A stretch of 40,000 nt of DNA from an uncultured Acidobacteriota bacterium. Lineage in GTDB: Bacteria; Acidobacteriota; Terriglobia; Acidiferrales; UBA7541. The stretch is taken from assembly GCA_963808465.1 (NCBI GenBank), contig CAWEFX010000005.1, forward strand, positions 110,921 through 150,920, written 5' to 3'. Shown here piece after piece: positions 1-40,000 of this stretch. The notes below the pieces were generated by a model. It saw only the letters and a program-made list of their open reading frames with translations, searched no databases and had not been told where the DNA came from. How positions within the stretch are numbered: the stretch's first letter is position 1; each line of letters begins with the position of its first letter. The translations under genes and the position numbers were made by a program.

Positions 1-454
1 AACTCATGGTTCAGGCGAGGCTTTCGCGGATCTACTCGATGAATTCAAAAAGGCTTTGATTGATGAGGATGTTGCGGAAGACGTCTTGCTCTACGTCTCG
101 GTTGGGTCAAGCAGCGTTTGGATGAATTGATCGAAAGACAAAAGGCTGCAGTTATTAGTGTTGACGATTTCCGGCGGGGGTTTGATACATCCAAGTAGCG
201 TGCCAGAACTGGAGAAATCTCTGAAGGAACTCTGGAGCAACTTACGGGAACAATTAGAAATCGAGGCCGAACCGAATCTCATCAAGAGAGGCAAGCTTCT
301 CGCGCTCCGTTGTCTGCGGGAACGAAGACGAATCGAGGGACTTGAGGTGCCTGACGATTTTATCCCTGGATGTTTCCACATATTGGCCGACGTTCCAGAA
401 ATCGGATGGCACCCGCAATATGAAAAACTTCTCTCAAACGGAACAGCGCGATGA
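1..454 (+). pseudogene. 3' part of the ABC-3C effector-component gene (5' end outside the window), apparently frame-disrupted
   Basis: Protein-like reading jumps between frames. Frame 2 (2-127) reads ...EAFADLLDEFKKALIDEDVAEDVLLYVS and hits TGA at 128-130. Frame 1 (about 97-195) reads LGWVKQRLDELIERQKAAVISVDDFRRGFDTSK and ends at TAG 196-198. Frame 2 (about 190-454) reads SSVPELEKSLKELW...GCFHILADVPEIGWHPQYEKLL. The second junction sits at a G5 run (176-180). The stop overlaps the next gene's ATG (ATGA at 451-454), the usual ABC-3C gene order. Calling it the effector component is inferred from position only. Confidence 0.4.
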
Positions 455-945
455 GTGTCCTCGACGAAGAAATCAAACTTGTTCAGAATCCAGCCTATGG
501 GGCTCTCATTCTTGCTGGTTTCGTGCAGGGATACACGGAGGGCCATCCAGAGAGCGATGGCGCTCCAATGGAGTATCTGTTTGTGGCCCTTCCGATTTTG
601 CTCCACAAAGACACTCTCGACGTAATCGAGAGCACTCGATTAGGACTGCGAAAATTTGCGGAAAAGTTCATCTCCGGAGAGCAAGGTCGGACCGACCTCC
701 TTCTTTCAATTAACAAAAGATCGATTGATCTACGGCCACTCACTCTCGAATCAATTGAAATGATGCTTCTATCCGGTCTCGGGCACCTAAATCCAGAGAC
801 GGCAAAGTTTAGACCCCTGAAGATAATTGGTCTTGATGAACACCGTGGCTTGCCTAGGTCGGTTGAGCTTGCGCGTAGGCTTGGCGCTTGGTTTAGCGAG
901 TTGAGCTTCTTTGAGATTGGAAACATTTTGAAGGTCGCCTTCTGA
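451..945 (+). CDS. ABC-3C (ABC three-component system) middle component
   Basis: 164-aa helical protein (NPAYGALILAGFVQGY...LFVALPILLHKDTLDVIESTRLGLRKFAEKF). I recognise this as the family annotated three-component ABC system middle component. It is translationally coupled on both sides (ATGA at 451-454, TGATG at 943-947) and lies directly upstream of the DUF3732 ATPase. Confidence 0.7.
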   Translation: MSVLDEEIKLVQNPAYGALILAGFVQGYTEGHPESDGAPMEYLFVALPILLHKDTLDVIESTRLGLRKFAEKFISGEQGRTDLLLSINKRSIDLRPLTLESIEMMLLSGLGHLNPETAKFRPLKIIGLDEHRGLPRSVELARRLGAWFSELSFFEIGNILKVAF

Positions 946-2921
946 TGTATTTTCAGATAAAGGAAGTAATTCTCTGGCCTCGTAATCGCGCGAAGGAATT
1001 TAGACGCGTCAAGTTTGAAGCGGGAACGGTAAATGTCATAACTGGCGCTTCTCAAACAGGCAAATCGGCCATGGTGCCGATTATTGATTACTGCCTAGGG
1101 TCGGGCCGTTGCGCGATCCCTGTAAACACGATCCGAGATGCGACCGAATGGTTTGGAATACTCTTAACCACAAACAGAGGGGACGTTCTATTGGCGCGTC
1201 GAGAGCCCGGCGAGTTTATTGCCAGCGGCGACATGTGCATAATCGAGCTGCCCAAGGAGATCCCGGCAACCGCTCCTGACAAAAACACAACGCGCGACTT
1301 TGTGAAAACTTATTTGAATGAATTAACTGGTCTGACATCGCTAGATTTTGACCCGAATGCTGCTGGTACCTTCAGAGCACGCCCAAGCTTCCGTGATTTA
1401 GCGGCTTTCAATTTTCAGCCACAAAATGTCATCGCAAACCCAGATGTTTTGTTCTTCAAGGCGGATACCGTTGAACATCGAGAAAAGTTGCGGACCATTT
1501 TCCCTTACGTCTTGGGAGTTGTAACTGCTGACATTTTGGCAAAACGCTACCGACTTGAGGAACTGAGGCGTGAGGAAAAAAGACTATCGAGAGAAATTGA
1601 AACACTCAAACAAGCGTCCGACAGATGGCTTGCCGAACTACATATCAACTTGTCGAAAGCACGGGAGCTGGGACTGATTCCAAAAGACACGCCCGCAAAT
1701 GTTAGCCAGCAGGAAGGAATCGGTCTACTACGACAAGTCGTGACAAGACCATATGAACGCCCAAGGGTCACTGCTCAGACCATAGACACGGTGCTTACTG
1801 AACTAAATGATCTCAAGGGGGAAGAGGCGTCACTTTCGCTAGATCTTTCTGGGCTTCGACAGCGCTGGCTAGAAATGTCCCGTCTACGAAAGGCTGCTTT
1901 TGAATATCAGCAAGCGCTGATGACTGAGGAAGAGCGTCTCTCGATATCCACTTGGTTACTTGAACAGCGCGGGCAGGACGAGAGCAAATGCCCGATTTGT
2001 GGTAACTCAATGGATAGAACTCGCAGCCATCTCGAACATCTCGTTGCGTCACTGGAACAGGTAGAGGGAACCCGAACAAGTTTCCGCACCCTGCCGGAGA
2101 CTTTCGACAGAGAATACGTTCGGGTGCAAAGTGAAATCTCACAGAAAGCCTTACGACTGTCAAATGTTCAATTACGAATTGCGTCGCTTCAGGAGCTATC
2201 CGACGCTGAGAGAGAACGCAGGTATATGGAGATCGGTGTTTCAAGGTTCGCTGGCAAACTTGAGGCGGATCTCGCGTTGTACGATCGATTTAATTCAGAT
2301 AATGATCTCCTCAAGCGTCGGGAGGCCGTTGCCGCAGAAATTGCTCAGCCTTTGAAAGAAGTAGATGAACACTCGTTACGTCAGCGAGAAAAACGTGCGC
2401 TCGATAGGGTGACGCTTGTGATGAGCGCGCTTTTAAATAACCTAGATGTTGAGAATCCAAAAGACCCAGTTTCACTATCAGTTTCAGAGCTAACCCTAAA
2501 AATCAAGCGGCGCGAACGTGAAGATTTTCTTTGGGAAGTAGGAAGCGGGTCGAACTGGCTGGGGTATCATCTCGCCCTCTCAATCGCTCTTCAACAGTAC
2601 TTCCTTGAAATTACTGGTTCTCCGGTTCCGTCTTTCCTAGTTCTGGATCAACCTAGCCAAGTCTATTTTCCGAAAAAGCTCGCGGCTATCCCAGGCGACC
2701 AAGACCTGGATCCAAAGCTCGCTGATGATGATGCCCTCCGCGTGCGGCATATTTTCCAGTTGTTAGCACGAGTGGCTCAGGATGCCAAATCAAGACTACA
2801 GATTATCGTTTTGGATCACGCGGGGGACACGGTATGGGGCGACATTGAGGGTGTTCACTTGGTTGAAGAGTGGCGCGAGGGCAAGAAACTCGTGCCTATG
2901 GAGTGGATCTCTCCAACATAA
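945..2921 (+). CDS. DUF3732-type ABC/SMC-like ATPase of an ABC-3C system
   Basis: The N-terminus MYFQIKEVILWPRN...VNVITGASQTGKSAMVPIIDYCLGS carries Walker A (GASQTGKS) and is typical of DUF3732. A long charged, coiled-coil-like middle contains CPICG. The C-terminal part has Walker B / D-loop-like FLVLDQPSQVYFP and IIVLDHAGD. Confidence 0.85.
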   Translation: MYFQIKEVILWPRNRAKEFRRVKFEAGTVNVITGASQTGKSAMVPIIDYCLGSGRCAIPVNTIRDATEWFGILLTTNRGDVLLARREPGEFIASGDMCIIELPKEIPATAPDKNTTRDFVKTYLNELTGLTSLDFDPNAAGTFRARPSFRDLAAFNFQPQNVIANPDVLFFKADTVEHREKLRTIFPYVLGVVTADILAKRYRLEELRREEKRLSREIETLKQASDRWLAELHINLSKARELGLIPKDTPANVSQQEGIGLLRQVVTRPYERPRVTAQTIDTVLTELNDLKGEEASLSLDLSGLRQRWLEMSRLRKAAFEYQQALMTEEERLSISTWLLEQRGQDESKCPICGNSMDRTRSHLEHLVASLEQVEGTRTSFRTLPETFDREYVRVQSEISQKALRLSNVQLRIASLQELSDAERERRYMEIGVSRFAGKLEADLALYDRFNSDNDLLKRREAVAAEIAQPLKEVDEHSLRQREKRALDRVTLVMSALLNNLDVENPKDPVSLSVSELTLKIKRREREDFLWEVGSGSNWLGYHLALSIALQQYFLEITGSPVPSFLVLDQPSQVYFPKKLAAIPGDQDLDPKLADDDALRVRHIFQLLARVAQDAKSRLQIIVLDHAGDTVWGDIEGVHLVEEWREGKKLVPMEWISPT

Positions 2922-2994
2922 GCTGATCACTTTAGCTTGCTTGTGCACCTCCACTTCAGATCCGCTCGTGCCTGTGCCGTAATCCGTACCGAGG

Positions 2995-4728
2995 TTAGGG
3001 AACAACTGACGCCTTGTGCTTGTTGATAGCAGCGCTTAGGTTCGTAAGGAGCGGACGAAAATCAGTGAAGTCAATCGTATCCGCCTTCGGTCGGACGACC
3101 TTGTGCGCAAAGACCTTCTTACTGTAGTGCTTGTCCTTATCGAAGCCAACGCTGGTGTTAAGAGTCTTGCCATCAATAACTGTCGCCTTGATTGAAGCGT
3201 CGAAGAAGTCCTCGATCTTAGACGAAGTCGCAGGACCTATAAGTGGTGTCGGCACGGCATACAGGTTCTTGATGATATGAACAAACGGCTCGGATCCGGT
3301 GGGCATTACCTTCGTCGCCTCCTTTATCGCGTTCCAGACGTCCTTTGCACCGCTGTCGTTGTCATACAACAGTACGACCGGCTCTGTTAGCCCAGGGCCG
3401 GTGAAGTGTTTGGTCTCCTTCCTGTACGCGCCGATGAACTTTGCCAGCACGCTGCTGCCGCCGTCCTTAAGACCGAGAAGTCGCGCTGTACTTGTGCGGG
3501 GATACTTGTAGAGCCTGATCTTTAGCCGAATCTTTCCGTCAGGCATCACGTCCGCCAGAGTAGGGAACCCCGCCACGAGGCTTCGGATCGCATGCGTGAG
3601 ATAGACGTTATCGGTCTCTCCCTCGCAAATGACCACGGGAGCCTGAGCCGCGTAGAACGTGCTGTAGATTAAGAACTCTCGGTAAACCTTTTCGCTCGAT
3701 GACATCTCGTTGGACAGGGCATCCGACGTCTGAGTCTTGTTGTAGACCTCTATGCTGTCGATAAATCCCAGCATGCCGTGAAGCTCATTCGATGTGCCCG
3801 GCCGCTTCTCCAAGACAGCGTGTCCATCCTTTTGTGTCACACCAAGGATCTGGAATGTTCCGGTTTTAATAAGGCTGTGGACCATCGCCCGTACGTTGTG
3901 ACGGTACTCCCACCGAACATTAATCTTCTTGTTGACGACGAGGCCGGTTACGTTCTGCCGCGAGGCTCGGTACATCTGGTGTGTCTTCTTCGCGTTGATG
4001 CGAAAGCCGGTGCGCTCGATGACCTCCTGCAGTGCTTCACCGGGCACCCACAAATGGGAGGCAGGGCCCTCGGCACCTGACGGCAGGGCGATATCCGCTG
4101 GAAACTCTTTTTTGTTGGTCGAGAATGTAAGGTCATCCGCGTATCGGGAATATGTGCACCCGACCTTGGATGCCAGCTTCACCAGGCGCATGTCGAGCAA
4201 ATGAGCGACCAGATTGGATATGACTGGCGAGCAGGGGCTTCCTTGCGGCAGTGAGTGGTCGTGACAGGCGATCTGCGCAATCACCGTCGCGACGTCTTGA
4301 TGCAGCTGGAAGTCTTGGTTCTTGATCAGAAAACCGCGCACCCTACCGAAGTTGATTGACGGGAAGAAATCCTCCAGGTCCAGGTTGAAGACCCAGCGGC
4401 GGTGGCGGTGCTGTCGCGCATTTGTAATGATCGACCGCCTGCGCTTGAATCCGTGCGCCGCCCGGTCCTTGCGCTGCTTGGCTTTGTTTATTTCGTCGAC
4501 GCAGTCCTGCATGAGGTCGGACAGCTTGTGCTGCAGAAGCTTCAACCCATCAACAGGTGCCTTGATCGTTCGTTGCCCTCCATTCCGTTTGGGAATCTGG
4601 AAGGTCTTGTATTTCATCGCGTCTGGCTGTCGGTATGAGAGGTAAGAGACAGCTTTCGGCTTGAAATCCAGCAGCTTTGCCACGTCGCTGAGCGATGTCG
4701 CTGCCTTCAGAGTGGTAAGTCTGGACAT
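2995..4728 (-). CDS. Retron-type reverse transcriptase fused to a C-terminal TOPRIM domain (type I-C / Ec67-like architecture)
   Basis: RT motifs: QIPKRNGGQRTIKAP, FNLDLEDFFPSI, LPQGSPCSP, and the catalytic YSRYADDLTFS. Retron-specific signatures: NAxxH (ITNARQH) and VTG (RQNVTGLVVN). The C-terminal 200 aa or so has the TOPRIM Glu (VVICEGETDNVYL) and DxD (VLLYDNDSGAKD). At 577 aa it is similar in size to the Ec67 RT as I recall it. Confidence 0.85.
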   Translation of the reverse strand: MSRLTTLKAATSLSDVAKLLDFKPKAVSYLSYRQPDAMKYKTFQIPKRNGGQRTIKAPVDGLKLLQHKLSDLMQDCVDEINKAKQRKDRAAHGFKRRRSIITNARQHRHRRWVFNLDLEDFFPSINFGRVRGFLIKNQDFQLHQDVATVIAQIACHDHSLPQGSPCSPVISNLVAHLLDMRLVKLASKVGCTYSRYADDLTFSTNKKEFPADIALPSGAEGPASHLWVPGEALQEVIERTGFRINAKKTHQMYRASRQNVTGLVVNKKINVRWEYRHNVRAMVHSLIKTGTFQILGVTQKDGHAVLEKRPGTSNELHGMLGFIDSIEVYNKTQTSDALSNEMSSSEKVYREFLIYSTFYAAQAPVVICEGETDNVYLTHAIRSLVAGFPTLADVMPDGKIRLKIRLYKYPRTSTARLLGLKDGGSSVLAKFIGAYRKETKHFTGPGLTEPVVLLYDNDSGAKDVWNAIKEATKVMPTGSEPFVHIIKNLYAVPTPLIGPATSSKIEDFFDASIKATVIDGKTLNTSVGFDKDKHYSKKVFAHKVVRPKADTIDFTDFRPLLTNLSAAINKHKASVVP

Positions 4729-4746
4729 ACTTCACGAAATAAAGAG

Positions 4747-4879
4747 GGACTCACCGGCACTCCTTGGCGATAGACAATACACGATAGGCACATGGAGAGC
4801 CGCACACATAGCCAATGCATACTCCCTCACATTTGTTTCAAATGCCACGAAACATGGCACAAAATCTGCCGGCGAGTCC
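4747..4879 (-). ncRNA. Candidate retron msr/msd ncRNA (boundaries tentative)
   Basis: On the minus strand, GGACTCGCCGGCA (4879-4867) can pair with TGCCGGTGAGTCC (4759-4747). That is 13 bp including one G-U, an a2/a1-like long-range stem. A G follows the 5' arm directly (complement of 4866), where a branching G would be expected. An internal hairpin GTGCCA-TGTTTCG-TGGCAT is present. The 3' arm ends 18 nt before the RT ATG. No convincing long msd stem-loop was found. Confidence 0.35.
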
Positions 4880-4885
4880 GGGCGA

Positions 4886-4894
4886 ATTCTAACA
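4886..4894 (-). promoter_or_regulatory. Extended -10-like promoter element TGTTAGAAT upstream of the candidate retron ncRNA
   Basis: The minus strand reads TGTTAGAAT (TGn + TAGAAT). Its 3' end is 6 nt from the first base of the candidate a2 arm (4879). The -35 is weak (CAGACC). Confidence 0.3.
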
Positions 4895-5145
4895 TAGTGC
4901 TCGACTCGGTCTGGCAGGTCCCGTTAGGCCCGAATGAGTAAGCGGCGCAGCCCGTGAGATGTCTGGGCTCCTTGGATAGAAGCACACTGTTTTTTATCTC
5001 CTCTGGCGTAGAACGTTGAGGGCGTGTATATAGCTACATGATAATAATGTGCTTGTAATAATCTGGCAGCCCGTCTGAGGCGGATGTAAAACTAGGCCGA
5101 TTTTTACTGTCTAACAGTTGGGCTGTGCGCTCGACCGAGGTTTAC

Positions 5146-6471
5146 ATGCACTTACCGATTAATCCTAAATTCTTGATCTTGTTAGTCGCCGCCGCGATCT
5201 GTTCCATTGTTCTGGGTTGCGGTAGTTCGTCTTCTGGGCCCAACTCTGAAGCCGTTGATAATGTCCATAGATCCTTGGACCGAGCCGGGTACGAGGATGT
5301 CGTGGTGCGGCCTACCCACGGAGTTCTGGTGTTGGACGGAACGGTAGCCAGTGAAGGAGACAAAGCTCACGTACAATTCTTAGCCAAAGAAAATGCTGGA
5401 CCATTTGTTGTGTCGAATTATGTCAGTGTTCACTCTCCGGCGGATACGATACAAGCAAAAGTGGTCACTCAAGTTGAGGAAGAGAATTCTAACTATAGCG
5501 TCGTACGCATATTTTATGCGACTGACCGAAAGCTCTCCGGTTTTCAGCCACCTATAGCAAACTACACTGGGGATCGATCCGACGACGATGCTCTCTCTTT
5601 TGGAACCCTTGACGTCAGCATCCCGCAAAACCACCACGTAGGTGAATTAGAGAGACCTTCTATTCTGCGATTTGAGGTACGCGAAGACCCAGAAAAGCAT
5701 GTGGTAGTCCTGAAAGTCGCACTCAAATCGGAGGCTCAGTTTTACAGCGAAGTGTCCTCTAGAGTAGGTTCTTCAGCTGGTAAAGAAGCATTCGTGTTCA
5801 TTCATGGATACGATGTTAGCTTTCTTGACGCCGCTAGAAGAACGGCACAAATCGCATACGATCTGGGCTTTGATGGAGCTCCGATCTTATATAGTTGGCC
5901 GTCAAAAGGCGAGATCCTATCGTATCCGGCTGACGAAGCCACTATCGAATGGACCGCGCCCCATTTGAAGCAGTTTCTTGAGAAGCTTGCGCTTAAGTCG
6001 CACGCGACTACGATCAATCTGATCGCGCACAGTATGGGAAACCGCGCCTTAACCAATGCGTTAAATTCCATTGCCACAGAACATTCAGGTACGCCAATGT
6101 TCAACGAAGTTTTAATGGCCGCACCCGATATCGATGTGGGCGTTTTCAAGCAATTGGCAGCGATATTCCCAAAGCCCGCGACTCACGTAACTCTTTATAG
6201 TTCGTCCAAAGATGAAGCATTGATTGCGTCCAAAAAATATCACCAGTATCGTCGCGCCGGGGACTCAAGCCCCGTAGTAATTCTCCCGGGGATCGACACC
6301 ATCGACGCAACTGCGGTTGATACTGGCTTTGGCCATTCGTATTACGCTGACAATCGGGCTATCCTTGCTGATATCCATACACTTCTTAGAAGCTACGATC
6401 CTCCGAGCAAACGGTTTGGAATGCGGCCAAACAAACCTCAAAATCCTACGTACTGGATATTTAATCCCTAA
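5146..6471 (+). CDS. Lipoprotein with a BON-like domain and a DUF900-type alpha/beta hydrolase domain
   Basis: Signal peptide with lipobox (LILLVAAAICSIVLGC-GSSSS). BON-like segment (VHRSLDRAGYEDVVVRPTHGVLVLDGTVASEGDK). DUF900-like core FVFIHGYDVSFLDAARRTAQIAYDL...PILYSWPS...INLIAHSMGNRAL (nucleophile elbow HSMGN). The ATG at 5146 is preferred over the GTG at 5125 used in the ORF track. Confidence 0.7.
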   Translation: MHLPINPKFLILLVAAAICSIVLGCGSSSSGPNSEAVDNVHRSLDRAGYEDVVVRPTHGVLVLDGTVASEGDKAHVQFLAKENAGPFVVSNYVSVHSPADTIQAKVVTQVEEENSNYSVVRIFYATDRKLSGFQPPIANYTGDRSDDDALSFGTLDVSIPQNHHVGELERPSILRFEVREDPEKHVVVLKVALKSEAQFYSEVSSRVGSSAGKEAFVFIHGYDVSFLDAARRTAQIAYDLGFDGAPILYSWPSKGEILSYPADEATIEWTAPHLKQFLEKLALKSHATTINLIAHSMGNRALTNALNSIATEHSGTPMFNEVLMAAPDIDVGVFKQLAAIFPKPATHVTLYSSSKDEALIASKKYHQYRRAGDSSPVVILPGIDTIDATAVDTGFGHSYYADNRAILADIHTLLRSYDPPSKRFGMRPNKPQNPTYWIFNP

Positions 6472-6523
6472 AAAAGCAATGTGAGTTTTTCGCTACTCAC
6501 ACAAGCGGACAGAATGCGCAGAG

Positions 6524-6558
6524 GGGGTGCAACTTTGAGGGGCTCTATCTCCTATCCC
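6524..6558. repeat. Solo remnant of a casposon TIR end, just outside the left target-site duplication
   Basis: GGGGTGCAACTTTGAGGGGCTCTATCTCCTATCCC resembles the right TIR terminus GGGGGGCACTTTCGGATGCCCCTATCTCCTATCCCC (21677-21712). Its last 16 nt (6543-6558) are the exact reverse complement of left TIR positions 6573-6588. Confidence 0.5.
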
Positions 6559-6572
6559 GCGGCTGCCTTGAC
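6559..6572. repeat. Target-site duplication, left copy (GCGGCTGCCTTGAC)
   Basis: The identical 14-mer occurs at 21713-21726 in direct orientation. Each copy abuts the outer end of a TIR. A 15-bp length cannot be excluded because the preceding base is C at both sites. Confidence 0.75.
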
Positions 6573-6655
6573 GGGATAGGAGATAGAGGCGTCCGAAAGT
6601 GCCCCCCCCTCCCTCGGGGGCACCAGGGAAGGGGCCAGGGGCGACGGGCGCGCGC
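6573..6655. repeat. Casposon left terminal inverted repeat
   Basis: GGGATAGGAGATAGAGGCGTCCGAAAGTGCCCCCCCC... matches the reverse complement of 21631-21712 (GGGGATAGGAGATAGGGGCATCCGAAAGTGCCCCCCC...). The outer ~37 bp differ by 2 substitutions and a 1-nt tip indel. The inner ~45 bp are GC-rich with weaker similarity. Confidence 0.75.
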
Positions 6656-6693
6656 GAGCGCCACGGTGCGCGGGAAAGCGCGTGGGCCAACTT

Positions 6694-6713
6694 CCGAGAA
6701 CACCGTTTCTCGG
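6694..6713. repeat. Short hairpin repeat CCGAGAA-N6-TTCTCGG (copy 1)
   Basis: CCGAGAACACCGTTTCTCGG, a 7-bp perfect stem with a 6-nt loop. Related copies are at 7239-7259, 7783-7803 and 8589-8608. Confidence 0.6.
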
Positions 6714-6729
6714 GCACTGGGCGACTTCA

Positions 6730-7206
6730 ATGACCACGCCGTCTTCAACGGACTCGTGGCAGAATGGTCCGGCGATGAATATTGTTGATTCATTGAATCC
6801 GTTTGCGCGGCGCGTCTGGAGTGCTCTTTCCGCCGAATATCCCCACTGGACTGGCTACCTCGGCCTCTGCGGTGAAGACGACCTCGAAGTAGCAGTTCCA
6901 GCACCACCTGGGTCGAACGCAGGACATCTCGTGATCTTCACATCAGACGGCAAGGATTTGTGGATTCGGTTCAGTCCGCCGCGCATGTGCTATGCCGTTG
7001 ACGATGAGACAGAGATGCTGGAGATCATTCGTCAACTTCAGGACGACTCGGCTTTATTTGTTGTCACCATGCAGGGTGATGAATGGGTGGGGACAACGCT
7101 AATTAGGCCGGGGGACCTGCCTGAAGTTGAGTCGAATCAGATAGTGCATGTTGTCTCATGGTCTGGAAAACACGACCGCACCCTAATTACGAAAGCACCC
7201 GCCTAA
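6730..7206 (+). CDS. Hypothetical protein
   Basis: Long ORF with coding-like composition and no recognisable motifs. The start is uncertain: 6730 or 6775 ATG. The ORF-track start at 6682 overlaps hairpin repeat copy 1. Confidence 0.5.
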   Translation: MTTPSSTDSWQNGPAMNIVDSLNPFARRVWSALSAEYPHWTGYLGLCGEDDLEVAVPAPPGSNAGHLVIFTSDGKDLWIRFSPPRMCYAVDDETEMLEIIRQLQDDSALFVVTMQGDEWVGTTLIRPGDLPEVESNQIVHVVSWSGKHDRTLITKAPA

Positions 7207-7259
7207 GTCCCGAGAAGTTTGAGACCGATTCCCACTTACCGAGAACACCGTTTATCAGG
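7204..7259. repeat. Composite intergenic repeat: TAAGTCCCGAGAAGTT box plus a degenerate CCGAGAA hairpin (copy 2)
   Basis: TAAGTCCCGAGAAGTT (7204-7219) is identical to 8583-8598. CCGAGAACACCGTTTATCAGG (7239-7259) closely matches 7783-7803. Confidence 0.6.
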
Positions 7260-7280
7260 AGTTGGTCGCCTGATCCTCGT

Positions 7281-7469
7281 TCATAACCGCTTTTCGACCC
7301 ATAGCAACTGACCGGGAACTTCCAGCGTCCAGTTGTGGCCGCACGATGGACACAAGATTGTCTCAGTAGATATAGACAGGGTAGCGCTTTTTCCCACTCG
7401 ACAACGTATTACGACAGGCTTGCTGCAACGATTGCAGTGCTCATCTCTCGTGAACATCTCGGTTAGCAT
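7281..7469 (-). CDS. Small zinc-ribbon protein (hypothetical)
   Basis: MLTEMFTRDEHCNRCSKP...ILCPSCGHNW has two CxxC pairs. The start at 7469 was chosen to avoid overlap with the upstream ORF and is uncertain. Confidence 0.45.
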   Translation of the reverse strand: MLTEMFTRDEHCNRCSKPVVIRCRVGKSATLSISTETILCPSCGHNWTLEVPGQLLWVEKRL

Positions 7470-7485
7470 GGATGAGCCGATGTAA

Positions 7486-7716
7486 TCAGTGTGGCCTCGG
7501 CGTGCAGAGCGGGCACACCAAGTCACGCAAGGCGTGCAGTGCGTCTCTGAGGGCTGCTCGTTCGTCCTTGGCGAGTTTATCCGAGTGCAGCAGACGGCGG
7601 GTGATGGCCCTCTCCGCAGCGAGCAGGTTATGACAGTCGGCGGGCCACATCAGAGAATCAAACACCGCTCGTTGCCAGGGATACTTGGGTTGCCAAATCA
7701 TCGTGGGCCAAGGCAT
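7486..7716 (-). CDS. Small hypothetical protein
   Basis: 76-aa ORF with WQPKYPWQRAVFD...AAERAITRRL...ERAALRDALHALRDL. It resembles a small-protein family I associate with Acidobacteria-like genomes. Function unknown. Confidence 0.4.
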   Translation of the reverse strand: MPWPTMIWQPKYPWQRAVFDSLMWPADCHNLLAAERAITRRLLHSDKLAKDERAALRDALHALRDLVCPLCTPRPH

Positions 7717-7782
7717 GGGGCCGCGAGGATATCACAGCGGAGGCGCACGCAAACTATCCCCGAGTCAGCAAAAAGCCTCATT

Positions 7783-7803
7783 CCGAGAACACCGTCTATC
7801 AGG
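7783..7803. repeat. Degenerate CCGAGAA hairpin repeat (copy 3)
   Basis: CCGAGAACACCGTCTATCAGG, lying between two minus-strand small ORFs. Confidence 0.55.
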
Positions 7804-8002
7804 CACAGCGGACAAACATAAGTTCCGATCGTTGAAAAAGCGAGGTTTGCTTACAGTTGGTACACTCTAGCCAGCTACCGCCTTCGGGAAATTCCGGCTT
7901 TGAAGGTAAAGCCCAAAGCGCGTAATTCGGTTTCTCCATATCAATTTCCGAGTGAATAAAATGTTTCTTGCATTGTGGGCACTTTAGAATCCAATGTGGC
8001 AT
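7799..8002 (-). CDS. Small zinc-ribbon protein (hypothetical)
   Basis: MPHWILKCPQCKKHF...WLECTNCKQTS has two CxxC pairs. 67 aa. Confidence 0.5.
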   Translation of the reverse strand: MPHWILKCPQCKKHFIHSEIDMEKPNYALWALPSKPEFPEGGSWLECTNCKQTSLFQRSELMFVRCA

Positions 8003-8274
8003 TCGAGCCTGCTCCGCTTAAGTTCCCTGCTTCCTGGAGGTGCGGACAATTGTTGTTGATTCGGTGCGAGCCGTCGTTGTCCAACCGCAATGAGTGACTT
8101 CAATTCCTGAAAGTCCTTCTCGGAAGCTGGCAATAGTGGAAACTGCCTTTTACAAACAGCGAATTGTAGGTCGCAAGCATCTCATGGCATGATAGTGGTC
8201 TTCCTCAGCGCATCGACGGAAGCTAGCCACACCTAAGTATTTCGAAAATAAATTGAATCCAGAGAGGACTAAAA

Positions 8275-8526
8275 ATGGACTTGTCGCATATTGTTTCTGA
8301 GCTTAAGAATGAAAGAAATCGAATTGATAGAGCTATAGCAGCACTGAATGGACTGAATGGAACAGGTATACAAAGGACCACTAAGACAAGCTCTGTCAAA
8401 CCGGCCGCTAGAACAGCGAAACACCGTGGCCATCTGACCGCAGAGGGCAGAAAGCGGTTATCGGAAATGATGAAGAAGCGATGGGCGGAACGAAGAAAAA
8501 GGGCCACAGGCCGCAAGGCTGCCTAA
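8275..8526 (+). CDS. Small basic hypothetical protein
   Basis: 83 aa with an N-terminal helix (IVSELKNERNRIDRAIAALNGL) and a Lys/Arg-rich tail (GRKRLSEMMKKRWAERRKRA). A strong hairpin terminator follows. Confidence 0.55.
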   Translation: MDLSHIVSELKNERNRIDRAIAALNGLNGTGIQRTTKTSSVKPAARTAKHRGHLTAEGRKRLSEMMKKRWAERRKRATGRKAA

Positions 8527-8543
8527 GCGGGTTGTTAGTTTCA

Positions 8544-8580
8544 AAGGGCACGACTCGCACCGTGCCCTTCGTTATTTACC
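8544..8580 (+). terminator. Rho-independent terminator-like hairpin
   Basis: AAGGGCACG (8544-8552) pairs with CGTGCCCTT (8561-8569), giving a 9-bp stem followed by a T-rich tract (CGTTATTTACCTTT). Confidence 0.5.
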
Positions 8581-8582
8581 TT

Positions 8583-8608
8583 TAAGTCCCGAGAAGTTAT
8601 ATTCTCGG
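8583..8608. repeat. TAAGTCCCGAGAAGTT box plus a perfect CCGAGAA-N6-TTCTCGG hairpin (copy 4)
   Basis: TAAGTCCCGAGAAGTTATATTCTCGG. The stem is CCGAGAA (8589-8595) with TTCTCGG (8602-8608). Confidence 0.6.
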
Positions 8609-8635
8609 AAAGTGCGTTTGAGCTTCAAGCCACGT

Positions 8636-11600
8636 CTAAATTCCACCAAGTCTCCGCAGCGCTGCCACAATCAACTCCTGGTTTTTAGGATGCGGTCTTG
8701 TGTATCCGGCCCGGGCTTTCATAAGCATTCTGCGGGATCGAGGAATTTCTTTCACAAGAAGTGACAGTGGCACTTTGTTCATTGCAGGCCGAATTTTGGT
8801 TTCCCATTCATCGCGTTTCGGGTCTGGATATTCCGTGTACACGTTTTGCGCAGAGTGAATTAGACCGGCTTCGACTTCTTCGAGGCTGTTGGATTCCTTG
8901 CCGATGTATTTGAGTTGATCGATTCGAATGTGTCGCCGCTGCAGCAAACCAATCGTCTGCTTACCGCAGCGTTTTCCTTGTGCATCCGCACACTTTGATT
9001 CCGCATGAAATTCATATTCAAGTAGAACGTCGCCGTAAGTTTTCACACGCACGGCACCTCGCCTATCATGATGACCTTCGGTAGTTATACGGTGCGATTT
9101 CCCCGTATATTGGTCGATCCAATCTGTTTTGAGCCATTGCCTCGAATCTGCCTCATACGGCGCAATTAAGTGAAAGCGCTGTGGGTCTACATCGGGAGGA
9201 TAGCCGAACGGCCTCACGTGGCAGGTCTTCAGGAAATTGTATGGCTTGATCTGGTCGGGGTATCGTTTCCCCTCATTAAGGTTTGCTAAAGGCCTCATGA
9301 CGGCAGGACTGCTTATGGTCACACGTCCCACAGCTGGCAAATTCTCAAATCCCAAATTTTCGGTCGGCAAGTCCAAGGCTCTGCGAATAATGTTTGTCCA
9401 CGCTTGCGCTATCCACTCGCGGTCTTCGCTTTCAGGATCGGTTGGATTCAAAAGATGACCCAAGCCATGCTCAGACCATCGGTCCTCCTTATTATTAACC
9501 CCGTTCCGAAGCAGGATCGGTTCTCCATCCTCATTCTTAAGGAAAAGCGCATACCTCTTCGCGGAGATCGCGAGACAGTAAAGCTGGCGCTGATTCCCAT
9601 TTTTCGGATCAAAGTTATCATCCTCGATCTTTAGAATCGAGCCCGGTATTGCTTCGCGATTGTATGGATTAAGGGCGTCAAAACGCTGAGATATTTGCCG
9701 AATCTGTTCCCACGAAAGAGCGTGGATTACTTCGTGTCCATCGACAGAAGGAATCACTCCCCCGTGTTCCGTGGCAACGATTGCCATAGAGTCGGTATCT
9801 TCCATTGCATAGGTGCCGCCTAACTCCCGAACGGAGATTTCCAATAAGGCCAGAGTTAGCCTTGCCGCACCTGTAATCAATGATGCGAGCGGCGGAAAGC
9901 AAAATTCTCCGGGGACGTCAGGGTGAGCCACGCGGCAGGTGAACGGTTCTGGATCAATGCCGTGACAGTTTACGTTGACCTCTCGGTCGGATTCTTGCCG
10001 ATTCATTTCCGCATAGATGCCGTAGCTCGCCGCGTTTGCGAGGACTTTGAGGGCTTTATCGAGACGCGTCCGTTCGTTTTCGGGAAGGTCGGTCCGCGAC
10101 GATAAACGCTTGCGTTCCTCGATCGCAACTCTGAAGAAATCCTGCTCTTTTGGATCTATCGATATCGCGTTGCGCAGTTTCGTTCCATTGAGTTCTGATA
10201 GTTTTGGGTCTGCCGCGATACGGAACGCTTCGATAATCTTAGGAGTTCTCCCGGTCAAAAGTCTGGAAACAACAACATCAGGCAGCGAAAACCATAAGGC
10301 ATCGTTTGGGTCGTCATTTCGCGCGTAAATATGATTTACGGCAACTTGCCAGTCGTTGCTCTCAAGACTGTACTTGGCGCGAGATGGAAGAATGTCACCA
10401 TTCGGAATAACACGGACAAAAGCCTGTAGATATTGCCAGGTTCGGGGGTTGAACAAATCCACCACCTCTAGTCGTTTGAGAAATGCCCTTATTTCGTCGG
10501 CGCAGTTTTCTATAACCCGAATTTCACGGGCCGTAACAAAATCCCACAATCCCATGAGGCTGTTAACCGTGGGATACATGGAAAGGAAATCGCAATACAC
10601 GACCGGGACCGCGATTTTCCGAATATGCCCGCTTGCTCGTCCGCCGAAAAAGGCCGACTGCGCATACCCGAGATACGCTTTTGGAAAGTTTGGCTGCCTC
10701 TCAAAGATCGGTCTGATCCCCATCGCCCTCAGATATGACTTACCGATTGACGCTGGCGAATACGCTTTTGTAGCCTGGAGCGCTATCGGATGCTTATCGT
10801 ATTCTTCGAGCAGCTTCGCGGTTAGTTCTGAGGTGGCCAAAACATCGCGGCGGTTGTAATCAATGTATTCTTCTGTAACCTCGCCGTGGCGTTCAGCACG
10901 TTTTTTGCGATGCTCCACGCCGAAATCTTCGCAGGCGCTTTCTAATGTGTAGCCTTTGTCGGTGAGGGCAAATGCAAGGGTGCGTACGTCTAGGAAATGA
11001 CCGTGAAACACGTATTCCTTCGTTGGCCTTCCCGAACGCGAACCTTCCGGTATCAGATCGACTCTGTCAGGCTTTTTCCTGCCGGTAAAGGCTTTGAGCG
11101 CGCGTTTGCTGTCGATTTGTTTGATGGCAACTCTGGGCCGGTATTTATCTCGGCTCTCGTGGCCCTCTGGGTCGGAATATGACCATAATCCAAGCGAAAA
11201 ACCCCCGACAAAACGATCACGTGCGTCCGTGAAATCGCTAGCGACTCGGGAAATATCAAACGGGAAACTAAAAGCAATTAGAAGGCAGCGGCCCTTGTAA
11301 GCGGCTAAAAATAATCGATCGACGAATTGGGAGCGGCTAAGTAAACGGAGTGAGCTAATGCCATAAATCGTATCAGCCTTATGTTTTGAGACGTAATCCT
11401 CCAGAACTTTACGATCTTGCGTGGGTAGATCATCACCATAGAACAAACCTTCTTCCAGACAGTCACCCGAAACGATGAATCTGTAGCTTCCAAACGTGAG
11501 CCGCTGAGCCGCATCGACCCGCGTTTCCGTATCAAATACCAACATTGCATTTGGACGTGGTGGCGGTGGCTTCCGTGGTTCGAAATTCCTCCCTTCGGGA

Positions 11601-11698
11601 TAGACCCGTATCGCGATGGACAATGGATCGGGTACACGATCCGAGGCGCCGATTAGCGTGTTGGCACGAATTGCGCTATTGGAGTGTTCATCCACCAC
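8636..11698 (-). CDS. polB: Divergent family-B DNA polymerase (casposon PolB)
   Basis: ExoI LVFDTET; Exo-like YNRRDVLAT; motif A VVYCDFLSMYPTV; motif B KALKVLANAASYGIYAE; motif C TYAMEDTDSMAIV; KxY ISAKRYALF. 1020 aa. The start is uncertain: the GTG at 11698 overlaps the upstream ORF by 46 nt. Confidence 0.85.
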   Translation of the reverse strand: MVDEHSNSAIRANTLIGASDRVPDPLSIAIRVYPEGRNFEPRKPPPPRPNAMLVFDTETRVDAAQRLTFGSYRFIVSGDCLEEGLFYGDDLPTQDRKVLEDYVSKHKADTIYGISSLRLLSRSQFVDRLFLAAYKGRCLLIAFSFPFDISRVASDFTDARDRFVGGFSLGLWSYSDPEGHESRDKYRPRVAIKQIDSKRALKAFTGRKKPDRVDLIPEGSRSGRPTKEYVFHGHFLDVRTLAFALTDKGYTLESACEDFGVEHRKKRAERHGEVTEEYIDYNRRDVLATSELTAKLLEEYDKHPIALQATKAYSPASIGKSYLRAMGIRPIFERQPNFPKAYLGYAQSAFFGGRASGHIRKIAVPVVYCDFLSMYPTVNSLMGLWDFVTAREIRVIENCADEIRAFLKRLEVVDLFNPRTWQYLQAFVRVIPNGDILPSRAKYSLESNDWQVAVNHIYARNDDPNDALWFSLPDVVVSRLLTGRTPKIIEAFRIAADPKLSELNGTKLRNAISIDPKEQDFFRVAIEERKRLSSRTDLPENERTRLDKALKVLANAASYGIYAEMNRQESDREVNVNCHGIDPEPFTCRVAHPDVPGEFCFPPLASLITGAARLTLALLEISVRELGGTYAMEDTDSMAIVATEHGGVIPSVDGHEVIHALSWEQIRQISQRFDALNPYNREAIPGSILKIEDDNFDPKNGNQRQLYCLAISAKRYALFLKNEDGEPILLRNGVNNKEDRWSEHGLGHLLNPTDPESEDREWIAQAWTNIIRRALDLPTENLGFENLPAVGRVTISSPAVMRPLANLNEGKRYPDQIKPYNFLKTCHVRPFGYPPDVDPQRFHLIAPYEADSRQWLKTDWIDQYTGKSHRITTEGHHDRRGAVRVKTYGDVLLEYEFHAESKCADAQGKRCGKQTIGLLQRRHIRIDQLKYIGKESNSLEEVEAGLIHSAQNVYTEYPDPKRDEWETKIRPAMNKVPLSLLVKEIPRSRRMLMKARAGYTRPHPKNQELIVAALRRLGGI

Positions 11699-12156
11699 TT
11701 TGATCCCAATGACTCCCGCAGAAATGCATCAGCCTTTTCTAACATCTCTGGAATCCAAAGCAGCATTTTCTTAACGAGGTAGATGATGTAATCGACAAAG
11801 CCGCGAATGCATGCGGCAGCGCGTAAGAATGGGCTACCGTCGGAATTTTCAAGCGTCTGTTTGGGCCAATTGTACTGAGCTGCTGATAGTTCAGCACGAT
11901 GGTCGTTTAATGGTGCGGGCATGGTTGTCTTGTCGTTCGCTCGGCCTGCCACGTGATGTAAATCCTCTTTTGCCTTTCCTTCTTTTTCTCGCTCACACTC
12001 TCCGCAAATAATAGTTTTCCCGTGCCTCTCAAGAGCCAACGGACGCGCCTCACCGCATGCACACTGCGCACCGACACCAACGCGCCGCGCAGCCGCAGCA
12101 TTGCGGGCGTATGCACCAATAGCGTCGCATTCTGGCAATTCTAGTTTGTTTGGCAT
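11653..12156 (-). CDS. Zinc-finger / HNH-like protein (putative nuclease)
   Basis: CxC...CxxC (QCACGE...IICGEC) followed by DLHHVAGRANDKTTMPAPLNDHRAEL, a loose HNH pattern (HH...N...N-x-H). It sits in the same operon directly upstream of PolB. Confidence 0.45.
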   Translation of the reverse strand: MPNKLELPECDAIGAYARNAAAARRVGVGAQCACGEARPLALERHGKTIICGECEREKEGKAKEDLHHVAGRANDKTTMPAPLNDHRAELSAAQYNWPKQTLENSDGSPFLRAAACIRGFVDYIIYLVKKMLLWIPEMLEKADAFLRESLGSKWWMNTPIAQFVPTR

Positions 12157-12777
12157 TTACGCAGACCTCGCATAGAGCGTTTCAAACGACAAGACACCCG
12201 CGCTCGCTAGCCGATCCAACTCAGCTAGATCGGTAAGCAAAGGAACAATCCTGCCATTCGCATCAATGAAAGACTGACCTGTGAATTGTTGGATTGCCGA
12301 GGCGTCGCCGGTTTGGACGTAACGATCAGCGGCATTCCAATGCTCGGAAACCACAGACGCTTGGCGGGAGTCTCGCAAGCCTACCACCAGTCGCCGCCCT
12401 TGCGGTCCTTCCTGCGTCAATACTCCGAGCACGCGCAACAGCCGATCACTTGCTTTGGGGGTGTACCGTCCGTTTGGCTTCTTCCGCAGAACTGAACCGG
12501 CCAAGCGGCGGACCGTACGCGGACTAATGTGATATTCACGTGATACTTCTCGAAGTGATTCCTTATCTTTTCGCATTTGTGTGACGACGTGGGTCATCCG
12601 TTCCCATCTGTCTTGGAAACTTTCAGATCTGGCGACGAACTCTTCGGCGGTCCGGGGTGCGCGTTGCTGTGGAAATCTTCGCTTCATACCATCCTCCAAG
12701 GGTGTGTATTCCGATGGTTTCTTAGACCTTGAGCCTACACCTGTTTTTTGGGTTCCAGAGGCAAAATAGGCTGACAT
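12157..12777 (-). CDS. HTH-domain protein
   Basis: HTH-like SLREVSREYHISPRTVRRLAG. It abuts the HNH-like ORF (stop at 12157, next start at 12156) and is the first gene of the minus-strand HTH-HNH-PolB operon. Confidence 0.55.
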   Translation of the reverse strand: MSAYFASGTQKTGVGSRSKKPSEYTPLEDGMKRRFPQQRAPRTAEEFVARSESFQDRWERMTHVVTQMRKDKESLREVSREYHISPRTVRRLAGSVLRKKPNGRYTPKASDRLLRVLGVLTQEGPQGRRLVVGLRDSRQASVVSEHWNAADRYVQTGDASAIQQFTGQSFIDANGRIVPLLTDLAELDRLASAGVLSFETLYARSA

Positions 12778-12814
12778 CGTGGCCCCAATAGGGCCATAAT
12801 GTTATGGCACTCTG

Positions 12815-13297
12815 ATGACCAAGGCCAAAATGAACCGTTACGAAACGCAGGTATTGGTTGTCCTATTCGAGCGGATGTTTGGACAGAGAGTCACAAACTT
12901 AAATCTCAGCAAACACGAAATCCTCGCAGAAGGATTCGACAATCTCAATGACAGACTCGGCTCCATTGTGGGACACCTGATCAAGTCATATGGAATGGTG
13001 ATCAAAAACCAAGCACAGGCCAACGGCGTGATAGAAACAATTCGCAAAATGTCAGAGAAGGATGTGCGTATGGTGAGGAAGCAACTGAATGAAACGATGC
13101 GAACATTCCTCGGAAGCGCGGAGAAACTGGGAAGAAGGGAAAAGCTAACGGCGACACAGAAAAAGGACTTTTGTGGAATTGTCGGCACCTTTATTGGCAA
13201 CGGTCACAGCTTGAAAGACGCCTTACAGCTGGCGGCTGGTCAGCACAAGGTAAGTTTCAGAACTGGGCGACGCATTTGGGAGAATCGGCCATACTGA
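12815..13297 (+). CDS. Hypothetical helical protein, possible C-terminal HTH
   Basis: 160 aa. The C-terminus GHSLKDALQLAAGQHKVSFRTGRRIWENR looks HTH-like. It is divergent from the PolB operon and directly upstream of Cas1. Confidence 0.45.
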   Translation: MTKAKMNRYETQVLVVLFERMFGQRVTNLNLSKHEILAEGFDNLNDRLGSIVGHLIKSYGMVIKNQAQANGVIETIRKMSEKDVRMVRKQLNETMRTFLGSAEKLGRREKLTATQKKDFCGIVGTFIGNGHSLKDALQLAAGQHKVSFRTGRRIWENRPY

Positions 13298-13379
13298 GAA
13301 CCAAAACATGAATTGCAGCGGGACGCGCCGGTGCGCTAACACCGAACGCGCCCCTGACTACCACGGAGGTAGTGCTCCA

Positions 13380-14915
13380 ATGGCAGCTTCGGCAAACGTA
13401 TATCAACTTCCGCATTCCAGCAATTTACTCACCCCGCGACATGGGACGCTGACCCTCTACGGATATGGAATTCGGGTTTACGTAGAACGTGGTCATTTGA
13501 TCGTGAAGGACGGAATCGGTTGTGATCGCCACGAAGGACGCTTCGCTCGTGTAGGGCATGGGTTGCGTCGCCTGGTTGTAATTGGGTCCGACGGATTCGT
13601 CTCCCTGTCCGCCCTCAACTGGTTAGCAAATCAGGAAGCAGCATTTCTCATGCTTGAACGGGATGGCAAGCTTCTCTTAGCAACGGGGCCAACCGGTCCT
13701 TGGGATGCGCGGCTTCGTCGCTCACAAGCTCTCGCACGAAACACACACGTCGCCTTAGATATCGCTCGCGAACTAATCACGCAAAAGTTGACCGGGCAAG
13801 AACAGATTGCCCGAGACAGACTTGAGGATCAGGCCGTGGCGGACACGATTGCTCAAGCGCGTGCCGATGTGGGCGCAGCCGATACAATTGAGATGATTCG
13901 CTTGCTGGAAGCACACGCAGCGCACGCGTACTGGACGGCATGGCGCAAACTCAAAATTGATTTCCCGAAAAGCGATCTCCAGCGCGTACCTGATCACTGG
14001 CTTTCATTCGGAACACGCAAATCCCCGCTGACACGTTCACCTCGTCTCGCGGGTAATCCAGCTAATGCAATTCTTAATTATTTATACGCGCTTCTCGAAT
14101 CGGAAGCCCGGCTTGCTGCTGTTGCGCTTGGATTAGATCCCGGCATTGGCTTTTTGCACGTTGAGACTGACGCTCGCGACAGCCTCGCTTGCGACTTAAT
14201 GGAGGCGATTCGCCCACACATTGACGCCTACGTTCTTGACTGGATTCGTCGGCAGCCGTTCCGTCGCGAGTGGTTCTTCGAAAAGAGCGATGGCAACTGC
14301 CGTCTAATGGCACAGTTCTGCTTGCGACTTTCGGAGACGACACAAACATGGGGCGCTTTGATTGCTCCAGTTGCCGAGTGGGTCTCGCGCACCCTATGGT
14401 CAACAATTCGGAACTCAGGTCGGCAGGTTCATCCAGCTACCCACCTTACACAGACTCACAGACGAGAGACTAAACGCGAAGGATGCGGACTGCCCCTTCC
14501 GCCAGCGCCCCAAGCTCCCCGCGTCTGTCCACACTGCGGAGCTTCAGTAAAGGCAGGAAAAACTCACTGCGCTCCCTGCGCCATCACCATACAGCGGCAG
14601 GGATTCCTAAAGATCGCGGAGCAAGGACGAATGGTCTCACACTCAGCCGAATCTGAGCTTAAGCGCGGGGCCACACAGCGAAAGCGACATGAGGCTCAGC
14701 GTAATTGGCACATTTGGAATCATCCGACATGGCTGACGGAGCAGTTTTATTCCGAACAGATTCAGTCGCGACTTGGCAAAGTGGAAGTTAAAAGAATAGC
14801 TGCGACTCTAGGTGTATCGATCACATACGCCAGCTATATTCGCGCCGGGCGACGGCGGCCACATCCAAGACACTGGGAGACGCTGGCGCGACTCGTGAGG
14901 GTTGGACAGGACTAA
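13380..14915 (+). CDS. cas1: Cas1-family integrase (casposase) with a C-terminal zinc ribbon and HTH extension
   Basis: Cas1 signatures: LEAHAAHAYW, RLAGNPANAILNYLYALLESEARLAAVALGLDPGIGFLHVETDARDSLACDLMEAIRPHIDAYVLDW (conserved E, H and D/E context). C-terminal CPHCG...HCAPC, then IAATLGVSITYASYIRAGRRRPHPRHW. The ATG at 13380 follows GGAGGT; the ORF-track start is 13308. Confidence 0.9.
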   Translation: MAASANVYQLPHSSNLLTPRHGTLTLYGYGIRVYVERGHLIVKDGIGCDRHEGRFARVGHGLRRLVVIGSDGFVSLSALNWLANQEAAFLMLERDGKLLLATGPTGPWDARLRRSQALARNTHVALDIARELITQKLTGQEQIARDRLEDQAVADTIAQARADVGAADTIEMIRLLEAHAAHAYWTAWRKLKIDFPKSDLQRVPDHWLSFGTRKSPLTRSPRLAGNPANAILNYLYALLESEARLAAVALGLDPGIGFLHVETDARDSLACDLMEAIRPHIDAYVLDWIRRQPFRREWFFEKSDGNCRLMAQFCLRLSETTQTWGALIAPVAEWVSRTLWSTIRNSGRQVHPATHLTQTHRRETKREGCGLPLPPAPQAPRVCPHCGASVKAGKTHCAPCAITIQRQGFLKIAEQGRMVSHSAESELKRGATQRKRHEAQRNWHIWNHPTWLTEQFYSEQIQSRLGKVEVKRIAATLGVSITYASYIRAGRRRPHPRHWETLARLVRVGQD

Positions 14916-15053
14916 TGCGACACGTAGACGCAGTGGTTTTGCGGTTGGTGGCAGCGGTCTCGGCCCAGAAAAGACCGAGCTTACCAGGACATAGGCTTTA
15001 CGGATTGAAATCTCGCCCGGTTCAATCCCTTGCGCTGGTTTCGGGGGTCCGTG

Positions 15054-15833
15054 TCAGCGGTGGGATCTGGAGGGGTTAGTTCCTGGTGCACTCCGATAGT
15101 GACCTCGAACGTAGGTGCCATCCTTGCGATAGTAACCGTTGACGTGCACCGTCTTGGGAACTCCGTTTGCATTCGGGTCGCCATAGCAAGATCCATTCTC
15201 GGCACAAGGCGCAGGGACGGACGCTGGCGAACTCTGAACAGTAGGTGCACTTTTTTCCTCTTGAACCGTTGTCGCAGAGGTCTCGTCCCCCGTGTTCAAC
15301 AGGGAGTGATCACAATAGCCAACCCCGGTCGTGCATCTTTGTAAGTTGCGATCGTGCTCGGCAACGGCTACTGGCTTGGCTTCAGCAGGCGACAGCAGGG
15401 AGTGATCACAGTAGCCAATCCCGGTCGTGCATCTTTGTAAGTTGCGATCGTGCTCGGCGACGGCTACTGGCTTGGCTTCAGCAGGCGACAGCAAGGAGTG
15501 ATCACAATAGCCAATCCCGGTCGTGCATCTTTGTAGGTTGCGATCGTGCTCGGCAACGCCTACCGGCTTGGCTTCAGCAGGCGACAGCAGTGAGTGATCA
15601 CAATAGCCAATCCCAGTCGTGCACCTTTGTAGGTTGCGATCGTGCTCGGCGACAGAAACCGGCTTAGTTTCAGCAGCCGAAAGCAAAGAGTGATCGCAAT
15701 AGCCAATCCCGCTTATGCATCTCTGCAGATTCCGATCATGCTCAGCGACAGCAATACGCTGAGCTTCGGATTGCGCCGTTGCGGGAATCGACAGAGTCAG
15801 CAGCGCCGCTAGTAAAGCCCAAGGGCGTTTCAT
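15054..15833 (-). CDS. Secreted Cys-containing protein with five 32-aa tandem repeats
   Basis: Signal peptide MKRPWALLAALLTLSIPATAQ; the start at 15833 is preceded by GAGGAG. Five copies of VAEHDRNLQRCTTGIGYCDHSLLSPAEAKPV. C-terminal GYYRKDGTYVRGHYRS motif. Confidence 0.65.
   Translation of the reverse strand: MKRPWALLAALLTLSIPATAQSEAQRIAVAEHDRNLQRCISGIGYCDHSLLSAAETKPVSVAEHDRNLQRCTTGIGYCDHSLLSPAEAKPVGVAEHDRNLQRCTTGIGYCDHSLLSPAEAKPVAVAEHDRNLQRCTTGIGYCDHSLLSPAEAKPVAVAEHDRNLQRCTTGVGYCDHSLLNTGDETSATTVQEEKSAPTVQSSPASVPAPCAENGSCYGDPNANGVPKTVHVNGYYRKDGTYVRGHYRSAPGTNPSRSHR
15270..15749. repeat. Five tandem 96-bp repeats (coding)
   Basis: The landmark AGGGAGTGAT recurs at 15301, 15397, 15493, 15589 and 15685, an exact 96-nt period. 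The inner copies are nearly identical and the outer copies diverge. Confidence 0.85.
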
Positions 15834-16144
15834 GATTACTCCTCGATTAGAGAGAAACTTACTGCCGAGGGGATAAAATCTGGTAGAGGTTATCAGGTAA
15901 TAAGCTGAATTGGAAGCTACCACGTAAGCATCTGAGCAACCGGCACTGCCCTCAGCATCTCCTGGTCCTTCCTTGCGAGGGGTGAACTTTGCAAGTCGGC
16001 CTAAATTCCTGTAAGCCGTGCGAGGTCCTCCCCATGCCGTTCGTGCGGACGGCGCTTTCCCCTCCGATATCAGCAGCGTATGCGCTAAACAATGAGGTCT
16101 TTAGACTTGAACTCTTTGGGACTCGCCGTATGATTGGCGTGCCA

Positions 16145-17273
16145 ATGTCCCAGCGAAATGCAAGAAAGGTCTTTCTCGTAGTCGCCGGAGGAAATCCCTC
16201 CGCAGAGAGACACTTCGAGGATACGATCCAGCGCAAAAGAACCTTGACCGAAGTCAGGAGATTTCTGCCACCCCAAGAGATTGAAAACTTGGAGAAGATT
16301 TACCACCGTGCGAACTTCATCGTCTGGGGGGCGGTTCCCGGACCAATGAATGAGTCGCGGTGGGAGAAGATGACGCCCGGAGACGTGGTGCTCATTTATA
16401 ACAACGGTCACATTCGTTTTGCGGGGGAGATCGCCGCCAAGGTGAGAAATAAGGAGCTTGCGCGGTATTTTTGGAAGGAGAACGAGACTGGCAGCACGTG
16501 GGAGCTTATGTACTTCATTGTGAACGAGGAGAAAACAGATGTTCCTGTTGAGAAGCTCAATCCCTTGTTCGGCTACCAGGCCAACTATCGCCCACAAGGA
16601 TTCTCGATGATTAACGAGGCGGCAATCTCGAGCTTCGCGCAGAATTACGGCGACATCCTGGGTGTGCTGAAGACGCTCGAACGAGGAGAGGAACTGATCC
16701 ATCTCCCGACGCGTATGGAGGCGGTGAGTGCGCGCATTGACGAGCGCATCGAACGAGTACCCACAGAGCATGATGAGATGCAGTGGAGACTGATTCGATT
16801 AGGTCAACTTGCGAAATTGCGATGTCTGGGTGCCTCGGAGTGACCAACCGAAGCAATACGAGGGGCACCAGTTCCGTAATTTTGTGCTGCAGGAATTCCA
16901 CGAAACGCTCGATGTACCCCGAAGCATTGAGAACATCGACGTAGTCTGGAAATTCGGACCGTACTCAATAAAGTCGGCGTTCGAGATCGAGCATTCCACT
17001 TCCATCTACTCCGGCATTCTCCGGCTGTCCGACCTTAGAGCGGAGGCGCCGAATTCAAACTATCCTCTGTTCATTGTTGCGTCCGAGGACCGGAAAAGAA
17101 GAGTATTTGAAGAATTGAGGCGTCCAACGTTCTCTGGACCCTGCTTGCGTTTGAACGAGGTGATCAGATTTCTCGGGTATAGGAAACTTCGCGAAATAGA
17201 TGAGTCGTCTAAAACCGCCATAGATTTTGATACCAACGCCTTACTTGCTGCTGGCGAAACTGTCACTCACTAG
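16145..17273 (+). pseudogene. Split gene: PUA/EVE-like N-terminal domain + PD-(D/E)xK-like nuclease C-terminal domain, interrupted by a frameshift near 16805-16845
   Basis: ORF A (to 16843) ends ...HDEMQWRLIRLGQLAKLRCLGASE*. ORF B (from 16809, opening right after an in-frame TAG at 16800) continues NCDVWVPRSDQ...IDVVWKF...AFEIEHSTSIYSGILRLSDL...PLFIVASEDRKRRV. Together they read as one protein, and the overlap is 35 nt. The N-terminal part (VWGAVPG...MTPGDVVLIYNNGHIRFAGEI) looks PUA/EVE/ASCH-like, with low certainty. Confidence 0.5.
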
Positions 17274-17310
17274 ACCACTCGTTTGCCCATTGTCCGTACA
17301 CCGCGAATGT

Positions 17311-17436
17311 GAAACCATCGAGGTTAAGAAAATAGCTGCGAGCTTGGTTGTCTCCCTCTCGGACGCCAGCTGTATTCGGGCGGGCCGACTCATACCACAT
17401 CCACGGCATTGGAAATTGCTCGCAGAAATTCGGTGT
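17311..17436 (+). pseudogene. Degenerate remnant of a second Cas1 3' end (HTH region)
   Basis: ETIEVKKIAASLVVSLSDASCIRAGRLIPHPRHWKLLAEIR aligns with the Cas1 C-terminus KVEVKRIAATLGVSITYASYIRAGRRRPHPRHWETLARLV (14777-14900). The nucleotide similarity is also visible. No upstream Cas1 body is attached. Confidence 0.6.
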
Positions 17437-17501
17437 ATAGGAAACATCGAAACACGAAGGCGCTTTGAGGAGGTCTGTCGCAGGTTCTTTGAGTCCAACT
17501 C

Positions 17502-18386
17502 TTACACGCGACCTACATAATCGCGCCATACGGCCTTCGCGAATTCTTGAGCGAAATACCTGTAAAAGCCATAAAATCTCAAAGCAGCGAAGAAAACAGC
17601 CAACGCGAAGAACACGCAAAGAGCAGCTAGTGAACCCGAGCCGATGTGCATGATGCCGGAAAAGTAGCCAAACGCGAGAAGAGCAAGCGCTACTCCTAAC
17701 GATACGAGTCTCTCGAGTATCGTCGCCATTTCTTTTTGTTTTTCCGTTTCCCACCTACGTAAGAGGACAACAAGAGTAATAACGATGGAACCCAACATAC
17801 CGGTCGCTCCAACGCTTGCGGCCAAGATTTGAAAACATTTATTCTCAAAAAGCGACGCCGCCCATCCTGTTATGTAGATAGACCCCAGAGCAAAGGCGGC
17901 CGCCAGTCCTCGCATTAACGAATACATCCCTTCAAACTGCTCAGTGTATTTCGCTAATCCTTCTTTGATTAATACCCCCCGAGCCAGAAAAAAAGCTTCC
18001 CTCCGCCGCCTGTCTGTCTCGCTGCGGACCTTCTCATCCGGATCTCCGATCGAGACGTCAATGTTAAGCTTATGTTTAGCCCTATCTCCGATCAGCTTTT
18101 TGAAATCAGTAGAGAACGTGTGGTCCGATGCGTCCAACACGAAATTCGAGGGGTACCGCACTAACCCATTTGTATCCTTGAATCTCGATGGAATGCTCTG
18201 CCCGGCGAGCGTTTGCAGCAAGTTGCCAACAATATAGGCAAAACCTAGAGCTGCTATCGCCGAGCTGATCTGGCTTGCTGGCCAAACGTGCTCAAAAATT
18301 CCAAACGGAAGCCACAGCAAAGTTAAAAAGGCTAGACCAGGAAGGAGGTATCCATAAATGTCATAGAAATTAAATTTTTCTATCAT
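17502..18386 (-). CDS. Integral membrane protein (about 6 TM), unknown function
   Basis: Two N-terminal and about four C-terminal hydrophobic helices flank a soluble segment of roughly 90 aa. Its ATG overlaps the stop of the upstream DHH gene (ATGA at 18383-18386). Confidence 0.6.
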   Translation of the reverse strand: MIEKFNFYDIYGYLLPGLAFLTLLWLPFGIFEHVWPASQISSAIAALGFAYIVGNLLQTLAGQSIPSRFKDTNGLVRYPSNFVLDASDHTFSTDFKKLIGDRAKHKLNIDVSIGDPDEKVRSETDRRRREAFFLARGVLIKEGLAKYTEQFEGMYSLMRGLAAAFALGSIYITGWAASLFENKCFQILAASVGATGMLGSIVITLVVLLRRWETEKQKEMATILERLVSLGVALALLAFGYFSGIMHIGSGSLAALCVFFALAVFFAALRFYGFYRYFAQEFAKAVWRDYVGRV

Positions 18387-19363
18387 GCTGACGCATGCAG
18401 AAGAAGTGGTTCCGTTAGGGCCTCACGAGTTTGAATTTCACCGACCAGTTCTCTTAATATGTCCTCTCCCCGACTTGACGCCTCGCGAGAAAGTACCACA
18501 GCCCCTACCCTCGCGTGGCCGCCGCCACCATATTTAGCGAAGATTGAACCCAAGGGAACACTGGGGAACTCACGCCAAGGATTTCTCATGGCCATGATAC
18601 TCATGCCATCTGTTGAACGAGAAAGTCCTATTGAATATCGGGCCTCTGGAAAGAAATAAAAGGGAGTGTAACGATTGAAGATGTATTCCTTTGTCGCTTC
18701 GGTTTGGAAGACCACAATATCGCCCGATGCCAAATGAGCGGATTCCTTGAAACGCTTTAAACCAATCTCAGTTAATGAGCGGACCCGTTCATAACGGCTG
18801 TTGACCTCAGGTAGATTCGCCACTTCGGACAAGTTTTTGTTCCGTAGCTCGCGGACGAGGAGAATGCCATATGTGGGATCAGCTTTGTGCATGAGACTCG
18901 AACGAATCCTCAGCGCCGAAGTATCCCCCATAATAGCTTCTTCAACGGATGAGTACCTTGCTGAGTCGATAATGTCGGCCCACTTCACCATCTCCCCGTA
19001 GCGCTCAGAAGGAATGTAATCCGATACATAATGCCAAAGGAGTGAGGCGCACGATGGGGCTTCACTCCGATACAGCTTCCAAGGATCTTGCTGTTGGTCG
19101 AAGGCAATGCGAACGTCTACAGAAAGGAATGAGGTTGAATGATGATCAGCCCAAAAGTCGGCATCCGGGTGATAAAGAAAATCTACTACTGCGCTAGGCT
19201 TTTTAAGTCTGTTCGAGAGCCACGTTGACCGAACAGTGTAATTTACAGGATAGAACTCCCGTATAGACCACGCCTTAGAGTCCAAAAAATCTGCAGCGAG
19301 GACTGCAGAAACAATCCCGTCGAAGCACGGAAAATGGAAGTACAAGCTGGCGTCTTGTAACAT
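18383..19363 (-). CDS. DHH/DHHA1-family phosphoesterase
   Basis: Motif I-like HFPCFDGIVSA, DHH motif FWADHHSTSF, and DHHA1 GGGH motif AKYGGGGHARVGAV. Confidence 0.75.
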   Translation of the reverse strand: MLQDASLYFHFPCFDGIVSAVLAADFLDSKAWSIREFYPVNYTVRSTWLSNRLKKPSAVVDFLYHPDADFWADHHSTSFLSVDVRIAFDQQQDPWKLYRSEAPSCASLLWHYVSDYIPSERYGEMVKWADIIDSARYSSVEEAIMGDTSALRIRSSLMHKADPTYGILLVRELRNKNLSEVANLPEVNSRYERVRSLTEIGLKRFKESAHLASGDIVVFQTEATKEYIFNRYTPFYFFPEARYSIGLSRSTDGMSIMAMRNPWREFPSVPLGSIFAKYGGGGHARVGAVVLSREASSRGEDILRELVGEIQTREALTEPLLLHASA

Positions 19364-19395
19364 CGCTTCTCCAAAGGGGCGGCTATTCGGGGCGG

Positions 19396-19641
19396 CTATT
19401 CTACCCCGCCTCGGCGCTTGGAAGCACGTGCTTGAGCCGTTCCCTCAGCGTTCACAATGGGCCTCAATGTACCCTGCTGAAGCAACCGTTCTATACCTAG
19501 CGCTATCAACCGTTCTGCCGCATCCGTGTGATGTCTTCCATATAGCCCGGTAGACACGAGCTGTTTTAGATACAGCATAACCGCGTTCGTCGTGGAAAGC
19601 CGTAATGGTACCGTCTTGAGTTGATTCGGAGGATGTGGCAT
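19396..19641 (-). CDS. Small putative DNA-binding protein (RHH-like)
   Basis: MPHPPNQLKTVPLRLSTTNAVMLYLKQLVSTGLYGRHHTDAAERLIALGIERL shows a beta-strand then two helices, as in CopG/Arc-type proteins. The start at 19641 was chosen within a longer ORF and is uncertain. Confidence 0.4.
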   Translation of the reverse strand: MPHPPNQLKTVPLRLSTTNAVMLYLKQLVSTGLYGRHHTDAAERLIALGIERLLQQGTLRPIVNAEGTAQARASKRRGGVE

Positions 19642-20029
19642 AAGGCATACCTTCAACATAAGTATTACATACTTACGCCAGGCACAGCTATAGATTTCGG
19701 CCGTTGAAGAAACGATGGCTAGGCATTTGAGTCTGAAATGCGACGCGGGGAGAGGTGCAATCTTGCGAGCCTCTCTGATTGCACCAGTTCGCCTGAAGCA
19801 AACTTGAGCGACGCGCAGTGAAATACCGCCAGAGGGCATGGAGGCTGCCGTCCGTCAGCGCTTGCCTTGTTTATCTTCTTTGAGAAACTGTTCCCAGATC
19901 GCGCACGCTAAGCTTATTTACAATCGTTCGAGCGCGTCCCACGTCCGCCTCTTGTTGTCCCCAACATACTTAGGATAACCCTATAATACATGAGCCAAAA
20001 GTTATAATAGAGTAATCCCGGAGACCTTA

Positions 20030-21475
20030 GTGATTGTACAGCTCAGTCGTCATTTCAACGTAGACGCATCAGAGTTGGAGCGGCTGGGAGTTTTAAATGC
20101 CCATCTCGGGATTGATAACCGCCTGTTCGTTGACCCTCAGCTATTGGAGAAGACCAGCATTCCAGAATTTGCTAATGCGAGACAGGACCTTACGAAATAT
20201 TTTGCATCGGTAATCAAGCTCCTCAGCAACTCTACCCGCGAGGGTGATCTACTCTGGGACGAAGCCAAACGCCGACTCCGAATCCATGAAGAACATGGAG
20301 CAGCACTTGGATATTCTGGCGCTGGTGGCCATGGTCGCGGAATTGGCCCAGAACTAGCTTCGACTCTGGTCAGGCGATGCAAAGAGATTGTAAGCCTCGG
20401 CATCAATGATCCGGAATTTTTTGAGCTGCTTGGTTTATTTCAGGAGGATTTCGGACCTGACCTTTTGAGCGACATGGCTGTTGCGATCCTGAAGCATCGG
20501 TTTCTCGCATATACCACTAGAGTAACCAAAGAACTCAATCTTCAACCGCGTGGGAAATTCACGACAAATGGTCAGGACTGGTCGCTACCTTTATTTCCAG
20601 ATGGAAAGCGGCCAATGATCTTTGTGCCCACCTCTGTATTGAACCAATTGCCCGTCGCACTAGATCGCGGTCAGATCGATCAAGTTGCTTTATTCAACCG
20701 GGATGTAAGGGAAGCCTGGAATAGGATCGTATCGGCAGCTGCAAAAAAACACAAGGAGCCGTCCAAACAAGATGTCAGGGAAATACTGATGGCTCATCCC
20801 GAGAACTTGAAAGACCTTATTCAGGTTTACAAGAGGGCTGCTGCTATCGGGTATGACTTCAAAAAGGATGAGGATGGTTTACTAACCTGGGAGCGCATTG
20901 GTCGGAGCGTGGCTCAGACATATCCACTCACCCTTCAAATCAAACAGCCCAAAGACATCGGGGAGGTACGGCAGTTGGTCCACGCAATCATTCAACAGTT
21001 TAAAAGAAACATTGAAAACAACAGATTGTATGAGGTCTTATACGGTGAATCAGGAAAACCGCGACATGAAGTATTCGCCCAGCGCCTGTTCTACGCAATT
21101 GCTGATTCGTATTGCCAAGCGAATGATATTGATCTCAGTCGGGAGCCGAACGCCGGAGATGGGCCTGTCGATTTCAAATTGAGCCTTGGATATGCAGCCA
21201 GGGTACTAGTGGAGATTAAGAAATCCACGAACCCGAGCCTTTTACACGGTTTCGAAACACAACTACCCAGCTATGCACAGGGCGAAGCAACCGAGGAATC
21301 AGTTTATGTAGTCCTCCGAGTTGGTGAATCAGACCGAAAAATAAAAGATGTGCTTTCTCTGCGCGAAAAGGGTATCCAGCAAAGTCATCGCGTGCCGGAA
21401 GTAGTTGTCATCGATGCTCGCAAAATAGAATCAGCGTCAAAGCGTAGAAAATCCCGGAAGGGACGTAGGCGGTGA
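20030..21475 (+). CDS. Hypothetical 481-aa protein with a C-terminal PD-(D/E)xK nuclease-like motif
   Basis: The C-terminal GDGPVDFKLSLGYAARVLVEIKKS fits (P)D...ExK. The N-terminal ~380 aa are unrecognised. The tail is basic (SKRRKSRKGRRR). TATAAT-like boxes and GGAG lie upstream of the GTG start. Confidence 0.55.
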   Translation: MIVQLSRHFNVDASELERLGVLNAHLGIDNRLFVDPQLLEKTSIPEFANARQDLTKYFASVIKLLSNSTREGDLLWDEAKRRLRIHEEHGAALGYSGAGGHGRGIGPELASTLVRRCKEIVSLGINDPEFFELLGLFQEDFGPDLLSDMAVAILKHRFLAYTTRVTKELNLQPRGKFTTNGQDWSLPLFPDGKRPMIFVPTSVLNQLPVALDRGQIDQVALFNRDVREAWNRIVSAAAKKHKEPSKQDVREILMAHPENLKDLIQVYKRAAAIGYDFKKDEDGLLTWERIGRSVAQTYPLTLQIKQPKDIGEVRQLVHAIIQQFKRNIENNRLYEVLYGESGKPRHEVFAQRLFYAIADSYCQANDIDLSREPNAGDGPVDFKLSLGYAARVLVEIKKSTNPSLLHGFETQLPSYAQGEATEESVYVVLRVGESDRKIKDVLSLREKGIQQSHRVPEVVVIDARKIESASKRRKSRKGRRR

Positions 21476-21630
21476 CTATTCCATTCATGTCTAGCTACTT
21501 GAGCTAATCCAGAGCTAATCCCGTTCCCGTGCCACGTGTGCCGCCCTGATGTTTTCACGACCCGCCACCGCCCTTTAGTTAGGTTGCGTGTAACGATGTA
21601 ACGCAACTTCTATGCCCGTACGCTTGGTTC

Positions 21631-21712
21631 GCGCGCCCCGCCGTCCCCGGAATCCTTGGCCCTACCCCCTTGGGTGGGGGGGCACTTTCGGATGCCCCTA
21701 TCTCCTATCCCC
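21631..21712. repeat. Casposon right terminal inverted repeat
   Basis: The reverse complement matches 6573-6655 (see left TIR). Confidence 0.75.
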
Positions 21713-21726
21713 GCGGCTGCCTTGAC
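21713..21726. repeat. Target-site duplication, right copy (GCGGCTGCCTTGAC)
   Basis: Identical to 6559-6572 and immediately outside the right TIR. Confidence 0.75.
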
Positions 21727-21848
21727 CGACCTGCATGCGTCGCTTACACTCAATGTTTTACTGGTCTACGCGATAAACGCAGTGAGTGCGGCTCCTTGTA
21801 TGGCGCGTGTGTGGATTCGAAATCGGGAGCCTGCTGTGAGGAGCATCG

Positions 21849-21989
21849 TTGCCCAAACGCACCTTTCAACCCAAAGTGCGCCGGCGCCATAAGACGCATG
21901 GCTTCCGCGCCCGAATGAAAACCAAAGGGGGCCGGAAAGTTCTGGCGGCGCGCCGTAAGAAGGGTCGTCATCGCCTCACGCCCATTTAA
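21849..21989 (+). CDS. rpmH: 50S ribosomal protein L34
   Basis: My own translation (absent from the ORF track): TTG start after GAGGAG, giving [46 protein letters not shown] (46 aa). This is a classic L34 sequence. Confidence 0.9.
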
Positions 21990-22098
21990 AACTTCTGGTG
22001 CGCCGCAGGAATTTTCTTTTCGCGCCGCGCGTCTGGTACGCCGCTCCGAATTCGAGGCAGTCTATCGCGGAGGGGGGCGACGATCGTCGGCGCAGTTT

Positions 22099-22344
22099 GT
22101 GATTTTTTATCGCGCTAACGGCGGACCGCGTAGCCGGTTTGGCATCAGCGTGAAAAAAGCGCTTGGAGGCGCGGTGGTGCGGAATCGAATCCGCCGTCGC
22201 ATCCGCGAAATCCTTCGGCGCAATATTTTGGAGATCTTCCCGGGATGGGACATCGTAATTCATCCGCGCACGTCCATGACGCGGGCTGCTTTCGCGTCGA
22301 TCGAAACGGAGCTGCTCGGGCTTTTGCGGAATCTTCCGCGTTGA
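22099..22344 (+). CDS. rnpA: RNase P protein component (start unresolved)
   Basis: GISVKKALGGAVVRNRIRRRIREILRRN is the RnpA RNR motif. Homology continues upstream in the same frame (FSFRAARLVRRSEFEAVYRGGGRRSSAQF, about 22012-22098), but no ATG/GTG/TTG occurs there. Coordinates given are the first canonical start (GTG). Confidence 0.8.
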   Translation: MIFYRANGGPRSRFGISVKKALGGAVVRNRIRRRIREILRRNILEIFPGWDIVIHPRTSMTRAAFASIETELLGLLRNLPR

Positions 22345-22652
22345 AATTGGACACACTTACTTTGGCTGCGCCTGAATTGGCGGAGCCAAAGGGCGCCGCG
22401 GCGAGCCGCGGGGCAGTTTGGTTTTTGCTGATGGCTGTCCGTTTTTATCAGGCAGTTTTTGCCCCGGTGATGCCGGTGGGTTGCAAATTCTATCCTTCCT
22501 GTTCGCGATATGCCGCCGAGGCGATCGAGCGCCACGGCGCAATTCGCGGAGTCCGGCTCGCGCTGGCGCGGTTGTGGCGCTGCCGTCCTTTCACGCAAGG
22601 CGGTTTCGATCCCGTTCCAGACGATCTCTCGCATAACGAGGTGCAATTGTGA
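22341..22652 (+). CDS. yidD: Membrane protein insertion efficiency factor YidD
   Basis: VRFYQAVFAPVMPVGCKFYPSCSRYAAEAIERHGAIRGVRLALARLWRCRPF is the canonical YidD core. The TTG at 22341 overlaps the rnpA stop (TTGA). The start is uncertain. Confidence 0.8.
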   Translation: MKLDTLTLAAPELAEPKGAAASRGAVWFLLMAVRFYQAVFAPVMPVGCKFYPSCSRYAAEAIERHGAIRGVRLALARLWRCRPFTQGGFDPVPDDLSHNEVQL

Positions 22653-24433
22653 GAGAAGTTTCGGACCACGCTCGCGTAGCGCTGGCATTCGCTCTGGCGT
22701 TGCTGGTGATGGTGGGCTGGTATTTTTTGAATCCGCCGAAGCCGCAGCCGCCGCCGGGATCGGCGATCGCGCAGCATGCGACCAATGCGCCGGCCGGCGC
22801 CGGAGCCGCGATTACGCAGCCAAATCAGGCCGTAGTGGCGGGCTCGACTGGAGCAACATCGGTTGCTCCGGCAGTCGCTGCAGGCGAAAAGAATATCGTA
22901 GTGGAAAGCGATCTCTACCGCGTGGAACTTTCGAATCGCGGCGGCGTGGTGCGCAGCTGGCAGCTGAAAAAATATACGGATGAGGGTAATCCTCCGCGCA
23001 CGCTGGATCTGGTGAACGCCGATCTTGCGCGGCAGACGGGCGGCTGGCCGCTTTCTTTGCAGCTTGCGGACCAGCAACTCGAGACCGCTGCGAATCAGGG
23101 GCTTTACGTCGTCAAGGCTTCTTCGGATGGCAGCACTACAGACACAGACAACACGATTACGGCTCCCGCGCAAGTGGAATTTCACTGGAGCGATGGACGG
23201 CTCAACGTCACGAAGACGCTGAAATTCGATCGCAGTTACATCATCGGAGTCGAAACTTCGGTTCAGCAGAACGGAAGCCCGGCAAGTTACAGCGTCGCCT
23301 GGCGCGGCGGCTTTGGCGATGTGACCGCATTTCGCGCCGCAACGCAGACCCTGGTTTTCGATGGCCATGATGGCAGCGTCAGCACAATTGCCAGCAAGAA
23401 CGTCGGGGTGCCTAACCAGCGCAATGTGCCTGCCGAAGTGCCGGGCACATTCAGCGTGGCGGGCCTCGAGGATCTCTACTTTGCCGCAGCGTTTCTTCCC
23501 GCCGAGCCGCCTGCGGACCAGCCCGTCCCTGATGTACTGACGCTTTCCGCCCGGCAGGCGACGCACACGCTGCAGAACGACGGCAAGACGACGCAGGAGA
23601 TTCTGCCGGAAATGGCGGTTGGTTCGACCACGCCGGGGCCGCTTGCGCTGCGGCTTTACGTGGGCCCCAAGGATATCGATCTTCTCAAGACGGTTCGCCC
23701 GCCGCTGAATGGGCTCGTGCAGTTCGGCTGGTTTGGTTTAATTGCCGAACCGCTCTTCTACATTCTGCGTTGGATCTACCACTACGTTCCGAACTACGGC
23801 TGGGCCATTGTGGTGATGACGGTTGCCATCAACATGGTGCTCTATCCACTTAAGGTGAAGAGCTGGCGTTCCATGCAGAAGATGCAGAAAGTGGCGCCGG
23901 AAATCCGCTCGATTCAAGACCGCTATAAGAAATATTCCATGCGCGACCCTCGCAAACAGGAGATGAACAAGGAAGTGATGGAGGTGTACAACCGCGAGGG
24001 CGTCAATCCCATGGGCAGCTGCCTGCCGCAAGTGATCCAGATGCCGATCTGGTTCGGGCTGTATCGGATGCTGAACGCCACGATTGAATTGCGGCACGCA
24101 CCGTGGTTCGGGCCTTTTCACGACCTGGCGGGCCGCGATCCTTACTTCATTTTGACCATCAGCATGGCCATACTGATGTACGCAGCGCAGAAGATGACAC
24201 CCATGACCGTCACCGACCCATCGCAGCAGCGTATGATGACGCTGATGCCGCTCATGTTTACGGGCATGTTTTTTCTGATTCCTGTTTCCAGCGGCCTTAT
24301 TCTTTACATTGTCACGCAAAATATCATGGCTGTGATCCAGCAGTGGCATCTGAATCGCACTTCGCCCCTGAAGGCGTCTTCGCCTGTAAGGGGCAAAAAA
24401 AAAGAAATGGCACGCGCGGCGCTTAGCAAGTAA
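22649..24433 (+). CDS. yidC: Membrane protein insertase YidC
   Basis: N-terminal TM, a large periplasmic domain, and the conserved C-terminal core (GWAIVVMTVAINMVLYPL...MQKVAPEIRSIQDRYK...NPMGSCLPQVIQMPIWFGLY). Its GTG overlaps the yidD stop. Confidence 0.9.
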   Translation: MREVSDHARVALAFALALLVMVGWYFLNPPKPQPPPGSAIAQHATNAPAGAGAAITQPNQAVVAGSTGATSVAPAVAAGEKNIVVESDLYRVELSNRGGVVRSWQLKKYTDEGNPPRTLDLVNADLARQTGGWPLSLQLADQQLETAANQGLYVVKASSDGSTTDTDNTITAPAQVEFHWSDGRLNVTKTLKFDRSYIIGVETSVQQNGSPASYSVAWRGGFGDVTAFRAATQTLVFDGHDGSVSTIASKNVGVPNQRNVPAEVPGTFSVAGLEDLYFAAAFLPAEPPADQPVPDVLTLSARQATHTLQNDGKTTQEILPEMAVGSTTPGPLALRLYVGPKDIDLLKTVRPPLNGLVQFGWFGLIAEPLFYILRWIYHYVPNYGWAIVVMTVAINMVLYPLKVKSWRSMQKMQKVAPEIRSIQDRYKKYSMRDPRKQEMNKEVMEVYNREGVNPMGSCLPQVIQMPIWFGLYRMLNATIELRHAPWFGPFHDLAGRDPYFILTISMAILMYAAQKMTPMTVTDPSQQRMMTLMPLMFTGMFFLIPVSSGLILYIVTQNIMAVIQQWHLNRTSPLKASSPVRGKKKEMARAALSK

Positions 24434-24465
24434 GTTCGGCCATTAGGTGCTTCGGAGAATCAGCC

Positions 24466-24987
24466 ATGCCCCCCAGCCTAGTTCGTGACGGCAAGCTAGA
24501 CCGCGAAGCCGCCGCCGCGGAAATTCGCAACTGTCTCGACACGATCCTGCGCACCGGGCGTTTTCACCTGAGCTATCGTGTGGACATCGCGCCGAAAGTT
24601 GGCGCGGACGATCTGGAAACCGCCGAGATCGTGGTGAATTTCGACGGCCCCGACAAAACGCTGCTCGTGGAGCGCAACGGCGATTTGCTCAAGGCACTGG
24701 AACACATTGCCATCCGCTGGCTGAGACTCGAACCCCAACTCCATAATCGAGTGCGCTTCGATTGCGGGAGCTTTCGCGCTTCACATATCAACGAATTGAA
24801 GCTTTCCGCAGAAGTGGCCGCCGAGCGCGTTCGCCAGACGCACGAGGCTTTTCGCTTCCAGCCCATGGCTGCGCGCGACCGGCGCATCGTTCACCTGGCG
24901 CTCAAGGATCAACCCGGAGTGCGTACCACCAGCGAGGGAGAGGGTGAGATGCGGCAGGTGGTGATTTTTCCCGCCGATTCGCAGTAG
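24466..24987 (+). CDS. jag: Jag/KhpB-like KH + R3H RNA-binding protein
   Basis: C-terminal R3H-like MAARDRRIVHLALKDQPGVRTTSEGEGEMRQVVIFP. It occupies the conserved position after yidC. Confidence 0.8.
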   Translation: MPPSLVRDGKLDREAAAAEIRNCLDTILRTGRFHLSYRVDIAPKVGADDLETAEIVVNFDGPDKTLLVERNGDLLKALEHIAIRWLRLEPQLHNRVRFDCGSFRASHINELKLSAEVAAERVRQTHEAFRFQPMAARDRRIVHLALKDQPGVRTTSEGEGEMRQVVIFPADSQ

Positions 24988-24993
24988 GTTATT

Positions 24994-25016
24994 ACGGCGA
25001 TAGCGCCGTTCTTTTG
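24994..25016 (+). terminator. Rho-independent terminator-like hairpin after jag
   Basis: ACGGCG-ATAG-CGCCGT followed by TCTTTTG. Confidence 0.45.
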
Positions 25017-25048
25017 TCGCTAAGATCCGCTGACAGATACCGTTCTAC

Positions 25049-26263
25049 TCATTCTTCGCGCAGGCGCCCTTTAGAAAGAATCTTGCCGTCGGGCGCGAAG
25101 ACCACTTCAAACGTGAAGTTGCTGGAACGCCCGATATCCCCGTGCAATGACGCGGCCCGGCGCTGTCCGTAAAAGCGCAAATCGCTGATTTCCACCACGT
25201 GCTTGCCGTCGCGTTCAAAAAACCTGAACAGCGGAAAGCGCGCAAACCACAAAAACGTTTGTACCTCGCTCAATCCGCGCGCCGATTCGATGTACTGGTT
25301 CGAAGGCGACTGCGGAAAGAAGTCAATGTGAAACGGTTCGTCTCCGAACTGGGCAAATTGAATTCGATAGACTCCATCGGGCGTTTCGATCAGGCCGGCC
25401 CAGCGCGCGATTGAGGGAGGCAGCGGCAATGCGGCTATATTCTGAACATTGAGATGCGCTTGGGTGGCAAATTCGGAAACGTGCTGGAAGGCTGAACGGT
25501 GCAGCGCGGCTGCAAAGCCAACATACGCCACGATCAGGGCGAGTCCTATGCGGCACCACTTTGCACGTCCCGCGCGCGAACCGCTTCCATGCCTGAGCGG
25601 CAACAGGAAGAAGCAACCCAAAGCACCGGCTATAGCAAATGAAGCGCCCGTCGGAAATGGAATATCCAAAGGCCGCACCAGCGGTCCCAGGGCAAACGCG
25701 GCCGCAGTGAACAAAGCCCATAATGGCAGGGCGCGTTTCCAGCTATCTTTCAGGGGCCGAAACGCCCAGGCAGCCACTTGCGGCATGAGCGCGAGCGACG
25801 TGAAGGTAAGATCCACTATGAAAATCCAGTCCCAGGCCACCCGCGAATAATTGACTGGACTCCACAGCATGGTGCCAAAGTTCGTGATGACGTCCAGGAA
25901 AATGTGGCTTCCGATCGCTATCAGATAGATTGCCAACAGATCGCCGAATTCAGGAGCGGGCCATTGCACGCGGCGCGCCAGCCACCAAGTGATCGCGGTC
26001 AGCGCCAGCGCCCATACGGGCAACATCACCACGGAATGCGTGATGCTGCGGTGCCACGTCATGATCGCGAGACTGTTGTGCGCTAGCGGACCGGCGAAGA
26101 CGTCGATATCGGGGAATACCGCTCCGGCCGTGCAGGCGAGAATCGCAACGCGACCAGCGGTTCGAGGGGGCTCGTTCCAGGGCATCGGAGCGCGCGAAGG
26201 TTCTCCCGCAAAAAAAGCTTTGCCGATCAGCGCGCCGACAATGCCATGCGTGATTGTGTCCAT
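25049..26263 (-). CDS. Membrane-bound metal-dependent hydrolase (YdjM/DUF457-like) with an extra C-terminal domain
   Basis: The N-terminus MDTITHGIVGALIGKAFF is typical of the family. Multiple TM helices with His-rich loops (SITHSV, IGSHIFLD). Confidence 0.7.
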   Translation of the reverse strand: MDTITHGIVGALIGKAFFAGEPSRAPMPWNEPPRTAGRVAILACTAGAVFPDIDVFAGPLAHNSLAIMTWHRSITHSVVMLPVWALALTAITWWLARRVQWPAPEFGDLLAIYLIAIGSHIFLDVITNFGTMLWSPVNYSRVAWDWIFIVDLTFTSLALMPQVAAWAFRPLKDSWKRALPLWALFTAAAFALGPLVRPLDIPFPTGASFAIAGALGCFFLLPLRHGSGSRAGRAKWCRIGLALIVAYVGFAAALHRSAFQHVSEFATQAHLNVQNIAALPLPPSIARWAGLIETPDGVYRIQFAQFGDEPFHIDFFPQSPSNQYIESARGLSEVQTFLWFARFPLFRFFERDGKHVVEISDLRFYGQRRAASLHGDIGRSSNFTFEVVFAPDGKILSKGRLREE

Positions 26264-26281
26264 CGGTCGCGGGCGGCCAGA

Positions 26282-27337
26282 CTACTTGACCTCCATCAGC
26301 GGAGAGCGCTTTTCCAGTACCCGGCCGATACGGCGCGCGGAAACTTCGCGAGCTGCCAAGACGCTCAGCGCCCCATCGGCTTGTGCCGCTTCCAAGGACA
26401 CAAGAAGCCCGCCCGAGGTCTGAGGATCGAATAGAAGATTTTGGAATTCATCGGGGACCGACGGCCGAAAGGCGACGCAATCGCCGATGAATTGACGGTT
26501 ATTTTTTAGTCCGCCGGAATAAAAACCCTCGCGAGAAGCTGCGATTGCGCCGGGCAGATAGTCAATCGCAGCGTGGTCGATCTCCAGAGAGACACCGCTC
26601 CCGACGGCCATTTCCCGCGCGTGACCGAGCAGAGCGAAGCCAGTGACATCCGTGACCGCGTGGATTGTTCCCGGATTTCGTTCCTCTACTTCGGCCAGCG
26701 CCGCGGCTGCGTCGCGATTCAGGCGAGACATCGTGGCGGTCGCTGTTGCCACGGTCGATTCCGTGATTCGCCCCTGTTTCAAGCCGGTCGTGATAACGCC
26801 GGCGCCAAGCGGCTTCGTGAGGAGTAAGGCGTCGCCGGGTTGCGCGCCTACATTTCGCCAAACACGGGCGGGATCGATCAGGCCCGTAACCGCGTAGCCG
26901 AATTTCATGTCATCGTCGCGGATGGAGTGGCCGCCGATCACGGTGCAGCCGGCCTCGTCCATCTTGGCCAAGCCGCCGCGCAGGATCTGCTCCAGAATTT
27001 CGAGTGCGCCCTTTTCAGGAAACGCCACAATCGAGAGCGCCGAGATCGGCCGGCCGCCCATCGCGTAAACGTCGCTAAGGGCATTGGCCGCGGCAATCTG
27101 GCCAAAAGAGAAAGGATCATCGACGATCGGCGTGAAAAAATCGACCGTCTGCACCAGTGCGAGTCCCGAACTCAATCGATAAATGCCGGCATCGTCGCTG
27201 GTCTCAAATCCAACGACGACATTGTCGTCCATTTGCCGAGGCAGGCGCCGCAAGACCGAATCGAGCACACTCGGGCTTAACTTAGCGGCGCAACCGGCCG
27301 CCTTTACTGTGGATGTAAGTTTCACCTGATCGAGCAC
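26282..27337 (-). CDS. selD: Selenide, water dikinase (selenophosphate synthetase), Cys-type
   Basis: The N-terminus KLTSTVKAAGCAAKLSP is the SelD active-site loop with Cys. The AIR-synthase-like fold motifs are GFETSDDAGIY and VYAMGGRP. Confidence 0.9.
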   Translation of the reverse strand: MLDQVKLTSTVKAAGCAAKLSPSVLDSVLRRLPRQMDDNVVVGFETSDDAGIYRLSSGLALVQTVDFFTPIVDDPFSFGQIAAANALSDVYAMGGRPISALSIVAFPEKGALEILEQILRGGLAKMDEAGCTVIGGHSIRDDDMKFGYAVTGLIDPARVWRNVGAQPGDALLLTKPLGAGVITTGLKQGRITESTVATATATMSRLNRDAAAALAEVEERNPGTIHAVTDVTGFALLGHAREMAVGSGVSLEIDHAAIDYLPGAIAASREGFYSGGLKNNRQFIGDCVAFRPSVPDEFQNLLFDPQTSGGLLVSLEAAQADGALSVLAAREVSARRIGRVLEKRSPLMEVK

Positions 27338-27624
27338 GCGCTCCCTCGCCGAGGAAACTTCGATTATAGCCGCAATCGGGCTTGAGCCGCCCTCCGGCAG
27401 TTCGACGGCGGAGGATGCTATCGCCTCTCAATTTTGTGTCGGAGGTGTAACGGGAGTAACCGATAGAGGAAATTTCAATGAGGGACAGGTCGGGTTCATA
27501 CCGCCACTGCCAAAATGAGAGGCAAGCTTCCGCGGCGCGGCCGTAGTCGATATATCCCGATGGCGTCCTTATCGGCCAGTGCGCCGGAGCTTCTCGGCTC
27601 AGATTTTAATCTGGAGGCATCGCC

Positions 27625-29154
27625 GTGATCATTCCGTTGAATCATGAAAACATGCAAGGGCGCCGCTGGCCCTACGTGACCATCGGGATCATTGCCTTGA
27701 ACGCGATCGCCTTTCTTGCCACGAATTCGACGATTGATCGTGAAACCAAAGAGATGGGCCAGGTTCGCGAGCACATCCTTCTTTTGGCGGCGGCGCATCC
27801 CGATACCCCCATGAACGCTACGGAGCAGAAATTAGTCGAGAGCTTCCGCCATTCCCAAGCCAAGACTTGGGATTTACTGGCGTCGCGCGACCACACGCCG
27901 TTAGACGCATGGGACGTGGATATGCGCACCTGGACGGAGCCGCGTTGCGAAGAAGAGATGACCCGGCTGGGCGCGCAGCTCGATCAAATGCAATCGGAAT
28001 CGGTGCTCGGACGATATGCTTTTTATCCATCCCGACGCGTCCCCATCAGTTATTTGACAGCAAACTTTCTGCACGGTGGCTGGCTGCATTTGATCTTTAA
28101 CATGTGGTTCCTTTGGCTGGCCGGCGGAATACTCGAGGACACCTGGGGCCGGCCGCTCTACGCGGCGTTTTATCTCGTCTCTGGTGTTGCGGCGCTTTGG
28201 GGATATGCGCTCGTTTATCCCAACGGCATAATTCCGGTTATCGGCGCGTCCGGTGCAATTGCTTCTCTCATGGGCGGGTTTCTCGCGCGCTTTTCGAAAA
28301 CGAAAATTCAACTTGGGTTTTTCTATTGGATTGTGCGGCCCCGCCTCTATCGTTTTCACGCGCCCGCGTATGCTGTCTTACCGCTGTGGCTCGGTGTTCA
28401 GCTTCTTTCCGGGGTGATGGCGGGTGAAAGTGGCGGCGTAGCCTATTGGGCGCACATCGGTGGATTTGGCTTTGGCCTGGTGGCGGCGCTAATTTTGCGC
28501 TACAGCGGTATCGAAAAGCATGCCGATCAGGCTATCGCGGAGAAGGTGGGGTGGTCTGCCGATCCGCATATCGTCAAAGCTACTGACCTGCTCGAAAAGG
28601 AGCAATTCGACGAAGCGATATCCGAGCTCAAGGCTCTGATCGCGGAGAAACCCGCTTCCATTGACGCCTACGAAATGCTTTCGAGCGTTTACTTTCGAAA
28701 AGGCGATACGCAAGGTTATCTGCAAGCCATCGAGACTGCATGTCAGCTTCACCTCAAGCTCCACGATGCTGAGGCGGCTTGGCAGGACTACGAGGATTAC
28801 GTGAAGGCCGGCGGCGCGAAAATGCCGGCGACGAGCTGGCTCGAACTTTGCCGTCACGCTGAGAATATTCAGCAATGGGAGCGCGCCGCCAGTGAATACG
28901 AGAAGCTCGCTGAAGCATGGCCCCAAGACCGCAGTTCGGTGCTGGCACTAATCTCCGCCGGCCGAATCCAGCAAAGACAACTCAATCAGCCGCAGCAGGC
29001 GCTGAGACTCTACATCGCGGCGCAGAACTCGCCGGTTCCCCACCAGGATTGGAACGAGACGATTCGCAAAGGCGTGGACACCGCCATGGGAAAGCCGAAA
29101 GCGAGCGCGACGCAGCCTGCATCGCCGCCTATGGCTGGATCGCTGCGATCCTAA
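27625..29154 (+). CDS. Rhomboid-family intramembrane serine protease with a C-terminal TPR-like region
   Basis: FLHGGWLHLIFNMWFLW, catalytic GASGAIASLMG, and WAHIGGFGFG. The C-terminal helical repeats look TPR-like. Confidence 0.8.
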   Translation: MIIPLNHENMQGRRWPYVTIGIIALNAIAFLATNSTIDRETKEMGQVREHILLLAAAHPDTPMNATEQKLVESFRHSQAKTWDLLASRDHTPLDAWDVDMRTWTEPRCEEEMTRLGAQLDQMQSESVLGRYAFYPSRRVPISYLTANFLHGGWLHLIFNMWFLWLAGGILEDTWGRPLYAAFYLVSGVAALWGYALVYPNGIIPVIGASGAIASLMGGFLARFSKTKIQLGFFYWIVRPRLYRFHAPAYAVLPLWLGVQLLSGVMAGESGGVAYWAHIGGFGFGLVAALILRYSGIEKHADQAIAEKVGWSADPHIVKATDLLEKEQFDEAISELKALIAEKPASIDAYEMLSSVYFRKGDTQGYLQAIETACQLHLKLHDAEAAWQDYEDYVKAGGAKMPATSWLELCRHAENIQQWERAASEYEKLAEAWPQDRSSVLALISAGRIQQRQLNQPQQALRLYIAAQNSPVPHQDWNETIRKGVDTAMGKPKASATQPASPPMAGSLRS

Positions 29155-29204
29155 TTAAATAAATTCAAATTACGTGGATTCAAGAAAACTTTTGTCTTCG
29201 TGGG

Positions 29205-29492
29205 TTATCCGGCTTGCGCGGTGCGGATGGGAATCGTTACCGCCTTGGTCGCTTCCGATGGCGCAATGACGTGGCACTCGCCGTCAAAAATTCCGCCTGG
29301 CTCGATGACAAGACAATGCGAATGAATTTCTCCGGTTGCGGTGCCTTTTTTGTGAATCTCCACTTTTCCCTTGGCGAAGATTACGCCATTGAAATGGCCT
29401 GAGATCACGATGTCGTTGCCTTCGATCTGACCCTCCACGCGCGCCTCGTCGCCCAAAATCAAAACGTGCGTGGAAATTATGAGGCCCTTCAA
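29205..29492 (-). CDS. Bactofilin-like polymer-forming protein (start unresolved)
   Basis: Beta-helical repeat pattern VEGQIEGNDIVISGHFNGVIFAKGKVEIHKKGTATGEIHSHCLVIEPGGIFDGE. Bactofilin-like sequence continues upstream in frame to 29615 (KSVRFEGTLECPGTFRVEGELKG) with no ATG/GTG/TTG. A CTG at 29615-29613 follows GAGGTGA. Confidence 0.7.
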   Translation of the reverse strand: MKGLIISTHVLILGDEARVEGQIEGNDIVISGHFNGVIFAKGKVEIHKKGTATGEIHSHCLVIEPGGIFDGECHVIAPSEATKAVTIPIRTAQAG

Positions 29493-29707
29493 CTCGCCTT
29501 CGACGCGGAACGTGCCGGGGCATTCGAGCGTTCCTTCGAAACGGACGGATTTATCGAGGAACCCGGTCCATTCGGGAACGTGTTTCGACTCTCGCTTTCG
29601 AAACTTCCAGGGCAGAAATCACCTCAGAAATTATTGTGCGAGCGTAATTGTTTCAGAGCGTGGTGTGCGAGCACAAGCTCGCGGCAGTATTACTACACAT
29701 GTAGTGT

Positions 29708-30616
29708 TCACTTCTGGATAACTAGCCGATCATAGAGCCAGACCAATTGAGAATCCTCGTGATACTCGATAGCCAATTCGCCAGGCCGATTTTTGGTGGG
29801 CTGGCGCAGACGCACGCGCATTCCCAGCATGTGTTGCATCTCTTCGACCGCCGCTCGTGTGTTTGCATCAAGTTGCGGTTCGCCAGCCTCAGGAACTGCG
29901 GCGCGAGCGCGCCGAGTGCCGCTTCGTTCCAACTGCCGCACAGTCATTCTGCCGCGGGCCGCACGATGCGCGAGGGAAAGCCGAAGCTGCGGGTCAGCTA
30001 TTGCAAGCAGCGCCCGGCCATGCCCCGGTGTGAGACGTCCATCTTCGATAAAGGCAAGAATCTGTTTTTCCAGACGCAGAAGACGCGTGGCGTTGCCAAT
30101 GGTGGCCCGATCTTTACCGGTTTTTGCGGCCACTTCTTCCTGGGTTAAATGAAATTCGCTCATCAAGCGCTCATAGGCGCGGGCCTCTTCGATCGGGTTG
30201 AGGTCCTCGCGCTGAATATTCTCGACGAGGGTTATTTCGAGCGCGGCCTCATCGGTGACTTCGCGGACGATCGCAGGCACACGGCTCAGTCCTGCTCGTT
30301 GCGCCGCGCGCCATCGGCGCTCGCCGGCGAGAAGCTGATAGCGCGATCCAATTCGTCGCAGCACCAAAGGCTGAATGATGCCGCTTTCCTGGATCGATTG
30401 AGCGAGCTCTGCCAACGCCTCTTCCCCAAAATGAGTGCGCGGCTGATATGGGCTTGGCTCGATCAAGTCAATATCCACCAACTGCGCGCCCGTAACTCCT
30501 GGCGTCGGCTCGACGTTCGTCGGAACCGGGAATCTGGTTACGTCCGTCGGCTGAGGATCCGGCTCACGAATGAGCGCTCCCAGCCCCCGCCCCAGCGCGT
30601 TTCTGGCCATTGGCAA
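29708..30616 (-). CDS. parB: Chromosome partitioning protein ParB
   Basis: NALGRGLGALI, IQPLVLRR...YQLLAGERRWRAAQRAGL, and HTH LTQEEVAAKTGKDRATIGNATRLLRL. Confidence 0.9.
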   Translation of the reverse strand: MPMARNALGRGLGALIREPDPQPTDVTRFPVPTNVEPTPGVTGAQLVDIDLIEPSPYQPRTHFGEEALAELAQSIQESGIIQPLVLRRIGSRYQLLAGERRWRAAQRAGLSRVPAIVREVTDEAALEITLVENIQREDLNPIEEARAYERLMSEFHLTQEEVAAKTGKDRATIGNATRLLRLEKQILAFIEDGRLTPGHGRALLAIADPQLRLSLAHRAARGRMTVRQLERSGTRRARAAVPEAGEPQLDANTRAAVEEMQHMLGMRVRLRQPTKNRPGELAIEYHEDSQLVWLYDRLVIQK

Positions 30617-31364
30617 TTACCTCCCTTGCGAGTTGAATGTAGGCCTCGGCACCTTTACTATGAATGTCGTAGAACATAATCGGCTTGCCGTGGCTAGGTG
30701 CTTCCGCGAGCCGAACGTTTCGTGGAATTACGCTCTCGAATACTTGAGCTCCGAAAAAGCTTCTGAGATCCGCAGCGACTTGGCGTGACAGCGTAGTCCT
30801 ATCGTCATACATGGTCAGCACGATCCCCTCGACGGCCAGGTCCGGGTTGAGCTCCCGCCGAATTCGCATCAGCGTATCCAGAAGATCCGAAACACCCTCA
30901 AGAGCTAGATATTCGCATTGAATCGGGACCAGAACCGAGTCACTGGCGACGAGGACGTTGAGAGTGATCAGATCGAGGGTCGGCGGACAGTCGACGATGA
31001 TAAAGGCATAATCCGAACGAATTTGCTGGATCAGCTCTTTCAACCGATATTCGCGGTTTTCGGCGGCTGCAAGCTCAATGGCGGCTCCGGCCAGATTCTT
31101 GTCAGAAGGAATAAGGTCCAAGCCTTCCACTTGAGTCTTTATGATGATTCTGCTTAAGTTCTCGCCCATCGAAAGGGCATGGTAGAGGGTCCGGCGCGAA
31201 GGATCCTTCCGGAATCCCAATCCGGTCGTGGTGTTTCCCTGGGGGTCTGCATCGATCAAGAGAATGGGTTTTTCGGCCAGTGCTATCGAAGCGGAGAGAT
31301 TAATTGCCGTGGTGGTCTTGCCTACGCCGCCCTTCTGATTGGCCACAGCGATTACGCGCGCCAA
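30564..31364 (-). CDS. parA: Chromosome partitioning ATPase ParA/Soj
   Basis: Deviant Walker A AVANQKGGVGKTTTAINL. The TTG at 31364 is preceded by AAGGAGAG, giving MARVIAVANQKGG. The ORF track extends the start to 31415. Confidence 0.9.
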   Translation of the reverse strand: MARVIAVANQKGGVGKTTTAINLSASIALAEKPILLIDADPQGNTTTGLGFRKDPSRRTLYHALSMGENLSRIIIKTQVEGLDLIPSDKNLAGAAIELAAAENREYRLKELIQQIRSDYAFIIVDCPPTLDLITLNVLVASDSVLVPIQCEYLALEGVSDLLDTLMRIRRELNPDLAVEGIVLTMYDDRTTLSRQVAADLRSFFGAQVFESVIPRNVRLAEAPSHGKPIMFYDIHSKGAEAYIQLAREVIANGQKRAGAGAGSAHS

Positions 31365-31486
31365 ATGCTCTCCTTTGGTGGCCGTGCTTTTGGGGCGGCA
31401 ATTTAGCAAATGCAAAGCGAATGTGCAAGATGTTTCGTGGAGGGAACGTCTTGTCGGGCTGGGCGAACCGGATCAGCGACCAGAAT

Positions 31487-31502
31487 TGTTTCACGTGAAA
31501 CA
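31487..31502. promoter_or_regulatory. parS: parS centromere-like site
   Basis: TGTTTCACGTGAAACA, a perfect 16-bp palindrome matching the conserved parS consensus. Confidence 0.85.
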
Positions 31503-31566
31503 TTTTCATGGTGAGAAGATGCCTATAACACATGCGATGGGTTGTGCTTTGCAAATTGTTTCACGT

Positions 31567-31582
31567 GAAACAAAATCCGCAT
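31567..31582. promoter_or_regulatory. parS: parS centromere-like site
   Basis: A second identical TGTTTCACGTGAAACA, 80 bp from the first. Confidence 0.85.
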
Positions 31583-31584
31583 AG

Positions 31585-32238
31585 CTACGGCTTCGGTGTC
31601 CCCATTAGAAGGATGCGCTGCCGGGATTCGGGAATTTTGACGGGCAGCGCCCAATTCCAGCCCTTTGCTCTCATCAGCAAATTCGAATCCTCTGTTCCAA
31701 GCCATAAAATCACGTGCCCCCCTGGTTTTAGGAGCGCTTTGGACCATAGCAGCAGCCTTTTATAGCCCCCGAGCGCCCGAGAACAGACGAAATCGAAGGA
31801 ACCGGGCGCAGCATGGAAATCCTCATACCGGCTGCGTACGACTTCCACGTTAGACAATCCCAAAGTAGACTGGACTTCCCTCAAAAAAGCGCATTTTTTG
31901 AGATTAGGCTCCAAGAGAGTCACTTGCAGCTCGGGAAAAGCGACTTTCAAGGGCAAACCGGGGAATCCGGCACCGCTTCCAACGTCGGCGAGCCGACCAC
32001 GGCTCATGGGAAGGAGTGAACCGGGGAAAATGCTCTCGCCGAAATGCCTTGCTACGATTTCTGTATCATTCTCGAGGGATGTGAGAGGGATGGTTTGATT
32101 CCACTTTTTCAGCAACTCCAGATACTTGGCCAGGCTCGCTAATTGCGAATCGGTGAGCGCATTGCCGCCGTAAGGCAAAAGAATCTGGCGGATTTCATCG
32201 AGAGAAAGGCGTCTGGTCGCGTTTTCGCTTGTTGACAT
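31585..32238 (-). CDS. rsmG: 16S rRNA (guanine527-N7)-methyltransferase RsmG/GidB
   Basis: SAM motif LADVGSGAGFPGLPLKVAFP, with WNQTIPLTS and IVARHFGESI. It occupies the conserved position next to parAB. Confidence 0.9.
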   Translation of the reverse strand: MSTSENATRRLSLDEIRQILLPYGGNALTDSQLASLAKYLELLKKWNQTIPLTSLENDTEIVARHFGESIFPGSLLPMSRGRLADVGSGAGFPGLPLKVAFPELQVTLLEPNLKKCAFLREVQSTLGLSNVEVVRSRYEDFHAAPGSFDFVCSRALGGYKRLLLWSKALLKPGGHVILWLGTEDSNLLMRAKGWNWALPVKIPESRQRILLMGTPKP

Positions 32239-32350
32239 TGCGTTAAGAGGCCTCGAATCAAACCACTGATTGCCTCCTTACACAAGTGCCATTGAGTCCC
32301 ACGCAGACGTTGACATCGCCCAAAGCTCCGACATAATGTTGGCGATTTCT

Positions 32351-33643
32351 ATGAAGATTCTGGTCATCGGAAGCGGCGGCCGCGAGCACGCACTGGTTTG
32401 GAAGCTGCGGCAGAGCCCGTCGGTCTCAAGGATCTGGTGCGCTCCCGGAAATGGCGGGATTTCGCAGCAAGCCGAAAGTATCCCGGTCAATCTAGCAGAT
32501 ATACAGGCACTTGGTGACCTGGCTCAAAAGCTGGGGGCGGATCTGACGGTTGTAGGCCCTGAGCAACCGCTCGTCGACGGAATTGCCGAAGAATTCGATC
32601 GTCGGAAATTGAAAATAATCGCTCCTTCCAAGAAGTGCGCTCAACTTGAAGGCAGTAAAATCTTTGCGAAGGAATTCGTTAATCGCCATGCTATACCTAC
32701 AGCAGCCACTTACGGCGTATTTGCTTCGGCTTCGGATGCTGTAAAGAAGCTTGAAAGCCTCAAATATCCCCTGGTTCTCAAAGCCGACGGACTTTGTGGT
32801 GGAAAAGGGGTCCTGGTAGCGAAATCCTTCGGCGAAGCGGCGGAATTCGCGGATCGAGTTCTTGAGAAGCGAGAATTTGGAGACGGCGGCGCTAAGCTGC
32901 TCATCGAAGAGGCACTCGAGGGCAAGGAGCTGTCTTTCATTGTGCTTAGTGACGGCCGCGATTTTGTGCCTTTGGTGCCGACTCGCGATCACAAGCGAGC
33001 CTTTGACGCAGATCGAGGACCGAATACGGGAGGCATGGGTGCTTATTCTTGCGACGGGATCGTGTCGCGTGCAATGGAGGCCGAAATTCGGCGGCAAATT
33101 GTGGAGCCGACTTTCGCCGCGTTGGAGCGTGAAGGCTGCGCTTATCGAGGCTTCCTCTATTTCGGGCTAATGCTGGCGTCGAACGGTCCTAAAGTGCTTG
33201 AATTCAACTGCCGCTTGGGGGATCCGGAAACACAGGCAATCGTGGCGCGAATGGATTTCGATCTAGCCGAGGTCCTTGCGGCGACTGTAGAGGGAAAATT
33301 GGCGAGGCAAGCCCTAAAATGGCGACCTGGTGCGAGTGTTTGCGTTGTTATGGCGTCCGGTGGCTATCCGGGAAATTATGCAACCGGCAAGGAGATCCAT
33401 GGTTTGGAAAGAGCGTCCGCAATGCCCGGTGTAGCCGTTTTTCATGCGGGTACGAAGCGCGAAGGCGATAACTACTACACAAGTAGTGGAAGGGTACTTG
33501 GCGTCACCGCAGTCGGGGACAGTTTGGACGAGGCGCGGCGGACGGCCTATGATGCAGTCGGACGCATTCAGTTTTCCGAGTGTCATTACCGCAGGGACAT
33601 TGCTCTGGCGGCGCCTCTTGTCGCAAATGCTGGAGAGGCTTGA
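32351..33643 (+). CDS. purD: Phosphoribosylamine--glycine ligase
   Basis: MKILVIGSGGREHALVWKL at the ATG at 32351; also KADGLCGGKGV, GPNTGGMGAY and AGTKREGDNYYTSSGRVLGVTA. The ORF-track start at 32270 looks like an N-terminal over-extension. Confidence 0.9.
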   Translation: MKILVIGSGGREHALVWKLRQSPSVSRIWCAPGNGGISQQAESIPVNLADIQALGDLAQKLGADLTVVGPEQPLVDGIAEEFDRRKLKIIAPSKKCAQLEGSKIFAKEFVNRHAIPTAATYGVFASASDAVKKLESLKYPLVLKADGLCGGKGVLVAKSFGEAAEFADRVLEKREFGDGGAKLLIEEALEGKELSFIVLSDGRDFVPLVPTRDHKRAFDADRGPNTGGMGAYSCDGIVSRAMEAEIRRQIVEPTFAALEREGCAYRGFLYFGLMLASNGPKVLEFNCRLGDPETQAIVARMDFDLAEVLAATVEGKLARQALKWRPGASVCVVMASGGYPGNYATGKEIHGLERASAMPGVAVFHAGTKREGDNYYTSSGRVLGVTAVGDSLDEARRTAYDAVGRIQFSECHYRRDIALAAPLVANAGEA

Positions 33644-33648
33644 AACGA

Positions 33649-34104
33649 ATGGCGCACGTCTCGAATCTTTTCATTGCAGTCGAGCACCGCAAACCGATGA
33701 AGGCCGTCGATCAGGCCACAGCGGTAGCGAATCGGGGATTTGAGGGCTGCATCCACGGACGGCACGGCAGCAAGCGACAGGTTCTGCTCGTTGATACCGA
33801 GACGCTGGCCGAATTTGGTCTCGAACCAGGGATCGTACGAGAGAACATCACGACGGTGGGCCTGAATGTCGCTGACCTAAAATTGGGGCAACGCCTTGCG
33901 ATTGGGGGCGTAGTGCTCGAGGTGACGATCCCTTGCGAGCCATGCCATCAGATGGACGAGATTCGTATGGGACTGCAAGAAGCATTGAAAGATCGCAGAG
34001 GAGTGTTATGCCGCGTGATCGAAGGCGGTCGAATTTCGCGCGGAGATGTGATTGAGGTTCGTGAGGCCGCTAAGGCCATTCAGAATGTCGGAGGAGCGCG
34101 TTGA
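33649..34104 (+). CDS. MOSC domain-containing protein
   Basis: RQVLLVDTETLAEFGLEPGIVRENITTVGLNVADLKLGQRLAIGGVVLEVTIPCEPCHQMD is the MOSC beta-barrel with its conserved Cys. The ATG at 33649 is preferred over 33580. Confidence 0.75.
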   Translation: MAHVSNLFIAVEHRKPMKAVDQATAVANRGFEGCIHGRHGSKRQVLLVDTETLAEFGLEPGIVRENITTVGLNVADLKLGQRLAIGGVVLEVTIPCEPCHQMDEIRMGLQEALKDRRGVLCRVIEGGRISRGDVIEVREAAKAIQNVGGAR

Positions 34105-34643
34105 GCAAAGGCGAGACGTCCAAAGTACGAGCGCAGGTTGGCATCATTATGGGTTCGGACACCGATCTGCCGATCATGAACGAATCGGCAAAAATGCTGG
34201 ATAAGTTTTCGATCCCATTCGAAATTGAAGTGGTTTCAGCACATCGTTCGCCGGCGCGGACCCACGAATACGCGACGACAGCCATCGAGAGAGGGCTGAA
34301 GGTAGTGATCGTCGCCGCGGGCGGGGCAGCGCATCTGGCCGGCGTGGTAGCGGCGCTTACGACTCTGCCGGTGATTGCGGTGCCTATGGCTACCACGGTG
34401 CTATCGGGCATTGACGCGCTGCTTTCGAGTGTGCAGATGCCGGCCGGCGTACCTGTAGCGGCGATGGCCATTGATAAGCCCGGCGCCATCAATGCGGCGA
34501 TTTATGCAGCGGAGATCATCGCTACGTTCGATCGGCGAGTTGCCGAGCAACTCGTTGCCTACAAGCAGGAGTTGGCGCGCTCGGTAGCAGAGAAGAGCGC
34601 GCGTGTGAAGCAGCAGTTCGCGGAGAAAGCCGCCGCGAAGTAG
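34101..34643 (+). CDS. purE: N5-carboxyaminoimidazole ribonucleotide mutase
   Basis: QVGIIMGSDTDLPIM, VVSAHRSP, and IVAAGGAAHLAGVVAALTTLPVIAVP. Confidence 0.9.
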   Translation: MSKGETSKVRAQVGIIMGSDTDLPIMNESAKMLDKFSIPFEIEVVSAHRSPARTHEYATTAIERGLKVVIVAAGGAAHLAGVVAALTTLPVIAVPMATTVLSGIDALLSSVQMPAGVPVAAMAIDKPGAINAAIYAAEIIATFDRRVAEQLVAYKQELARSVAEKSARVKQQFAEKAAAK

Positions 34644-34684
34644 TATTCCTGCAGAATAGTCAGTAAAAATCGGTTGGCAGAGGG

Positions 34685-35737
34685 CTATCGCGGGCGCGCT
34701 CCGCGATTGCGCAGTGAAGGCGCGTCGGGTTCGGTCGGTTGCGTCTGCGTTTTGCCCGGGGGAATGGGTTCCTGGGGCGCGAGAATCCACTGGAACCCCC
34801 GGTTCATATCCAATGCGGCCATTACCAGGTTCTGCTCATTTCCCCCAGCCGCGGGGATTGCGGCGCGCATGAAGTCGGAAATGGGGGACGACTGAGCTTT
34901 GATGCTATTCCCCGCGGCAACTAAAGCGACGGCGTCTGAAACGCTGCGCGACGAATGGGCAATCCGGTCGAACTGCGGATCAGGTTGCGCGACACGCTGA
35001 GCCAACTGAAGCTGCGGAAGATTCGCCGGATAATCCGCCTCTATGAACGTGCGCGGCTGTCCCTTTTCGGGCGGATAGAGCTGAATGTATGCAGGACGCA
35101 GGATGCGCGTCTGCCAAAAATCATTGGCGAGATTTTCCTGGCGGACGCGATACTGCAGGTTCCAGATTTCGGGCCCGTAATTCTGGACGTAGTCCACGAG
35201 GATCAGTTCCACAAGAGGCTCATCAGGGGCGAGGTCGAGCTTATGGTGGATCTGATCCACGATCGGCCGGATCAATTCAAGCACTCCGACGCCGATATCT
35301 TCGATCTCGCTCGGTTCCTCGGAAGGTTTCTGGGAGGGACGGCGAAGGGCGTTCGCCGCCACGGCCGGCAATTCAGCATCAAAGCGTGTTGCCTTTCCGG
35401 TATCCGGAGCGGTCCAGTCGATGGCGCCCAGCAAAATACCGATGCGGCCGGAACTGACGGGGAGCACGGCGGGAGGCCGCGAGCCGACTTCTCCGCCGCC
35501 GCTGGTTGCCGCGACGATGATGGCATCTTTCGTGACGCAAAAAATCGCGCGCCCGGTAGCCAAATTGGCTACGATTTCGCCGCCTGAACTTTGCTGCGCC
35601 TGCGCCGCCGCAGGGAGCGCAAATAGCTGAAGAAACGCAAACGCCAGCAGGAAAACGCGCGTGAGGTAGCAATTTGCCAACACAGTAAATCGCATAAATC
35701 GTGCAGGATGGATGCTCTTCACAATTCGCACGGCCAA
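34685..35737 (-). CDS. Hypothetical secreted protein
   Basis: Signal-peptide-like VFLLAFAFLQLFALPAAAQAQ. No recognised domain. The start is uncertain. Confidence 0.5.
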   Translation of the reverse strand: MAVRIVKSIHPARFMRFTVLANCYLTRVFLLAFAFLQLFALPAAAQAQQSSGGEIVANLATGRAIFCVTKDAIIVAATSGGGEVGSRPPAVLPVSSGRIGILLGAIDWTAPDTGKATRFDAELPAVAANALRRPSQKPSEEPSEIEDIGVGVLELIRPIVDQIHHKLDLAPDEPLVELILVDYVQNYGPEIWNLQYRVRQENLANDFWQTRILRPAYIQLYPPEKGQPRTFIEADYPANLPQLQLAQRVAQPDPQFDRIAHSSRSVSDAVALVAAGNSIKAQSSPISDFMRAAIPAAGGNEQNLVMAALDMNRGFQWILAPQEPIPPGKTQTQPTEPDAPSLRNRGARPR

Positions 35738-35855
35738 CTGAAGGCCATCTCCACGTTATCATAACTTCAAAGCATCTTCGGCTTGTCAGCTGATCGATCG
35801 CGGCGATTTCAGTAGAATACGTGCCGGACGAATTTTCCGGTGCAGAGGACGATCA

Positions 35856-36455
35856 ATGGGACTTTTGGATTTGATTACTGGAGGCAAGGGGCTGCGCAAG
35901 CCCACGCGAATTCGCCACCAGGGCAAACAACTGTCTGAGATTCTGGAGGCGCACAATAACCATTTTCTCGGTAAAACTGGAGGCCAGCGCGCGGACCTGA
36001 CAGGAGCGGATTTGAGGCTTGCGGATCTGCGCCATGCGAATCTGAGTGGCGCGATTCTCGACCGGGCGAATTTGGACGGCGCGAATCTGCAGCAATCGAA
36101 ACTCACGCACGCCAGCCTGGCGGGAGCTCAATTGCGCGGCGCCGATCTGCGCAGCACAGACCTGACGGAAGCTAATCTGCCGGGCGCCAATCTGAGCGAA
36201 GCGCAGGCCAGCGGTGTGGAATTTTTCCGATGCGATTTGAGCAACGCGGATTTCCGCCGTGCCAATCTACGCAATGCCAATTTTCGCCTGGCAAATATCA
36301 GGGGCGCGCTTTTCGCCGGCGCGGATATGGGCGTGACAATTCTGCGCGAAACGAATCTGGAAGGCGTCGATCTTTCGGGTGTGGACCTTACGACGACGCT
36401 GCTTCCCAAGGGGTATACGCGACCGGCGGCGCCCGCTTCAACGCATCAGCCGTAA
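35856..36455 (+). CDS. Pentapeptide-repeat protein
   Basis: A long run of A(D/N)LxG pentapeptides (ADLTGADLRLADLRHANLSGAILDRANLDGANLQQSKL...). Confidence 0.85.
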   Translation: MGLLDLITGGKGLRKPTRIRHQGKQLSEILEAHNNHFLGKTGGQRADLTGADLRLADLRHANLSGAILDRANLDGANLQQSKLTHASLAGAQLRGADLRSTDLTEANLPGANLSEAQASGVEFFRCDLSNADFRRANLRNANFRLANIRGALFAGADMGVTILRETNLEGVDLSGVDLTTTLLPKGYTRPAAPASTHQP

Positions 36456-36482
36456 GGACGCGATCCTGGCAGAAATACGGAG

Positions 36483-37955
36483 TTAGCCCCTGCTTTCCGC
36501 AGCATGGGCCGGCAAGCCGACGCTGCGGCGGCGAATCTCGATCCCTAATCGCTTAATTTTTTGATTCAATGTCGATAGCGGGACCTGAAATCGCTCGGCA
36601 GCTTCGGTCTGGTTCCAACCGGTTTGCTCCAACATATCCAGGATCACGCGGCGTTCAATCTGTTCCATGATTTCGAAAAGTGAGGGTGCGGGCTGACCGG
36701 CAGGTGTGCTCTGGTTGCTTTCTTTGGCGAGAGAATTCAGGAGATCGGAGAGCTGCAGCCGCGCATCGCCGAGTATTCCTCGCGTGAGAATCGGCTCCGG
36801 CAGCAGATCAACGTCGATTTCGTCGCGCGAAGAGAGAACGACGGCGCGCTCGACGACGTTTTCAAGCTCGCGCACGTTTCCAGGCCAAGGATAGTCCATC
36901 AGCAGCTTCATGGCTTCCCGAGTAAATTGTCCCAAGGGGCGATTGTTCTCCTTGGAGAACTGCTGCAAGAAATGATCGAGGAGCGAGGGAATATCCTCGC
37001 GGCGCTCCCGCAGAGGCGGCAGCTTAAGAGCAATCACGTTGAGGCGATGATAGAGATCCTCGCGAAAGCGGCCATCGCGCACAAGCCCCAGCAGATCTAC
37101 GTTCGACGCGGCGACGATGCGCACGTCTACCTTGATATTTTCGGTGCCGCCCAGGCGCATGAATTCGCGCTCTTGAATCACACGCAGCAGCTTGGCCTGT
37201 GTCTCCATGCCTATGGTGGAAATTTCGTCGAAGAAGATCGTGCCTTGATCGGCGACCTCGAAAAGTCCCTTCTTCGAAGCGATGGCGCTGGTGAACGCAC
37301 CCTTTACGTGGCCGAACAGTTGCGATTCGAGAAGATCGACGGGAATCGAGCCGCTATTCACAGCCACGAAGGGCTTATCAGCGCGCGGAGAAGCGGAGTG
37401 GATGGCCTTGGCGATGAGTTCTTTCCCGGTGCCGCTTTCGCCCACAACAAGAATAGTGGAGCGTGAAGGGGCCACCTGCGCCACCAGATCGAGAAGCGAA
37501 ACGATACGATCGCTTTTGCCAATAATGTTCGGGAAGTTATAGCGCTGCTTGAGCGCCCGCTTGAGCTGAACGTTTTCTTCCCGCAGTCGACGGCCTTCGA
37601 TGGCCGAGGCAATCTGCGCGAGCAGTTCGTCATTCGACCAGGGCTTGGTGATGTAGTCCTGAGCTCCACTTTTGAACGCCTGGCGTGCCATGTCGATGGA
37701 GCCGTAGGCTGTGATCAGCACGACAGGAAGATGCGGATCGCGCTGCCGAATATCGCGGAGCAGATCGAGGCCACTACGGCCGGGCAGGCTTACGTCAAGA
37801 AGCAGAAGGTCGAAAGGTTCTTGTTCGAGGCGCGCGAGCCCGGCTTCGCCGGTCTCTGCGGAAGTGACGGAGTAGCCTTCCGAGGAAAGTAGTAGCTCGA
37901 GACCTTCCCGAATTTCTGCTTCGTCGTCTATGACCAGGATCGAGCCATTAGGCAT
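36483..37955 (-). CDS. Sigma-54-dependent response regulator (NtrC family: REC + AAA+ + Fis-type HTH)
   Basis: REC domain (ILVIDDE...LLLLDVSLPG), Walker A GESGTGKE, GAFTSA loop, RFREDLYHRLNV, and C-terminal HTH NQTEAAERFQVPLSTLNQKIKRLGI. Confidence 0.9.
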   Translation of the reverse strand: MPNGSILVIDDEAEIREGLELLLSSEGYSVTSAETGEAGLARLEQEPFDLLLLDVSLPGRSGLDLLRDIRQRDPHLPVVLITAYGSIDMARQAFKSGAQDYITKPWSNDELLAQIASAIEGRRLREENVQLKRALKQRYNFPNIIGKSDRIVSLLDLVAQVAPSRSTILVVGESGTGKELIAKAIHSASPRADKPFVAVNSGSIPVDLLESQLFGHVKGAFTSAIASKKGLFEVADQGTIFFDEISTIGMETQAKLLRVIQEREFMRLGGTENIKVDVRIVAASNVDLLGLVRDGRFREDLYHRLNVIALKLPPLRERREDIPSLLDHFLQQFSKENNRPLGQFTREAMKLLMDYPWPGNVRELENVVERAVVLSSRDEIDVDLLPEPILTRGILGDARLQLSDLLNSLAKESNQSTPAGQPAPSLFEIMEQIERRVILDMLEQTGWNQTEAAERFQVPLSTLNQKIKRLGIEIRRRSVGLPAHAAESRG

Positions 37956-40000
37956 GAACCGCTTTCCTTACCGCCGGAAATTCCAAGCGGAAAGAGGTGC
38001 CTTTGCCAGGGGTTGAGCGCACCTCGACTTTGCCGGCATGCTCTTTGATGATGCCATAGCTTACCGAGAGGCCCAAACCGGTGCCGCGTCCTGTGGCTTT
38101 GGTGGTGAAGAAGGGATCAAAAACACGCGCGAGATTTTCGCGCTGAATGCCCATGCCCGTGTCGGATATTTCGACTTCTACAGTACCGTTATTTGCACTA
38201 CTTCGCACTTCGAGCATCCCGCCGGAAGGCATGGCGTCTTTGGCGTTCAGGAAAAGATTCAGGAAAACCTGCTGCAAACGATTACTCGATCCGAGAACGC
38301 CCGGCAAATCGGCATCCAGATTTTTAATCACCTGAACGTTGCCGGCACGGAAGGGGTGAGCCACCAGGGTCAGTGTTTCATCAATCACCTGGTTGAGATT
38401 CACTTCCTTGAACGCGGCACCGCCGGTGCGCGAGAAATTAAGCAAATTATTGACGATCTCACTGGCGCGGAAAGTCTGCTTGACGATCTTGTCGGTCAAT
38501 TTTTGCCGAGGATCGTTAGAGGGCAGTTGCTTGGCGAGCATCTGGATGTAATTGGAAATCACGGCTAGCGGCGTATTCACTTCGTGGGCTACGCCCGCAG
38601 CCAGCAATCCCAATGAAGTGAGTTTTTCGGTCTGCACCAGCTGTTCTTCGAGTTGCATGCGCTGGGTAATGTCGTCGACGAGGATGAGCCGGCCGAGGCG
38701 CTCCTCGCATTTGCCAGCCAGTGGCGCGATGGAGACATTCACGACCAGAGTGCGGCCATCTCGATTTCGCAATGGGAACTTGTAGAGATTCGTGACGCGC
38801 TCTTCCTGAGCGCGCGCGGCTATTTCCACGGCTAAATCGGCGGGCAGAATTTCCTCAAGGGTGCGCCCGACGGCATCGGCGCGCCGCACCCCCATGGACT
38901 GCTCCAGTTGCGTGTTCCAGAACTCAATGCGGCCCTCGAAGTCCAATGCAAGCACGCCGACATTCATCGATTCGACGATATTCTCCGAGAAGTCTTTCAA
39001 GCGCTCGATCTGCTGCGCCTTTTGCTCGAGCGAGGAATAAAGCTGGGCATTGTCGAGCGCCACGGCGAGGTAGCCGGCTATGGTGAAGAGCAACTCGACA
39101 TCCTCGCTCGTGAGGAAGTCACCGTCGATCGTCTTGCCCACGCCGAGAATGGCGACGGTGCGGTCGTGAATGGGGCACGGGATGAAATAGGGGAGATCCA
39201 GTTGTTCGAGTGAACGCCGTACGGATTCGCTCTCTTCGCGCGCCGCACGATAGGAATCGAAGAAGAAATAGCCACGTGCAAATTCCGGTCGATTGGGCGA
39301 GAGGAAACTCAAGTCCAGCGCGTCGGCCGCCGACTCGGAGATACCTAACCCGCGGAAGGTGAGCAAGCGATAACGCCCTGGTGTGGACTCGTCATCGAGA
39401 AACACAGCGAGACGGTCTACCAGCAAAGTTTGCGAGATTCGATCCATGACCGAGGCGAGCATGGGTTCCACGCGAACTTCGTTGGTCAAGGTGCGCCCGA
39501 ATTCGATCAGCGTGCGGCGATAATTCAGGCGATCACGATAGAAAAAGCGGTCGAGATGGGCTTGCGTCCATTCGCGGAACGGTTGGAAGAGGAATGCAGC
39601 GATGACGATGGCAATGATTTCGCCAAACAGACCCGTCGGCCACGCCGTGTGGAACAGCCCCCCGATGATCGTCACCAGCGCGATATAGATAGCGATCACA
39701 GCACCAGTCGCCGCTGTATACGTCAGCCCGCGCTTGAAGATGATGTCGACATCCATCAGGCGATACCGCCCGATCGCGTATGCGAAGCACAATGGAATCA
39801 GTGCCAGCGAGAGAGCCGATAAGTTCATCCACTGGCGCGGGACGGTTCCCAGCGAGAACGGCAGAATGTACAGGGCAGCGAAGGGCAAAATGCCGGCCAG
39901 CGTGCCGCCGGTGAGCCATTTCAACTGCTGGCGCACCACTCCGTTGGGCGTCCGCGAATAGCTGCTCAGAAAAATCGCCGCTGCTAGCAAGAAGTAGGCT
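37948..40000 (-). CDS. Sensor histidine kinase (membrane + GAF/PAS-like + HisKA + HATPase_c), 5' end probably outside the window
   Basis: H-box GVAHEVNTPL, N-box LNLFLNAKDAM, and G-boxes DTGMGI and GTGLGLSVS. The N-terminus is hydrophobic. The frame stays open to position 40000. It overlaps the downstream regulator gene by 8 nt. Confidence 0.85.
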   Translation of the reverse strand, partial: AYFLLAAAIFLSSYSRTPNGVVRQQLKWLTGGTLAGILPFAALYILPFSLGTVPRQWMNLSALSLALIPLCFAYAIGRYRLMDVDIIFKRGLTYTAATGAVIAIYIALVTIIGGLFHTAWPTGLFGEIIAIVIAAFLFQPFREWTQAHLDRFFYRDRLNYRRTLIEFGRTLTNEVRVEPMLASVMDRISQTLLVDRLAVFLDDESTPGRYRLLTFRGLGISESAADALDLSFLSPNRPEFARGYFFFDSYRAAREESESVRRSLEQLDLPYFIPCPIHDRTVAILGVGKTIDGDFLTSEDVELLFTIAGYLAVALDNAQLYSSLEQKAQQIERLKDFSENIVESMNVGVLALDFEGRIEFWNTQLEQSMGVRRADAVGRTLEEILPADLAVEIAARAQEERVTNLYKFPLRNRDGRTLVVNVSIAPLAGKCEERLGRLILVDDITQRMQLEEQLVQTEKLTSLGLLAAGVAHEVNTPLAVISNYIQMLAKQLPSNDPRQKLTDKIVKQTFRASEIVNNLLNFSRTGGAAFKEVNLNQVIDETLTLVAHPFRAGNVQVIKNLDADLPGVLGSSNRLQQVFLNLFLNAKDAMPSGGMLEVRSSANNGTVEVEISDTGMGIQRENLARVFDPFFTTKATGRGTGLGLSVSYGIIKEHAGKVEVRSTPGKGTSFRLEFPAVRKAVHA

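Follow-up and report, generated by a model that had tools for sequence, protein, structure and literature searches.

The DNA analysed here, a window of 40,000 nt from an uncultured soil bacterium of the Acidobacteriota, very probably carries a complete and apparently functional retron of type I-C, composed of a promoter, a 133-nt msr-msd gene and an RT-Toprim fusion gene that all lie on the minus strand within the cargo of a casposon. The location of these parts and of the neighbouring features is given in Table 1. The retron itself is an ordinary further member of a known anti-phage family and is not novel; acidobacterial proteins 72% identical to its product are already named "retron Ec67 family" by NCBI and metagenomes hold thousands of homologues. 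For retron biology the finding is confirmatory, while its casposon context is modestly new.

Table 1. Position of the retron parts, of the casposon ends and of the adjacent Lamassu genes, numbered along the window
Feature	Position	Strand	Basis or remark
RT-Toprim fusion gene P0001	2995..4728	-	Single intact ORF, 577 aa, ATG start
Reverse-transcriptase core, aa 45-263	3940..4596	-	Pfam RVT_1, 82 bits
NARQH (NAxxH motif), aa 103-107	4408-4422	-	Translation
YADD, aa 196-199	4132-4143	-	Translation
VTG in NVTGLVVN, aa 260-262	3943-3951	-	Translation
Toprim nuclease domain, about aa 360-560	3049..3651	-	Alignment to Eco2
EGETD in CEGETD, aa 369-373 (E369/D373)	3610-3624	-	Translation
DND in YDNDSG, aa 456-458 (D456/D458)	3355-3363	-	Translation
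E506	3211-3213	-	Toprim domain
K537	3118-3120	-	Toprim domain
Retron ncRNA gene (msr-msd), 133 nt	4747..4879	-	Inverted repeat I3, fold, covariance model
a1 arm of a1/a2 stem (GGACTCGCCGGCA)	4867..4879	-	Pairs with 4747-4759, 13 bp, one G-U
a2 arm (TGCCGGTGAGTCC)	4747..4759	-	Ends 18 nt ahead of the RT ATG
Predicted branching (priming) G, first base of GATTT box	4866	-	Position inferred from conservation and Ec67
msr stem-loop, 8 bp	4842..4860	-	Fold, covariation
Predicted msd template for msDNA of ~70 nt (= plus-strand sequence)	4761..4830	-	Boundaries transferred from Eco2
Predicted extended -10 element TGTTAGAAT	4886..4894	-	6 nt upstream of a1
Right TIR of casposon A	6523-6559		TIR comparison; retron inside element
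Target-site duplication CGGCTGCCTTGA	6560-6571		Same 12-mer precedes left TIR
Left TIR of casposon A	window -13780 (G000:C5:97140)		Partner of 6523-6559
LmuC	451-945	+	Pfam MC3, PADLOC LmuC; context, outside retron
LmuB (DUF3732 ATPase)	945-2921	+	Pfam DUF3732, PADLOC LmuB 410 bits; context, outside retron

The RT-Toprim fusion protein

Profile searches matched the 577-aa product almost end to end with the PADLOC model RT-Toprim_I-C (746 bits, residues 1-574, E 6e-225) and with the NCBIfam model NF038237 (retron_Ec67_fus; 697.9 bits against a cut-off of 450, residues 5-570, E 9e-210). The closest solved structure is that of Retron Ec67/Eco2 (PDB 9lm3/9i2f; E 7e-121, residues 2-559, 39% identity), and the PADLOC HMM pair PDLC02966/02963 is top-scoring for E. 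coli Ec67 as it is for the window protein. Judged by these matches, the protein is a type I-C (Ec67/Eco2-like) retron RT-Toprim. A preliminary description had read the gene as a retron-type RT fused to a TOPRIM domain with Ec67-like type I-C architecture, had proposed a PADLOC run and an RT phylogeny as checks and had equated Ec67 with Retron-Eco2; the first reading is borne out by the full-length HMM matches, by the tree and by the ncRNA described below, and the last is correct according to PMC7736814. An AlphaFold2 model of the protein was poor (mean pLDDT of 52, from a shallow alignment of 13 sequences) and adds nothing, such a model being unnecessary because the sequence already matches the solved Eco2 structure.

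In a quick maximum-likelihood tree of 68 proteins, 64 RT-Toprim sequences, including that of the window, form one clade with 100% SH-aLRT, apart from the four other fused RTs. Within this clade the window RT falls in another I-C subclade than Ec67, with either a C1 or a C3 label being possible. Retrons of type XII (RT-TIR) and type XI (RT-protease) have a similar RT domain (366 and 344 bits, respectively, over about 330-380 residues) but carry a TIR or a protease domain at the C-terminal end where the window protein has a Toprim domain; the NCBIfam model Retron_TIR scores 317 bits on the latter against a cut-off of 600. Of 401 Acidobacteriota genomes sampled, that of the window alone gave a full-length match; in six others the match is confined to the RT domain, and the open frames there have 434-550 aa.

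Every motif listed in the preliminary description (NARQH, NVTGLVVN, YADD, CEGETD and YDNDSG) is present, with coordinates confirmed by translation. The window protein shares its catalytic YADD, E/D and DxD residues with Eco2, which is likewise a single RT-Toprim polypeptide (type I-C1, E. coli; PDB 9I2F/9I2G/9S1F, 9LM3; 586 aa); E369, D373, D456/D458 and E506 align to E374, D378, D460/D462 and E515 of Eco2, respectively. YADD, NAxxH, VTG and these five Toprim residues are invariant among 13 homologues (69-100% identity), and K537 (K546 in Eco2) is invariant as well. The Eco2 metal-B ligand S513 aligns with K504 of the window protein, in which a serine sits one residue earlier. In the alignments, then, the RT motifs are kept and so are most of the Toprim catalytic residues; defence by Eco2 requires the residues aligned to E369, D373, D456, D458 and E506 (PMC12405507; PMC12916289). 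The catalytic lysine of Eco2 has been named "K562" (PMC12405507), and it was left unmapped onto the window protein because the alignment shows an Asp at position 562 of Eco2. An EGxxD motif IV together with a DxD motif V is the signature of I-C1 and I-C3 whereas I-C2 has DxE (PMC7736814), and the EGETD and DND of the window protein fit I-C1 or I-C3, not I-C2.

The Toprim fold of the window protein, in which a glutamate and a DxD form a two-metal site, is also that of the OLD-family Toprim nucleases (PARIS AriB, Gabija GajA and the effectors of I-B retrons). Unlike them, the window nuclease has no ABC ATPase partner and is joined to an RT, with msDNA as its presumed regulator. The I-C Toprim domains were described by Mestre et al. 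as a lineage separate from OLD (PMC7736814). AriB is described as a tRNA-cleaving effector in PMC12409363, and activated Eco2 acts likewise (PMC12405507).

The msr-msd RNA gene

The predicted ncRNA folds with -55.1 kcal/mol (z of -3.3). A covariance model (R1) built from relatives, with Ec67 kept out of the training set, scores 105 bits on it, with no other match in the window or elsewhere in the 5.8-Mb genome, and also matches the E. coli Ec67 ncRNA (L095, 2992-3122; 72.4 bits, E about 1e-18). R1 finds 77 copies in all, each directly upstream of an RT-Toprim gene (76 besides that of the window, Ec67 included); none was found by this search beside other fused RT types, and none was found for the acidobacterial RTs that match over the RT domain alone. 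On this comparison, the window ncRNA is homologous to that of Ec67, and both follow the order a1, GATTT, msr hairpin, AATG box, msd, GAG and a2. They differ in the distance between a2 and the ATG, which is 18 nt in the window and about 37 nt in Ec67. Searches of the window and of 4600-5200 against Rfam yielded no match to any RNA family, whether at gathering thresholds or at E up to 10.

Compensatory changes were observed at 18-19 of 21 base pairs, with 94-98% of cells paired against only 30-45% in a slid-partner control. All 13 pairs of the a1/a2 stem show double-sided changes (75 distinct relatives), and 6 of the 8 pairs of the msr helix, which had no role in selecting the sequences for covariation, covary with 95-96% of cells paired. 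The string A-G-A-T-T-T is invariant in 46 aligned loci, as is the GAGT box, the ends of the msd are conserved, and G4866 corresponds in place to the G located directly after a1 in Ec67. The msr is 97-100% identical to that of relatives whereas the RT coding DNA is 81-84% identical, which indicates purifying selection; for the msd core, identity is 53-69%.

The putative promoter is supported by comparison with other loci: TGnTAGAAT or TGnTAGAGT occurs in all six close loci, and TGnTAnnnT or a -10-like box is spaced equally far from the branch G in many of the distant ones. A simple promoter and terminator scan detected nothing beyond chance, with no terminator in the 73-bp gap downstream of the fusion gene.

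In Eco2, the msDNA (67 nt) begins two bases 5' of a2 and ends at the G of the AATG box (PMC12916289); transferring these boundaries, we infer a length of ~70 nt for the window msDNA. Neither the predicted window msDNA nor that of Ec67 folds better than shuffled sequence, so that a stable msDNA hairpin is unsupported for both. This fits the Eco2 structure, in which the msDNA is non-hairpin (PMC12916289).

Casposon carrier and neighbouring genes

A 20.3-kb casposon (A) carries the retron together with a Lamassu operon and a DUF900 hydrolase as its cargo. It encodes Cas1 (515 aa, 141 bits) and a PolB of 1051 aa, the latter with a weak DNA_pol_B_2 match (22 bits) and 68% identical to the PolB of a second, 15.1-kb casposon (B) which lies in tandem with A at one target site. 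Casposon A is bounded by 37-bp TIRs and a target duplication of 12-14 bp; its two TIRs coincide at about 35 of their first 38 positions, being closer to each other than to those of B. Casposon junctions lie at window -13792, 6560 and 21714. Further cargo of A is an SLFN-like helicase with similarity to PDC-S41/Nhi/AbiO, and the element also has a serine recombinase and ParB/RepB-like genes. Known casposons (family 3 in bacteria, family 2 in archaea) have the same long Cas1, family-B polymerase, TIRs and target duplication, and differ from the present carrier by its retron, Lamassu and SLFN-like helicase cargo and by its serine recombinase and ParB/RepB-like genes. It is likely that a Cas1-PolB casposon of Acidobacteriota has captured the retron, plus Lamassu and the SLFN-like helicase, as cargo. 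A limited literature search found no paper linking casposons with retrons. Casposon A is one of several stacked insertions, a solo TIR being located further left.

Two genes of the Lamassu operon, LmuB and LmuC, are intact. For the LmuA-like ORF, the profile match is confined to positions 7-190 of 373; the ORF is followed by an in-frame stop, beyond which a sensible reading resumes in another frame, and the gene shows an apparent double frameshift. The LmuA effector gene is therefore apparently broken, or the assembly has an indel there, which means that either some of the casposon cargo is decaying or the assembly carries indel errors. The preliminary description had placed the retron gene convergent with, and 73 bp from, an ABC-3C ATPase gene; the gap measured from stop to stop is exactly 73 bp. 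It had also proposed a defence island. Defence genes are indeed clustered here, and the area is better described as the cargo region of a TIR-bounded casposon, in which Lamassu has an apparently broken LmuA and is not a conserved partner of the retron. Among 91 related loci taken from metagenome contigs, LmuA, LmuC and DUF900 were never detected by tblastn beside the retron, and a distant LmuB-like neighbour (36% identity) occurs at a single one, L002; Cas1 and PolB are not conserved there either. As far as gene order tells, the type I-C retron is stand-alone here and has no conserved accessory gene. Functional coupling of the retron to Lamassu or DUF900 was rejected because their synteny is not conserved in relatives.

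The convergent orientation of the retron and the Lamassu/ABC-3C operon, with 73 bp between two sets of defence-type genes, could suggest one composite system; the near absence of Lamassu genes from the 91 related loci, together with the treatment of type I-C retrons as single-gene systems by both PADLOC and Mestre et al. 2020 (PMC7736814), leaves this reading with hardly any credence. The same holds for the view that the RT is of some other kind (group II intron, DGR or UG/Abi/DRT) and that its retron-like motifs are coincidental. The window protein does give weak secondary matches to group II intron RT, Drt2 and Drt3a models, yet these reach 29-63 bits against cut-offs of 200-390 (63 bits against 300 for the group II intron model TIGR04416), far from the 698 bits that the Ec67 family model reaches; neither an intron RNA nor a DGR template repeat was found, and a retron ncRNA is present instead. 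The PADLOC and NCBIfam scores, the ncRNA model and the tree together refute such an identity.

Two further readings concern function and are both improbable, the second by a shade more. The damaged LmuA gene next to the retron and the position of the host element among stacked insertions would be expected of a decaying, non-functional relic that is passively carried on a mobile element, but the reading frame has no interruption and matches the family models along its whole length, most Toprim catalytic residues, the RT motifs and the conserved ncRNA boxes are intact, and the msr bears the mark of purifying selection noted above. The main beneficiary of the retron could otherwise be the casposon, which it would serve as an addiction module or as a weapon that targets competing elements, rather than the host through anti-phage immunity: the retron lies inside a TIR-bounded element alongside other conflict genes (Lamassu and the SLFN-like helicase), and Eco2, a caged toxin, shows mild toxicity in uninfected cells. 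However, neither Cas1 nor PolB lies within 5 kb of the retron in its close relatives (80-87% identity), so that it is no dedicated casposon module, and Ec67 itself defends against phages from a P2-like prophage context. A service to the casposon would, moreover, be compatible with host defence.

Predicted activity and significance

For the complete retron favoured here, a mode of action may be proposed by analogy with Eco2 (PMC12916289, PMC12405507). The RT would prime on the 2'-OH of G4866 and copy about 70 nt of the msd into msDNA, and RT-Toprim and msDNA would then form a self-inhibited oligomer with the msDNA lying over the Toprim active sites. Degradation of the msDNA by a phage DNA endonuclease would free the Toprim domain, which may cleave tRNA or other RNA, leading to translation shutdown and abortive infection. 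Anti-phage defence dependent on RT, ncRNA and Toprim has been shown for Eco2 only (PMC12405507, PMC12916289). Given the 39% identity to Eco2 and the placement in another I-C subclade, the oligomeric state, the trigger and the RNA target of the window retron may differ. The known Eco2 triggers, DenB and A1, are coliphage proteins.

The analysis yields a covariance model for the type I-C ncRNA, along with an alignment of 77 members; no Rfam family had matched the window ncRNA at the thresholds applied. Model and alignment show that one RNA architecture is conserved from Ec67 of E. coli to soil Acidobacteriota. The fast divergence of the msd next to a near-frozen msr fits the idea that the msd is the phage-sensing, fast-evolving part. 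The carriers of the two retrons differ, that of Ec67 being a P2-like prophage with portal, terminase and replication endonuclease genes nearby. Casposons are self-synthesising transposons and the presumed ancestors of CRISPR adaptation modules; a retron in an intact one represents an example of casposons with defence cargo. As one of several defence-type cargo genes of the 20.3-kb element, the retron probably spreads with it. If the proposed capture is true, self-synthesising transposons would serve to convey unrelated immune systems, the retron being mobilised, and perhaps selected, as part of the casposon.

Family assignment of the RT-Toprim protein

The locus holds a genuine and complete retron of type I-C: a 577-aa ORF that runs unbroken from its ATG (2995-4728, minus strand) and, upstream of it, an msr-msd ncRNA gene (4747-4879, minus strand). 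The type I-C, Ec67-like RT-Toprim call of the preliminary description was borne out by PADLOC, NCBIfam, structural and phylogenetic comparisons. A Pfam search of the protein returned RVT_1 as sole match. The PADLOC model RT-Toprim_I-C matched residues 1-574 with 746 bits, while the runners-up, RT-TIR_XII and RT-Protease_XI, reached half of this score and covered the RT part only. The NCBIfam model NF038237 (retron Ec67 family RNA-directed DNA polymerase/endonuclease) gave 697.9 bits for a curated cut-off of 450, and the best solved structure was that of Retron Ec67/Eco2 (9LM3, 9I2F/9I2G/9S1F; E 7e-121, residues 2-559). The E. coli Ec67 protein (locus L095) shares 39% identity over its full length with the retron protein, and the same pair of PADLOC HMMs scores best for both. 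The group II intron, Drt2 and Drt3a classes were ruled out, with NCBIfam models scoring 29-63 bits against cut-offs of 200-390. The AlphaFold model of the retron protein was poor.

The expected grouping of the RT was also recovered when 68 proteins from the fetched loci were placed in a quick ML tree, in which the 64 RT-Toprim proteins, including that of the retron, form a clade with 100% support that leaves four other fused RTs outside. In this tree the retron protein falls within a tight soil/Acidobacteriota subclade (97-99% support) whereas Ec67 belongs to a different one.

All motifs quoted in the preliminary description were found and their positions checked by translation (see table), and the ATPase gene (DUF3732/LmuB; 945-2921, plus strand) is indeed convergent with the retron, with 73 bp between its end and the retron stop codon. 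An EGxxD plus DxD Toprim signature characterizes variants I-C1 and I-C3, whereas I-C2 has DxE (Mestre et al. 2020, PMC7736814); as read from the sequence, the retron protein fits I-C1 or I-C3 and not I-C2. Alignment with Eco2 equates E369, D373, D456/D458 and E506 with E374, D378, D460/D462 and E515, respectively. These five residues are invariant among 13 homologues (69-100% identity) and, in Eco2, Ala at these catalytic positions abolished defence or RNase activity (PMC12405507; PMC12916289). One small difference is that S513 of Eco2 aligns with K504, a Ser being found one residue earlier in the retron protein.

Features of the retron and of the two casposons (all retron features on the minus strand; motif coordinates checked by translation; negative positions lie left of the window)
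Feature	Position	Description
a1 arm	4867-4879	first element of the ncRNA; inverted repeat
GATTT box, invariant	opening G at 4866	directly after a1
8-bp hairpin	4842-4860	after the GATTT box
AATG box, conserved		3' of the hairpin; followed by a variable region, then a conserved GAG
a2 arm	4747-4759	after GAG; ends 18 nt before the ATG
NARQH	4408-4422	aa 103-107
YADD	4132-4143	aa 196-199
VTG	3943-3951	aa 260-262
EGETD	3610-3624	aa 369-373
DND	3355-3363	aa 456-458
Element A	-13780 to 6559 (G000:C5:97140-117479; loci L097, L014)	20,340 bp; CGGCTGCCTTGA on either flank
Element B	6572 to 21713	15,142 bp; flanked by the same 12-mer as A (CGGCTGCCTTGA)

The msr-msd RNA and its conservation

Upstream of the RT, a gap of 396 bp holds an inverted repeat of 13 bp, the arms of which (a1 and a2) are 107 nt apart. 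A 146-nt segment spanning it has a folding energy of -55.1 kcal/mol (z -3.3), a value that none of 200 shuffles equalled. An extended -10 predicted as promoter element, TGTTAGAAT (4886-4894), precedes a1 by 6 nt; it is kept as TGnTAGAAT or TGnTAGAGT in six close loci and a -10-like box occurs at equal distance in many distant ones. The relatives fetched comprised six genome loci, all from Acidobacteriota MAGs (79-87% protein identity; usable upstream sequence in five), and 80 metagenome loci (31-84% identity). At almost every locus for which upstream sequence was available, the longest inverted repeat occupies the same place but differs in sequence. When 46 distinct ncRNAs were aligned, double-sided changes occurred in 12 of the 13 a1/a2 pairs and in 6 of the 8 hairpin pairs, with 98% of cells paired versus 30-40% when the partner was slid; since these sequences were chosen for having the a1/a2 repeat, the test is partly circular for that helix, but not for the hairpin.

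To remove this circularity, a covariance model (R1) was built and searched over all loci, which resulted in 77 matches, every one directly upstream of an RT-Toprim gene and 29 of them outside the 46 training sequences. In the alignment fitted to R1, which leans towards the model's own structure, 94% of cells pair and covariation is seen in 19 of the 21 pairs (75 distinct sequences). The Ec67 ncRNA, which was outside the training set, was matched with 72.4 bits (L095, 2992-3122), and no match occurred at loci with other fused RT types. Exactly one copy was found in the window and in the whole 5.8-Mb genome; a search of Rfam gave no family matching the ncRNA. R1 had no match in locus L067 (about 2330-2480), while L071, whose RT-Toprim is nearly identical, has one; the ncRNA of L067 could have been missed by a filter or truly lost.

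The Eco2 msDNA has its start two bases 5' of a2 and its end at the G of AATG (PMC12916289); with these boundaries carried over, 4761-4830 would template an msDNA of about 70 nt. Neither this predicted molecule nor the 67-nt Ec67 msDNA folds better than shuffled sequence, in agreement with the Eco2 msDNA being reported as an inter-subunit three-way junction and not a hairpin (PMC12916289). In the six close loci (L001-L006), identity is 97-100% for the msr, 81-84% for the RT gene DNA and 53-69% for the msd core (4761-4830), the msd thus being the fast-evolving part. This divergence is compatible with diversifying selection as well as with relaxed constraint on the msDNA sensor.

Tandem casposons around the retron

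Genes encoding a long Cas1 (515 aa) and a family-B polymerase (1051 aa) were found left of the window (L014). Self-BLAST and a TIR search of the genome resolved two tandem casposons, A and B, the Cas1 and PolB of A being 80% and 68% identical to those of B (13308-14915 and 8636-11698, respectively). In both, each TIR (37-38 bp) is more similar to its own partner than to the TIRs of the other element. The palindrome-like junction at 6523-6609 corresponds to the right TIR of A, a shared 12-bp target copy and the left TIR of B, and not to a relic consisting of a solo TIR. The array lies just upstream of rpmH, and past its end the G+C goes up from about 0.50 to about 0.60.

Element A encodes, in order, a serine recombinase, an HTH protein, two ParB/RepB-like proteins, an SLFN-like helicase, PolB, two small ORFs, Cas1, LmuA-like, LmuC, LmuB, the retron and a DUF900 lipoprotein hydrolase. 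Since the retron lies among these genes and between the TIRs of A, it is casposon cargo, which makes the defence island proposed for this region more specific than had been stated. Across 91 related loci, none of the neighbouring genes is kept next to the retron, and the retron is not a fixed casposon module; Ec67 itself is found among P2-like prophage genes. The SLFN-like helicase (634 aa; L097 5138-7042, window about -8683 to -6779) is of the Schlafen-group-3/DUF2075 type (Pfam, 277 bits), resembles the candidate single-gene systems PDC-S41, Nhi and AbiO in PADLOC and is a third defence-like cargo gene. In the Lamassu/ABC-3C operon, the LmuA-like gene (-508 to 454; L014 11492-12454) has an in-frame stop at 128-130, a plausible reading shifts frame and back (other frame at about 95-190), and the PADLOC LmuA match covers only profile positions 7-190 of 373, reflecting either decay into a pseudogene or assembly indels. 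The DUF900 alpha/beta hydrolase (5125-6471) carries a lipoprotein-like signal (L-G-C) at its N terminus. Its gene is oriented divergently to the retron, no further gene separates it from the right TIR of A, and it is not conserved beside related retrons.

Other features were detected. The region from -17447 to -17202 (L096 about 6553-6798) begins with a solo right-end TIR (-17447 to -17410), for which the genome contains no left end that matches. Next to this TIR comes a copy of the flank upstream of rpmH (86-91% identity, about 170 + 80 nt) from which rpmH itself is absent, and the TIR may have been left by an older insertion at a promoter region that was duplicated. A 108-nt segment (17320-17427), 2.4 kb downstream of Cas1 B, shares 72-74% identity with the 3' end of both Cas1 genes, but no Cas1 body precedes it, hence element B may be mosaic. 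Direct tandem repeats (15297-15767; period about 96 nt, 82-89% identity) occur inside a 289-aa cargo ORF of B (15054-15923, minus strand); most other cargo ORFs of B had no match in Pfam.

Proposed mode of action

The genetic parts were observed at the locus, and from Eco2 we infer how they would act. RT-Toprim and msDNA would assemble into a self-inhibited trimer whose Toprim domains are caged by the msDNA; decay of the latter would be started by phage DNA endonucleases (DenB, with A1 implicated), and the freed Toprim domain would then cut tRNAs or RNA and stop translation. With 39% identity and a different subclade, trigger, stoichiometry and targets may differ from Eco2. Overall, the retron is a new member of a well-known family whose mechanism is now understood and as such is of low interest; what it adds, modestly, is its setting in a casposon and an ncRNA model that covers the family as a whole.

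Follow-up and report, generated by a model that had tools for sequence, protein, structure and literature searches.

A terminal inverted repeat relic beside a resident casposon at the rpmH promoter of a Terriglobia bacterium, probably left by an earlier occupant of the site

The closest described parallels to the locus analysed here come from Methanosarcina. Tandem casposons in this genus are separated by one shared target-site duplication (TSD), and solo terminal inverted repeats (TIRs) lying by a conserved target motif across 43 M. mazei strains have been read as remnants and as possible precursors of CRISPR (Krupovic et al. 2016, PMC4779613). These solo TIRs arose repeatedly and are interpreted as the remains of degraded casposons, and Krupovic et al. 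liken the accumulation of casposons to that of Tn7-like elements (PMC4779613). In vivo, a mini-casposon has been seen to insert into the TSD of a resident casposon, and excision in M. mazei is precise, with no TIR left behind (PMC10359463). In A. boonei, a leader motif on one side of the target fixes the insertion point (PMC6614799). Our literature search for casposons in Acidobacteria returned passing mentions only, and no description was found of a Terriglobia casposon family or of its rpmH promoter target.

The window, that is, the whole stretch of 40,000 nucleotides of Terriglobia DNA that was analysed, carries a resident casposon of 15.1 kb at 6573–21711. Its left TIR (6573–6619, plus strand; nhmmer E=6.6e-8) is 47 nt long and 85% complementary to its inverted-repeat partner, the right TIR (21665–21711, minus strand; E=6.1e-7). 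The casposase, a Cas1 with a C-terminal Zn-ribbon/HTH tail (13380–14915, plus strand; Pfam Cas_Cas1, E=4e-40), has more than 6000 homologues, and among its best matches in the PDB is 6opm (E=1.9e-17), which we take to be the casposase of M. mazei. A family B DNA polymerase (PolB) of 1020 aa is encoded at 8636–11698 on the minus strand. Its match to Pfam DNA_pol_B_2 (E=8.6e-6) scores 25.3 bits, slightly below the cut-off of 25.8 and weak by the Pfam threshold alone; the protein has the polymerase motifs YAMEDTDSM (DTDS) and KRY (KxY), is 61–68% identical to the ORF adjacent to Cas1 in four related loci (L002, L004, L011, and L015), and finds no sequence match in the PDB. No CRISPR-like array is present among the repeats of the window, and no Pfam Cas2 match was obtained among the ORFs scanned. 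The segment 6573–21711 thus combines the features by which a casposon is recognized, namely a Cas1 without a CRISPR array, PolB, and TIRs bounded by a TSD of 14–15 bp. Its GC content is 51.7%; the host right flank has 57.2%, and the 6.5 kb on the left have 50.6%.

Several internal repeats of this casposon are recorded here in their own right. The C-terminal HTH segment of Cas1 has a diverged second copy in the cargo (14784–14887 vs 17320–17423; 70% nucleotide and ~58% amino acid identity). A 96-bp unit, originally listed as five overlapping 192-nt copies at 96-nt spacing, is repeated in tandem about six times at 15201–15776, inside an ORF at 15054–15923 (minus strand); the cargo protein encoded there contains repeats and has no real match to any family. 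Near the left end, three 40-nt repeats lie 545 bp apart (6687–6726, 7232–7271, and 7776–7815); each contains a CCGAGAACACCGTTTCTCGG-like hairpin, and the three may correspond to small paralogous genes.

The TSD of the resident element is GCGGCTGCCTTGAC, with a left copy at 6559–6572 and a right copy at 21713–21726 (both plus strand), the only two exact copies (n=2, starting at 6559 and 21713) in the window. It can also be read as a 15-bp duplication, CGCGGCTGCCTTGAC, at 6558–6572 and 21712–21726, again with both copies exact; the additional base of the left copy is C6558. The last five bases of the right copy open the −35 hexamer of a promoter-like site, TTGACC-17 nt-TACACT (21722–21750, plus strand), and the following C completes its TTGACC. 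This site is the sole one of its kind in 21500–22000, where 0.1 would be expected, and forms the conserved host side of the target. Downstream lies rpmH, encoding ribosomal protein L34 (21849–21989, plus strand), the first gene of rpmH-rnpA-yidD-yidC. The promoter-like site is conserved upstream of an identical L34 protein in L005 and L024–L033. Insertion of a casposon rebuilds the rpmH promoter (TTGACC-17-TACACT).

The same promoter is the usual target in related genomes, with a TIR, a 14-mer ending in (C/G)(C/T)TTGAC, the promoter, and rpmH following one another in the window and in L005, L026, L028/L033–35, L030, L031, and L032. Loci L004 and L036 have rpmH-like 14-mers, and the other sites (L002, L003, and L015) likewise end in TTGAC. 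At least eight independent Terriglobia loci use the rpmH promoter site. The single shared target is the −35 box of the predicted rpmH promoter. The TSDs of the window (21713–21726, GCGGCTGCCTTGAC) and of L030 (21033–21046, GCAGTTGCCTTGAC) differ at two of 14 positions, which recalls the report from M. mazei of a casposon carrying its TSD to a new site, with numbers too small to conclude. Elsewhere in the window, a near-perfect palindrome, TTGTTTCACGTGAAACA, occurs twice in host intergenic DNA (31486–31506 and 31553–31573, 67 bp from start to start), and the pair resembles putative paired sites for a dimeric regulator.

On its outer side, the left TSD copy forms the loop of a palindrome. The arm CTCTATCTCCTATCCC (6543–6558), the TSD GCGGCTGCCTTGAC (6559–6572), and the arm GGGATAGGAGATAGAG (6573–6588) make up an exact inverted repeat of 16 bp, as the earlier note on this DNA had described, with 16 of 16 positions complementary; the junction is written ...GAGGGGGTGCAACTTTGAGGGGCTCTATCTCCTATCCC, then GCGGCTGCCTTGAC, then GGGATAGGAGATAGAGGCGTCCGAAAGTGCCCCCCCC... 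A repeat search of the window extends the pairing of the arms to 37 nt at 78% (6523–6559 with 6572–6608). Simple arithmetic puts the chance expectation for a perfect 16-bp inverted repeat whose loop is at most 20 nt at about 2e-4 per 40 kb of random sequence. Folded as single-stranded DNA, 6515–6615 reaches −31.9 kcal/mol (z = −5.8), a value equalled by none of 200 shuffles. Both the palindrome and the strong fold follow from two related TIRs abutted tip to tip, and are thus a geometric by-product of the layout. Nothing indicates that the 16-bp palindrome has a function of its own; Rfam finds no family match over the whole window, and the palindrome is thus not a known RNA. A hairpin or terminator role was considered and set aside, given that the sole terminator-like site nearby is a separate hairpin on the minus strand (6502–6479). 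That hairpin with its T-run is set for leftward transcription and lies between the stop codon of a DUF900 gene and the inner edge of the left-arm sequence.

The left arm belongs to a TIR relic of 37 nt (6522–6558, plus strand), which is oriented as a right end and points its tip, at 6558, towards the TSD. When 11 bona fide TIRs of related casposons were made into a profile, with relics left out, the profile matched this stretch at E=5.5e-5 (nhmmer, 22.1 bits, model positions 4–40 of 40). Aligned from the tip with 20 bona fide TIRs, the relic reaches a score of 21, where the maximum of a null of 4000 random host 40-mers is 10. The resemblance to the terminus of the right TIR, which had been put at about 35 bp, is thus borne out: 6523–6558 is 75% identical, ungapped, to 21676–21711. 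The arm also complements the left tip better than the right TIR of the element does, at 16/16 against 15/16 ungapped; the "two differences" once ascribed to the right tip are one mismatch in 16 and one extra C at 21712, for which that wording is acceptable. The exact TIR tip pattern is found at three sites in the window only (6545, 6573, and 21698).

The relic is not simply a further copy of the resident ends. Its inner half, GAGGGGGTGCAACTTTG, is unlike both resident TIRs (GGGGGGGCACTTTCGGA), indicating that it was not copied from them, and it belongs to a subtype with the sequence GGGATAGGAGATAG(A/G)G(C)...CAAAGTTGCACCCCC. It is near-identical to the relic of L029, with an alignment that spans 38 nt, and in L029 the same arrangement of tip beside target is found at an unoccupied rpmH site. 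The tip of the window relic is fully intact (16/16) and those of several relatives are mutated (L031, L033, and L036), for which reason the older copy may be poorly described as "decayed". The stretch has two of the properties of a solo TIR, homology to a casposon TIR and a tip, at 6558, that abuts the target motif GCGGCTGCCTTGAC. No Cas1, PolB, or second TIR is found in 1–6521, which ends at the window edge and is shorter than a casposon arm can be (more than 6.5 kb), and the tip pattern and profile searches find no further TIR-like sequence in 1–6500. The subterminal motif GCGCGCGCG was considered as a marker that would tell full from truncated ends, and was rejected because it is missing from several bona fide ends.

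Twenty-odd related loci (the L numbers used here) were gathered through Cas1 homologues and the exact L34 protein, with Terriglobia as hosts. A contig search with the window Cas1 gave only three distant loci, at 52–57% identity, and no viral contig among those searched had the TIR tip together with TTGAC. The junction of TIR, 14–15 bp, and TIR recurs in L003, L004, L031, L032, L033–35, and L036. In many cases the type of the outer TIR is not that of the resident, and relics span at least three TIR types. In L004, the right TIR of a window-type casposon is followed by GTCAAGGCGCCCGAA and then by a TIR of the L005 type; in L032, a window-type casposon is followed by the TSD and an L005-type TIR (score 34/40); and in L033–35, an L030-type casposon is followed by the TSD, a window-type relic with a degenerate tip, and then a host gene for an ABC-binding protein. 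In L031 and L036, relic and resident share one TIR type, and the relic tips are mutated. In L003, a relic with a window-type tip, element A, and element B are all separated by the 14-mer CTGTCGCGTTTGAC, and L003 and L032 are true or partial tandem arrays. It should be noted that the L003/L014 locus (9149–14296 onward) holds a 5-kb element with Cas1 and without PolB (9163–14242), in tandem with a PolB-bearing element from 14257.

Of the 11 occupied sites at which the outer junction can be seen, seven have a clear relic (scores of 21–34, and 12 in L003), two are borderline (L002, 11; L030, 5), and two, L005 and L015, have none. In the comparison of homologous loci that had been proposed as the test, relics lie beside a single target copy at three unoccupied rpmH sites (L029, score 23; L024; and L025), and a TIR-like flank is lacking at the empty rpmH site of L027 (score −2), as it is at the occupied site of L005 (score −4). 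The relics of L024 and L025 are degenerate, and one in L025 keeps a subterminal motif 50–70 nt in. Two further candidates were rejected: L028, taken for a relic at an unoccupied site, is really the end of an L033-like casposon at a contig end, and the pre-target repeats of L024, taken for multiple TSD footprints, look like a 10-bp slippage repeat.

Host relationships bear on how the relics were deposited. YidC is 85–86% identical to that of the window in L024, L025, and L028 and 51% identical in L029, and the closest match to the window relic thus comes from a distant host, which fits independent deposits by a mobile element and not vertical inheritance. L030 comes from the same species as the window, with a right flank that is 97.6% identical over 508 bp. 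At the same position, it has a different casposon (Cas1 78% identical, TIR GGGGTGTTATACGAGC...) and a different left flank, where no significant TIR-like sequence is found (score 5, reached by 3% of null 40-mers) and where the rpmH site is flanked by a gene for a 954-aa CHB_HEX protein. The cargo of casposons in L030–L036 includes genes for RT, SIR2-like, DndB, GmrSD/HNH, KAP NTPase, and N6/N4 methylase proteins, as well as a recurrent block of DCD, adenylosuccinate-synthetase-like, AAA_18, and RNase_H_2 genes; defence-type cargo seems usual in this group.

From these data, 6522–6558 is probably the promoter-proximal TIR of an earlier casposon, beside which the resident inserted later into a regenerated target. 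The TIR homology of the relic, the exact TSD, the recurrence of the layout in relatives, the heterotypic relics, and the relic-free sites are all observed, and a course of events can be proposed from them. The target is a segment of 14–15 bp that ends in TTGAC, the −35 box of the rpmH promoter. Every casposase-mediated insertion duplicates it, so that an intact copy stays by the promoter. The resident (6573–21711) would have entered this regenerated copy, with new insertions choosing the rpmH-proximal one, and the older end would have been pushed away from rpmH. The presumed outcome, in order, is the old right TIR, TSD, the new left TIR through to the new right TIR, TSD, and rpmH. The older body may have been deleted or may lie beyond the left edge. 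If it was lost, illegitimate deletion is the likely route, because in vivo excision in M. mazei is precise (PMC10359463), and since deletions reaching into the essential rpmH promoter would be lethal, the promoter-proximal end may be the one to survive. The suggestion of the earlier note that the left arm is the right end of an older copy, left by serial or tandem insertion, is supported by the recurrence of the junction and by the heterotypic outer TIRs. Against it, no second left end and no older core gene are found in the 6.5 kb to the left.

Relics are always found on the side away from rpmH, and none lies between a casposon and rpmH at the occupied sites examined. This implies that a determinant outside the TSD sits on the promoter side and consists of TTGAC with the promoter.

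The fate of the older body is also the point on which the strongest rival turns. It is a real possibility, though short of an even one, that the "relic" is the functional right end of another substantial casposon that extends past the window start, with the genes to the left as its cargo. The left region (1–6471), a defence island, encodes a Lamassu LmuC (451–945, in a low-GC region), a Lamassu LmuB/DUF3732 protein (945–2921; PADLOC, 6e-123), a retron type I-C RT-Toprim protein (2995–4728, minus strand; 6e-225), and a DUF900 hydrolase (5125–6471, in a low-GC region); the DUF3732 gene had been named ABC-3C at first reading, and PADLOC assigns it to LmuB instead. A second Cas1, P0012, is 80% identical to the window casposase and lies on the same contig of 825,579 bp, so that much of the older copy may survive, with P0012 as its Cas1. 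P0012 may come from a partner in tandem immediately upstream of the window, or else from a casposon at another place on this contig. Such a partner would agree with the concentration of most members of the resident's casposon family at the single rpmH site, with the intact tip of the relic, and with the GC content of 1–6522 (50.6%), which is like that of casposons (51–54%) and unlike that of hosts (57–63%). In relatives, the DNA from Cas1 to a TIR holds 7–8 kb of cargo with RT and defence-type genes, and a retron-like RT is found in a Methanosarcina casposon (PMC4779613). However, Cas1, PolB, and a left TIR are all absent from the 6.5 kb available, and the left-flank proteins have no homologue in any related locus besides generic RT similarity. 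The DUF900 family is commonplace, its homologues being ordinary and very frequent genes whose N-terminal domains vary (the nearest is 70% identical), and the protein search found no near-identical copy elsewhere. In relatives, moreover, the outer TIR usually soon meets host-like DNA: host DNA begins within ~230 bp in L033, the GC content is 60% in L031, and a PMT_2 gene lies at 2.4 kb in L004. Region 1–6471 may have been carried by the earlier casposon or may be an island unrelated to it.

If an earlier casposon left its end behind, as we favour, the leftover itself might act as a landing pad, with TIR-bound casposase recruiting further casposons or with the junction serving as a substrate that drives loss of the older copy. 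This is unlikely. The frequency of relics at occupied sites (7/11) could mean that an adjacent TIR favours insertion; the single clean in vivo integration in M. mazei entered the TSD of a resident casposon, and the junction is equivalent to the TIR-TSD-TIR joint in the circle that the same study proposes as an intermediate (PMC10359463). Insertions without a relic at L005, L030, and L015 argue the other way, and a plain hot spot with turnover accounts for the counts. We regard it as similarly doubtful that the leftover TIR is active, in the sense that casposase on the TIR or on the TIR-TSD-TIR joint steers newcomers and promotes loss of the predecessor's body. If it were, the rpmH site would be an array, anchored by a leader and turning over, in which TIR relics alternate with spacers the size of a TSD. 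Such a site would be a living counterpart, in bacteria, of the route from solo TIRs to CRISPR arrays that has been proposed, and defence cargo (Lamassu, retron, SIR2, DndB, and GmrSD in or beside the elements) would be delivered there.

Far less probable is a native leader, the alternative offered earlier, according to which the TIR-like stretch is original to the chromosomal target and is recognised by the casposase in the way that CRISPR Cas1–Cas2 recognises leader and repeat. A TIR-like sequence does lie by the 14-mer at many rpmH sites, unoccupied ones included, and the casposase of A. boonei requires a motif outside the TSD (PMC6614799). A leader should be present irrespective of casposon history, but the stretch is absent at L027, which is empty (score −2), and at L005 (score −4) and L030, which are occupied, the latter with a different left flank (score 5) in spite of its 97.6% identical right flank. 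These loci contradict a native leader. In addition, the relics are of at least three TIR types and often unlike the resident (L004, L032, and L033), the best match to the window relic comes from a host at 51% YidC identity, whereas hosts at 85% carry degenerate relics, and the rpmH side always holds the complete element, placing the conserved determinant across the TSD, in TTGAC and the promoter. Finally, short palindromes are common and the relic tip is identical to the resident left tip, but chance resemblance or local duplication of the resident's own TIR can practically be dismissed in view of a 37-nt homology (E=5.5e-5), an inner half that matches L029 and not the resident, and a layout that recurs in many loci.

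Taken as the end of an earlier occupant, the relic is a solo or terminal TIR set tip to tip with a resident casposon. It is a clear and fairly ordinary example of a phenomenon already published for Methanosarcina. What this locus adds is that the phenomenon extends to a large bacterial casposon family in soil Terriglobia, and that casposon lineages replace one another at the rpmH promoter, even between genomes with 97.6% identical flanks. The one-sidedness of the relics leads to a testable prediction of which flank is read by the casposase, and targets with and without a relic are natural substrates for integration assays.

Compared in detail, the family 2 solo TIRs of M. mazei (PMC4779613) are single gene-free TIRs at a casposon site, beside the target motif, as the relic here would be if it is solo. 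The host here is bacterial (Terriglobia, Acidobacteriota), and insertion takes place in the −35 region of the rpmH promoter, whereas the sites in M. mazei are intergenic or at tRNA-Leu. The target motif, TTGAC, closes the TSD on the side of the host promoter (in the outer copy, this end abuts the left TIR), whereas in M. mazei it is CGCA at the 5′ end of the TSD; and the relics here stand back to back with a complete casposon, often with a TIR type different from that of the resident. The tandem casposons of Methanosarcina sp. 2.H.T.1A.3 and 2.H.A.1B.4 (PMC4779613) have the same order of right TIR, single TSD, and left TIR, arising from re-use of the target, although here only one casposon is demonstrable and the other partner is seen as 37 nt of TIR only. 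The mini-casposon of M. mazei used the "left" TSD (PMC10359463), whereas the arrays described here are consistent with use of the rpmH-proximal copy. The casposase system of A. boonei (PMC6614799) shares a TSD of 14–15 bp and a one-sided determinant outside the duplication that fixes the next insertion; in the present case, the predicted leader-like flank is the side of the rpmH promoter and not the relic. Tn7-like arrays share repeated insertion at one site by an essential gene, with live and dead elements side by side, but here the enzyme is a Cas1 casposase instead of TnsABCD, and the target is a promoter instead of the 3′ end of glmS.
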